Source: a virus (taxonomy: Duplodnaviria; Caudoviricetes). From it: a stretch of DNA of 46,535 bases. Below are positions 1-46,535 of the stretch, in pieces (position 1 is the first letter of the stretch; each line of letters opens with the position of its first letter). Both the position numbers and the translations under genes were made by a program. The stretch covers positions 1 through 46,535 of the IMG/VR virus record IMGVR_UViG_3300016476_000328; one strand, written 5' to 3'. Under the pieces are notes generated by a model that saw only the letters and a program-made list of their open reading frames with translations, had not been told where the DNA came from and ran no database searches.

Positions 1-249
1 GACGCTTTTAAAAACATACAGGGTATACTTACAGACACCAGCAGACTAAGCGGTATCAAAGAATGGCGTTTTAAAGGACTTAAAATGCCTTCAGATCTAC
101 CTTTTGATCAGGATAACTTTATTGCAAATATCATTACAGACCCAGTGGAATATGAGAGCAGAAATCCCAAGGAAGATGAAGAAGAACAAGAGCGCCAGGC
201 TGCTACAGAGTCTATTAAGAAAAGACTCAATTTCCTAATGAAATATTAA
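1..249 (+). CDS. hypothetical protein, 5'-truncated by window edge
   Basis: Frame 1 is open from base 1 ([11 protein letters not shown]...NFLMKY) to TAA at 247-249, which overlaps the infA ATG. Confidence 0.75.
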
Positions 250-473
250 TGAGCAAAGAGGACCTAATTAAAGTTAAAGGGCGTGTGGTTGAATGTTTAC
301 CAAATGCCATGTTTAAAGTAGAGCTACAAGAAATAAAGAAAGTTATACTTGCTACTATTTCTGGTAAGATCAGAAAACATAACATAAACATTTTAATGCA
401 CGATTTTGTTGATGTGGAGCTTAGTGCATACGACCTTACTAAAGGCCGCATAACTTTTAGGCATAAAAAATGA
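249..473 (+). CDS. infA: translation initiation factor IF-1
   Basis: 74 aa; [22 protein letters not shown]...[10 protein letters not shown]...[16 protein letters not shown] is the typical IF-1 pattern. Confidence 0.95.
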
Positions 474-982
474 GTCAACTAATATGGATGATTGACCTAA
501 TCCCAAACTTCTTCTGGACATTGGTCTTCTGGGCAGGTATTCTAGCACTTGCTGCATCTTACCTACTGGGTAAATTACCACTTGTTTCACAGTACAAGCT
601 ACCGCTTAGGATAGGTGGAGTTGTTGCTCTATTGATTGGTACATACTTCCAAGGCGTAATAGCCAACGAGAGTAAGTGGCAAGCAAGGGTAGACGAACTT
701 CAAAGACAGGTTAAGGAAGCAGAAGCCGAGGGAGAAGCGGCTAACGTAAAATTAGGCCAAACACTTGAAGAGAACAAAAAGCTCGCAGCCAATAAAGGCA
801 AAGAGATCGTCAAATACATAGACAAGTGGCGCACAAAGGAAATCCTGACAGAAGTTCAAGGCCCTGAGCGTGTTAGAGTAGAAGAAGTTATTAAGTATAT
901 CGAAAGTTGTCCTGTACCTAAAGAAATGTTAGACATTCACAATAAGGGTGCGGAGAAGCCTGTTAAGGGAGAAGCCAAATGA
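470..982 (+). CDS. probable inner-membrane spanin (Rz-like)
   Basis: N-terminal TM segments then a coiled coil; overlaps a downstream lipoprotein gene. Confidence 0.6.
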
Positions 983-1248
983 GAATACTTGCCGTTTTAA
1001 TCGCAGCAGTTGCTCTGTCTGGTTGCAGTGTATTCCTTCCAGCTAAACCAAAATTTCCAGAACCAACCAAAGGTCTAACAGAACCTTGCCCTGATCTTAA
1101 AAAGGTAGAAGGTGATCAGGTTGCTATCACTGAACTATTGCGAACAGTCGTAGAAAACTATACACTATATCATGAATGCAGTATCAAAAATGATGGCTGG
1201 AATGATTGGTACAAGAAGCAAAAAGAAATTTACGATCGAATAAAATGA
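979..1248 (+). CDS. probable outer-membrane spanin lipoprotein (Rz1-like)
   Basis: Signal peptide with lipobox LSGC, Pro-rich segment, PCPDL and Y..C motifs. Confidence 0.7.
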   Translation: MRILAVLIAAVALSGCSVFLPAKPKFPEPTKGLTEPCPDLKKVEGDQVAITELLRTVVENYTLYHECSIKNDGWNDWYKKQKEIYDRIK

Positions 1249-1505
1249 AATCACTAACCTTGCTTACTGCAAGTTTGATACTGGCTGGTTGTGCGTCAAC
1301 CAATGACTACCAAACATACATTGATCACACCAGCCGAGTGCAACAATCAATTAACGCATCAGAAGCTGCCTGCTTCTTAGTTTTGGCTGAGGCTATGAAA
1401 AATGCAGACACCATTGCCAAAACAGCTATATCAACACAGATTGATAAATGCAAAAAAGAACCACCAAAAATAGAGTCTCCAGGCAAAAACTGGTTAGGCT
1501 TCTAA
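1245..1505 (+). CDS. small lipoprotein
   Basis: ATG at 1245 (ATGA overlap); MKSLTLLTASLILAGC lipobox. Confidence 0.7.
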   Translation: MKSLTLLTASLILAGCASTNDYQTYIDHTSRVQQSINASEAACFLVLAEAMKNADTIAKTAISTQIDKCKKEPPKIESPGKNWLGF

Positions 1506-1534
1506 TTGACTTTAAAGGTCATTTGCTATAAAAT
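1506..1534 (+). promoter_or_regulatory. sigma70-type promoter for def-clpA
   Basis: TTGACT-17 nt-TAAAAT ending 6 nt before the def ATG; transcript may be leaderless. Confidence 0.65.
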
Positions 1535-1540
1535 TGCAAC

Positions 1541-2035
1541 ATGACTGTTTTAACTCTAGTAGATGAAAATGATCCTATTTTGTCCACACCTGCTGTGGCA
1601 TGGGATTGGGAAGCGGATGGAGAGGTAGCAGAACTTGCACACTCCATGCTAAAATTCATGTTTGAAAATAATGGTATTGGACTCGCTGCGCCACAAGTTG
1701 GTATTAACAAGCGAGTCCTTGTCATGGGCAACCAACAAAAAAGTTATGTCTGTGTAAATCCAGAAATTATCAGTGTGGAGGGTAAATGTAGAGACCAAGA
1801 AGGATGCCTAAGCTACCCCGGCCTATGGCTACATGTTGACCGAGCAGAGACAATTAAAGTAAAATATCAAGACATCATTGGAAGAGAACAAGAACACGAG
1901 TTTTCCGGTGTTGTAGCTCGAGTATTCCAACATGAGTATGACCATTTAAATGGTGTGTGCTTTGTAAATAAAGTTGGTAAGCTAAGTTTGGACCTCGCTA
2001 AAAAGCGTAGGGCAAAGAATTTAAAAAGGAAGTAA
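1541..2035 (+). CDS. def: peptide deformylase
   Basis: All three motifs present: GIGLAAPQ, EGCLS, HEYDH. Confidence 0.97.
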   Translation: MTVLTLVDENDPILSTPAVAWDWEADGEVAELAHSMLKFMFENNGIGLAAPQVGINKRVLVMGNQQKSYVCVNPEIISVEGKCRDQEGCLSYPGLWLHVDRAETIKVKYQDIIGREQEHEFSGVVARVFQHEYDHLNGVCFVNKVGKLSLDLAKKRRAKNLKRK

Positions 2036-2037
2036 TT

Positions 2038-4242
2038 ATGGCAATGGAAGACAACCAACCCATTAATGAGATTCTGGAGCGAGCTTTTAGGCTGGCCCTG
2101 AACAACGAACACGAGTATGTGACACTGGAGCATCTTACCATTGTTCTACTAGAAAACAAGGATATTGTAGATATCCTAACTGGACTGAATATCCACAATG
2201 TGCCCATCATTGAGGATCTTAAGACTTTCCTAAACGGACAAGATTATCTTATCGTCAGCGGTCTTACAAAGCCACGTAAAACACAGAGCCTGGAACGTGC
2301 GTTTAATCGTGCTTTCACACAGGCAATCTTTAATGGTCGCGCCAGCATCGCCCCGCAGGATATGATCCTGAGCGTACTCAGCGAGAAGAATAGCCATGCT
2401 TGTTTTTACCTAATGCAGCATGGCGTAACTAAAGAAACGTTCCTGGATGCCATCGGCAAGACTGGCAAGCTGGAAGACAAGAGCAAGAATGCAGCGGAAC
2501 GTCTGCTCAAGGAATATTGCATCAACATGAACGTTGAAGCAAAGAGTGGAAACGTAGACCCTCTAATTGGTCGCAATGAAGAAGTAGGAAAGCTAGCACA
2601 AATCCTTGCTCGACGTAAAAAGCGTAATGCTATCCTTGTGGGTGACCCTGGTGTTGGTAAGACCGCAATCGTAGAGGGTTTGGCTCGCAAGATTATTGAG
2701 AAAGATATTCCACATACGCTGGCCGATGCCACGGTTTACAGTCTTGATATGGGCGCACTGATGGCAGGTACCAAGTATCGCGGTGACTTCGAGGAACGCC
2801 TTAAGAACGTGATTGATGTGCTAGAGTCTAAGGACGATGTGGTACTGTTCATTGACGAGATTCACACCATGGTTGGTGCAGGTGCCGCTGGCAGCAGCAA
2901 CATGGACATGGCTAACCTGTTGAAACCCGCCCTCACACGCGGTAAACTGCAAGTGATTGGTAGCACGACCTACGAGGAATATCGAGAAACAATTGAACCT
3001 GACCGTGCTCTTGCTCGTCGTTTCACTAAACTGGACGTTCATGAGATGGAGCCCGATGATTGCAAGATCATGCTTCGTGCTCTGATGCCACAGTACGAAC
3101 TCTATCACGAAATTCAGGTGGATGACGCTGCAATTGACGCAGTTGTTGATCTCAGTGTAACACACATGCACGATAGGTTCTTACCTGACAAGGCCATTGA
3201 CATTCTGGACAGTGCCATGGCAAAGCTCAAGGTTGAAAACATTGAGAACTTCCTAAGTGTAGATGCTGTCAAGCAAGAAATCAGCGAGCAAGCTAAGATT
3301 CCTGTTGAACAACTAACTATTCGTACTGACTCGCAAAATATCAACTACGAGTCCAGTATCAAGAGCAAGGTATTTGGTCAGAATAATGCCGTTGATCAGC
3401 TACTAGATGCTGTCTATATTGCTAAGGCCGGTCTAAAAGACATCACCAAGCCAATGGGTAGCTACTTGTTTGTTGGACCAACGGGTGTTGGTAAGACAGA
3501 GCTTGCACAACAATTGGCAAACTGCCTGAACATGAAGCTTCTGCGCTATGACATGGGCGAGTACATGGAAAGCCACAAGGTTGCTAGCCTTATTGGTGCA
3601 CCTCCTGGCTATGTGGGTTATGGCGAAGGTGGTGCTGGTGGTGGTAAACTGATCAACGACCTTGAGCAGTATCCTAGTGCAATCCTACTGCTCGACGAGG
3701 TGGAAAAAGCTCACCCAGATGTGCTCAACATCCTCTTGGGCGTAATGGATAACGGCATGCTTACTGCAAGCAATGGCAAAACTGTCAGTTGCCGCAACGT
3801 GATCCTGATCATGACATCTAACCTGGGTGCCAGAGACGGTGAACGCAACAAGATTGGCTTTGACAATAGCACAAACAAAACTGCGAGTATTGAGGCTGTG
3901 AACAAACACTTTACACCTGAATTCCGTAACAGGCTTGATGCTATTATCGAATTCAATAGGCTTGGTAAAGAACAAGTTCGACCAATTGCAATGAAGTTCA
4001 TTAATGAACTGAACGAATTGCTGGTCCCAAGGAACATCCAACTAACAGTGCGCCCTGCTGCACTTGAAAAGTTGGTTGAAGAAGGGTTCGACGAGAAGAT
4101 GGGTGCTAGACCTATGAAGAGGATCATCAGTGAGAAGATCAAGAAGCCTCTGAGCAAGAAGATCGTGTTTGATAACATCACTGACTGCACCCTGACCGTT
4201 GACCATAATGGTACTGATTATGAAATTAGGCAAGTTTCCTGA
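2038..4242 (+). CDS. clpA: ATP-dependent Clp protease ATP-binding subunit ClpA
   Basis: Clp-N domain; two AAA+ modules (GDPGVGKT, GPTGVGKT); no ClpB middle domain; IGF loop; 734 aa. Confidence 0.93.
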   Translation: MAMEDNQPINEILERAFRLALNNEHEYVTLEHLTIVLLENKDIVDILTGLNIHNVPIIEDLKTFLNGQDYLIVSGLTKPRKTQSLERAFNRAFTQAIFNGRASIAPQDMILSVLSEKNSHACFYLMQHGVTKETFLDAIGKTGKLEDKSKNAAERLLKEYCINMNVEAKSGNVDPLIGRNEEVGKLAQILARRKKRNAILVGDPGVGKTAIVEGLARKIIEKDIPHTLADATVYSLDMGALMAGTKYRGDFEERLKNVIDVLESKDDVVLFIDEIHTMVGAGAAGSSNMDMANLLKPALTRGKLQVIGSTTYEEYRETIEPDRALARRFTKLDVHEMEPDDCKIMLRALMPQYELYHEIQVDDAAIDAVVDLSVTHMHDRFLPDKAIDILDSAMAKLKVENIENFLSVDAVKQEISEQAKIPVEQLTIRTDSQNINYESSIKSKVFGQNNAVDQLLDAVYIAKAGLKDITKPMGSYLFVGPTGVGKTELAQQLANCLNMKLLRYDMGEYMESHKVASLIGAPPGYVGYGEGGAGGGKLINDLEQYPSAILLLDEVEKAHPDVLNILLGVMDNGMLTASNGKTVSCRNVILIMTSNLGARDGERNKIGFDNSTNKTASIEAVNKHFTPEFRNRLDAIIEFNRLGKEQVRPIAMKFINELNELLVPRNIQLTVRPAALEKLVEEGFDEKMGARPMKRIISEKIKKPLSKKIVFDNITDCTLTVDHNGTDYEIRQVS

Positions 4243-4930
4243 ATCTGTCAGGGTAAACCACACTGTAAAGCTGTTCTATAGGAAATACTCCTATAGGGCA
4301 TGCTTTAAGATAGACACATCGCTCATTGTTGAATCCACGATTTCAAGAAACTGGTACGGGTCCCGCAGACATTCCAATGTCACACAGCTACGGGCAGATC
4401 TCAAGCGTAAGATTGAATCTAAAATTCCCGACGGAGCTGATTTTCGACTAAGGTGTGAGCATTCTGTAGTTTCTGTTTATCTCAACGACGAAGCATTGTT
4501 TGACGACCTAGTAAGTAAGATGCGTGAGCGACTGCATGAAGTCACTATCCCTGCTAACGAATCTCACAAAACTGTCATGAATGAGAATCATAGGATTAGA
4601 GTGCGTGAGCGCTTGTTCTATGATACTTTTAGATTCAAGGTTAAAATCAAGAACACTTGGTCGGAGAGGTTTAATGACTTCGACGGTCTCAAGCAGTTTC
4701 TGGACAACCTTGAAGTTGACCAATACAACAACACCAGGTGGAAAGCAAACGATCCCCTACGAAGAGTGTTTTTAATGACGGAAGAGGAACGTAGCAGACC
4801 AAAATATAGATACATTTCTAGTTCATTTGGTGTCTATCTAAATGACGAGCAGGATGTTATGATGCTGCAATTATGGCTCAACAAGCATTATGACAGTGCT
4901 GAGAAGGTTGTTTTGATATCTGAACTCTAA
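4220..4930 (+). CDS. hypothetical protein
   Basis: Long ORF overlapping the clpA end; start uncertain (ATG 4220 chosen). Confidence 0.75.
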   Translation: MKLGKFPESVRVNHTVKLFYRKYSYRACFKIDTSLIVESTISRNWYGSRRHSNVTQLRADLKRKIESKIPDGADFRLRCEHSVVSVYLNDEALFDDLVSKMRERLHEVTIPANESHKTVMNENHRIRVRERLFYDTFRFKVKIKNTWSERFNDFDGLKQFLDNLEVDQYNNTRWKANDPLRRVFLMTEEERSRPKYRYISSSFGVYLNDEQDVMMLQLWLNKHYDSAEKVVLISEL

Positions 4931-4949
4931 CTAAATTAACACTCTACAT

Positions 4950-4981
4950 AAAGGCGCAATTTCGGTTGCGCCTTTCATTTT
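4950..4981 (+). terminator. Rho-independent terminator
   Basis: AAAGGCGCAA-TTTCGG-TTGCGCCTTT stem-loop followed by CATTTT. Confidence 0.75.
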
Positions 4982-5009
4982 GGCTAAATATTACTAATGG
5001 AGAGTCAAA

Positions 5010-5177
5010 ATGGCTAAAATCGTAGAAGACGTAATCGTAATCAAATTCAGCAAAATCGTTAAAGATAGCGAATCCGAAACAGCGGGCATCGCTGGTGCGG
5101 AAGTGCAGGCAGCACTGGAACAGGTAGCTCAAGAACTAGTGGGCGATGCAGTTGTAGTAGAGGTCGAACGAGCATGA
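5010..5177 (+). CDS. small hypothetical protein (55 aa, not in ORF track)
   Basis: GGAG RBS; MAKIVEDVIVIKFSK...VEVERA; stop overlaps the next ATG; TAAATA at 4985. Confidence 0.75.
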   Translation: MAKIVEDVIVIKFSKIVKDSESETAGIAGAEVQAALEQVAQELVGDAVVVEVERA

Positions 5178-5539
5178 ACCCAACCACAGTAACCATGATG
5201 GTAGGCAATGGACTTGCGGATCAGCTAAGTGATGCGGTCCGAGGCGATGGCTATTATGGCTACCGCGAGGGATACCATACGATGGCGATACAGTTTAACA
5301 ACTTTATCGGAAGAATTCAAATAGAAGCTACTTTAGAACTAGAACCTACAGAAGCTGACTGGTTTCCAATCTGGCTTACACCAAGTCATCCCTGGAGAGA
5401 ATACAATACTGCAAAGAATGGAACGGAAGCGTTTACATTTCAGGGCAACTTTGTGTTAGTTCGTTTTAGAAAAGAACGTAGCTATCTAAACAGCACATCA
5501 CCAGTAGGTGATATCACTAAAGTTATGTTGAGCATTTAA
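5174..5539 (+). CDS. hypothetical, probably virion beta-rich protein
   Basis: 121-aa ORF coupled to its neighbours, directly before the fibre gene. Confidence 0.7.
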   Translation: MNPTTVTMMVGNGLADQLSDAVRGDGYYGYREGYHTMAIQFNNFIGRIQIEATLELEPTEADWFPIWLTPSHPWREYNTAKNGTEAFTFQGNFVLVRFRKERSYLNSTSPVGDITKVMLSI

Positions 5540-5542
5540 GAC

Positions 5543-8500
5543 ATGGCAATTTATATTAACAATTTGGGGAGCGGAGATCTTCCCCTACAACTTAACAATC
5601 CGCAAGACGGCGAAAGTTTAGTATGGAGCCAAGAATTGGGTGCCTATGTCAATGCTCCTGCTGGTGCTAGCACAGAAGAAGTACAAGACATAGTTGCTGA
5701 CATGGTAGAGGTAGACCCAAATGGTCTAAACCTTAAGTTAGTCAGCGTATACGACGACGTCACTGGCAAGCTAACATTTAATGTTGTATCAGAAGGCGGC
5801 ACAGGTGGTGCTGGCGGCGCCGGTACAATCATCATCAAAGAAAACGGTGCAACTAGAGGTTCTGTTGCAGCCATAGACTTTGTTGGCCCTGGCATCAACG
5901 TAGACGGTGCGACAGCGACTATCACAGGTCTATTGGACAGTGTTAGAATCAGCAATGCAGGTACTAATATTGGTAATGCAATTGAGCTGGACCTTACAGG
6001 TTTCCAAGTTGAAGTTGTAGATGGTGTTGCAAGAATAACAGCACCAGGACTACCTATTGCAAGTCCAACTAACCTTGGCGCAGTTCGCGTAGATGGTACA
6101 AGTATCGTAGTTGACGACAATGGTGTTATCAGCGCAACAGGTGGTGGCGCAGGTGGTTACACACTACCAACTGCTACAGGTAGCATACTTGGTGGTATCA
6201 AAATTGGTTCTGGTTTAAGTATAGATGGTAACGGCGTTGTCAGTGTAACAGGCGGTACTGGTGGTATCACATTAACTGACGTTGGTACATACCTAAACCT
6301 AAATGGCTACGCAACACAAACATATGTACAAGGTCAGGTAAGCAACCTAATCAATAGTGCTCCTAGTTTGTTAGATACTCTAAACGAACTTGCAGCAGCA
6401 ATTGGTAACGATCCTAACTTTGTAACAACAATAACAAACAGTCTAAGCGGTAAGCTAAGTCTAAGTGGCGGAACAATGACAGGTCCGCTAACTCTTGCAT
6501 CTGACCCAACATCATCTCTACAGGCTGCAACAAAACAGTATGTAGACAACATTATTGCAAACATGCCAACACCAACGACAGCATTGGCTTCGTTGTCTGA
6601 TGTGGATGTTTCCAGCAAGCTAAATGGTCAGATCTTAGGTTGGAACGGAAGCAAGTGGGTTGCAGTTAATAACAGCGGTGCAACAGGTGCTACTGGTCCA
6701 CAGGGTCCACAGGGTCCTGCTGGTACAAGCATCGCAAGTGCAACAGTTTCCCTACAAGGCAGACTATTAGTAACGCTAACAGACAGCACAGTAATTGATG
6801 CAGGTAGCGTTGCAGGCATCAATATTGCTTCTGTGAATGCCAACGGTCAACTGATCCTACAAAAACAAGATGGCACAACAATTAACGCAGGTAGCGTAGT
6901 TGGTCCACAGGGTCCTGCGGGTCCAACAGGTGCTACTGGTTCTCCTGGTGCTAAGGGCGATAGAGGTATAAGTGTTTACCAGGCAGTAGTTGATGGTGAT
7001 GGTAACCTAGTAATCACTTTAGACGATGCAAGTCAGCTAAATGCAGGTAGTGTAATTGGTCCACAAGGTCCACAGGGTGTACAAGGTCCTGCAGGACGTA
7101 GTATTGCAAACAGCGGCGTCGTTGTTGATCCTTCCGGCTATCTACAAGTTACATTGACAGACGGCACAACAATTAACGCTGGTTATGTTGTTGGTCCACA
7201 AGGTAGCACAGGTGCTACGGGTGCTCAAGGTCCTAAGGGTGACAAGGGCGACACAGGTGCGACAGGTCCACAGGGTCTAAGCTACACAATTAATGGTAAG
7301 AGTGGCAGTGTACAGATCTACGGTCTAGCAAATACAACACAAGTTGGCTATGACTTTGAAGTAGATTTGTCCAACAAGGCCAACAAACTTACAACAGCAA
7401 GAACAATCAGCCTAAGCGGCAAAGTAACTGGTCTAACAAGTTTCGATGGTAGCGGTAACGTTAACATCACTACTGCTCTGAGTGGCGTTACAACCAGCGA
7501 TGTTAGCGAGGGTGCTAACCAATACTTTACTCAAGCAAGAGCAAGGGCGGCTTTGAGTAGCGCATCTGATGGCAGTATCACTAGCCTAATCAGCTACGAT
7601 GACGCAACCGGTGTTATCAAGTATAGAGCAAATACAAGTTACATCACTGAAGGTACAAACCTATACTTTACAAACACAAGAGCAGACGCTCGTGCAGATT
7701 TCAGAATCAGTCAGGCAAGTATCAATGCTCTAGCAGACGTTGATACAGCAACAGTACCACCAACCAACGGTCAAGTACTAACATGGACTGGTAGCGCATG
7801 GACACCTAGCAGTGTTGCGGGTGGCTCTGGATCTGTTCTAAGTGTTAACAGCAAGACAGGTGCAGTTGTTCTAAATACGGATGACGTTGCCGAAGGCACC
7901 ACAAATCTATATTATACAACTACACGTTGGGATCAGCGTTTGTCCACAAAGACAACCGATAACCTAACAGAAGGTTCAACTAACAAGTATTTCAGCAATA
8001 CTCTTGCTAGAAACGCTCTTGCAGCCGGTACTGGCTTAACATACAACAGCAGCACAGGTACTTTCAGTATCAGTGCAAACACAGACCAAGTTAGCGAAGG
8101 CAGCAGCAACCTATACTTTACAAACAGTAGGTTTGACACACGCTTTGGTCAAAGTAATCTAAGTGCACTGGCAGACGTTGCAGATACTACTCCTACAACA
8201 GGCCAAGCATTGGCTTGGAACGGTAGTGCTTGGGCTCCTACAACAATCAGTCCTGGTACAGGCGGTGCAGGTGGTGGTACAAGTGGTGTTTACCGAGCAA
8301 GTGTTCAAGTTGATTACGATGCAAGTGGTAACTTATCTGGTGTAAGTGTACTGAGTGGTGGTATTGCAGCCGTCATCGCAACAGCAACAAGTACAACAGC
8401 TACAGTGACATTTACATTTACAGGCAGTGTTTGCCCTCCACTAGGTGTGCAAGTTTACGGTTATCAACGTGCCACAAACGTGTACGTTTCAAGAGCCCTA

Positions 8501-8686
8501 GCAAGTGACTTTACAACAAGGACGATTGCAGCGGGTGGTACAAGTGGTAGCCCAACAGCATTCAGTGCGTTTGATTCAAGCGTTAACACAATGACTTTGA
8601 GTTTAACAAAGTCCTTGACTGGTGCTAGTGCAAACGTTGGTCAAACAACACATGCAGTGGTACAGTTCTTATTGAGCAGTTCTTAA
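5543..8686 (+). CDS. tail fibre-like protein with collagen G-X-Y repeats
   Basis: G/T/S-rich; GPQGPQGPAG tracts; LDTLNELAAAIGND and AATKQYVD fibre motifs; five TxxVxEG-xNLYFT repeats. Confidence 0.85.
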   Translation: MAIYINNLGSGDLPLQLNNPQDGESLVWSQELGAYVNAPAGASTEEVQDIVADMVEVDPNGLNLKLVSVYDDVTGKLTFNVVSEGGTGGAGGAGTIIIKENGATRGSVAAIDFVGPGINVDGATATITGLLDSVRISNAGTNIGNAIELDLTGFQVEVVDGVARITAPGLPIASPTNLGAVRVDGTSIVVDDNGVISATGGGAGGYTLPTATGSILGGIKIGSGLSIDGNGVVSVTGGTGGITLTDVGTYLNLNGYATQTYVQGQVSNLINSAPSLLDTLNELAAAIGNDPNFVTTITNSLSGKLSLSGGTMTGPLTLASDPTSSLQAATKQYVDNIIANMPTPTTALASLSDVDVSSKLNGQILGWNGSKWVAVNNSGATGATGPQGPQGPAGTSIASATVSLQGRLLVTLTDSTVIDAGSVAGINIASVNANGQLILQKQDGTTINAGSVVGPQGPAGPTGATGSPGAKGDRGISVYQAVVDGDGNLVITLDDASQLNAGSVIGPQGPQGVQGPAGRSIANSGVVVDPSGYLQVTLTDGTTINAGYVVGPQGSTGATGAQGPKGDKGDTGATGPQGLSYTINGKSGSVQIYGLANTTQVGYDFEVDLSNKANKLTTARTISLSGKVTGLTSFDGSGNVNITTALSGVTTSDVSEGANQYFTQARARAALSSASDGSITSLISYDDATGVIKYRANTSYITEGTNLYFTNTRADARADFRISQASINALADVDTATVPPTNGQVLTWTGSAWTPSSVAGGSGSVLSVNSKTGAVVLNTDDVAEGTTNLYYTTTRWDQRLSTKTTDNLTEGSTNKYFSNTLARNALAAGTGLTYNSSTGTFSISANTDQVSEGSSNLYFTNSRFDTRFGQSNLSALADVADTTPTTGQALAWNGSAWAPTTISPGTGGAGGGTSGVYRASVQVDYDASGNLSGVSVLSGGIAAVIATATSTTATVTFTFTGSVCPPLGVQVYGYQRATNVYVSRALASDFTTRTIAAGGTSGSPTAFSAFDSSVNTMTLSLTKSLTGASANVGQTTHAVVQFLLSSS

Positions 8687-8700
8687 TTTAAGGAAGTTAG

Positions 8701-10707
8701 ATGACAATTAATGCGTGGAAAACTAGCTTTGCGGGGATCAATAAACCCGCAAAGGTTCTTGCGGGATCTGCAGATTCTTTCACTCCCGTAAGTCTTTGGC
8801 CACATGCTAACGGGGACGATGATCCATACTGGAGTGGCGGACCCAACCCACAATTCTATAGGTGGGAAGTTACATTTTCTATCAATGAAAAATCACATGG
8901 TAGTCATTTAACTAGAACTCCATTCAAGTTTGATGCACAAGATATTGAAGTAGGTGATTTCGTTGCTGGTGCACAGGACGGCAAGGTTTGCCAGATCATG
9001 AGCATTACAGCCAAAACTAATACTACATTGACTGCGATTGTAGAGGATAGACTACGTTACAATACATTCCGTGATCCAACTGGCTTTGGATTGTTTAGTA
9101 CACCAGGTCCGGTGATCTTCTTCCAGATCAACGAACTAGGCTACCCAATGCTTGACCCTGTTCCAGGTGAGGCAGCGGCGGACTTCTTTAGTAATGTAAT
9201 GAGTAGATTCCAGTATTTGAATCCACTAACAAATTACATACTAGAAAAGAACAATCACGGCTTTGAGCAAGGCGATGCAATCTGTATTGAGAATGGTGAG
9301 TTTGTTCTTAGTGACAGCGACAACGTAACAAAATTCATAGGAACAGTTTTACATGCTGGTCCTGGACCAAACCAATTTATCTTAAAGCCAGCTAACGGTA
9401 TCATTGACTTTGTACCTGGATTACCCGGCGCCGTGGGTGATTACATTTATCCTAGCATAGATGGCAGTGGTGATCTAACAACCAGCGATGTAAGTCGCAG
9501 ACCTATCTTCTTAAAGGTTGCAGATGCTATCCCATGTACAACAACAGGCACCGGCATAGACCCAATGGGAACTGATGGTGATATCATAGAACTGAACAGG
9601 GTACAAATAACCTTATCCAGTGGCAATGGAACCTACAACGTAGACGACGCGGTAAGTCTTATTAACGCTGCCTCATCTAGTCACAAGATAACAGCAAGCA
9701 AAGTTGGTGCAGCGACCGAAGTTTTATCTGACCCCGCTACCCTAGGCAGTGCTTATGGTATTGTGGCTGGTTACACTCCATTCAGTGCAGAGATCAACGG
9801 TGTACTTGTTAACTTTACAACAACCACAAGTGGTGCAGCAGCCTACGGCGATCCTGCGGTTGCAGACGCTAACGACATGGTAACTGATATCAATGCGGCA
9901 GGTATTCCTGACGTAGTTGCTAAAGTTGTAGACGGAAGCCTAATTAGACTAAGGCACAACTCTGGTGGTGCTATCAACATAGTTAATGTTACGGCAGACG
10001 GTAACGGAAATTCTTTTGCGGGATCAATCAGTCTAAGTAGTTTGCCAACAACTACGGCAGAAAATACCACTACGTTTACTCTAAGATTAACCAGACAGGA
10101 CGGTGGTCCATTAACAATACGTGACTTCCAGGGAACCTTCCTAAATGACTGCGGGGTAATCAGCGGACAAAACGGACGCTATGCTCTTGGTCTATATATT
10201 GAGCAAGGTCTGCGTAGTAGCAATACCACAGTAGTCGCCAATATAGCAGCAAGAGATGCACTGTATCCTCTGGTAGGTGACCAAGCCTACGTTATTAATG
10301 ACGAAAATGGTGAGTGGGCGTTGTTTTTATTTGATGGTTCTGCATGGAAACGTGCAGCAAATGAGCGCAGTGAGACCACAGATGCCAGAACACTGACTAC
10401 AACATTTGATGTTGCTGCCCTGGGAGCAGGAACACATACACAAAGTCTTGGCTACATAAGCCAGGGTAGAACAATTATCAGCGTAAAGGTGCTCGTAACC
10501 TCTACGTGCCCGAGTGGAAGCGAGATAGCAGTAGGAATAAATTCTGGTCCTATTGTTTTAGACGTAAAAGACGCTACACTAACCCAAATAGGAACTTACT
10601 CTGTTAACTCAGAGCTCAGGGTTTCTAGCTACTCAGAAGCAGTGGCAGATTTGTATATCCCTAGCTCGGGCGCAGGGGAAGTTACAGTAATTTTAACATA
10701 CGTATAA
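8701..10707 (+). CDS. probable virion structural protein
   Basis: 668 aa, beta-rich and G/T/S-rich, follows the fibre gene. Confidence 0.7.
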   Translation: MTINAWKTSFAGINKPAKVLAGSADSFTPVSLWPHANGDDDPYWSGGPNPQFYRWEVTFSINEKSHGSHLTRTPFKFDAQDIEVGDFVAGAQDGKVCQIMSITAKTNTTLTAIVEDRLRYNTFRDPTGFGLFSTPGPVIFFQINELGYPMLDPVPGEAAADFFSNVMSRFQYLNPLTNYILEKNNHGFEQGDAICIENGEFVLSDSDNVTKFIGTVLHAGPGPNQFILKPANGIIDFVPGLPGAVGDYIYPSIDGSGDLTTSDVSRRPIFLKVADAIPCTTTGTGIDPMGTDGDIIELNRVQITLSSGNGTYNVDDAVSLINAASSSHKITASKVGAATEVLSDPATLGSAYGIVAGYTPFSAEINGVLVNFTTTTSGAAAYGDPAVADANDMVTDINAAGIPDVVAKVVDGSLIRLRHNSGGAINIVNVTADGNGNSFAGSISLSSLPTTTAENTTTFTLRLTRQDGGPLTIRDFQGTFLNDCGVISGQNGRYALGLYIEQGLRSSNTTVVANIAARDALYPLVGDQAYVINDENGEWALFLFDGSAWKRAANERSETTDARTLTTTFDVAALGAGTHTQSLGYISQGRTIISVKVLVTSTCPSGSEIAVGINSGPIVLDVKDATLTQIGTYSVNSELRVSSYSEAVADLYIPSSGAGEVTVILTYV

Positions 10708-10717
10708 AGGAGAGACT

Positions 10718-11239
10718 ATGCCTAAGTTAGATGAAGATGATTTCGTTGAACCAACAGACTTACCACCAATCACACAGAGTAAATCTGGACCGCCACCTGC
10801 AGGTGTAGGTGGACCAAGTTTCAGTACAGGTGGATTTGGTTCACCAAGCCCAAGCTACGGCGGTGGTTACGGTGGTGGAACTACCAATATAGGTCAGCAG
10901 TTTAACGCCGCGCCTGCTATGGATAGAAATGCCGCTGCACCAAGTAATGCAGCAAGTGGCGCTGAAGTTTTGGTTGCACACGATAAGGACAGCAGTGATT
11001 GGATCAACAAAAAGTGGCGTCCTGTTATGGGTTGGGTTTATATGATGACCTGTACCATGGACTTCGTCGTGTTCCCAATTCTATGGAGTCTGTTGCAGGC
11101 GATCCAGGGCGGTCAAGTAAGCAGCCAGTGGAATCCAATTACCCTTCAGGGTGCTGGTCTGTACCACATCGCAATGGGTGCAGTTCTTGGTATCGCAGCA
11201 TACGGTCGTACTAAAGAGAAATTAGAACAGAAACAATAA
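10718..11239 (+). CDS. 3TM holin-like membrane protein (GTA-holin type)
   Basis: WINKKWRPVMGW, TM segments and LGIAAYGRTKEK ending; low-complexity N-terminus. Confidence 0.7.
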   Translation: MPKLDEDDFVEPTDLPPITQSKSGPPPAGVGGPSFSTGGFGSPSPSYGGGYGGGTTNIGQQFNAAPAMDRNAAAPSNAASGAEVLVAHDKDSSDWINKKWRPVMGWVYMMTCTMDFVVFPILWSLLQAIQGGQVSSQWNPITLQGAGLYHIAMGAVLGIAAYGRTKEKLEQKQ

Positions 11240-11247
11240 ATTATAGT

Positions 11248-11601
11248 ATGATTACAGACGAGTTCGAGCATTATTTTAGATTGTGTCTGACTAGGAAATT
11301 GGACAGTGAAGAGGCGCGAAAGTACCTCTTTGCTGTCGATGACCATGCAGACGTCATGGCCGACGATGAGGATGTGGTCATGGTTTATCATCTTGACGAT
11401 GATGACAATAACATGCATTGCTATGATGTTCGACTCGCCAAAGATGTTTCTGCAGAACAGGGCGACGAAATTCTAAGAGTGCTACAAGATCTGTTCCCCA
11501 ATGACGACTTTGAATGCGAAAGCAGCATGGATACAGTCAATGAACAGCAGTATCTTAATAAAGCTGTCATGGAACAGCTTCAACAAAAACTGACCCAATA
11601 A
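11248..11601 (+). CDS. acidic hypothetical protein
   Basis: 117-aa ORF coupled to the next gene. Confidence 0.7.
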   Translation: MITDEFEHYFRLCLTRKLDSEEARKYLFAVDDHADVMADDEDVVMVYHLDDDDNNMHCYDVRLAKDVSAEQGDEILRVLQDLFPNDDFECESSMDTVNEQQYLNKAVMEQLQQKLTQ

Positions 11602-11972
11602 TGTTCACGCTGTCTACAACAGTAGCCTTTTCCAGAAAACAAATTGAAGAATTCGGTCGCGTAACAGGCGACGATGGACCGGTCCATACCGTCGATGGGA
11701 TCGTACAGGGTGGGCTAATCATTAGCTCGTTACCAAAAATATTCACAGAGATTCTGGATAGAGATGGATTGAACGAAGGTTATACGTATAGCGTTAGCAT
11801 GATCATGAACGCAAAGTTCAGAAAAAAGTTGCCCGCAGACACAACCGTTTCGGTAGATTTCTCTTACCAAGACCCAAAATCAAAAATATCCAAGCTGACC
11901 TGGCGTGTCTACCGCGAAACCACCGAATATTGCAGTGGTAACTGGGTCATATACAAAGCCAGACCCCAATAA
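11601..11972 (+). CDS. MaoC/PhaJ-like hot-dog fold dehydratase
   Basis: FGRVTGDDGPVH...IVQG resembles the hydratase motif F..SGD.NP.H; KFRKKL resembles .F..PV. Confidence 0.65.
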   Translation: MFTLSTTVAFSRKQIEEFGRVTGDDGPVHTVDGIVQGGLIISSLPKIFTEILDRDGLNEGYTYSVSMIMNAKFRKKLPADTTVSVDFSYQDPKSKISKLTWRVYRETTEYCSGNWVIYKARPQ

Positions 11973-11979
11973 AATAAAT

Positions 11980-12008
11980 TTGACTAATTTTGAATATTAG
12001 TGTATAAT
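11980..12008 (+). promoter_or_regulatory. sigma70-type promoter for uvsE
   Basis: TTGACT-17 nt-TATAAT ending 6 nt before the ATG. Confidence 0.8.
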
Positions 12009-12014
12009 TGATGC

Positions 12015-13037
12015 ATGACCGCTAATATCAAACGAATTGGTTTTGCCTGTAAATGGATTGATCGTCCAGATCAGGTGAATGGCATCAAACCCAAAGATGA
12101 GTGCAAGCAATACAATACAGGCACAACCACAGTCGCCTGGCTCGCTCGTCAATCCAAGGCTAAAGCAGAGGAAAAACTTTGGGATCTTATGAAACAAAAC
12201 ATCGAGGCAACTCGTATGTTGGTCAGTAGAGTTGGAGATCTTGATGAACATTTACGCATGGTTCGCCTTAGCAGCGATATTCTGCCTGTTTATACTGAGC
12301 CTAGCTGGAGTTATTTTTGGCGGCAAGCTGATGTCAGAAACTATGCGGAGCGAGCGTTCGGACAAGTGGGTGATATTGCCCGTGAGCGCGGTGTCCGTCT
12401 TTCTATGCATCCTGGTCAGTTTTGCGTTCTCGCAAGTGATAGCGATGATATTGTGGATCGCAGTCTAGAGGAGTTTGAATGTCATGCGGATATGGTACGC
12501 TGGATGGGATACGGAAAGTCGTTCCAGGACTTTAAGATTAATGTACACATCGCTGGACGACGTGGGCCAGACGGCATTAGGGCGGCACATAAACGTCTCA
12601 GTGTAGAAGCACGGAACACAATTACAATTGAAAACGAGGAAATGAGCCATGGACTTGATACTTGTCTTGAGCTTTCTGATCTGGTGCCTATCGTTCTGGA
12701 TATTCACCACCATTGGTGTAAAACAGGCGAATACATCGACACCATGGACCCTAGGGTTAAGACTGTCATTGATAGCTGGCGTGGTGTCAGGCCTACTATT
12801 CATTACAGCGTCAGCCGTGAAGATATTCTTAGTGACCACCCTGATGATCAACTCCCAGATCTCGAGGGACTGCTCAGTCGAGGACATAAGAAGCAAAAGC
12901 TACGTGCACACAGTGACTTTTACTGGAACAAAACTGTAAACGAATGGGCTCTTACTCATAGTGAGTGGGCAGATATCATGTGCGAGTCCAAAGGTAAGAA
13001 CATTGCTAGCTTTAAACTGGCAGAAATGTTAAAATGA
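12015..13037 (+). CDS. uvsE: UV DNA damage endonuclease
   Basis: RIGFAC, RLSSDILP, RLSMHPGQF, TIENEE, LDIHHH, HYS, AHSD, DIMCESK motifs. Confidence 0.93.
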   Translation: MTANIKRIGFACKWIDRPDQVNGIKPKDECKQYNTGTTTVAWLARQSKAKAEEKLWDLMKQNIEATRMLVSRVGDLDEHLRMVRLSSDILPVYTEPSWSYFWRQADVRNYAERAFGQVGDIARERGVRLSMHPGQFCVLASDSDDIVDRSLEEFECHADMVRWMGYGKSFQDFKINVHIAGRRGPDGIRAAHKRLSVEARNTITIENEEMSHGLDTCLELSDLVPIVLDIHHHWCKTGEYIDTMDPRVKTVIDSWRGVRPTIHYSVSREDILSDHPDDQLPDLEGLLSRGHKKQKLRAHSDFYWNKTVNEWALTHSEWADIMCESKGKNIASFKLAEMLK

Positions 13038-13180
13038 CCAAAGACGAAATTTCTAGGGTCGTGGACGAAATGATAGAAATGTTCGGGGACAAGTTGCCCG
13101 ACCCCGAGCACTGCCCTAAAGAATTCCAATACTTTATCAAGCTATATTTTTATGAAAAGTTTGTTAATGAATCTCACTGA
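13034..13180 (+). CDS. small hypothetical protein (48 aa, not in ORF track)
   Basis: ATGA overlap with the uvsE stop; MTKDEISRVVDEMIEMFGDKLPDPEHCPKEF... Confidence 0.6.
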   Translation: MTKDEISRVVDEMIEMFGDKLPDPEHCPKEFQYFIKLYFYEKFVNESH

Positions 13181-13763
13181 AATATTCGGGGGTCCTTTTG
13201 TGGTGCAACAGCCCAAAATACCCACAACGTTGAGTAACATTGTTCAGACAATTTACCAGCAGAGTACGGAAAAGTCCGGACCCTGGATTGTTGGTGGCAT
13301 GGGCAGGCAGATTGCGCTGGGAGAAACTAGCTTCAACGATATTGATGTCTGGTTTCGAAACCCAGAACAATACGACATGATCTACAAAAGGCTAAAAGAT
13401 ACATTTGGCTATGAAATGTCGGAAAAGTTTTCCAGTGACAATGCCATGACCTACAAAATTGGCGATTACACTGTACAGCTTATTAAACGCAAGTGGTACA
13501 ATAGCCTACAAGCCGTGTTTGATGACTTTGATTTTACCTGCTGCCAGGTAGCAGTAGATGACAATCTAACAGCGTATGGTCCCGGACTAGAGGACGCCAA
13601 GAACTACGTACTAAAAGTAAACAGACTTGATGAAAAAGCGTTCCTAGCACGTTATGCAAAATATGTAGGCTATGGCTATGTCATGGACCCTGATGATTTT
13701 ATGCGAATCATCGAAAATCAACCACTAAACTATGAATTCGATGGTAGTGTTCTCGGATACTGA
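13152..13763 (+). CDS. nucleotidyltransferase, poly(A) polymerase/CCA-head-like
   Basis: WIVGGMGR...NDIDVWF and FDFTCCQVA motifs of class II Pol-beta NTase head; start could be 13167. Confidence 0.75.
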   Translation: MKSLLMNLTEIFGGPFVVQQPKIPTTLSNIVQTIYQQSTEKSGPWIVGGMGRQIALGETSFNDIDVWFRNPEQYDMIYKRLKDTFGYEMSEKFSSDNAMTYKIGDYTVQLIKRKWYNSLQAVFDDFDFTCCQVAVDDNLTAYGPGLEDAKNYVLKVNRLDEKAFLARYAKYVGYGYVMDPDDFMRIIENQPLNYEFDGSVLGY

Positions 13764-14127
13764 AATTGGCGAAGCCAAACTGCTGAGTATGCTCAGCGGT
13801 AGACCCGCAAAGATCAGCGGGGATGTATTTGCCTGGAACGGGCACCTTATAGACAGGGCCACGGCAGTTGTTGCTCTACTCAAAATCAACAACCAAGTGC
13901 CTGTAAGCGATGGCGTTAAACTACGGCTCAAGGAAAACTATGAGCGCAAGTTTGCTGGTTACAAGTTATCGGAAGATTTCGCCGATATTAACGACGACAA
14001 TCCACTAACTTCAGCACGTATTTGGTTTAGTCTTGTTTGCAACAATATACGAGTCGCATCCAAGGATAAAGCACAACTAAAGCCGGAAGAAGTCAAAAGT
14101 ATTTTGATCGAACTTCATAGAAATTAG
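13732..14127 (+). CDS. hypothetical protein
   Basis: 131-aa ORF filling the gap between genes. Confidence 0.65.
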   Translation: MNSMVVFSDTEIGEAKLLSMLSGRPAKISGDVFAWNGHLIDRATAVVALLKINNQVPVSDGVKLRLKENYERKFAGYKLSEDFADINDDNPLTSARIWFSLVCNNIRVASKDKAQLKPEEVKSILIELHRN

Positions 14128-14146
14128 TGACCAAACACTAGAAAAA

Positions 14147-14178
14147 ATGTTGCGCTGCAACATAAATAATGTTATAAT
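14147..14178 (+). promoter_or_regulatory. sigma70-type promoter overlapped by a PhaR-like operator
   Basis: Perfect inverted repeat ATGTTGC-GCT-GCAACAT (14147-14163) covering TTGCGC-17 nt-TATAAT. Confidence 0.65.
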
Positions 14179-14265
14179 AGGAATACAAGATAGGCACTAG
14201 TCGATCTTACTAACACAGTGCCCAATAGGGGCTGTGAATCAAACTTGCTTTTAAAGGAGAAAATT

Positions 14266-14475
14266 ATGTTTGACTACGTTATTGATTATGTTCAGAACTC
14301 TAAGAAGACTGCTACTAACAGTCTAGTAAAGAACGAGGCAGTTCGTGATGCTTTCATTGGCTTCATCGACGCACAGACAGCATTCGCTAAGGCTGCACTT
14401 AAGACAGCTGAAACTCTAGGCAAGCAATTTAATGTTGCTGATCTGACCAAGCAATTCGGCGCTTACGGTAAGTAA
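14266..14475 (+). CDS. small helical phasin-like protein
   Basis: AAGGAGA RBS; Ala/Lys-rich amphipathic 69 aa; upstream TGC-N3-GCA palindrome. Confidence 0.5.
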   Translation: MFDYVIDYVQNSKKTATNSLVKNEAVRDAFIGFIDAQTAFAKAALKTAETLGKQFNVADLTKQFGAYGK

Positions 14476-14496
14476 TTAGTTAAGCCGACACTTACG

Positions 14497-14529
14497 ATCC
14501 TCGCTAAATAACACTAGCGAGGATTTTTC
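14497..14529 (+). terminator. hairpin/terminator containing the late-promoter motif and the downstream RBS
   Basis: ATCCTCGCTA-AATAACAC-TAGCGAGGAT then TTTTC; TAAATA at 14505; GAGGA in the 3' arm. Confidence 0.65.
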
Positions 14530-14531
14530 AC

Positions 14532-15521
14532 ATGCGTCTTGACGAATTAGAAACACCACAGATTGGCGACATCTTAGAATTAGAAATTAACGACGAAATC
14601 GTTGAAACTGTCATTGTAGGAATGACGGTGGAAGGCGATTATGTTGTTGAAACAGACAATGCTCAGGGACATACACTTTTAGAAGCAACTTACGGTCAGT
14701 GGAGGCGCATGGATGCCTACGATCGCGACTATGCACACAGCATTGCAGGCATGGATGGTCGTAGAAGCAGGGAAGATGACGAGCATCACGAAATAGATCG
14801 TAGAATTGCACAGCAACAGGCAGACTACGTACAACACGGCAAGTGGTGGCTGAAGTATAAGGACAGCCAAAAGCACGTTAGCGATCAGTCATATGTCGGT
14901 AAGGCTGCTGCAAACGCTGCCGCTCTAGAACTATTAAGACAACGTCCAGAACTAAAGGGCAACCTATTGCTTACAGCGACAGGTCCTATGGGCGAATCCA
15001 TTGATAACTCTGAAAAGAAAGCAATTAAGGGCATGCGCGAGCTACCTGGTGACCAATACATTGGCCTATACAAGTTTGGAAAAAACATTGCGGGTCACGA
15101 CGGTGAAAAACAAACCGCACCAGAAGTTGACAATGAAATCAGAGACAAGGGCTTCTCTTATGCATACACTGACGTAGAAGCCGATATGATTGATGGTGCC
15201 AGCGGTGGCAAGGCCAGGAACGTTACCTCAGACGAAAGCGAAGAGGACGATGATGTCAATACAAAGAGTCCGCTAGGCGAAGCAGAGTACAACGGCAAAA
15301 AAGTAAAGTTGGGCAAGCCAAGTCAGGGTGACGTAAAGAAATTCAAAGTGTTTGTACGTAATCCTGAAACAGGTCGCATAATCAAGGTAAACTTTGGTGA
15401 TCCAGATATGCGTATCCGCAAGAGCAACCCAAAGGCACGCAAGAGCTTTAGAGCAAGACACAATTGCAAAAACCCTGGACCACGCACTAAAGCACGTTAC
15501 TGGTCCTGCAGGAAATGGTAA
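14532..15521 (+). CDS. modular probable head-associated protein with basic C-terminal domain (DUF6321-like)
   Basis: MRLDELE leader; C-terminal KVNFGDP...RKSFRARHNC...ARYWSCRKW module recalled from T4-like phages. Confidence 0.65.
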   Translation: MRLDELETPQIGDILELEINDEIVETVIVGMTVEGDYVVETDNAQGHTLLEATYGQWRRMDAYDRDYAHSIAGMDGRRSREDDEHHEIDRRIAQQQADYVQHGKWWLKYKDSQKHVSDQSYVGKAAANAAALELLRQRPELKGNLLLTATGPMGESIDNSEKKAIKGMRELPGDQYIGLYKFGKNIAGHDGEKQTAPEVDNEIRDKGFSYAYTDVEADMIDGASGGKARNVTSDESEEDDDVNTKSPLGEAEYNGKKVKLGKPSQGDVKKFKVFVRNPETGRIIKVNFGDPDMRIRKSNPKARKSFRARHNCKNPGPRTKARYWSCRKW

Positions 15522-15550
15522 ATAGTAGTAGTTAATTACAAGGACTAACT

Positions 15551-15994
15551 ATGAAAAAACTACTTGCTATTTTGGCACTTTCTATATGCGCCGTTGCTGG
15601 CGCACAGGCACCCAAGCAAAAACCAGGCGTTGTTTACGATTGGAAAATCAACCGCGTAGTAGACGGCGACACCGTTGAGGTCGCTACACCCTGGACCCCG
15701 GATCCACTTCCAAAGAAGATGAGTATTCGTGTGTTTGGTGTCGACACTCCTGAAAAGGGTTTCCGTGCCAAGTGCCCACAAGAAGATCAGCGTGGTCAAG
15801 CTGCAACAGCATTCACTAAGAAGGTAATCACTGAAAGTCGTGTGGCTCAGATCATGATCATGGACTGGGACAAATACGGCGGTCGCATGCTAGGCGATGT
15901 TATACTTGACGGTAAAAGCCTACGTGAAATGTTGATCGCCAATGGCTTTGCTAGGGAGTATTATGGCGAAGCAAAGACCAGCTGGTGTAACTAA
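15551..15994 (+). CDS. thermonuclease (SNase-like) with signal peptide
   Basis: RVVDGDT, IRVFGVDTPE, DKYGGR.LG and L.ANGFA motifs. Confidence 0.92.
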   Translation: MKKLLAILALSICAVAGAQAPKQKPGVVYDWKINRVVDGDTVEVATPWTPDPLPKKMSIRVFGVDTPEKGFRAKCPQEDQRGQAATAFTKKVITESRVAQIMIMDWDKYGGRMLGDVILDGKSLREMLIANGFAREYYGEAKTSWCN

Positions 15995-16133
15995 AAGAGA
16001 CCTACCCTGGTGGTTTGAAATCTACCATACTGCATGGATATTATCATTCGGTGCAGTGTGGTATTTCTTTGGTTTTGGACTAGTATTCTTATACATGATG
16101 CTGGTGGCATTCCTTTTTGTTTGGCTCGGCTAG
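15963..16133 (+). CDS. small membrane protein
   Basis: Very hydrophobic ORF filling the gap; start uncertain. Confidence 0.45.
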   Translation: MAKQRPAGVTKRDLPWWFEIYHTAWILSFGAVWYFFGFGLVFLYMMLVAFLFVWLG

Positions 16134-16145
16134 TTAAATAGCTAG

Positions 16146-16721
16146 ATGTTACCAAATAGAATTTTCTTCACAGGAGTACCGGGTAGTAGATGGAGTGGCA
16201 TAGCTCAAATCATAGAAACTATCCCTGGGTTCAACACATCAGATAGAACATATGAGCGATCTTATTCTCACTCAAAGTTTAGTGGGCATAAGGGCGCATA
16301 CTTTGGTAGGCTCATGGAGTTTGATGCCCGTCTAGATGCAGAGTACCTAGATCAAGCATGGTCTAAACCCGAAGGCTGCAAGCTAATCAAAAGTCACGAT
16401 TGGGCTTACAGTTTACATAGAATTAAACAAACATTCCCCAAGGACTGGATCATGCTGATACATAGACCAGACGAAGCCAGTTTTAATTGGTGGAAAGATG
16501 CGGGTGGGTTTAATATACATTACCCCAGTTACACGGCCTACATCAACGACGACATAATGAAAAGAGAAATAACCTGGCAGAATCAAGCTATACTTAGATT
16601 TGCCGAGGAACATAAGCTAGAATGGCGCCGTCTTGATTCAGTCTGGATTAAGGACGTATTTGGTCATCAACTAGACGACGTTGCGGTAGCAGACGACATT
16701 AGAGTCACTATATTAAAATGA
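16146..16721 (+). CDS. P-loop/sulfotransferase-like protein
   Basis: IFFTGVPGSRWS N-terminal loop and IKSH motif resemble the sulfotransferase fold. Confidence 0.5.
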   Translation: MLPNRIFFTGVPGSRWSGIAQIIETIPGFNTSDRTYERSYSHSKFSGHKGAYFGRLMEFDARLDAEYLDQAWSKPEGCKLIKSHDWAYSLHRIKQTFPKDWIMLIHRPDEASFNWWKDAGGFNIHYPSYTAYINDDIMKREITWQNQAILRFAEEHKLEWRRLDSVWIKDVFGHQLDDVAVADDIRVTILK

Positions 16722-16945
16722 GAGATCACGTCTGGTATATTAAGTACGCCAGTGCCATCGTTATTTTGTGCGCCATGGTGCTGCATGTACTTGGTATAAC
16801 ACCATGGAACAGTATACTACAGATGATCGGTGCCAGTGGTTGGATTTATGTGGGCTACCGCTGGAAGGAAAGAGCCCTGATGTTGAACTTTATACCGCAG
16901 TTCTTTATCATTATACCAGGGCTCGTCTACCTATACTTCAGATAA
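16718..16945 (+). CDS. small 3-TM membrane protein
   Basis: 75-aa hydrophobic ORF with GW.YVG..WKERAL..LN. Confidence 0.75.
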   Translation: MRDHVWYIKYASAIVILCAMVLHVLGITPWNSILQMIGASGWIYVGYRWKERALMLNFIPQFFIIIPGLVYLYFR

Positions 16946-17680
16946 TTATAGCTTTTCGTAGACAAAGTATAGTCTACTATTTGCGTCCTTCTTGAATTCC
17001 AGCAATTTTAAATTGTATTTTTCTGCGAATTCATTTACTACCTCAAAACTCCAAGGGAAGATATCAACATAAGGTCCTGTTTTGTGCGGGATACCTGGGT
17101 TAGCTCGTAGATAAAATCTACCACCTTTCTTAAGTAAGTTGACACAGGCTGCAAAACGCTTCTCCATATAGTCTTTGCTATTGAAGTTAATGCTACCCAG
17201 AGCAATGATAACATCGTGACTTTCTGGCTTGACTTTGTAATCCAAAATATCAACCATGTAGTCGGCGCAGTTATTGTATGGATCTATACCAACGATATTT
17301 TGTATGCGTCCTTTAAAAGGATGATATCCGCAGCCAACATCTAACACACTACCAGGATTGAGTTTGTTTACTTCATCAGCGAGCTGCCAGCCAGTGTAAT
17401 CATAGTCATTTGTGCGTGGTTGCCATACCTCACCAAAAAACCTATTGATATAACGCTCACTCAGGTCCTCTACTATGTCTCCCAATTTGCCCACATAGTC
17501 ACAGTCGAGACATAACTCTGCCTCAATGGCATCTTTGAATTTTCTATAGCGAGCAGGTGTCCAGGGCAGCTGATCCACCACAATGTTCTCATCGATGCTG
17601 TCGTAAATTTTCTTATACTTAGGTAAATTAAAGGCAATCTCTAAATTTTTTTTAATAAGGGCAAAAATTTTTGTGTTCAT
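16946..17680 (-). CDS. class I SAM-dependent methyltransferase with extra N-terminal domain
   Basis: VLDVGCG, VGIDP and DVIIALGSINF motifs; the only convincing minus-strand gene. Confidence 0.85.
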   Translation of the reverse strand: MNTKIFALIKKNLEIAFNLPKYKKIYDSIDENIVVDQLPWTPARYRKFKDAIEAELCLDCDYVGKLGDIVEDLSERYINRFFGEVWQPRTNDYDYTGWQLADEVNKLNPGSVLDVGCGYHPFKGRIQNIVGIDPYNNCADYMVDILDYKVKPESHDVIIALGSINFNSKDYMEKRFAACVNLLKKGGRFYLRANPGIPHKTGPYVDIFPWSFEVVNEFAEKYNLKLLEFKKDANSRLYFVYEKL

Positions 17681-17700
17681 AGTAAAATTTTGAGTTTCTG

Positions 17701-17708
17701 TATAAATA
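17701..17708 (+). promoter_or_regulatory. T4-type late promoter consensus TATAAATA
   Basis: Exact TATAAATA in the intergenic gap upstream of the TctC gene; core TAAATA recurs in 13 gaps. Confidence 0.5.
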
Positions 17709-17750
17709 TTCGGAAGGTAGGAAACTTCTTAATTTACTTATACACAAAAC

Positions 17751-18719
17751 ATGAAAAAAATTCTTCTAGCGTTGCTATTTGCGCCACTTATGGCATGGGC
17801 ATGGCAACCAACTAAACCAGTTACCGTAGTAATTGGATTTCAGCCTGGCTCTGGAAATGAAGTGGGCTTTAGGGCACTAGCTGCACAAGTGCAAAAAGCA
17901 AACCCAGATGCAAACTTTATTATCGAATTGAAACCAGGTGCTGACTCTGTGCTGGCGAGCAATGTTCTTTTTGAAGCTAAACCAGACGGCTACACAATTA
18001 GCGTACCAAGCTACATGGGCACATTCGTCACCAACGATATCTGGCAAAAGGATATTAAGAAGTGGCAGCACAACAGTTTTACACACGTTATGGGTATGGG
18101 CAAAAGCCCAATGGCTATCGTAGCAAATCCAAAATCCAGCGTCAACACTCCTGCAGAATTGAATGCACTATTACGTGATACAACCAAGCCAATTACATTT
18201 GCCGTTGGTGCAGGCGCACATAGAATGACATTTGAATTCATCATGGACAAGGCAAAGGGCAATAGAAAGCTGGTACAATATGCACAACATCAGGGACCAC
18301 TACAGGCAGTAACCGCAGTTGCATCTGATGCGGGTATGGAATTTGGTATTATGCCAGTTGCTATTGCAAAGCCCTTGATCGACGCAGGTAAAGTCAAACT
18401 GATTGGCATCAGTGGTGATAAAAAGGTTGCAGGACTTGATGCAGAGCCCTATAAAGTTGGTGGCAGTTACATCAATATTTTTGCAGCATGGGCATTGAGC
18501 TTACCACCTAACACACCACAAGAAATTGTCAAGTGGTATAATGATGCGTTCCTTGCAGCCATGAAAACTCCAGAAGTTCAACGCTACTACAAGGACAATT
18601 ACATCTTTGTTGAAAACTCTGAAACAAACCCAGCAGGCCTGAGCAAACACATTGAAGAACTCAGAGCTATCTGGATGCCTATTGGCGACAAGATCCTTGC
18701 CGCTGAGGGTAAAAAGTAA
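17751..18719 (+). CDS. Bug/TctC tripartite tricarboxylate transporter substrate-binding protein
   Basis: Signal peptide; P.KPVTVVIGF.PGSG, KPGA and AKPDGYT motifs; LPPNTP.EIV. Confidence 0.88.
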   Translation: MKKILLALLFAPLMAWAWQPTKPVTVVIGFQPGSGNEVGFRALAAQVQKANPDANFIIELKPGADSVLASNVLFEAKPDGYTISVPSYMGTFVTNDIWQKDIKKWQHNSFTHVMGMGKSPMAIVANPKSSVNTPAELNALLRDTTKPITFAVGAGAHRMTFEFIMDKAKGNRKLVQYAQHQGPLQAVTAVASDAGMEFGIMPVAIAKPLIDAGKVKLIGISGDKKVAGLDAEPYKVGGSYINIFAAWALSLPPNTPQEIVKWYNDAFLAAMKTPEVQRYYKDNYIFVENSETNPAGLSKHIEELRAIWMPIGDKILAAEGKK

Positions 18720-18755
18720 ACTAAGAGTCACATAATAAATAAAAGAAAGAACACA

Positions 18756-18852
18756 CCTTAGGACCGTTACTCAGTTATCTGAGCCTAAGGCGTCCGGCGG
18801 CTGCTGCCGGTGTTGCCCGGATTCGCTACCCTGAGGCACACGAAGTGAGCAT
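18756..18852 (+). ncRNA. candidate small structured RNA / cis-regulatory leader
   Basis: GC-rich island with three hairpins and a possible pseudoknot between AT-rich flanks, upstream of fpr. Confidence 0.55.
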
Positions 18853-18872
18853 TTACCATTTCAAAATACAAT

Positions 18873-19616
18873 ATGTTTACTGAGCGAGTCACATGGGTGC
18901 ATCACTGGAGCGATCGCACATTTAGTTTTAAATGCACACGTAATACCTCTTTCAGATTTCACGCAGGTGAATTTGCCATGATTGGCTTACTGCACAAAGG
19001 CAAAAAGATCCTACGTGCATACAGTGTTGTAAGTCCACCCTGGTCTGAAGAGTTAGAATTCCTAAGCATTAAAATGGCTGATGGTGAACTCACTAGTAAA
19101 TTACAACATATCGAAGTTGGCAGCGAAGTCATTATTATGCCCAAGTGCACGGGTACGCTGGTAAACAGTGCACTGGACAAGGGTGGGGATCTCTGGATGT
19201 TAGCTACAGGCACAGGTCTCGCTCCGTTCATGAGTCTAATACGTGATTTAGAAACACTGGAAACCTGGGACAAGATAAACATTGTTCACAGTGTGCGTAA
19301 TCCAGATGACCTAGCATACAATTTAGATCTACTAACAGCCTTTAAAGATCACCCTGTTGATGGCGAGTTATACGACATGGTAAATCGTGTTCTAAACTAC
19401 ATTCCAATCGTTACTGGCAATGGTGACCCTAGAATAACTACGCAATTAGAGACAGGACAGTTGCCTGTAAATCCAGAAAAAGACAAAGTAATGGTTTGTG
19501 GCAACATAGAATTTAATCACGATATTGCTGCATGGTGCCAGAGTGTGGGCATGAAAGAAGGCAGCATACGTGAGCCAGGACAATACGTTGTTGAAAGGGC
19601 ATTTGTAGAAAGATGA
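18873..19616 (+). CDS. fpr: ferredoxin/flavodoxin-NADP+ reductase
   Basis: RAYS, GELTSKL, LATGTGLAPF, VMVCG and VERAFVE motifs. Confidence 0.93.
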   Translation: MFTERVTWVHHWSDRTFSFKCTRNTSFRFHAGEFAMIGLLHKGKKILRAYSVVSPPWSEELEFLSIKMADGELTSKLQHIEVGSEVIIMPKCTGTLVNSALDKGGDLWMLATGTGLAPFMSLIRDLETLETWDKINIVHSVRNPDDLAYNLDLLTAFKDHPVDGELYDMVNRVLNYIPIVTGNGDPRITTQLETGQLPVNPEKDKVMVCGNIEFNHDIAAWCQSVGMKEGSIREPGQYVVERAFVER

Positions 19617-20155
19617 AAACTGTAATTTTAGTAGCACTACCAGAAGAGTTAGATGCCAGCCTAGTGGACTGTCCTGTTGTTTATACTGGCGTGGGTCTAA
19701 GCAATGCTGCCATGATGACCTACGATGCCATTGTTCAGCATAGCCCAGACAGAATCATAAACTATGGTAGCGCAGGTGCCTTAAAACAACTACAAGGCTT
19801 ATACAGTATCGCCGCAGTTTGCCAGCGTGATGCAGATTGTAGTCCTTTGCGTGAGCGTGGGTTCATGCTGGGTGAAAACATACTGTACTATCAGAGCGGC
19901 AACAGTGGCATCCGTTGCGGTAGCGGCAACAACTTTGTTACCAATCCAGACCAGTGGACTAGAGATCACTGCGACATAGTGGATATGGAACTTTGGGCGA
20001 TTGCCAAGGTTTGCGACTTGCACAAGATCCTATGGACTAGCATGAAATGGATCAGTGATAACGCAGATGGTGAGAGTGGAATGGTCTGGGAAGATGCACT
20101 TGCAGCTGGACAAGCAGAATTTATCAAATGGTTGAAAGATCAACAACTTCGTTGA
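19613..20155 (+). CDS. MTA/SAH nucleosidase-like (PNP/UDP family)
   Basis: VALPEE, TGVG..NAA, INYGSAG, VDME and KWISDNAD motifs. Confidence 0.85.
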   Translation: MKTVILVALPEELDASLVDCPVVYTGVGLSNAAMMTYDAIVQHSPDRIINYGSAGALKQLQGLYSIAAVCQRDADCSPLRERGFMLGENILYYQSGNSGIRCGSGNNFVTNPDQWTRDHCDIVDMELWAIAKVCDLHKILWTSMKWISDNADGESGMVWEDALAAGQAEFIKWLKDQQLR

Positions 20156-20179
20156 CTTACAAGCAGGCTAGCGTATAAT
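20152..20179 (+). promoter_or_regulatory. sigma70-type promoter facing an ORF-free region
   Basis: TTGACT-16 nt-TATAAT. Confidence 0.65.
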
Positions 20180-20185
20180 AACAGT

Positions 20186-20665
20186 CTACACGCATGTTTG
20201 ATTAGCGCAGGCTAATCCCTATTGAGATTGTACAGGTAGTGCTGTGCCGTCGGATCTTAGGTTGTGTACGTTAGGAACCAACGTCAGGTTCTAAAAGATT
20301 GCGGCTCTGTGAAAAAGATACAACCGCAGGCTCTTGAAGTTTCGCCGTATTTGGGATTTCAAGGGCTACCGCTGACAGTCAAGTCTTGAGTAAGGGGTAC
20401 CGGTCAACCGCCTCTGTTTTTAGCCTAATGCTAAAAAATCTCATCAATACGGTATGGTTAGGAACTCACGAAATGCCACCATAAATTTGCCGGTCAACGG
20501 CAAATTATGACCGAATCTACGAAATAATTAACCAGTATTTGAGACGAATAGATTAGCGTAAGAAAACAATGATTCGAGTACGAAGTATGAAGAATCAGAT
20601 GTGCGTAGTGCAACGAAGCACATAAAACCTAAGATCCTAATGGCTTGTCGCGACTTCGGCATAAT
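20186..20665 (+). ncRNA. candidate large structured non-coding RNA (~480 nt)
   Basis: No ORF >=60 aa; perfect 12-bp long-range pair 20252-20263/20626-20637; many local hairpins; loop 20344-20351 is complementary to 20446-20453. Confidence 0.65.
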
Positions 20666-20705
20666 GATTTAATTCAGGTAAATAATACAAATAATTGGAG
20701 TTTGT

Positions 20706-21449
20706 ATGATTTTACTTGAGGGTGGAAATGTCTTTACTAATGCTGAGCCTTTTGATCACAAAGACGTTCCTGCTATACTGAAAACAGTTAATAGTGCTCT
20801 GCGTGGTACTGGTATTGAAGTTATTCCAGTCGGTAGTGCAGCAACACCTGTCCCTGGTAAAAAGAGTGGGGACATGGATGTTCTAGCCGATGAAGCTGCC
20901 GTAATGAGTTACTTCAAGGCCAAAGATGCAAAGACTGCTCGCAAAGCTCTAAACGATTACATCAAGACCAAGGGACTAGAAACAGCCCAAACAGGCATCA
21001 ACGTACACGTAAACGTTCCGGTTGGTGGTCACTATCATCAAGTAGACATCATGGTAACTGCGAATGCTCAACAAGTTGCCAAATTCCATACACATCAGAT
21101 TCCACAAGGAAGCCCATATAAAGGCGTTAACAAACAATTGCTCATGGCATTCCTTGCCAAGGACAAGGGCTACATGTGGAGTGCATGGCAGGGTTTATTC
21201 GGCAGAACTCCCGAAGGTAAGAAGGGTGAGTTCGTCACAGACGATCTAGCAAAGATCGCAGAGATTTTAACTGGTAAAGCAGATGCTAATGTACTTGGTA
21301 GCGTAGAGAGTATTCTGGCAGCATTACCTCAACAACAGGCCGCAGAGTTGCTTGCTCGTGGCAAAGCAGATCCCAATTGGAAAGAAATAAAACAAGAAAG
21401 CCGTGTGGGCACCAATGAATGGTTCCGCAACTTATTGAACAAGTTATGA
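20706..21449 (+). CDS. Pol-beta superfamily nucleotidyltransferase
   Basis: VGS...SGDMDV and QVDIM catalytic pattern; MILLEG leader. Confidence 0.7.
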   Translation: MILLEGGNVFTNAEPFDHKDVPAILKTVNSALRGTGIEVIPVGSAATPVPGKKSGDMDVLADEAAVMSYFKAKDAKTARKALNDYIKTKGLETAQTGINVHVNVPVGGHYHQVDIMVTANAQQVAKFHTHQIPQGSPYKGVNKQLLMAFLAKDKGYMWSAWQGLFGRTPEGKKGEFVTDDLAKIAEILTGKADANVLGSVESILAALPQQQAAELLARGKADPNWKEIKQESRVGTNEWFRNLLNKL

Positions 21450-22258
21450 AAATCAACGAACTACAAATAGACGAAATTGAACGACTCTCACCAAGTGACT
21501 ATCGCGGGGGTAAGAGCTACCTATATGCTGGTTCGTCAACAAAAAAATATTATCCACTGCCAGGTGGCTCTGGGTTTCTATATAGCATAGAAGATCCTCG
21601 TGGTGAACCAGTTATTAAGTTATGGGACCCAAATAGCCAAACATCCGATCCTAAGCCAAAGAAAAGTCCTTATGAATTTACCAGTGAATTTAATAAGAGA
21701 ATGAGGGACTGGGAGGAACGTCAGCGCACAGGTAAGCGTATACCACAAATTATTGGTAAGCTCACACTAGAACAACCATACTATTTTCCACTAAAAGGTG
21801 CATTACAAGTTGGCACCATTACTGTAGATGAAGACTACCGCGGTGTTGGTCTCGCCAAAGCATTGTACGGTATTGTGTTGACTATCATGAAGCGCCCACT
21901 GCTAGCAGGTTCAAGTCAGACCCCTGGTGGTCGTCGAAACTGGGTCAGCCTAAGTCAAATACCTGGTGTGGAAATGAAGGGCTATATTTCCGTACAGGAT
22001 TACGAGTTAAACGTTGACCCTAGAAGAGACGATATGAAATGGGTCAAGAAGGCAGAAGAAAATATTGATGAGATCATGGGTAAGTTGGGTGGGCAATACA
22101 TTGGAAAAAGTGGCAGCGGTCATTTCTTTGCCTTTGATGTTCAGCCTAATACAACCGGCACAGAATTAGAAGCCGCAGTGGAACAAAAGGTTGCACATGT
22201 ATATGGTGGTAAGGCTAGTTTTGAAGGCGGCTTATTTGCAGTTTGGACGGGACAATGA
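21446..22258 (+). CDS. GNAT-fold acetyltransferase-like protein
   Basis: ITVDEDYRGVGLAKALY acetyl-CoA binding motif A; MKINELQIDE leader. Confidence 0.75.
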   Translation: MKINELQIDEIERLSPSDYRGGKSYLYAGSSTKKYYPLPGGSGFLYSIEDPRGEPVIKLWDPNSQTSDPKPKKSPYEFTSEFNKRMRDWEERQRTGKRIPQIIGKLTLEQPYYFPLKGALQVGTITVDEDYRGVGLAKALYGIVLTIMKRPLLAGSSQTPGGRRNWVSLSQIPGVEMKGYISVQDYELNVDPRRDDMKWVKKAEENIDEIMGKLGGQYIGKSGSGHFFAFDVQPNTTGTELEAAVEQKVAHVYGGKASFEGGLFAVWTGQ

Positions 22259-23394
22259 GATTACTAGAACTTTTAGAAGCAACAGATCCAAGACTAGGTC
22301 GTGCCTTCAACCACCTGGAGGACCTAGTGTTCTTCTATGGTACAAAGGGAACAATAGAAGCCCTAGAACACCTCAAGGATCTTAATACCGCAGAGGGCAG
22401 TGGAAGCGTTCGTATGAAGTGGGACGGCAATCCTCAAATTTACTGGGGTAGAGAGAACGGTGTTGTGGTGCCTCCACATGGTCATGCACAGTGGGGTAGA
22501 GCAGTATTACCAAAGACAGGTAAAGATGTGGCTGATTACATTATGAGTACTGGCAAGGCCGCAACACCTGAAGAGATTGCAAGTCGTCAGCAATTTGCCA
22601 ACAAGTTTGCTAGCCTAGCACCACTATTTGCAGCAGCAACACCCAAAGAAGTTGAAGGTAACAGCACATATTATGTATATGCAGATGCGCTATTCTTGGA
22701 ACCACCAGAGTTAAAGGATGGTGTTTACACATTCTGTCCTAACCCAAAGAGCCAGACTTGCTATCATGTTCGTGCTGATAGTGACTTGGGTAAGCGTATT
22801 GCACAAGCAGAAGTCATGGTTGTTGGACACGCATATTTTACAGAGCATGGTCAACCTGATAGCGCACAGATTCCTATTAAAGACTTCAGCCAGTTTAACA
22901 CAAACCCTAAACTGATTGTACTTGGTCCAATCTATAACGTTGCACCTGTTAAGGTTGATACCACAATGATCGACCAGGTAGAGCGTCATATACAACAGCA
23001 TTCAAGACAGGTTGATGGGTTCCTAGCAGGAACAGCAGGTCTAAGTGACCTCAAGCAGATCATATACACATATGTTAACCAGAGTGCAAAAGCCAAACAG
23101 CTAGACAGCCTAAGTGCAGAACATTTCTTCCAGTGGGCTGCAACAAAGGTAAGTGCACCTAAACAGGCAAAGATCAAAGAACTCAACAAGGCAAACAATA
23201 ATGCCCTTGAGGAAATATTTAAAATAGTAAGAGCAGTACAGTTCTTAAAAGATAACGTCATCGATCAGATAGAATCGGGACCTAAGGCTGACATTTGGGA
23301 TACACACGGAGAAGGTCGTGTGCGCTATGCAGATCCCTCAAAACAATTTGGTAACGTGAAATTCGTTCCAAGAAAGCGTTGGACACCACAATGA
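22255..23394 (+). CDS. DUF6267-like protein with ligase-type KxDG motif
   Basis: HLEDLVF, MKWDGNPQIYWG, HGEG and KFVPR; MRLLELLEA leader. Confidence 0.65.
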   Translation: MRLLELLEATDPRLGRAFNHLEDLVFFYGTKGTIEALEHLKDLNTAEGSGSVRMKWDGNPQIYWGRENGVVVPPHGHAQWGRAVLPKTGKDVADYIMSTGKAATPEEIASRQQFANKFASLAPLFAAATPKEVEGNSTYYVYADALFLEPPELKDGVYTFCPNPKSQTCYHVRADSDLGKRIAQAEVMVVGHAYFTEHGQPDSAQIPIKDFSQFNTNPKLIVLGPIYNVAPVKVDTTMIDQVERHIQQHSRQVDGFLAGTAGLSDLKQIIYTYVNQSAKAKQLDSLSAEHFFQWAATKVSAPKQAKIKELNKANNNALEEIFKIVRAVQFLKDNVIDQIESGPKADIWDTHGEGRVRYADPSKQFGNVKFVPRKRWTPQ

Positions 23395-25610
23395 AAATCA
23401 ATACAGTTCTAAACGAAGCGCCACAAAGGGTGGCAATTATATTTGGTAGATTTAATCCACCGCATTATGGTCATAAGGCTGCATGGGAAACTGCATCCAA
23501 GTTCGACCAGTGGTTTGTTGGTACTAACAAGAGTACTATAGGCGAGAAGGATCCACTGCCCTATGAAGTTAAGATTGAGGCTATGAAGGCAGTATGGCCT
23601 GAAGTCGCCAATCACATAATGACTGAACAGAGCTGGTTTACAATGGCCAGCAGAATCTACGAACGTTTTGGTCCCGTCATACTAGTCGTCGTTACAGATG
23701 AAACAGACAAAGACTGGATCATGCCCACCATGGTTAAAAACAATGGCGTGGAAGCTGCACACGGTTACTACAATTTCCCCAAGATTGTTTGGCAAAAAGC
23801 TGCACGTATCAGTAGCGCAACAGATCTGCGTGGTGCAGTAGCAAAGGGCGATAAGGCAGCATTTGAAAAAGCCGCAGGTGTCAGTGCAGATACACCTGTA
23901 GCTGGTAGCACATTCTATGAAGTTGTTAGCAAATACCTAATGCCTTACCTACAAGCTAAGGCGGAAAAAGAACGTATTAAAGCGGAGCGTGAGGCTGCAA
24001 AGGCAGCTAAGGCTGCAAAAGCTAAACCCAAGAAAGAAAGCGTTACAGAAGTTGCTCCACCTGGTATGGAAAAATGGATTAAGGATCGTAAAGCTGATTT
24101 TAAAAAGCGTTATGGTGATCGCTGGGAAGAAGTATTATATGCAACAGCATGGAAGCGCAAGAACAACGAGAGCGTAGAAGAGAGTGCTGAACAAAAGTTT
24201 GCAGTCACTTATGATATCTACGGAAGCAATAAGGAAAAGCCGCTATACACAAAAACTAGAACAGTTAGGGCAAAGAGCGAACAAGAGGCAATAGATACAT
24301 TGCGTAAACTTGTGGGCGGCACCAATTATCGTGTAGAAAAGCAAACAGCAGAAGGCGCCTTTGATAATACTAGTCCAATGACCAAGGATTCTATCAAACA
24401 GGATAAGATTCGCAGTCTAAAGAATCTTATTGCAATAGCTAAAGAAAAAGGTCGTCAACTACGAGTTCAGGAACTTGAATTAGAATTAAAGAAACTAGAG
24501 GGGGTGACCGAAGGATTTGTTGGTAGAGAAACCAAAGATGGTACGTGGAGAGTTTTTAAAGACGGGCAGGCTGTAGCAGTTGCTGGACCATTTAAAAGTA
24601 GAGAAGAGGCGAATACTTGGATACAAAAACACAATAAAGGTGTTGCAGAGTCTGACTCTGCTGAAGATATCAATAAACAAATAGAGTTTCACAAGCAAGG
24701 TCAAGCTGCGGCACAATACAAGGGTGCTATGAATAAAAAGCATGCTGCACGAATTAAAGAATTATTGGCTAAACTAGAAGAACTCAAAACAAAAAGCGTG
24801 AACGAGGAGAAGCAGCGTTTAGATCCTAAATGCTGGGATGGCTACAAAAAGCAAGGCACAAAGATGAAGGGTGACACCAGAGTCAACAACTGTGTCAAAG
24901 AAAGCTTCACACCTATGCAAATTGCCTTAATGGAAGGCGGACATAGCCTAGATGAAGGCTGGAAAGAAAGAGCTGCCGCAGCAGCTCTTGCAGGCGCAGC
25001 AGCACTGGGTGGTGGTAATGCCCAGGCACAAAATATAGATCTGGGCAGGGTAATGCATGGTGCAATGGGTCATGTGGGCAGAATGAGCAACAACCCAAAC
25101 TGGAATAAGAGTGTTGCTGTGGATGCTGCACAGAAAGCGATGCGCCAGACAGTTCAGCAACATGTTCAACAGGAACGTGCAGGTGACCAAGAGCTACTAA
25201 GAAAGATCACAGATCAAAGAGATAGGCAAGCATTTGCAATGGCTGCAAGGGACAAAGACTACTGGCGTCAGGCTGCAATCAATATGAGAGACCGTGTTGA
25301 TATGGGTAAAGCGGCTGCGTCTATAGCTTACTACAAGGAAGTTAAGCGTGAAATGATGTCCAAATACCTAGGCCATGCCGAGGGTGTGGATGACAAAGTT
25401 GCAGGTCGTTATGACCCAGAAGAGTTTGATGCAATGGTATCCAGGGTTGGTAAATTGGCTAAGGCAGGCCCACTAAAAACAGTTTGGGATCCTGTTAAGC
25501 GTGTTTACAAAAACGTACCTGATACTGACAAGCAGAAAAAAATCGCGGAAGCTGTGGTTAAGGTAGTTGAAGTGATCAAGCAGCGAAAGGGCTTGTGGAA
25601 AAACAAGTAA
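23391..25610 (+). CDS. HxGH cytidyltransferase-like domain fused to a string of short modules
   Basis: FGRFNPPHYGH and ISSAT..R motifs; C-terminal two-thirds is short modules bounded by V/L-x-E motifs. Confidence 0.75.
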   Translation: MKINTVLNEAPQRVAIIFGRFNPPHYGHKAAWETASKFDQWFVGTNKSTIGEKDPLPYEVKIEAMKAVWPEVANHIMTEQSWFTMASRIYERFGPVILVVVTDETDKDWIMPTMVKNNGVEAAHGYYNFPKIVWQKAARISSATDLRGAVAKGDKAAFEKAAGVSADTPVAGSTFYEVVSKYLMPYLQAKAEKERIKAEREAAKAAKAAKAKPKKESVTEVAPPGMEKWIKDRKADFKKRYGDRWEEVLYATAWKRKNNESVEESAEQKFAVTYDIYGSNKEKPLYTKTRTVRAKSEQEAIDTLRKLVGGTNYRVEKQTAEGAFDNTSPMTKDSIKQDKIRSLKNLIAIAKEKGRQLRVQELELELKKLEGVTEGFVGRETKDGTWRVFKDGQAVAVAGPFKSREEANTWIQKHNKGVAESDSAEDINKQIEFHKQGQAAAQYKGAMNKKHAARIKELLAKLEELKTKSVNEEKQRLDPKCWDGYKKQGTKMKGDTRVNNCVKESFTPMQIALMEGGHSLDEGWKERAAAAALAGAAALGGGNAQAQNIDLGRVMHGAMGHVGRMSNNPNWNKSVAVDAAQKAMRQTVQQHVQQERAGDQELLRKITDQRDRQAFAMAARDKDYWRQAAINMRDRVDMGKAAASIAYYKEVKREMMSKYLGHAEGVDDKVAGRYDPEEFDAMVSRVGKLAKAGPLKTVWDPVKRVYKNVPDTDKQKKIAEAVVKVVEVIKQRKGLWKNK

Positions 25611-25619
25611 ATAGTATAT

Positions 25620-27986
25620 ATGAAATACCTAGAGCTATTAGAACAAACCCTTAACGAAATCAACATGAGCCCTAGTGCCTTAAAACAGGCAGCGGCTGGT
25701 ATTGATGCTCGTGCAGGTATGGAATTCGAAATGATTGTGCCAGACATTGGCAGTCTGGACGATGATGATTTCGAAAGCGAACCTGACTACGACCAAGACG
25801 AGAGTATAAGTGATTTTGAAGACATTAGAAACTTCTTCCATGATGGTGACTATAATGGTCGTCGTGCAGTTGATCGTCTAATGGAAGACATTGAGCAAGA
25901 ATATTATGACAGCGATTGGCTCAGCGAAAAGAAACATGACATGTGGATGGAGGCTGCAACCGAAAGCATTTCTGATTTGGTTGAAAGAGATTATAGTGAT
26001 ACTCTTTACGATCAAGCAGTAGAGGAAATAGAAAAAGAAAGTCCAGACTTTGGTGTTGGTAGCGATGAATTCAGAGAAGCAGTTGAACAGCGTCATGCTG
26101 AGTTAGTTAAAGAAAAAGTAGACGAGATTCTAGCAGATATGGGCAGTGAATACGATGATGCCTTCAATGACTGGGATAATGACACTTGGCAAGATATACA
26201 AAACGATAGTGATACACAGCGTGAGTGGCTTGAGTATCAGGGCTACAATGCCATGAGTGATATTGCTAACAATTTTGACATTGAGTGGCCACACTGGACA
26301 GAACCAGGCAGCGAATACGGTAGCGGTGGCGAAAACGCACAGCGTATTGCCGACGAGTTCAGTGAATTTATTAACAAAAAGGTCAACTTTAGCATGAGCT
26401 ATCACGGTGGTAGACGTGAACCTGGTGCTTATGTTGTTGAACCTGATGGTAGCTTGGAAGGTGATAACGCTGGCGACCAAGGCTTGGAGTTCGTTAGCCC
26501 GCCAATGCCTATCAACGAATTACTTGCCGACCTAATAGCAGTTAAAGAGTTTGCCGAGAACAATGGTTGCTATACTAACGAGTCCACTGGCTTGCACATT
26601 AACGTTAGTGTTCCTGGCTTCAGCATGGAAAAGCTAGACTATGTTAAGTTAGCCATTCTACTAGGCGATGAGCGAGTATTAAACGAGTTTGGTCGTCTAG
26701 GTAACACATATACAAAGAGTGCTTTACAAATTGTTAAGCAAAATATCAAGCAGCGTCCAGAAGATGCAGCAGCTCTACTAGGTAAAATGCGTGAGCATTT
26801 GAGCACTGCGGCTGCAAAAGCGATTCACAGTGGTGTTACAAGCAAGTACACAAGTATCAACACAAAGACCGGTTACATTGAATTCCGTAGTCCAGGCGGT
26901 GATTGGCTTGGCGCTAACTACGAACTTATTGAACCAACTCTGTTGCGTTTCGTTGTTGCACTAGACGCAGCTCTGGACGAAACAAAATACAGACAAGAGT
27001 ACGCAAAAAAGCTATATAAATTACTTGCTCCTAGCAGTGACGAACCTGGTATCCTAGAACTATTCGCTAACTACAGCGCAGGTGAGTTGGATAAAGAAGC
27101 ATTAATTAGACAAGTTCGAAGTGCCCAACTTTCAAGAAACATTGCTAAGGGCAAAGTATCGGCAGGAGCACAGTATTGGTGGCGTGTTAGCCGTCCTGGT
27201 CATGCAGCCGAAATTGAAGTTGTTGCAAAAAATAAAGAAGAAGCTATCGCAAAAGCATCAGAACCAGGCAACTATCCAGAGTGGCGTGGTCGACAGGATG
27301 TCACAGCTAAACCAATTCGTCCTTATGAAGAAAAGCCCACAGCACAAGCAAGTACAGGGGCAGCAACACCACAACGTCCGGAAAATACTCCTCCAGCAAG
27401 CGGAGAGGGTATGACTGGAAACTGGGGTCTTTGGCTAACAAATGCCAACAGATTTGCAAGGTGGCCAAACAGTCAAGACTTAAGAAGATTTTCAACTCAA
27501 GATGTCGCTCAACGATACTTGGACGATTTGCGACAGTCTAACCCCTTGGTAAGAGGCGATATAGAAGTTCGAAATATAGAACAAGCAGCAGACGCAAGTC
27601 AATTCCAAGAACCCAATGCTAACCGTGGCGACCTAACTCCACGTGGGCCTGGACCTTGGGAAATATATAGATTAAGTGATGGAAGCAGTGTTCGCGAGCT
27701 ATCTAACACAAGCCGTCCAGAAGCTGAACAGGAAGCACGTAATGCACTAGGCCTACGTGCAGAAGCACCAGAGCTTTATGGTGTAAGAACTCGTCAGCAG
27801 CGAGCACAGCAGCACTTTACTGGCTATTGGGACGTTAAGATAGGCGATGAAGTTGTATTTAGAGTACAGGCAGAAACTCAAGGCGAAGCTAACAACAAAG
27901 CTCGTGAATGGATAATGCAACGAAGCCCAGAATTTAGACAGCAGCACCAAGGTGGTGAAGTCTCTGTTACACCGAGGTATGAATAA
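25620..27986 (+). CDS. putative amidoligase (COOH-NH2 ligase, Amidoligase_2-like) with acidic insertion
   Basis: GMEFE, EPDGSL, LEFVSPP, STGLHINV, KYTSIN and IEFRSPGG motifs. Confidence 0.8.
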   Translation: MKYLELLEQTLNEINMSPSALKQAAAGIDARAGMEFEMIVPDIGSLDDDDFESEPDYDQDESISDFEDIRNFFHDGDYNGRRAVDRLMEDIEQEYYDSDWLSEKKHDMWMEAATESISDLVERDYSDTLYDQAVEEIEKESPDFGVGSDEFREAVEQRHAELVKEKVDEILADMGSEYDDAFNDWDNDTWQDIQNDSDTQREWLEYQGYNAMSDIANNFDIEWPHWTEPGSEYGSGGENAQRIADEFSEFINKKVNFSMSYHGGRREPGAYVVEPDGSLEGDNAGDQGLEFVSPPMPINELLADLIAVKEFAENNGCYTNESTGLHINVSVPGFSMEKLDYVKLAILLGDERVLNEFGRLGNTYTKSALQIVKQNIKQRPEDAAALLGKMREHLSTAAAKAIHSGVTSKYTSINTKTGYIEFRSPGGDWLGANYELIEPTLLRFVVALDAALDETKYRQEYAKKLYKLLAPSSDEPGILELFANYSAGELDKEALIRQVRSAQLSRNIAKGKVSAGAQYWWRVSRPGHAAEIEVVAKNKEEAIAKASEPGNYPEWRGRQDVTAKPIRPYEEKPTAQASTGAATPQRPENTPPASGEGMTGNWGLWLTNANRFARWPNSQDLRRFSTQDVAQRYLDDLRQSNPLVRGDIEVRNIEQAADASQFQEPNANRGDLTPRGPGPWEIYRLSDGSSVRELSNTSRPEAEQEARNALGLRAEAPELYGVRTRQQRAQQHFTGYWDVKIGDEVVFRVQAETQGEANNKAREWIMQRSPEFRQQHQGGEVSVTPRYE

Positions 27987-28426
27987 TGAGATTACTAGAA
28001 CTTTTAGATAACGACAAGGACGAGACTCCTAAAACAAATAAGGCGTCTGACCAGCGAGTTGCACCTCATGTACAGGAACCTAAAAACTATGGTACTGCTC
28101 GTGCAATGTCTAAAGACCCTGCTGGTGCTATCCCCAATGCAAGAATTGTAAGCCAGATTAGGAACACCGATACTTACATGCAGTACAGATATGGTATCGC
28201 ACTGGCTGCAAGTGCAGCGCAGCAAGGCAAAGGTAAAGAGTTCGAACAGGAAAGCGACTGGAGTGAAAACATTGGCCTAGTCGGATACACTGATGCAGAC
28301 CTTGAAGTCATCAAGGGTGCAGACAAACTAATGGGCGTTACCAGCGATCAGATCAGCGACGGCGGCAGTCATGAGCAGGACGATGTTAACACCAAGAGTG
28401 CAATCAGCGGAGCAGAAAATCAATGA
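27986..28426 (+). CDS. probable head-associated hypothetical protein
   Basis: MRLLELL leader; YTD...DDVNTKS domain shared with ORF 14532. Confidence 0.75.
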   Translation: MRLLELLDNDKDETPKTNKASDQRVAPHVQEPKNYGTARAMSKDPAGAIPNARIVSQIRNTDTYMQYRYGIALAASAAQQGKGKEFEQESDWSENIGLVGYTDADLEVIKGADKLMGVTSDQISDGGSHEQDDVNTKSAISGAENQ

Positions 28427-28932
28427 GATTGCTTGAACTATTGACGGAAAGCAGGCTAGGTGATATTACCACACCTGATTTTAAAATTTTCGTATCAAGC
28501 CATATGATTGATCAAATAGTTAAGCGTGGTTTGCCTATACTTGGTCCCGATAAAGTTATTAGGAAATTTACAACAGTAAAGAATGAAATACGTGCCTTGG
28601 ACGATGGACAAAAGTTCTGGGTATATGATGACAGCATCAACATGTCTCTGGGTATGAGAAAGATGAACGACTCACACCTAATACTGGCAACAGCAGTAGA
28701 GGGTAGGGCATGGAATAGTCAGGTACCACAGCTTAACGTGGGCACGGTTACAGAACAAGAACTAAACGAGCAACCCTTAATGTATAAGGGCTATCCTTGC
28801 ACTAAGGACTGTGGTGGGCACATGGCTGGATATGCATGGGCAGAGCGTCACGGCATAGATGATGAGGATCTATGCGGGGGCAGTAGCAACAGCTTCTGGG
28901 AAGGATGCAAGAGCAGGGCCGAAGGTAAATAA
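28423..28932 (+). CDS. two-module hypothetical protein with Cys-rich C-terminus
   Basis: MRLLELLTES leader; CTKDCGGH.AGY.WA...C...SF.EGC. Confidence 0.75.
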   Translation: MRLLELLTESRLGDITTPDFKIFVSSHMIDQIVKRGLPILGPDKVIRKFTTVKNEIRALDDGQKFWVYDDSINMSLGMRKMNDSHLILATAVEGRAWNSQVPQLNVGTVTEQELNEQPLMYKGYPCTKDCGGHMAGYAWAERHGIDDEDLCGGSSNSFWEGCKSRAEGK

Positions 28933-28938
28933 TATATT

Positions 28939-30288
28939 ATGCGATTTTCAGAGATAGAATTTTTATTAGAAGCAGGTTTAACTCCTAAAGCCATCCTAAA
29001 GTATCCATGGAGGGCACAACTTTTTGTTGACCGTATCTCTAAAGGTGTACCCTTTGAGACCGTAACAGGCGAGATGGTTGAGATCGACCCCTCTGAAGCA
29101 GAACGTGTTGAGAACATGATTAACATGGGCTCTATTTCCGGTGTGCTAAGAAAGAAAGATGGCGGCACAATAGCATTTGGTAACTTAAAAAAGACCGCAG
29201 AGTTTGCTAAAGAAGGTGGCGCTGGAGCAGATACAGTGTCAAATAGGGGCGACATCGCTGAGGGTATCCTAAGTGCGGCATTGTTCGCCAAGCTGAAAGC
29301 TCGTGTAGATGGTACAATCGGTGAAGTCACAGAGATGGACGTCTGGCACGTAGTAGATTCACTAAAAGCATCTGGCGGTGACATGTATAGCGTCAACGTT
29401 AAAGACGCAAGCAAGAAACTCGTTAATGACAGCATCATTTATACACTGCAACTTCCAGAGCCAGCATATCTTGACCTCACTAACCCTGAAAAGCGTGGCT
29501 CACTAAAGCAGGAAACATCTAGTGCAGTGCTATTTGCCAACAGCAAAGACAACGAAAAGTTCAGTGAGTACTTCTATCTCAATGGCAAACCAGATATCAT
29601 TGACATTGTCTGTGATGGTGGTAACCCTGCTAAACAAAAGACAAGCAAAGTAGACATTGAAGTTGTCGTCACTGACAAACTAACCGGTAAGCGAAGGAAA
29701 CAGCGCCTCGATATTAGTCTTAAGGCTGTGGCTAAACAGTTTGGACAGGTTGGTATGGGTAGTGCAGCTAAGGGCGATTACTTTGAAAAGCAGGCTTCCC
29801 TATGGAGCAAGTTCGGCGTTGATATTGAACCTGTCAAGGGAACTTTTGAAAAGCTGGCTAAGAAAGACTTGCTAAAGGCTGTGGCAGAAGTATACAAATA
29901 CTCTGCTAAAATCATCAATAACATGCTGGACGGTGATGACAGCATGGACGAATATCAGTACCTAAAAACTATGACTGCTGGCATCAACTACTTTGCCACT
30001 CTAAACACACCCAACGTTATTCTGGTTAACCTTAAGGGTGGTGGCTACGAGATGATCAGTTTCAGCAATATGGAAAGTAAACTAGAGGGTGTTGATTTAG
30101 CTGCCCGCTACAGAGCAGATTTGGCTACCCCTCAGGTTGAAGTATACGACACATTTTCAAATGAGATCCTTTTCCAAGTACGTGTTAAGTGGCTTGGTGA
30201 CGAGAAGCGAAACTACGTTGAAAAGGGCTCGCTCATGGGCAAGTTGCTGGGTGCCACAGTCAAGCCAATGAGAAAAAAGAAACAATAA
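28939..30288 (+). CDS. possible PD-(D/E)xK restriction-like nuclease
   Basis: G..AEG helix, KVDIEV and ISLK arranged like motifs I-III; MRFSEIEFLLEA leader. Confidence 0.5.
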   Translation: MRFSEIEFLLEAGLTPKAILKYPWRAQLFVDRISKGVPFETVTGEMVEIDPSEAERVENMINMGSISGVLRKKDGGTIAFGNLKKTAEFAKEGGAGADTVSNRGDIAEGILSAALFAKLKARVDGTIGEVTEMDVWHVVDSLKASGGDMYSVNVKDASKKLVNDSIIYTLQLPEPAYLDLTNPEKRGSLKQETSSAVLFANSKDNEKFSEYFYLNGKPDIIDIVCDGGNPAKQKTSKVDIEVVVTDKLTGKRRKQRLDISLKAVAKQFGQVGMGSAAKGDYFEKQASLWSKFGVDIEPVKGTFEKLAKKDLLKAVAEVYKYSAKIINNMLDGDDSMDEYQYLKTMTAGINYFATLNTPNVILVNLKGGGYEMISFSNMESKLEGVDLAARYRADLATPQVEVYDTFSNEILFQVRVKWLGDEKRNYVEKGSLMGKLLGATVKPMRKKKQ

Positions 30289-30303
30289 TTGATAAATATT
30301 CAC

Positions 30304-30540
30304 ATGAAAATCGAAGAAATACTTGAAGATGCAGGTGGTATGGGAGCGGGTAGCGTAGCTGCCGTTTCAATGCCATTTATGCAAATGCACCGTAGACGCA
30401 AGAACCGCTTGATTAGACACAAGGCAGGCGAAGAGATTCAGCACCGCAGGGCGGCTAAAGAACTAACTGAAGAAGAACTAGAACAACTAGCTTTAGAAAA
30501 AGTCCTTCAAGTTTTTGATTACACAGATTACAAGGGTTAA
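30304..30540 (+). CDS. small hypothetical protein
   Basis: MKIEEILED leader; TAAATA at 30293. Confidence 0.7.
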   Translation: MKIEEILEDAGGMGAGSVAAVSMPFMQMHRRRKNRLIRHKAGEEIQHRRAAKELTEEELEQLALEKVLQVFDYTDYKG

Positions 30541-30544
30541 AGAT

Positions 30545-31519
30545 ATGAAATTATTTGAACTTTTCGAAAGTCCAATTTTAGGCGGTGCTAACAACCTAAG
30601 AGCAATCGCACAGGCTGCAACGTCTGGCGGCGAAGCTCACATTACCCTAGGTGATGAGCCAATCACATTAGAACACCCAGAAGCACGTTTTGTATACGGT
30701 CTTTATAAGCGTGCTCTGCAAAACGGACAACAAGAGCAATTCCTAAAAGCCCTTACAGATCCAATGAGCTTTGATAAAATGATGGGCACTATGAGAAACA
30801 TGCTGTATAGGGATCGTGGTCCTGAGATGGCACAGGCAGCAGCGGCTCGTATCGGGGAACCTGGCATGCAAGAGGCAGTTGGCATGCACATGACAGAAAA
30901 CACAGAGACCCTAAAGCATATCGTTAATCGCTTCAAACACGAAGTAAAGAATTTCCTAAATGGTCATGAACTAGACACTGACCTATACAATGCATTGTTT
31001 GATTACTATAGCGATCACGGTGAAATGCCTTATGGTGTTGCTAAGGCGAGAGACGATGATCCTGTTAATTGGGTAACAAACAGATTCGGTCAGGACGTAC
31101 ATCAATACGTTCACGAAAGTACATATTTTGAAGGTGAGTATATCTTTGAAGGCTGGGCAGAAATGATGGCAGCTTCCAAAGAGCGTGCGGAAAAAGAAAA
31201 AACATCTGGTAAATTCGACAAGAAAACAACAAGCACGGGCACAGTATATACTCGCAAGTATAACCCAGATACAGGTGAGACTGAAGAACCTAAGAAAGAT
31301 GCAGAAGGTAAAGAGCCAGTAAAACGCGGTCGTGGTCGTCCACGCACTCGTCCCGAGCCAGATACAACTGCACCAAAGAGAGGTCGCGGTCGTCCTCGTA
31401 AGCATCCTCTACCAGACCCAAATGCACCTAAGCGTGGTCGCGGTCGTCCTAAGAAAGTCCGTGAATGGATTGAGACTCTACGTTTCGTAGCAGAGGGTTT
31501 TAAGAATGCGTCTAAGTAA
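30545..31519 (+). CDS. AT-hook-containing probable DNA-binding head protein
   Basis: Three KRGRGRP[RK] motifs near the C-terminus; MKLFELFES leader. Confidence 0.8.
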   Translation: MKLFELFESPILGGANNLRAIAQAATSGGEAHITLGDEPITLEHPEARFVYGLYKRALQNGQQEQFLKALTDPMSFDKMMGTMRNMLYRDRGPEMAQAAAARIGEPGMQEAVGMHMTENTETLKHIVNRFKHEVKNFLNGHELDTDLYNALFDYYSDHGEMPYGVAKARDDDPVNWVTNRFGQDVHQYVHESTYFEGEYIFEGWAEMMAASKERAEKEKTSGKFDKKTTSTGTVYTRKYNPDTGETEEPKKDAEGKEPVKRGRGRPRTRPEPDTTAPKRGRGRPRKHPLPDPNAPKRGRGRPKKVREWIETLRFVAEGFKNASK

Positions 31520-34500
31520 CATAACAGAAAGCGACATCAGCGGGCTATTGTCCGCTGCTCGCGATTACAACAAAGTATTCCGCATCACTGCTGAACTAGC
31601 AGAAGGCGGAGTTAAGAAATTCAAAGTAAAAGCACAAAGCGAACGTGTTGCAAGAGAGAAATTTCTCAAGCATGCTAGCATGGCTAAGATCCTCAAGGTA
31701 GAGGACATTACCAATGAGAGTGTTAATGAGGCAGGTGAAGACACATTCATGTCTGCACTTAAAGGCCTAAAGAGTTGGCAAGTTGTTATTATGAACAACT
31801 ACTACCGCGGTAAGTATTCAGACTACAGTGGTAGATATTATTATGTATTGGCGTCAAGCCCAGAAGAAGCCAAGCAAGTTGTACTAGACAATGCTGATGC
31901 CATTCTACAAGACTTACTGTCAATGAAGTCTGTCAATGGCAAGAAGATACTACCACGTAGCAGTGCTATTCCTATTACTGATAAACGCATTGGTGAGATT
32001 AAAGATGGTACAGAAGCTGGCCGTATGAGTACCGCAGGCTTTAAGCGCATGTTTGGCCCACAAGGTCCAATGATGGTTAAACTAAGTGGCGGCGCAGTAG
32101 TTGATGTACAAGGTCAAGAGCAAGGTGTGGCGGAAGGCGATCATCCAAAAACCTGGCACGATGTTGATCCAAAACTTGGTAAGGCTGTGGACAAAATGTC
32201 GCAGGCTGAAAAGGTCAAAAAAGGTCTTGCCCATCCTGATACACTGAACACAGAAAAAGTCTATAAAGTTGTAGCACTCGACAAGAGCAATGCTCTAAAG
32301 AAGCCAACAAAACTAAATGTAAAAGCCAGTAGTATAGAAGATGTGTTCAGTAGATTAGCAGCCAATGATTGGTATGCGTTATCAATTAATGGTGTTGAAG
32401 TTGTTGCTGGCAAGCGTCTAAAGCAAGGTGTGGCGGAAGGCTCCGATTATCAATCATATCTAGACAAGTATTCTAACTCTAAGTCTAAGAAACCGTTGAT
32501 GACTAAAACCGAATTTGATACCCTTCAGAGAAAAAAAGAAGATGACAAGAAATACAAAAGAGTAAATGGTGTAATAGTCGGTCGCAAAGGTGTGGCGGAA
32601 GGCTCAGAATTTGAAGACGCATACGATAAAGGCTACAGAGATGGCTACGATGGTAAAGGATACAATAGCCCGTTCCCTGTGGGCAGTGACCAAGACGATG
32701 AATACGAAGATGGTTATTCCAGCGGCAGACTAGACTACAACAAGATGAACCAAGATTTGGACGAGCAAGGTGTGGCGGAAGGCGAGTATAAATCAAGACA
32801 TATCCATCGTCAAGAACAAAACAAAAAATATGACGAATATTGCCGCAGTCAAGAAGCCGCCGGCAAGAAGCCAATGAGTCGTGGAGATTGGGCCGCTACT
32901 CAAAGAAAAGGTCAAAAGCAAGGTGTGGCGGAAGGCTCATCAGATCGTAGGAAGCAAGAACAAGAAGCAGATAAATGGTTGGAAAAGCGTATAATGAAAT
33001 GTACTTGTCCCACCTCTGCACGAAATAATCCTAAATGCCCGGTGCATGGTAAGAAGAAAGGTGTGGCGGAAGGCTCTGACAATATCCGTTCAATGATTCA
33101 GCAATATGAAGATATGGTAGAACTGGTGTATGATTTGCCACCAGGACGAAAGAAAAATATTGCCATCGACAAACGAGATGCGTTAGAAGCACAAATAGAA
33201 GCAATGCCCGGTGGCAAAGAAGCATTACGCAAGTGGGCAAGAGCATACAACGATTCTTTTGACGAAGGTGTGGCGGAAGGCTCGTTAGAAGAATACGGTA
33301 ATACCGCACGAGGTCAAAAGATGCTGACCAAAGTCCATAAACGAGCAGTGGATCGTGTGATCAAGGCAGACGATAAAAATAGACTAGAACCAGATTATAC
33401 CAAAAGAGATCTAAAAACAGTAAGAAAGAATCAAGCAACTGCTGACCGTGCCTGGGACAGAATGTCAGACCTAGACGAACAAGGTGTGGCGGAAGGCTAT
33501 CCAAAGCATCAAGACTTGAGTGGTATTTCTACAGACAAACTAAAGGCTTACTTAGACAAGCAGAGTAAGCAACAAGTTTCAGGCGAAGGTAATCAAATCA
33601 AGCGTGTTCGTGCCGAATTACAGCGTAGAGAACAAGGTGTAACGGAAGTAAGCACAGAACTAAGAAACCGTTACGTAACTCGTGCAAGCAGTGATTATGG
33701 TCATGCCAACTTCGGCGCTAGAATGTCTAAGGATGATCCTAACTTGCAGGATTATCACAAAGAACAAGCACGTAGGGCACAGAAAAGAGCAGCAGGCCTA
33801 AATCGTGCGTTAAGTGATAAGCGTCTTGGTCGCGACGTTGCTGAAGCAGGAACACTTGCAGGAACCCTAACACTAAAAGACAAAAGCGACTATATGGCGA
33901 GAAGAAAAGCCATACAAGACATGCAGATGGATCCAGAGTTTGGTAGGAACCCTCGCTTAAAAGCTGAAATAATGAAGCTTCGTGCAGAGTTAGAAAAGGC
34001 TGCAAAGGCAAAAGGTCTTGTTGCAGAAGATGCTTCTGGTTTAAACGTAGGTGATCCTGTAGTTATTACAGGCAACGTCAGCTTTAAAGGTAAGACCGGA
34101 GACATTGTTAGTTTTGGTCGCAATAATGCATTTGTTGTAGTTGATCTATACAATCACGGCAAGCACAGCTTCCATAGCAGTGACGTAAGTTTCAATGACT
34201 ATGCAGGCAGTGATGACGAAGAAGCACGTATGTATGATGCAGGTGAGTTTAGAGATGATGTGGATGAAGGTTATTTGGATCGTCCAGGTCAAGAAGACAG
34301 TCCCGTCGCTCAAGCTATTACACGCCGTATCCTTTTACAACGCACTGACTTGCTAGCCAAGTATGGTCCAGAAAAAGTTATGAGCGCTATTGATGAAGTT
34401 GCTGACTTTGTTGGTGATGTTGACGAAATCGGTAGCAGTGATGTTAGTGGTTGGGTTCGTCATGTTGAGCAAATATTGGGCAACATGGAAGAAAGCAAAC

Positions 34501-34655
34501 TTGAATCTGAAGATCAAGGACCTAAGAGTGCATTGGGCAAAGCTCTGTGGAGAGACCTAAGCAAATTCAAAAAAGCTAGTCCAGTACAGCAGCAACGTAA
34601 TAAAGAACGTTGGGCAGCTAATCCTAATAACCCAATTAATAAGGCAGGCAAATGA
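31506..34655 (+). CDS. repeat-punctuated modular polyprotein
   Basis: 1049 aa; eight GVAEG linkers plus variants GVTE, DVAE, LVAE separating unrelated modules. Confidence 0.85.
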   Translation: MRLSNITESDISGLLSAARDYNKVFRITAELAEGGVKKFKVKAQSERVAREKFLKHASMAKILKVEDITNESVNEAGEDTFMSALKGLKSWQVVIMNNYYRGKYSDYSGRYYYVLASSPEEAKQVVLDNADAILQDLLSMKSVNGKKILPRSSAIPITDKRIGEIKDGTEAGRMSTAGFKRMFGPQGPMMVKLSGGAVVDVQGQEQGVAEGDHPKTWHDVDPKLGKAVDKMSQAEKVKKGLAHPDTLNTEKVYKVVALDKSNALKKPTKLNVKASSIEDVFSRLAANDWYALSINGVEVVAGKRLKQGVAEGSDYQSYLDKYSNSKSKKPLMTKTEFDTLQRKKEDDKKYKRVNGVIVGRKGVAEGSEFEDAYDKGYRDGYDGKGYNSPFPVGSDQDDEYEDGYSSGRLDYNKMNQDLDEQGVAEGEYKSRHIHRQEQNKKYDEYCRSQEAAGKKPMSRGDWAATQRKGQKQGVAEGSSDRRKQEQEADKWLEKRIMKCTCPTSARNNPKCPVHGKKKGVAEGSDNIRSMIQQYEDMVELVYDLPPGRKKNIAIDKRDALEAQIEAMPGGKEALRKWARAYNDSFDEGVAEGSLEEYGNTARGQKMLTKVHKRAVDRVIKADDKNRLEPDYTKRDLKTVRKNQATADRAWDRMSDLDEQGVAEGYPKHQDLSGISTDKLKAYLDKQSKQQVSGEGNQIKRVRAELQRREQGVTEVSTELRNRYVTRASSDYGHANFGARMSKDDPNLQDYHKEQARRAQKRAAGLNRALSDKRLGRDVAEAGTLAGTLTLKDKSDYMARRKAIQDMQMDPEFGRNPRLKAEIMKLRAELEKAAKAKGLVAEDASGLNVGDPVVITGNVSFKGKTGDIVSFGRNNAFVVVDLYNHGKHSFHSSDVSFNDYAGSDDEEARMYDAGEFRDDVDEGYLDRPGQEDSPVAQAITRRILLQRTDLLAKYGPEKVMSAIDEVADFVGDVDEIGSSDVSGWVRHVEQILGNMEESKLESEDQGPKSALGKALWRDLSKFKKASPVQQQRNKERWAANPNNPINKAGK
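32122..33497 (+). repeat. array of eight identical 17-bp direct repeats AAGGTGTGGCGGAAGGC with unique in-frame spacers
   Basis: Copies start at 32122, 32425, 32587, 32767, 32920, 33058, 33265 and 33481; degenerate ninth copy at 33634. Confidence 0.95.
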
Positions 34656-34810
34656 TATTCTATACAGGCGTTGAAGCATGGGAACGTTGGAACGAGTTTA
34701 TAGCGGACATGTGGTTCAATGCCTTTATCAACTTATACTTTGCACCTTACATGTATCTTGGCAAACAAGATGAAATGCTAGATACGTTTAAAAGCATATG
34801 TAAAATTTGA
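34652..34810 (+). CDS. small hypothetical protein (52 aa, not in ORF track)
   Basis: ATGA overlap; MIFYTGVEAWERWNEF...SICKI; ends 1 nt before the next ATG. Confidence 0.55.
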   Translation: MIFYTGVEAWERWNEFIADMWFNAFINLYFAPYMYLGKQDEMLDTFKSICKI

Positions 34811-34811
34811 C

Positions 34812-35231
34812 ATGAAGCACTGGCAGGATTATTTTCGTAGCAGCTACGAACTTGTAATAGAAGCAGAAGGCAAATCAGATCTCTACCTCGATGAAGAAGT
34901 GGAAGCATATCTAGTTAGACTGTTGGCAAAATGGTTTGACAAAAACGACATTCCACCAGACACTCCAGTGGCCATTATGTTGTTGACAGCTATGCAGAGT
35001 GCAGGTAAGGATAAGGTTCAGAAACTTACGGAGACGGCAGACGTCTGCTTATTTTACGATAGTTTCAAGATTAAGCAGCGCAGATGGCCTACTCTAAACT
35101 ACTATAAAGACATGGGCACTATGGCATATGGCATGGCGCATGTTGCAACGAATGACTCGCTGTACAATCAGCTGGAAAACAAGTTTATAATCTGTAGTAA
35201 AGTATTAGCTAACATACCAGTTCTACGATAA
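34812..35231 (+). CDS. hypothetical protein
   Basis: 139-aa ORF. Confidence 0.75.
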   Translation: MKHWQDYFRSSYELVIEAEGKSDLYLDEEVEAYLVRLLAKWFDKNDIPPDTPVAIMLLTAMQSAGKDKVQKLTETADVCLFYDSFKIKQRRWPTLNYYKDMGTMAYGMAHVATNDSLYNQLENKFIICSKVLANIPVLR

Positions 35232-35251
35232 ATACAACAAAGGATTGACAC

Positions 35252-35692
35252 ATGGACGAACTAATACAAGCACTTAAAAAAGTTTTGGCAAATGAATACG
35301 CATTTGCACTCAAGGCTTTAAATTTCCACTGGAACGTTGAAGGTCCAGATTTCCCACAATACCACGGTTTATTTGGTCAGATCTATGACGAAGTATTTGG
35401 TAGCGTGGATGTTATTGCAGAACGTATCCGCACATTAGGCGCATATGCTCCAGGCAGCTTCACTCGTTTTAGCCAACTTGCAGACATTGAAGATCAGGTG
35501 GAAATTCCAAGCGCAAGATCCATGATGGAAAAGCTGATCACAGATACTGACATCGTGCAAGCAAGTATCAAACAATGCTACGACCTAGCAGAGCAAGTGG
35601 GCAATCATGGTCTTAGTAACCTAATGGCTGAACGCCAAGACGCACACGCAAAGCATCTATGGATGCTGACTGCAACTCTAAAGAATCGTTAA
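35252..35692 (+). CDS. dps: Dps-family ferritin-like DNA protection protein
   Basis: HWNVEG..F..YH..F...Y.E....D..AERIR.LG and H.K..WML signature. Confidence 0.95.
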   Translation: MDELIQALKKVLANEYAFALKALNFHWNVEGPDFPQYHGLFGQIYDEVFGSVDVIAERIRTLGAYAPGSFTRFSQLADIEDQVEIPSARSMMEKLITDTDIVQASIKQCYDLAEQVGNHGLSNLMAERQDAHAKHLWMLTATLKNR

Positions 35693-35698
35693 TAGACT

Positions 35699-35725
35699 GA
35701 ACTCTAGTACTAAGTATTAGAGTTC
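35699..35725. other. intergenic hairpin
   Basis: GAACTCTAGTAC-TAA-GTATTAGAGTTC 12-bp stem just after dps. Confidence 0.6.
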
Positions 35726-35736
35726 TATTATATTTG

Positions 35737-35988
35737 ATGACTTCAAAACAAATAATCAAAGACCTAGTCAAAGTCAACCTATCAAAGAATCAAATAGCAG
35801 CATTGGTGTCTTTTATAGAAAGTATGGGCGAGGATATTTTCAAGAATTCAACTCTCCTAAAGCTAATCAATAGGAATGAGTTGGAATCGGTGCCTGCAGA
35901 ATTGGCAAAATGGAATATTCGATCAGGTAGGCGCACCGAAGAACTGGCCCTACTACGCAGCCAAGAGATAGCACTGTTTAACCAATAA
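35737..35988 (+). CDS. GH24 lysozyme C-terminal-lobe-only protein
   Basis: V.LS.NQ..ALVSF, STLLK.IN, KW...G....L..R..E..LF; no catalytic N-lobe. Confidence 0.7.
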   Translation: MTSKQIIKDLVKVNLSKNQIAALVSFIESMGEDIFKNSTLLKLINRNELESVPAELAKWNIRSGRRTEELALLRSQEIALFNQ

Positions 35989-35990
35989 CA

Positions 35991-36019
35991 TTGACTTACA
36001 CGGCAGCATCATCTATAAT
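35991..36019 (+). promoter_or_regulatory. sigma70-type promoter for the replication operon
   Basis: TTGACT-17 nt-TATAAT; AAGGAG RBS downstream. Confidence 0.85.
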
Positions 36020-36044
36020 ACTAGAACTTTAACAAGGAGTTATT

Positions 36045-36302
36045 ATGGATCCACGTATGTTTAGTGCCGATGAGAAAGCTAAGATCAAAAAGCTATTCGC
36101 AGAAGGCATTCAAGTGATGAGTGAAGTCAACGCACTCAATGAAGGTCTAAATGATACCATCAAAGGTATCGCAGAAGAAATCAACATTAAGCCTAGCGTT
36201 CTCAAGAAGGCCATGAAGATTGCATTCAAGAATGAGTTCAGCAAGGAACAAGAAGCCTTTACAGAAGTAGAGGAAGTACTTGAAGTTGCAGGTCATCTTT
36301 GA
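36045..36302 (+). CDS. small helical dsDNA-binding protein (T4 DsbA/GapR-like, tentative)
   Basis: 85 aa; L.D.IK.IAEE..IKPS.LKKA.K pattern. Confidence 0.55.
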   Translation: MDPRMFSADEKAKIKKLFAEGIQVMSEVNALNEGLNDTIKGIAEEINIKPSVLKKAMKIAFKNEFSKEQEAFTEVEEVLEVAGHL

Positions 36303-36538
36303 TTAACGCCCTACGTAATAAAACGTGGGAATTCTGGTTTGAATGGGGCTGCACTCTTGTATTAATCATTGGTGTAGCCCTAACCAGTTTTAACATCTAC
36401 CCACTTAACATCTGGCTAAGTTTCTTGGGTAATCTTGGCTGGATGATTCTTGGCTATCTATGGCGCAAGTGGAGTCTGTTTGTGGTTGAACTAATTATAG
36501 TTGTAATTTACATGGGCGGACTGTATAATATTGTATGA
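36299..36538 (+). CDS. small 3-TM membrane protein
   Basis: Hydrophobic 79 aa, TTG start; layout similar to ORF 16718. Confidence 0.7.
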   Translation: MINALRNKTWEFWFEWGCTLVLIIGVALTSFNIYPLNIWLSFLGNLGWMILGYLWRKWSLFVVELIIVVIYMGGLYNIV

Positions 36539-39186
36539 GCTACATTGACGCAATTTACCAAAAAGAAAAAGACCTAATCAATGTGGTAGAGAGAGTTGGC
36601 GGAGAGCGCAAGTTCAGAAGCTTTCCGGCACATTATGTTTTCTACTATCCAGATCCTAAGGGACAATTTACTGCAATTGGTGGCGAACGACTAAGCAAGG
36701 TTGCCGTTGCCACGCACAAGGCATTTGAAAAGGAAAAGCGTGTCTATGGACACAAACGTCTGTACGAGAGTGACCTAAAGCCACTGAACAGATGCCTTGA
36801 AACAAACTACCTAAACGCAGAAGCACCAGAGCTTAACAAGGCATTCTTTGACATTGAAGTTGCCTTTGATGCTAAGAAGGGCTTTGCTGATCCTAGTGAT
36901 CCGTTTAATCCAATTACTGCAATATCTGTCTACTGCACATGGTTGGATCGTTTGATCACCTTAGTCATTAAACCCAACGCAATGAGTTGGGAAGATGCCA
37001 ATACCATCGTAGCACGTTTTGACAACACTGTCCTTTGTACCAACGAGGAAGAGATGTTGGACATGTTCATGACCATTATAGATGATGCAGACATTTTAAG
37101 TGGTTGGAACAGTGAAGGCTATGACATTCCTTATACTATTAACAGGATTGCCAGACTCTTGGGTGCAGATCATTGCAGGAGATTCTGTCTCTGGAACCTC
37201 AAGCCAGTTCGTAGGGAATATGAAAAATACGGTAAGACCAGTGAAACATATGACCTGATTGGTCGTGTGCATCTTGACTACCTGGAACTGTATCGCAAGT
37301 ATACCTATCATGAACTGCACACATATCGACTGGACTATGTGGGTGAGCTAGAGCTTGGCGAGAATAAGGTGCAGTACGAGGGTACACTGGACCAACTGTA
37401 CAACAATGACTTTGAGAAGTTCATTGCTTATAACAGGCAAGATACTGCCCTGCTGAAAAAGCTAGACGACAAGTTACAGTATATTGATCTAGTCAATGTG
37501 CTGGCGCATGCAAACACAGTTACTCTGCGTACCACAATGGGTGCTGTGGCTATGACTGATCAGGCTATCGTTAATGAGGCACACAGTCGTGGACTAATTG
37601 TTCCAGACAAAGATCGCAGTGCAAGCAGTGAAACGCAGGCGGCAGGTGCCTACGTTGCTTATCCTAAAAAGGGCATGCATGACTGGATTGGCTCAATGGA
37701 CTTGAACAGTCTGTATCCTAGTTTGTTGCGCGGTTTGAACATGAGTACAGAGACCATTATTGGTCAAGTGCGCCATCAACAGACACGTGATGAACTACGT
37801 GCATGGCTAGCAGAAGGCAATGGCTTCGCAGATTTCTGGGACGGTAAATTTGCCGTCTATGAGTACGACGCAATCATGCGTAAGGATAAAGGCTACATTG
37901 TTATCATTGATTGGGAAGATGGTCGCAGTGTAGAAATGAGTGCAGCGGAAGCCTATGAGGCAATTTTCCTAAGCGGTAATCCCTGGATTATGAGTGCTAA
38001 CGGCACCATCTTTACATACGAGCGCCAAGGTATTATTCCGGGTCTACTAAGTCGTTGGTATGCAGAGCGTAAAGATCTGCAGAAGAAAGCCAAGGCATGT
38101 ATTGATAATCCTAAAGAGTTTGAGTTCTGGGACAAGCGACAGTTGGTTAAAAAGATTAACTTGAACAGCTTGTACGGCGCCTTGCTTAACGCAGGTAGTA
38201 GGTTCTTTGACCAGCGTCTTGGTCAGTCAACTACATTGAGTGGTCGTTGTGTTGCCAAGCACATGGCCAGTCAGGTCAATATGTTGTTTACTGGAGAGTA
38301 TGATCACGTGGGTCAGACGATTATCTATGGTGATACTGACTCCTGTTATTTCAGCGCATACCCAGTATTCAAGAAACAGATTGAAAGTGGTGAATTTGAA
38401 TGGAACAGAGACAAAGTCATTGAGCTGTATGATGCTGTAGCGGAGCAGGTCAACGACAGTTTCCCACTGTTCATGAATCAAGCGTTCAATGCTCCTGCCA
38501 ATCTAGGCGAGATCATTAAAGCAGGTCGTGAAGTTGTTGCTAGTAAGGGCTTGTTCATTACCAAGAAGCGTTACGCAGTTCTTATCTATGATAAGGAAGG
38601 CAAACGTAAGGATAAAGATGGTAGTCCTGGTGAGATTAAGGCCATGGGTCTTGACCTGAAACGTGCTGATACTCCAGAGTATATGCAGAAGTTCTTGGAA
38701 AAGATTCTGCTGCAAGTGCTACAGGGCGAGGGTGTGAATGAGATCAATGCATCTATCAACGAGTTTAGAACGGCATTCAAGGAACGACCTGGCTATGAAA
38801 AAGGCACACCCAAGCGAGTCAACAACCTAACCAAGCACACAGAAACGTTTGAAAAGACGGGCAAGTGTGGTGTTGGTCACGCTATGGCGGCTATCAACTG
38901 GAACAGGTTTAAGAAGGCATATGGTGACAATCGCAGCATGGATATTGTTGACGGCATGAAGGTTATTGTGTGTAAGCTGAAACCTAACCCAATGGGTATC
39001 ACTAGCATTGCATATCCTATTGACGAGATGCGTTTGCCAGAATGGTTTACCAAAGAGATGCCGTTTGATGATGCGGCAATGGAGGAGACCATTATTGATA
39101 ACAAGGTGGATAACCTTATTGGCGTTCTAAACTGGGACATTAGGGCAAGCGAACAAAAGAACAGTTTTGACATGTTGTTTGGTTAA
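36535..39186 (+). CDS. family B DNA polymerase
   Basis: Exo motifs FFDIE, WNSEGYD, YNRQD; Pol motifs DLNSLYPS, KINLNSLYG, YGDTDS, KKRY. Confidence 0.97.
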   Translation: MSYIDAIYQKEKDLINVVERVGGERKFRSFPAHYVFYYPDPKGQFTAIGGERLSKVAVATHKAFEKEKRVYGHKRLYESDLKPLNRCLETNYLNAEAPELNKAFFDIEVAFDAKKGFADPSDPFNPITAISVYCTWLDRLITLVIKPNAMSWEDANTIVARFDNTVLCTNEEEMLDMFMTIIDDADILSGWNSEGYDIPYTINRIARLLGADHCRRFCLWNLKPVRREYEKYGKTSETYDLIGRVHLDYLELYRKYTYHELHTYRLDYVGELELGENKVQYEGTLDQLYNNDFEKFIAYNRQDTALLKKLDDKLQYIDLVNVLAHANTVTLRTTMGAVAMTDQAIVNEAHSRGLIVPDKDRSASSETQAAGAYVAYPKKGMHDWIGSMDLNSLYPSLLRGLNMSTETIIGQVRHQQTRDELRAWLAEGNGFADFWDGKFAVYEYDAIMRKDKGYIVIIDWEDGRSVEMSAAEAYEAIFLSGNPWIMSANGTIFTYERQGIIPGLLSRWYAERKDLQKKAKACIDNPKEFEFWDKRQLVKKINLNSLYGALLNAGSRFFDQRLGQSTTLSGRCVAKHMASQVNMLFTGEYDHVGQTIIYGDTDSCYFSAYPVFKKQIESGEFEWNRDKVIELYDAVAEQVNDSFPLFMNQAFNAPANLGEIIKAGREVVASKGLFITKKRYAVLIYDKEGKRKDKDGSPGEIKAMGLDLKRADTPEYMQKFLEKILLQVLQGEGVNEINASINEFRTAFKERPGYEKGTPKRVNNLTKHTETFEKTGKCGVGHAMAAINWNRFKKAYGDNRSMDIVDGMKVIVCKLKPNPMGITSIAYPIDEMRLPEWFTKEMPFDDAAMEETIIDNKVDNLIGVLNWDIRASEQKNSFDMLFG

Positions 39187-39230
39187 AACTTGTAGTTATT
39201 GCTATCGAGCAAAAAATAAATATTTTGACG

Positions 39231-39623
39231 ATGGCAAGCTCTACATTTTTTATTTTTGCTACTTTTGGTATATTACTAAACCTGAAACATTTCATATGCG
39301 AGTATGTACTTCAGGACGAGCACTTGTTCAACCACAGAATAAGATATGGCTCCATAAATAGTTTTATACACATTCTACACCATGCGTTTGGTACCTTGGT
39401 GGCGGGACTATTATTAGATTTCGATTTAGTCCTTATTGTAGGGTTGATCTTCATAGAAGCTATTATTCATTATCACATTGACTGGGCTATGGCACGTTAT
39501 GGTGCTAGGTCCTACAAGGATAAGAAATATTGGCAATGGCGTGGCGCCGAAGAATTCATGTATCACATCACCATAATTCTCATGATACTATTGGTGAAGT
39601 TGTACTTGACATTCCAACCTTAA
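39231..39623 (+). CDS. DUF3307-like membrane protein
   Basis: KHF.C...LQ, H..HH..GT, IHYHIDW and ..H motifs. Confidence 0.7.
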   Translation: MASSTFFIFATFGILLNLKHFICEYVLQDEHLFNHRIRYGSINSFIHILHHAFGTLVAGLLLDFDLVLIVGLIFIEAIIHYHIDWAMARYGARSYKDKKYWQWRGAEEFMYHITIILMILLVKLYLTFQP

Positions 39624-39634
39624 TATCTTATTAT
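39606..39634 (+). promoter_or_regulatory. sigma70-type promoter
   Basis: TTGACA-17 nt-TATTAT before an AAGGAG RBS. Confidence 0.7.
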
Positions 39635-39656
39635 ATCCCCATAAGGAGAACATATC

Positions 39657-40394
39657 TTGAAAGATGCGATTTTTGACATCGTTCGTCACACTGCCAGCCT
39701 CGGTTTCTTCGAGCTTGCTAAACTAACCGGTACTGGTGAGTCCACTGAAATTTGGACATGTGATGAAAAACGAAACGTGGTTCTTGAGGCAAAACTCAAG
39801 GCTCCACTAACAGAGCTAGAAGGTGAGATGGGTCTGGGTAACCTAGGTTTCCTAAACGGTATCACTGGTCTTTACAACAAAGAAGGCGCAGATGTAAGCG
39901 TTACTACAGTTGAAAAGAATGGCGAAACACTGCCTGAATACTTGGTATTCAAGGACGATGAAGGTAACAATGACCGCTATCGTCTGATGAGCAGAGAAAT
40001 CATTGATACACAGCTAACTACAAGCCGCTTCAAAGGCAGCAAGTGGGAAGTTGAATTTGAACCAAAGAAGAGCAAGGTAAGTGAAATGGCACAGAAAGCC
40101 AGCATTTACAGTGCCATCGAACCTACATTCACTGTTAAGACAGAGGACGGCAATCTAGTCTTCGTTTTTGGTAGTGATGTTGGCGGCAGTCACTTTGGTA
40201 AAATGACGTTTGCGGCAGACGTCGAAGGCAGCATGAAGGAAGGCTACGCCTGGCCTATTGACAAGTTCCTTGCTATCCTAAAACTAGGTATGGCTGGAGA
40301 GTGCACAGTAAGGTTCAGTCAGGTTGCTTGCATGATCACCATTGACAGCGGCATTGGTGTTTACAACTATATTCTCCCTGGTCATACACGATAA
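39657..40394 (+). CDS. probable DNA polymerase sliding clamp (gp45/PCNA-like)
   Basis: 245 aa, two-domain alpha/beta size and pattern, ends YNYILP, close to the polymerase; TTG start with strong RBS. Confidence 0.6.
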   Translation: MKDAIFDIVRHTASLGFFELAKLTGTGESTEIWTCDEKRNVVLEAKLKAPLTELEGEMGLGNLGFLNGITGLYNKEGADVSVTTVEKNGETLPEYLVFKDDEGNNDRYRLMSREIIDTQLTTSRFKGSKWEVEFEPKKSKVSEMAQKASIYSAIEPTFTVKTEDGNLVFVFGSDVGGSHFGKMTFAADVEGSMKEGYAWPIDKFLAILKLGMAGECTVRFSQVACMITIDSGIGVYNYILPGHTR

Positions 40395-40618
40395 TGGCTA
40401 CTCAGAAGCTAGAGCCAGTTAAAAGCAAAACATCCACAGACGAAGCCATTCTCGCCGAGCTAAAAGAACTTAACGAAACAATGAAGTTATTTTCTAAATA
40501 CCTCGGCAGGATGGATTGGAAACTATGGATGCTGATGAACATGGTTCGTCTGATAGGAGAAGAGAATGGCTACTCTTTTACAGAGTTAAATCAAGGTGAC
40601 AAGGAGTTAGAAGAATGA
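40394..40618 (+). CDS. hypothetical protein
   Basis: Shares EAIL.ELK..N...DWK.W with the next ORF. Confidence 0.7.
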   Translation: MATQKLEPVKSKTSTDEAILAELKELNETMKLFSKYLGRMDWKLWMLMNMVRLIGEENGYSFTELNQGDKELEE

Positions 40619-40920
40619 GCGACATCAACGAAGCTATTTTAGAAGAGCTTAAAAAAATTAATACCTATCTAGAAAAACTAGATTGGAAAATGTGGAACAT
40701 CCACCAAAAATATCTAGGTGCAGCGGCGCCCACAGCGGAACCCACAGAAGCAGCAAAGCCTGTAGCTAAGGCAGAAACTGTACCAGCCGCAACAGTGGCA
40801 GCAGCGGCAGAAGTGCCTAAGTTTGTGCCCAAGGTTGTTACAGCAGCAACTGATCTAGAAGACCCTCCGGTGGTCGTTATTCCGGAGATCCCCAAGTACC
40901 CATCTATCGAAAAGGCCTGA
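40615..40920 (+). CDS. hypothetical protein with Ala/Pro-rich tail
   Basis: N-terminus paralogous to ORF 40394. Confidence 0.7.
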   Translation: MSDINEAILEELKKINTYLEKLDWKMWNIHQKYLGAAAPTAEPTEAAKPVAKAETVPAATVAAAAEVPKFVPKVVTAATDLEDPPVVVIPEIPKYPSIEKA

Positions 40921-40921
40921 C

Positions 40922-41296
40922 ATGAATAAGATGATTTGGGTTACCTTCCGCAAAGAAGGCATCCACAAATATCCAGCAGCCCTGACAGATCCAAATCTTG
41001 CAACTGGTGACGAATATGATGTTAGCTTTCTAGGCTATCCTCACAGACACATATTCCACTTCAAGGTAGCTATCGAAGTGTTTCACGATGATAGAGACAT
41101 TGAGTTTATCCAGTTCAAGCGTTGGCTCGAAAACCTTTACAAAGAGGGTACACTGGCGCTAGACTATAAGAGTTGCGAGATGATTGCAGAAGATCTGTAC
41201 GCACAGATCAATAAAAAATACCCAAACAGAACTGTTTGGATTGACGTAAGTGAGGACGGTGAAAATGGATGCCACATTCAATTTGACAAAAACTAA
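40922..41296 (+). CDS. QueD/6-pyruvoyl-tetrahydropterin synthase-like T-fold protein
   Basis: GIH, HRHIFH, IEF...K, SCEMIA and VSEDGENG pattern. Confidence 0.7.
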   Translation: MNKMIWVTFRKEGIHKYPAALTDPNLATGDEYDVSFLGYPHRHIFHFKVAIEVFHDDRDIEFIQFKRWLENLYKEGTLALDYKSCEMIAEDLYAQINKKYPNRTVWIDVSEDGENGCHIQFDKN

Positions 41297-41306
41297 AGTG
41301 AAACAT

Positions 41307-41666
41307 ATGAACAACACACACCACAACGTAAGCCGTGCATTGATTCACATCAACGATGTGAAGTATGATCTGCTTAAAATTGCAGAACTTTATGATGGTG
41401 TTCTACAAGAAGGTCTGGGTCATTTGCCCACACATCTTTTTAGCATGTATCTAAATGACCTCAAAGAAGGTCGCTGGATTCATGACTACGAGATCGCTGA
41501 AACTGTTCTCAAGGAGCACAGCTACACCTATGACGTGAACATCCAGATCACAAACGATAGGACACCCAAGAAGCTGAAGATCCATGTGGGTCTTTATAAG
41601 AGCGCATGGCCTGATATCGCCGCTAACTTCAAGTACAACGAAAAAACTGGTTACCATGCTCAGTAA
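41307..41666 (+). CDS. hypothetical protein
   Basis: 119-aa ORF within the operon. Confidence 0.7.
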   Translation: MNNTHHNVSRALIHINDVKYDLLKIAELYDGVLQEGLGHLPTHLFSMYLNDLKEGRWIHDYEIAETVLKEHSYTYDVNIQITNDRTPKKLKIHVGLYKSAWPDIAANFKYNEKTGYHAQ

Positions 41667-43179
41667 AAAGACAAGAGTCGATTTATGGGAAAGGAACAAG
41701 GATTATGCCGTGTTCCTGCCTAGTATAAGCAGCTTTTACAATAGCTTTATCAGCAAACAGCATCACAGCGAGTTTGTGCCCAAGAGCAGACTGCCTGCAG
41801 AGTTTGAGAATGGCGTAGAAGGTATGAACTTCCTGAACAAGGAACAGGCATACTATTACTATCCCTGGGCTCTTTACTCTGCTGGTCACGCTCAGCTGGA
41901 CGTTGAGAAAAGCCGTACAGAAGAAAGCATGATTCACCGCAGGGACCGTAAGGAAACTATGATCCTTGGTGACTCTGGCGGATTCCAGATTGGTAACGGT
42001 CAAATTAAATTTGACTGGGAACACTTTTACGAGCAGCGAGGCGATACTGGCTACAAGGGTAACGCTGACCGTGTTCGTGATAGTATTCTTAACTGGCTTG
42101 AGGAAACTTCTGACTACGCAATGATCTTGGATATTCCAACTCGTGCAACAGAAGGTAAATTCCGTGAGCTAACCAAGATGAAGAGCTTTGGTGATGCCCT
42201 TAATGCTACTATGTTCAATAACGATTACTTTGTGCGTAACCGCCAAGGTAAGACCAAGTTCTTGAACGTGCTGCAAGGACAAAACGGCGCTGATGCTGAT
42301 ATCTGGTACGACAAAGTCAAACACTATCCTTTTGAAGGTTGGGCTATGGGTGGTCTGAACATGCGTGATGCAAACCTTGCACTACGCAGACTGATCATCA
42401 TGCGTGACGAGAAACTACTTGAACCAGGACGCGATCTTATTCACTACCTGGGCACAAGTAAGCTAGAGTGGGCTGTCCTGGCAACTGCTATGCAACGAGC
42501 TCTGCGTAAGCATGTGAATCCTAACATCACATTGACTTACGATTGCGCGAGCCCGTTTATTGCAACTGCAAAAGGTCAGGTATATACTCAGCACGTTCAT
42601 CGTAACAACCGCTTTAGTTACATCATGGACAAGGCTCTAGATGACAAACGTCTTGCAGGCAGCAAGGCACAGTGGCCCTGGAACAGTCCTGTTGGTGAAC
42701 GTATGACTATGGGCGATGTCTGCTACTATGCACCAGGTATGCTGAATAAAATCGGCAAGGAAGGTAAGACCAGCTGGGATAGCTTCAGTTACTTCCTAAT
42801 GATGGGACACAATGTATATCAACACATTGAAAGCGTTCAACGTGCTAACGCACTGACAGATGCAGCATGTGAAATGTACAAACCAGATCCTGGCACCTGG
42901 ACAAAAGGCAAGGGTGGTGAGTTTAGTCACTGGGTTCCTAAGAATCTTGTGTACATGACTGAACTTGTTAACAGGGTATTTGAGTCTGAGACTCCTATGA
43001 CAGAACTGGAACGTGCAGAAAGTTTGATTGCTGAATTTAACAGCAAGAAAACAATCAAGAGTTCTGCTGATGCGTTTAACAGTCTGTTTGAAGCTGATCT
43101 TGGCGATGACCATGATGCTGGTCAGGTTGAAGATTGGTTGGAAGAGGATGCAGACGATCTGTTAAAAGGCGTTGCATGA
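41656..43179 (+). CDS. TGT-fold transglycosylase, probably DNA 7-deazaguanine inserting (DpdA-like)
   Basis: DSGGFQ, LDIP, NVLQG, GWAMGG, HYLG and YDCASP motifs; next to a QueD-like gene. Confidence 0.75.
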   Translation: MLSKKTRVDLWERNKDYAVFLPSISSFYNSFISKQHHSEFVPKSRLPAEFENGVEGMNFLNKEQAYYYYPWALYSAGHAQLDVEKSRTEESMIHRRDRKETMILGDSGGFQIGNGQIKFDWEHFYEQRGDTGYKGNADRVRDSILNWLEETSDYAMILDIPTRATEGKFRELTKMKSFGDALNATMFNNDYFVRNRQGKTKFLNVLQGQNGADADIWYDKVKHYPFEGWAMGGLNMRDANLALRRLIIMRDEKLLEPGRDLIHYLGTSKLEWAVLATAMQRALRKHVNPNITLTYDCASPFIATAKGQVYTQHVHRNNRFSYIMDKALDDKRLAGSKAQWPWNSPVGERMTMGDVCYYAPGMLNKIGKEGKTSWDSFSYFLMMGHNVYQHIESVQRANALTDAACEMYKPDPGTWTKGKGGEFSHWVPKNLVYMTELVNRVFESETPMTELERAESLIAEFNSKKTIKSSADAFNSLFEADLGDDHDAGQVEDWLEEDADDLLKGVA

Positions 43180-44063
43180 AAAAGGCACTTGTAGTTGGAC
43201 TGGGTATGGGCACTCAATATGCCCTGTGGTTAACTGAGTTGGGCTACAATGTTTATACTGTTGACGTCGATCCAGGCAAGGCAGCATCCTATACGGATGT
43301 TGCCGTTGCGTTGGGGCATCATCCACAGTTAGACGTAGTTTATATTGGTACGCCAAACTGGACACATGAGTCTATAGCGCAACAGGTTGCCCCGCATGCA
43401 AAGCTGGTGCTGGTGGAAAAACCTGGTGTAAAGTATAGCAGCAACTGGCAACAACTGGTGGCATCATATCCTGACACCAGGATCATGATGGTTAAAAACA
43501 ATCAGTTTAGACCAGAAATCAAACGTTTTAAGCAACTGGCTGACCAGAGTGATAAAATCTATGTTCGTTGGAACAATGCCAATCGAATTCCTCATCCTGG
43601 TAGTTGGTTTACAACCAAGGAAAAGGCATTTGGTGGAGTGAGCAGAGACCTGATGCCGCACATGCTCAGTTATTATTGTGCCTTGACAGATTATCGGCAA
43701 GGTGTTAAAATAAAAGCTAAGGCAATCCAAAGTTATGAACTCAAGGATATTCATAGTACTGATTACGGCAGTGTTAATCCTAATGGCACTTACGATGTCG
43801 ATGACTTCTGTCACTTCGAGTTCAAGAACGGTAGCACCACTTGGGTTTTAAGTGCAAACTGGAAAACCAATTTGGATCATGACGATAGTAGCATTTCATT
43901 CAGTATGAAAAATTCTGCTCTGCGTCACGAACTGGGTCTGTGTCCTGCTGAAGCATACAAGGCTATGATCCAGGAGGCAATGGACAACTTGGATAATAAC
44001 AACTTCTGGCAAAAACAGTTAGACCAGGATCTTTGGATTCATCAACAAATAGAAAACTTATGA
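43176..44063 (+). CDS. Gfo/Idh/MocA-family NAD(P) oxidoreductase
   Basis: VVGLGMG, IGTPNWTH, VEKP and GG...DLMPH motifs. Confidence 0.88.
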   Translation: MKKALVVGLGMGTQYALWLTELGYNVYTVDVDPGKAASYTDVAVALGHHPQLDVVYIGTPNWTHESIAQQVAPHAKLVLVEKPGVKYSSNWQQLVASYPDTRIMMVKNNQFRPEIKRFKQLADQSDKIYVRWNNANRIPHPGSWFTTKEKAFGGVSRDLMPHMLSYYCALTDYRQGVKIKAKAIQSYELKDIHSTDYGSVNPNGTYDVDDFCHFEFKNGSTTWVLSANWKTNLDHDDSSISFSMKNSALRHELGLCPAEAYKAMIQEAMDNLDNNNFWQKQLDQDLWIHQQIENL

Positions 44064-44962
44064 ACAGAGTGCTAGTTACAACAGGTAAGGGCGAGTTTAA
44101 AGAAGAGTTTTATGACCTTCCCGCACTGCTTGATGATGATTCCATTTTTGTGCGATCTGTGATGACGGGTGTCTGTCGCAGTGATATAGACATGATGCAG
44201 GGTAACTTTGGTCCGTTGCCCAAGCACATGCAGGGCCATGAAGGTTTGGCCAAAGTAGTAAAGGTAGGTAGAAATGTCAAAGACGTCAAAGCAGGCGACT
44301 ATGTCGCAACCCGAGGTGAACCCGCATATGCCGACGAATACATTGTTCGTGCTAGAGAATATGTTCGCGTTCCAGAGGCTCATCCTAGATATATCCTTGA
44401 GCCCGTGGCTTGCGGCATCAATGTGGTTTCTCAACCCATACGTGAAATCGCAGAACGAAGTGGTCCAGGACGAAAACTCCTGATACTTGGCAGTGGGTTC
44501 CTCGCCTGGGTGGCCTACAATACCCTACTGCTCAACCATTTAGATTTTGAAATCACTGTTGTTGGCTCCAGTAATAAGGAGTTATGGGGCGATAAATTAC
44601 AACCATATTATGGTGGCAAATATGATGTTGTAATCGATCTAAGCCCACGTAATGATGTTTTCTTTTTGGACATACTTAATAATGAAGCACTCGTTGTTAT
44701 GGGCGTTGAAAAAGAAATAACCACATCATTCAATACCTTGCTTTGGAAAGCATGTACTATGGTGTTCCCCAGCCCTCGCACTGATAAGTTCTATAAGTGT
44801 ATGCAGGATGCGGAATACTGGATTACGAATGGCGACTTAAACGTTGACAGCTTCTGGAGCAAAGGCTACAATAGAGATACAGAGTGGCGTCAGGCTTTTT
44901 TAGATGGCGTTGTTAGACCTGCTGGTTACAGCAGGGGTTATATAAAGTGGAACAATGTCTAA
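44060..44962 (+). CDS. zinc-binding (MDR) dehydrogenase
   Basis: GVCRSD, GHEG, V..GD.V, EPVAC and ILGSGF motifs. Confidence 0.88.
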   Translation: MNRVLVTTGKGEFKEEFYDLPALLDDDSIFVRSVMTGVCRSDIDMMQGNFGPLPKHMQGHEGLAKVVKVGRNVKDVKAGDYVATRGEPAYADEYIVRAREYVRVPEAHPRYILEPVACGINVVSQPIREIAERSGPGRKLLILGSGFLAWVAYNTLLLNHLDFEITVVGSSNKELWGDKLQPYYGGKYDVVIDLSPRNDVFFLDILNNEALVVMGVEKEITTSFNTLLWKACTMVFPSPRTDKFYKCMQDAEYWITNGDLNVDSFWSKGYNRDTEWRQAFLDGVVRPAGYSRGYIKWNNV

Positions 44963-46037
44963 TATATTTTTAGTTGATTTAGAAGCAGTAGAAACACGCT
45001 ATACTGGGCAATGGAAAACCCATGTGCCTGAACTACTTAGAAAGGCAGGACACAATGTGGAAGTCATATCTGGACGCCAAGATATACCTAGCGCAACGAC
45101 TCCAGGTGCGTTTCTCAACTTTGGTGGAACGAACATCTACAAAGCTAACCAAGTTGAAAGAATGGGTGAGCTATTTTGCGCCGGAGCAGTTAAGCCTGGT
45201 GATCATTTTCTGTTTACTGATGCTTGGCACCCTGGTATCATAAACCTCAAATACATGAGCGAGCTTCTTGGCATCCCGGTCAAGATTCACGCACTGTGGC
45301 ATGCTGGTAGTTATGATCCGCAGGACTTCTTGGGTCGCTTAATTGGTCCTGCACCTTGGGTTAGACACGCAGAGAAGTCTTTCTACTCTGCTGTGGACTA
45401 TAACTGGTTTGCTACAGACTTTCATATCGACATGTTTGGTAAGAACTTGCTAGACTGGACGCACGATATGGGAGGTATGAACACAAAACAGTTGAATGAT
45501 CATGGAATATATAGAACAGGCTGGCCCATGGAATACATGGGCGACACGCTGCAACTGTATAAGGGCATGAAGAAACGTAACCTCATCCTGTTTCCGCACC
45601 GTATTGCGCCTGAGAAGCAGGTAGAGATCTTTAGGGATCTAAAAGAACACTTGCCCCAATATGAGTTTGTTGTCTGCCAAGACCAGCAGTTGACAAAGAA
45701 CGAATATCATAATTTGCTAGGAGAATCCAAGTTAGTCTTTAGTGCAAACTTGCAAGAGACTCTGGGCATTAGTTGGTACGAGGGGGCACTGGTGGACGCT
45801 ATTCCTATGGTGCCTGACCGCCTAAGCTATTCTGAAATGGCGCACGATGCGTTCAAGTATCCAAGTGACTGGACTGTGAACTTTGACGCCTATGTAGAGC
45901 ACAGGCAAGAAATTTGTGACAGAATTATCCAATACATGGAAAACTATGACAAGTTCTTGCCACAACTTAAGAAACAAACACAAGACCTCGCTGAAAACTT
46001 CTTTAGTGCAGGCGCACTGTTACGTGAATTAAAATAA
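44955..46037 (+). CDS. GT-B glycosyltransferase-like protein
   Basis: FPHRIAPEKQ, QETLGISWYEG and P.RLSYSE resemble the GT4 nucleotide-sugar binding region. Confidence 0.75.
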   Translation: MSNIFLVDLEAVETRYTGQWKTHVPELLRKAGHNVEVISGRQDIPSATTPGAFLNFGGTNIYKANQVERMGELFCAGAVKPGDHFLFTDAWHPGIINLKYMSELLGIPVKIHALWHAGSYDPQDFLGRLIGPAPWVRHAEKSFYSAVDYNWFATDFHIDMFGKNLLDWTHDMGGMNTKQLNDHGIYRTGWPMEYMGDTLQLYKGMKKRNLILFPHRIAPEKQVEIFRDLKEHLPQYEFVVCQDQQLTKNEYHNLLGESKLVFSANLQETLGISWYEGALVDAIPMVPDRLSYSEMAHDAFKYPSDWTVNFDAYVEHRQEICDRIIQYMENYDKFLPQLKKQTQDLAENFFSAGALLRELK

Positions 46038-46041
46038 GTGA

Positions 46042-46535
46042 ATGTGGACTAGCGAGAATAATTGGTACAAGTGGTGGTATGGAAAAGACCTGTTTGGTAG
46101 ACAGACAGGCTCTTTGCCATGGAGTACCTCTTATCAAGCAAATGTCCAAAGTGTAGGCACCTTCAAAGAAGAATTGCACCGTGCAGCACGTAGCACCTTA
46201 GATCACTACAGTGGGTTAAAACCCTGCGTCTTTTTCAGTGGTGGAACCGAGAGCGAAGTGGTGTTGCGTTCCTATTTAGACGTTGGCGCAGATCCCATAG
46301 TTAACATCTTTAGGTTTGAAGATCATATTAATGAGTATGATGTTAGCTATGCTATTGTGATCTGTAATTTACTTGGCGTCAAGTATAACATCATAGATTT
46401 TAACCTGCACCGATTCTTTGAGAACGATGCAGAGCAGGTTAGTGAGATAGCACAAGTAGATAGACCTCGCGGCCTACCACAGCTAAAGTTTCTGGACTAT
46501 ACAGAAGGCTTTGCAGTACTAGGCATAGGAGATCC
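46042..46535 (+). CDS. PP-loop/asparagine-synthase-like protein, 3'-truncated
   Basis: Open from ATG 46042 to the window end; VFFSGGTESE resembles SGGxDS. Confidence 0.6.
   Translation, partial: MWTSENNWYKWWYGKDLFGRQTGSLPWSTSYQANVQSVGTFKEELHRAARSTLDHYSGLKPCVFFSGGTESEVVLRSYLDVGADPIVNIFRFEDHINEYDVSYAIVICNLLGVKYNIIDFNLHRFFENDAEQVSEIAQVDRPRGLPQLKFLDYTEGFAVLGIGD

What the first reader, a model, noticed from the sequence alone, without database searches (positions are those of the whole stretch)
32122..33650. In-frame cassette array: identical 17-bp repeats separating unrelated mini-domains in one polyprotein
Seen: AAGGTGTGGCGGAAGGC occurs eight times with no mismatch, at periods of 303, 162, 180, 153, 138, 207 and 216 nt, then 153 nt to a degenerate copy (AAGGTGTAACGGAAGTA). 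All periods are multiples of 3, and the intervening sequences look unrelated to each other. Wobble positions are invariant (GGT GTG GCG GAA GGC), whereas similar peptides in ORF 23391 use other codons (GGG GTG ACC GAA GGA; GGT GTT GCA GAG TCT). Protein-level selection alone therefore does not explain the identity. Known: T4 prohead protease gp21 cuts after Glu in I/L-x-E-type motifs. Inference: the repeat acts both as a DNA recombination/insertion site and as a protease-site codon block (V-A-E|G). That would let the phage gain, lose or shuffle small effector cassettes that are packaged as one protein and cut apart in the head. Repeat decay toward the 3' side hints at polarised acquisition, as in integrons or CRISPR arrays. 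I recognised no recombinase in this window.
Basis: partly seen in the sequence, partly recalled or inferred. Interest (0 to 1): 0.93.

Follow-up and report, generated by a model that had tools for sequence, protein, structure and literature searches.

The report
Swap-and-cut joint in phage polyproteins
A giant uncultured freshwater phage gene strings small unrelated protein cassettes together with one identical short DNA joint at which related phages gain, lose and reorder cassettes, and the same joint likely marks where the phage's head protease cuts the packaged protein apart.

Summary
Confirmed: eight exact 17-mers, in frame (Q/K/E-G-V-A-E-G), in one 1049-aa ORF of an uncultured T4-related jumbo phage. 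The same joint occurs in hundreds of phage contigs, including phages whose DNA polymerases are only 58-59% identical. It is fixed at silent positions (GTG-GCG in 104 of 145 matches with free wobbles; about 1.6% expected). Cassettes are swapped exactly there: the orthologue keeps both ends but has another middle; single-cassette indels and a block permutation exist between alleles; one 60-aa cassette has 46 different left neighbours in 48 placements. The exchange point maps to a 15-bp core. Polarised, integron-like acquisition is not supported, and no site-specific recombinase or reverse transcriptase was found in five large relatives (RecA/UvsX in all five). Head packaging and cutting after Glu are inferred (T4-type start motifs, late promoters, gp21 protease in relatives), not shown. 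It works like PeSL mini-circle shuffling or 'recer' repeats moved inside a T4-internal-protein-like polyprotein. I found no paper on it in ten searches; this scan had already noted the same linker in two other genomes (e1-6012814, e1-6083465).

The parts
31506..34655 (+). Cassette polyprotein ORF, 1049 aa; no Pfam or PHROG family
   Evidence: orthologue P0002 shares both ends
31506..31529 (+). N-terminal MRLSNITE, predicted capsid-targeting/propeptide motif ending in I-T-E
   Evidence: sequence; T4 Alt is cut at ITE-6 (PMC5694885); function inferred
30292..30298 (+). ATAAATA, possible T4-type late promoter upstream of ORF 30515/30545 and the array ORF
   Evidence: motif upstream of 26 of 127 family ORFs vs 12 of 150 and 12 of 172 control ORFs; inferred
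31605..31730 (+). Cassette N1 (older, joint decayed to L-A-E / V-N-E)
   Evidence: found in other positions of other polyproteins
31731..32121 (+). Cassette N2 (131 aa)
   Evidence: in 48 of 120 homologues; preceded by GVAE in L289/L290
32122..32138 (+). Joint copy 1 (exact 17-mer; 15-bp core 32122-32136)
32136..32243 (+). Cassette M1a
   Evidence: 13 of 459 other proteins, up to 100% identical
32244..32248 (+). Scar of a lost joint between M1a and M1b (inferred 27-nt in-frame deletion between two TGAA)
   Evidence: L034 and X4 contigs carry the joint here; P0122 has the same fusion
32247..32424 (+). Cassette M1b (60 aa)
   Evidence: 71 hits among 50%-representatives; 67 placements analysed, 40 with the joint on both sides
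32425..32441 (+). Joint copy 2
32439..32586 (+). Cassette M2 (basic; no homologue among 459 proteins)
32587..32603 (+). Joint copy 3
32601..32766 (+). Cassette M3 (acidic, Tyr/Gly-rich)
   Evidence: 5 homologues
32767..32783 (+). Joint copy 4
32781..32919 (+). Cassette M4
   Evidence: identical M4-M5 block in another gene, P0046
32920..32936 (+). Joint copy 5
32934..33057 (+). Cassette M5 (Cys/His motif)
33058..33074 (+). Joint copy 6
33072..33264 (+). Cassette M6
   Evidence: 98% identical in P0002, P0008, P0010 with other neighbours
33265..33281 (+). Joint copy 7
33279..33480 (+). Cassette M7
   Evidence: run X2 contig: 33261-33496 with 1 difference and foreign flanks on both sides
33481..33497 (+). 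Joint copy 8
33495..33633 (+). Cassette M8
   Evidence: 20 of 459 other proteins
33634..33650 (+). Decayed joint (G-V-T-E-V; 2 mismatches in the core)
33648..34652 (+). Cassettes C1-C5 with decayed joints (V-A-E, V-D-E, L-E-S-E)
   Evidence: C3 and C4 in 51 and 83 of 120 homologues in varying order
23379..25610 (+). Cytidylyltransferase-like domain followed by cassettes of the same pool; joints decayed synonymously (24499, 24637)

Best explanation
The 15-bp core of the repeat is an in-frame exchange point at which these phages gain, lose and reorder small protein cassettes, likely by the phage's general recombination machinery acting on the short perfect match (excision and re-entry of small circles, unequal crossing-over), and its peptide V-A-E is predicted to be a cut site for the T4-gp21-type head protease so that one packaged polyprotein would yield many small head proteins. 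Shown: identity of the core across distant phages, fixation of silent sites, breakpoints at the core, indels, block transfer and permutation. Inferred: (1) only cores that match the consensus recombine efficiently, so the consensus spreads and idle copies decay; (2) late expression, packaging through the N-terminal motif and cutting after Glu; (3) release into the host, where some cassettes would act against host defence or gene expression as T4 internal proteins do. My odds: swapping at the core 0.97; general machinery rather than a dedicated enzyme 0.7; cutting at VAE 0.75; host-directed function for a good share of cassettes 0.5.
For: Silent-site fixation: 104 of 145 distinct matches have GTG-GCG when both wobbles are free (codon use 0.191 x 0.085). 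Same core in phages with 58-59% polymerase identity, and all 10 near-matches in G001 and G002 lie on the coding strand of such genes. Alignment ends at 90% identity or more fall on the repeat in both sequences in 94 of 172 cases (1.3 expected). Where one 60-nt flank is shared, the other is unrelated in 124 of 124, 96 of 96 and 70 of 88 pairs; the 18 others are 100% on both sides; inside cassettes homology breaks in 12 of 132, 5 of 106, 1 of 79. Orthologue P0002 keeps both ends with another middle. Clean indels (L324 vs L322/L370, 126 nt; P0002 vs P0010 and others) and a block permutation ABCD to CDAB (P0109/P0116). Bases up to -3 travel with the upstream cassette, from +13 with the downstream one; non-consensus bases inside the core are shared with neither (0 of 40 and 0 of 22 at the Val wobble). 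RecA/UvsX in 5 of 5 large relatives; PeSL circles form without a known recombinase (PMC2839356 passages). For cutting: gp21-type protease and gp23 in 3 of 5 relatives; [ILVFM]-x-E near the start in 84 of 130 family ORFs vs 34 of 150 and 32 of 172 controls; of 119 single-mismatch cores 64 are synonymous and only 3 hit the first two Glu bases; T4 Alt is cut at ITE-6 and LTE-619; a homologue of neighbouring ORF 25620 is in the Atu_ph07 virion table.
Against: No cleavage, packaging or circle was observed; all four runs laid are contigs, and no joint closing a single cassette into a circle appeared. Fifteen bases is short for RecA-type exchange (PMC2839356 speaks only of patches under 50 bp), so a helper enzyme may exist among the many shared proteins without a Pfam match. 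The 46.5-kb window holds no head protease among the 35 proteins scanned. Val at P3 is not the I/L seen in the T4 sites read here. Neighbours are sometimes kept (43 pairs both sides vs 690 one side), so cassettes do not always move singly. None of the window's cassettes has a known function. Most loci were picked by the exact motif, which biases substitution counts; the 50%-representative library inflates neighbour diversity.
Confidence: 0.6

Rival explanations
1. A dedicated, still unrecognised phage enzyme (recombinase or site-specific nuclease plus ligase) recognises the 15-bp core and excises or inserts cassettes, making this a protein-level integron.
For: One core is fixed across phages with 58-59% polymerase identity; non-consensus core bases are almost never shared between rearranged partners; neighbours change even when the cassette flank is 95-100% identical (70 of 88 pairs); a SegE-like GIY-YIG endonuclease and many proteins without a family are shared by G001 and G002.
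Against: No tyrosine recombinase, serine resolvase, IS110 transposase, topoisomerase IB or reverse transcriptase above cut-off in 5 of 5 records (two weak sub-cut-off hits); the core has no dyad symmetry; no polarity; blocks of cassettes move together; a 4-nt microhomology deletion in the window shows ordinary slippage acts here.
Confidence: 0.22
2. The DNA swapping is real, but V-A-E is only a flexible linker or scaffold-binding tag; the protein stays whole or is degraded as head filler, and the cassettes have no individual role in the host.
For: Half of 509 cassettes are net basic (+3 or more), as DNA-neutralising filler would be; T4 core proteins are cut to fragments that leave the head (PMC5694885); no function is known for the window's cassettes.
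Against: Glu and Val are the most protected residues of the joint; some family members carry GNAT, deaminase, SutA RNA-polymerase-binding, LysM or peptidase-S74 matches (17 of 50 ORFs had any Pfam match, several below the curated cut-off); hundreds of cassette families (237 clusters among 300 cassettes) are hard to explain as filler.
Confidence: 0.12
3. The motif is a G-quadruplex (four GG runs) or Chi-like hotspot that triggers recombination, as the G4 at Neisseria pilE does (recalled).
For: The two rare codons GTG and GCG create the second and third GG runs; ViennaRNA folds a two-tier G4 in 5 of 8 copies.
Against: Predicted stability is only about -1.4 to -2.5 kcal/mol; the fourth GG lies partly outside the core and is lost in the common GVAEA/E/D/V forms; the non-G wobble T is as conserved as the G wobbles.
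Confidence: 0.04
4. The apparent shuffling is an assembly artefact: short-word assemblers join unrelated contigs at the 17-23-nt repeat.
For: 20 of 80 loci have a match within 350 nt of a contig end; most joints have under 30 letters on one side.
Against: Two differently named records, L322 and L370, agree at all five joints; P0008/P0010 agree over five joints before diverging; run X1 contigs cover the window's array without a difference, though X1 may be its source; X2 record 13 and the X4 joint with 98 letters on the short side show other neighbours in separately assembled runs.
Confidence: 0.02

Closest known systems
PeSL cassettes and mini-circles of T4-type phages RB49/phi1 (Arbiol et al. 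2010, PMC2839356; passages read)
   Same: Direct repeats flank small ORFan units; recombination between repeats deletes, inserts and replaces units; no dedicated recombinase identified; T4-like phages.
   Different: PeSLs are about 100-bp intergenic promoter-terminator elements moving whole early genes. Here the site is a 15-bp coding sequence inside late genes, keeps the frame, and moves pieces of a protein; circles are not shown here.
'recer' interdomain sequences of protein PAB-type albumin-binding proteins (de Chateau and Bjorck 1996; seen only as a citing sentence and reference in PMC3467074; lead from e1-6083465)
   Same: Multiple 15-bp direct repeats inside an intronless gene proposed to drive domain shuffling.
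   Different: Bacterial surface proteins with a few domain types; here hundreds of unrelated cassette families in phages, and the joint probably doubles as a protease site.
T4 internal proteins (IPI-III, Alt), capsid-targeting sequence and gp21 processing (PMC5694885, PMC3012670; passages read)
   Same: N-terminal hydrophobic-x-Glu motif, S77 protease and gp23 capsid in relatives, small diverse often basic products; IPI* is a 76-residue injected anti-restriction protein.
   Different: T4 IPs are separate genes each with its own targeting sequence; here one start serves a chain of up to about ten cassettes joined by a DNA-fixed site. Packaging and cutting are not shown here.
Polyvalent proteins of phages and conjugative elements (Iyer et al. 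2017, PMC5512222; passages read)
   Same: Many unrelated domains in one virion- or transfer-delivered protein, shuffled under conflict; GNAT domains occur in both.
   Different: Built of larger enzymatic domains with embedded peptidases; the word 'linker' does not occur and no repeated DNA joint is described in the passages found.
Integrons and CRISPR arrays (recalled)
   Same: Repeat-separated array of unrelated units drawn from a large pool.
   Different: No integrase or Cas match, no attC-like hairpin, no polarity, units are fused in one reading frame and scattered over several genes.

Membership tests
Integron | IntI tyrosine recombinase | tested here: not met
   PF00589 in 0 of 5 records of 260-343 kb; records incomplete (G002 lacks head genes)
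Integron | Polarised insertion at one end | tested here: not met
   Mean per-ORF Spearman 0.18, 35 positive and 21 negative of 61; allele pairs 7 prefix-only, 3 suffix-only, 2 both
Integron | Palindromic attC sites | tested here: not met
   Core has no dyad; folds of the 8 copies are weak
CRISPR array | Short non-coding spacers of near-constant length, cas genes | tested here: not met
   Spacings 150-704 nt (5th-95th percentile), 226 of 226 multiples of 3 within ORFs; no Rfam match in the window; no Cas family among 35 window and 181 relative proteins
PeSL cassettes | Promoter plus stem-loop in an intergenic repeat | tested here: not met
   Repeat is coding, 15-17 bp; promoter and terminator scans at chance level
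PeSL cassettes | Gain, loss and replacement of units at the repeat | tested here: met
PeSL cassettes | Mini-circle intermediates | tested here: inconclusive
   No circle joint in four contig-only runs; the P0109/P0116 permutation fits a circle or duplication-deletion
recer-type interdomain repeats | About 15-bp in-frame direct repeats at domain borders acting as exchange points | tested here: met
   definition taken from one citing sentence, original paper not read
T4 internal proteins (CTS + gp21) | N-terminal hydrophobic-x-Glu targeting motif | tested here: met
   ITE-8 in the window ORF; 84 of 130 family ORFs vs 34 of 150 and 32 of 172; a loose motif, not T4's own sequence
T4 internal proteins (CTS + gp21) | gp21 (S77) protease in the same phage | tested here: inconclusive
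   3 of 5 relatives; the window is a fragment without it
T4 internal proteins (CTS + gp21) | Presence in the head and cleavage after Glu | not testable with these tools
   Needs virion mass spectrometry; only a neighbour's homologue is on record in a virion
Diversity-generating retroelement / retron | Reverse transcriptase | tested here: not met
   PF00078 in 0 of 5

The most novel reading that the evidence does not exclude
A clade of freshwater jumbo phages runs a shared, protein-level cassette library: a dedicated but unrecognised enzyme acts on one 15-bp coding site to excise and insert single in-frame cassettes from a pool of roughly a thousand families, and the head protease then frees each cassette as an injected effector, so every joint marks a ready-made catalogue of candidate anti-defence proteins.
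Probability: 0.2. Interest if true: 0.95.

Novelty: new variant of a known kind. Interest (0 to 1): 0.8.

Why it matters
It shows phages diversifying the protein cargo of their heads by domain shuffling without introns, through one site that serves both DNA exchange and (probably) protein processing. Neighbours change faster than point mutations accumulate. The joint gives exact borders for hundreds of 40-120-residue proteins that annotation hides inside 'hypothetical' genes, which makes a screen for injected counter-defence or host-takeover proteins straightforward, and it poses a testable question: can a 15-bp perfect match alone keep one consensus across phages 40% diverged in their polymerase, or is there an unknown recombinase?

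Tried and rejected
No Pfam/PHROG family for the ORF; no tblastn match in 50,697 annotated phage records; ESM Atlas gave only unnamed viral clusters at 0.80 for N2 and nothing for M1b. A single-sequence structure prediction of the array had not returned after seven collections, so no fold evidence. Cellular origin rejected: 56 matches of the 18-mer in 185,579 prokaryote genomes, 55 single; the one triple (L464) carries the same phage-type cassettes. No second repeated joint: the 60 most context-diverse 12-mers all overlap this one. No joints closer than about 60 nt in viral contigs. Ralstonia phage RsoM2USA and Atu_ph07 regions around the amidoligase-like homologue show no repeated joint (only 31 and 25 kb read). 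G4, topoisomerase IB, RT, resolvase and IS110 ideas tested as above. No tRNA or Rfam RNA in the window. TATAAATA once in the window, chance level. Uncovered stretches in runs X2-X4 were not taken as cassette loss. Joints with under 30 letters on one side were not used. PMC12801897 (passages) held nothing relevant. Literature searches found no description of this joint; the library lacks most subscription papers and bioRxiv supplements, so absence from print is not established.
Full report
OBSERVATION. The 17-mer occurs eight times without mismatch at 32122-33497, against 0.04 expected, in frame as Q/K/E-G-V-A-E-G within ORF 31506-34655; a decayed ninth copy lies at 33634. The spacers are unrelated to one another. 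The window is a 46.5-kb fragment of a virus record; its family-B polymerase is 50.5% identical to Sinorhizobium phage Phosso, 47.9% to Atu_ph07 and 42-45% to RaK2-like phages, so it is a T4-related jumbo phage; near-identical DNA is held by freshwater, wastewater and estuary runs.

SPREAD AND DNA-LEVEL FIXATION. Of 174 distinct sites plus the window, nearly all read GVAEG in a long ORF; L050, L093 and L106 look like chance matches. With both wobbles left free, 104 of 145 distinct matches (unrelated chance matches included) still use GTG-GCG, where codon use in these ORFs predicts about 1.6%. Five records of 260-343 kb carry 1-5 copies each over one to three genes; G001 and G002 are 58-59% identical to the window in the polymerase, and all ten sites within two mismatches of the core lie on the coding strand of such genes. 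In prokaryote genomes the motif appears at chance-like level.

SWAPPING IS SHOWN. Among 276 non-redundant ORFs with the joint, DNA alignment ends at 90% identity or more fall on the joint in both sequences in 94 of 172 cases (1.3 expected), over all classes in 404 of 1857 (9.3 expected). For 574 sites, when one 60-nt flank is shared the other is unrelated in 124 of 124 pairs at 75-85%, 96 of 96 at 85-95% and 70 of 88 at 95-100% (pairs with an intermediate second flank were not counted); the 18 exceptions are identical on both sides, i.e. the same strain or contig seen twice. Inside cassettes homology breaks in only 12 of 132, 5 of 106 and 1 of 79 pairs. In the best 120 of 599 protein homologues, 690 site pairs share one side and 43 share both, so blocks do sometimes travel together. 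The orthologue P0002 shares the window ORF's start (92-93%) and end (89%) but has a different middle, with M6 (98%) before M1a (97%). P0002 and P0010 differ by one clean cassette, L324 and L322/L370 by one of 126 nt, and P0109/P0116 show the order ABCD changed to new-CDAB. Cassette M1b has 71 hits among 50%-representatives; of 67 placements analysed, 49 have the joint on the left, 50 on the right, 40 on both, with 46 of 48 left and 45 of 50 right neighbours distinct (the library favours diversity). In separately assembled runs, M7 appears with one difference in 236 nt between foreign flanks (X2), the 3' one being a cassette that the window holds in ORF 23379, and M6 is followed by M1a (X4, 98 letters on the short side). 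The pool is large: 300 internal cassettes fall in 237 clusters, 199 single (my Chao1 arithmetic gives about 1,100), 413 in 268 families in the protein set; median 68-69 aa, 51% of 509 net basic.

WHERE THE EXCHANGE HAPPENS. In 171 pairs sharing only the upstream flank and 152 sharing only the downstream flank, non-consensus bases at -3 go with the upstream side (33 of 42 vs 7 of 74), those at +13 with the downstream side (17 of 33 vs 6 of 83), while those inside AAGGTGTGGCGGAAG are shared with almost no partner (0 of 40 and 0 of 22 at the Val wobble, 0 of 22 and 0 of 27 at the Ala wobble, 2 of 22 and 4 of 18 at the Glu wobble). I read this as: rearrangement uses or restores a consensus core, and variants are later private decay. 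The window shows decay itself: synonymous drift in ORF 23379, and loss of the joint between M1a and M1b, which fits a 27-nt deletion between two TGAA.

MACHINERY. No tyrosine recombinase, reverse transcriptase, resolvase, IS110 transposase or topoisomerase IB above cut-off in five records (one weak hit each for resolvase and IS110); RecA/UvsX in all five. Of 202 G002 proteins shared with G001 and lying within one fetched stretch I scanned 181 (11 more spanned stretch borders): a helicase, gp46/47-like proteins, ligase, a SegE-like and a TnsA-like endonuclease, but no site-specific recombinase, and many without any family. These records are incomplete (G002 lacks head genes), so an enzyme is not excluded. 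Polarity is weak at best: exact copies sit at median 0.41 of the ORF and decayed ones at 0.53 (p=0.04), per-ORF correlation 0.18, and alleles share 5' cassettes more often than 3' ones.

PROTEIN SIDE (INFERRED). Three of five relatives have an S77 (gp21) protease and gp23 capsid; G001's gp23 has L-L-E, I-L-E and L-K-E in its first 42 residues. T4 gp21 and giant-phage proteases cut after Glu, T4 Alt at ITE-6 and LTE-619 (PMC5694885, passages); the window ORF begins MRLSNITE. A hydrophobic-x-Glu motif in residues 4-18 is in 84 of 130 family ORFs vs 34 of 150 and 32 of 172 controls; ATAAATA precedes 26 of 127 vs 12 of 150 and 12 of 172. Of 119 cores with one mismatch, 64 are synonymous, 3 touch the first two Glu bases and 1 the middle Val base (loci were chosen by the exact motif). 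V-x-E stays 1.45-fold enriched after masking GVAEG. Two of 25 homologues match PHROG 'virion structural protein' families, and Atu_ph07 gp196, matched by mass to the homologue of neighbouring ORF 25620, is listed in that phage's virion table with 14 peptides (PMC6102473 passages and one supplement row). Some family members carry GNAT, deaminase, DUF6321, DUF5872, DUF6934, SutA-RBD or LysM matches, and some cassettes are shared with cyanomyoviruses. None of this shows cutting or injection.

COMPARISON AND NOVELTY. It works like PeSL shuffling (PMC2839356, passages) and like 'recer' repeats (citing sentence in PMC3467074), applied to a T4-internal-protein-like cargo (PMC3012670, passages); it fails membership of integrons, CRISPR arrays, PeSLs and retroelements. 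Polyvalent proteins (PMC5512222, passages) are the nearest protein concept. Ten literature searches found no description of this joint. This scan noted the same linker in two other genomes and similar joints in marine T4-like phages and magroviruses; those notes are not independent evidence. New here are the eight-copy array, the orthologue comparison, the crossover map, the permutation pair and the negative result on polarity. Verdict: real, a new variant combining known principles, mechanism of exchange and cutting still to be measured; interest 0.8.

Noticed in passing
window 22254-22277 and 27985-28008 (also 25619, 28422, 30544): Two genes begin with an identical 24-nt stretch encoding MRLLELL, and three more with close variants: the predicted targeting motif may itself be copied between genes.
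   Followed up: no
window 20706-34655: A run of about ten genes with similar N-terminal motifs (DUF6267, GNAT, cytidylyltransferase, amidoligase-like, unknowns), probably a head-cargo cluster.
   Followed up: partly
window 31321-31470: ORF 30515-31519 ends in three AT-hook-like RGRGRP repeats and shares cassettes with the pool.
   Followed up: partly
L044, L056, L297, P0015: A cassette starting with a twin-arginine (TAT-like) signal right after a joint (weak Pfam TAT_signal); odd for a head protein.
   Followed up: no
L359:634-2313: A cassette matching the SutA RNA-polymerase-binding domain just under the curated cut-off: candidate host-takeover peptide.
   Followed up: no
L067 (two genes) and P0121: The same cassette in two genes of one contig (100% flank) and a diverged tandem pair of M1b in one protein.
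   Followed up: partly
G002: Listed as 99% complete but lacks portal, gp21 and gp23 by tblastn.
   Followed up: yes
L464: Three joints with phage-type cassettes in a contig binned as Bacteroidetes; probably a misbinned phage contig, not a host assignment.
   Followed up: partly
window 5543-8686: Tail-fibre-like ORF with collagen-type Gly-X-Y blocks in three repeated units.
   Followed up: no
window 40922-46037: Cluster of unannotated or oxidoreductase genes after the polymerase (531-aa ORF without family), possibly for DNA base modification.
   Followed up: no
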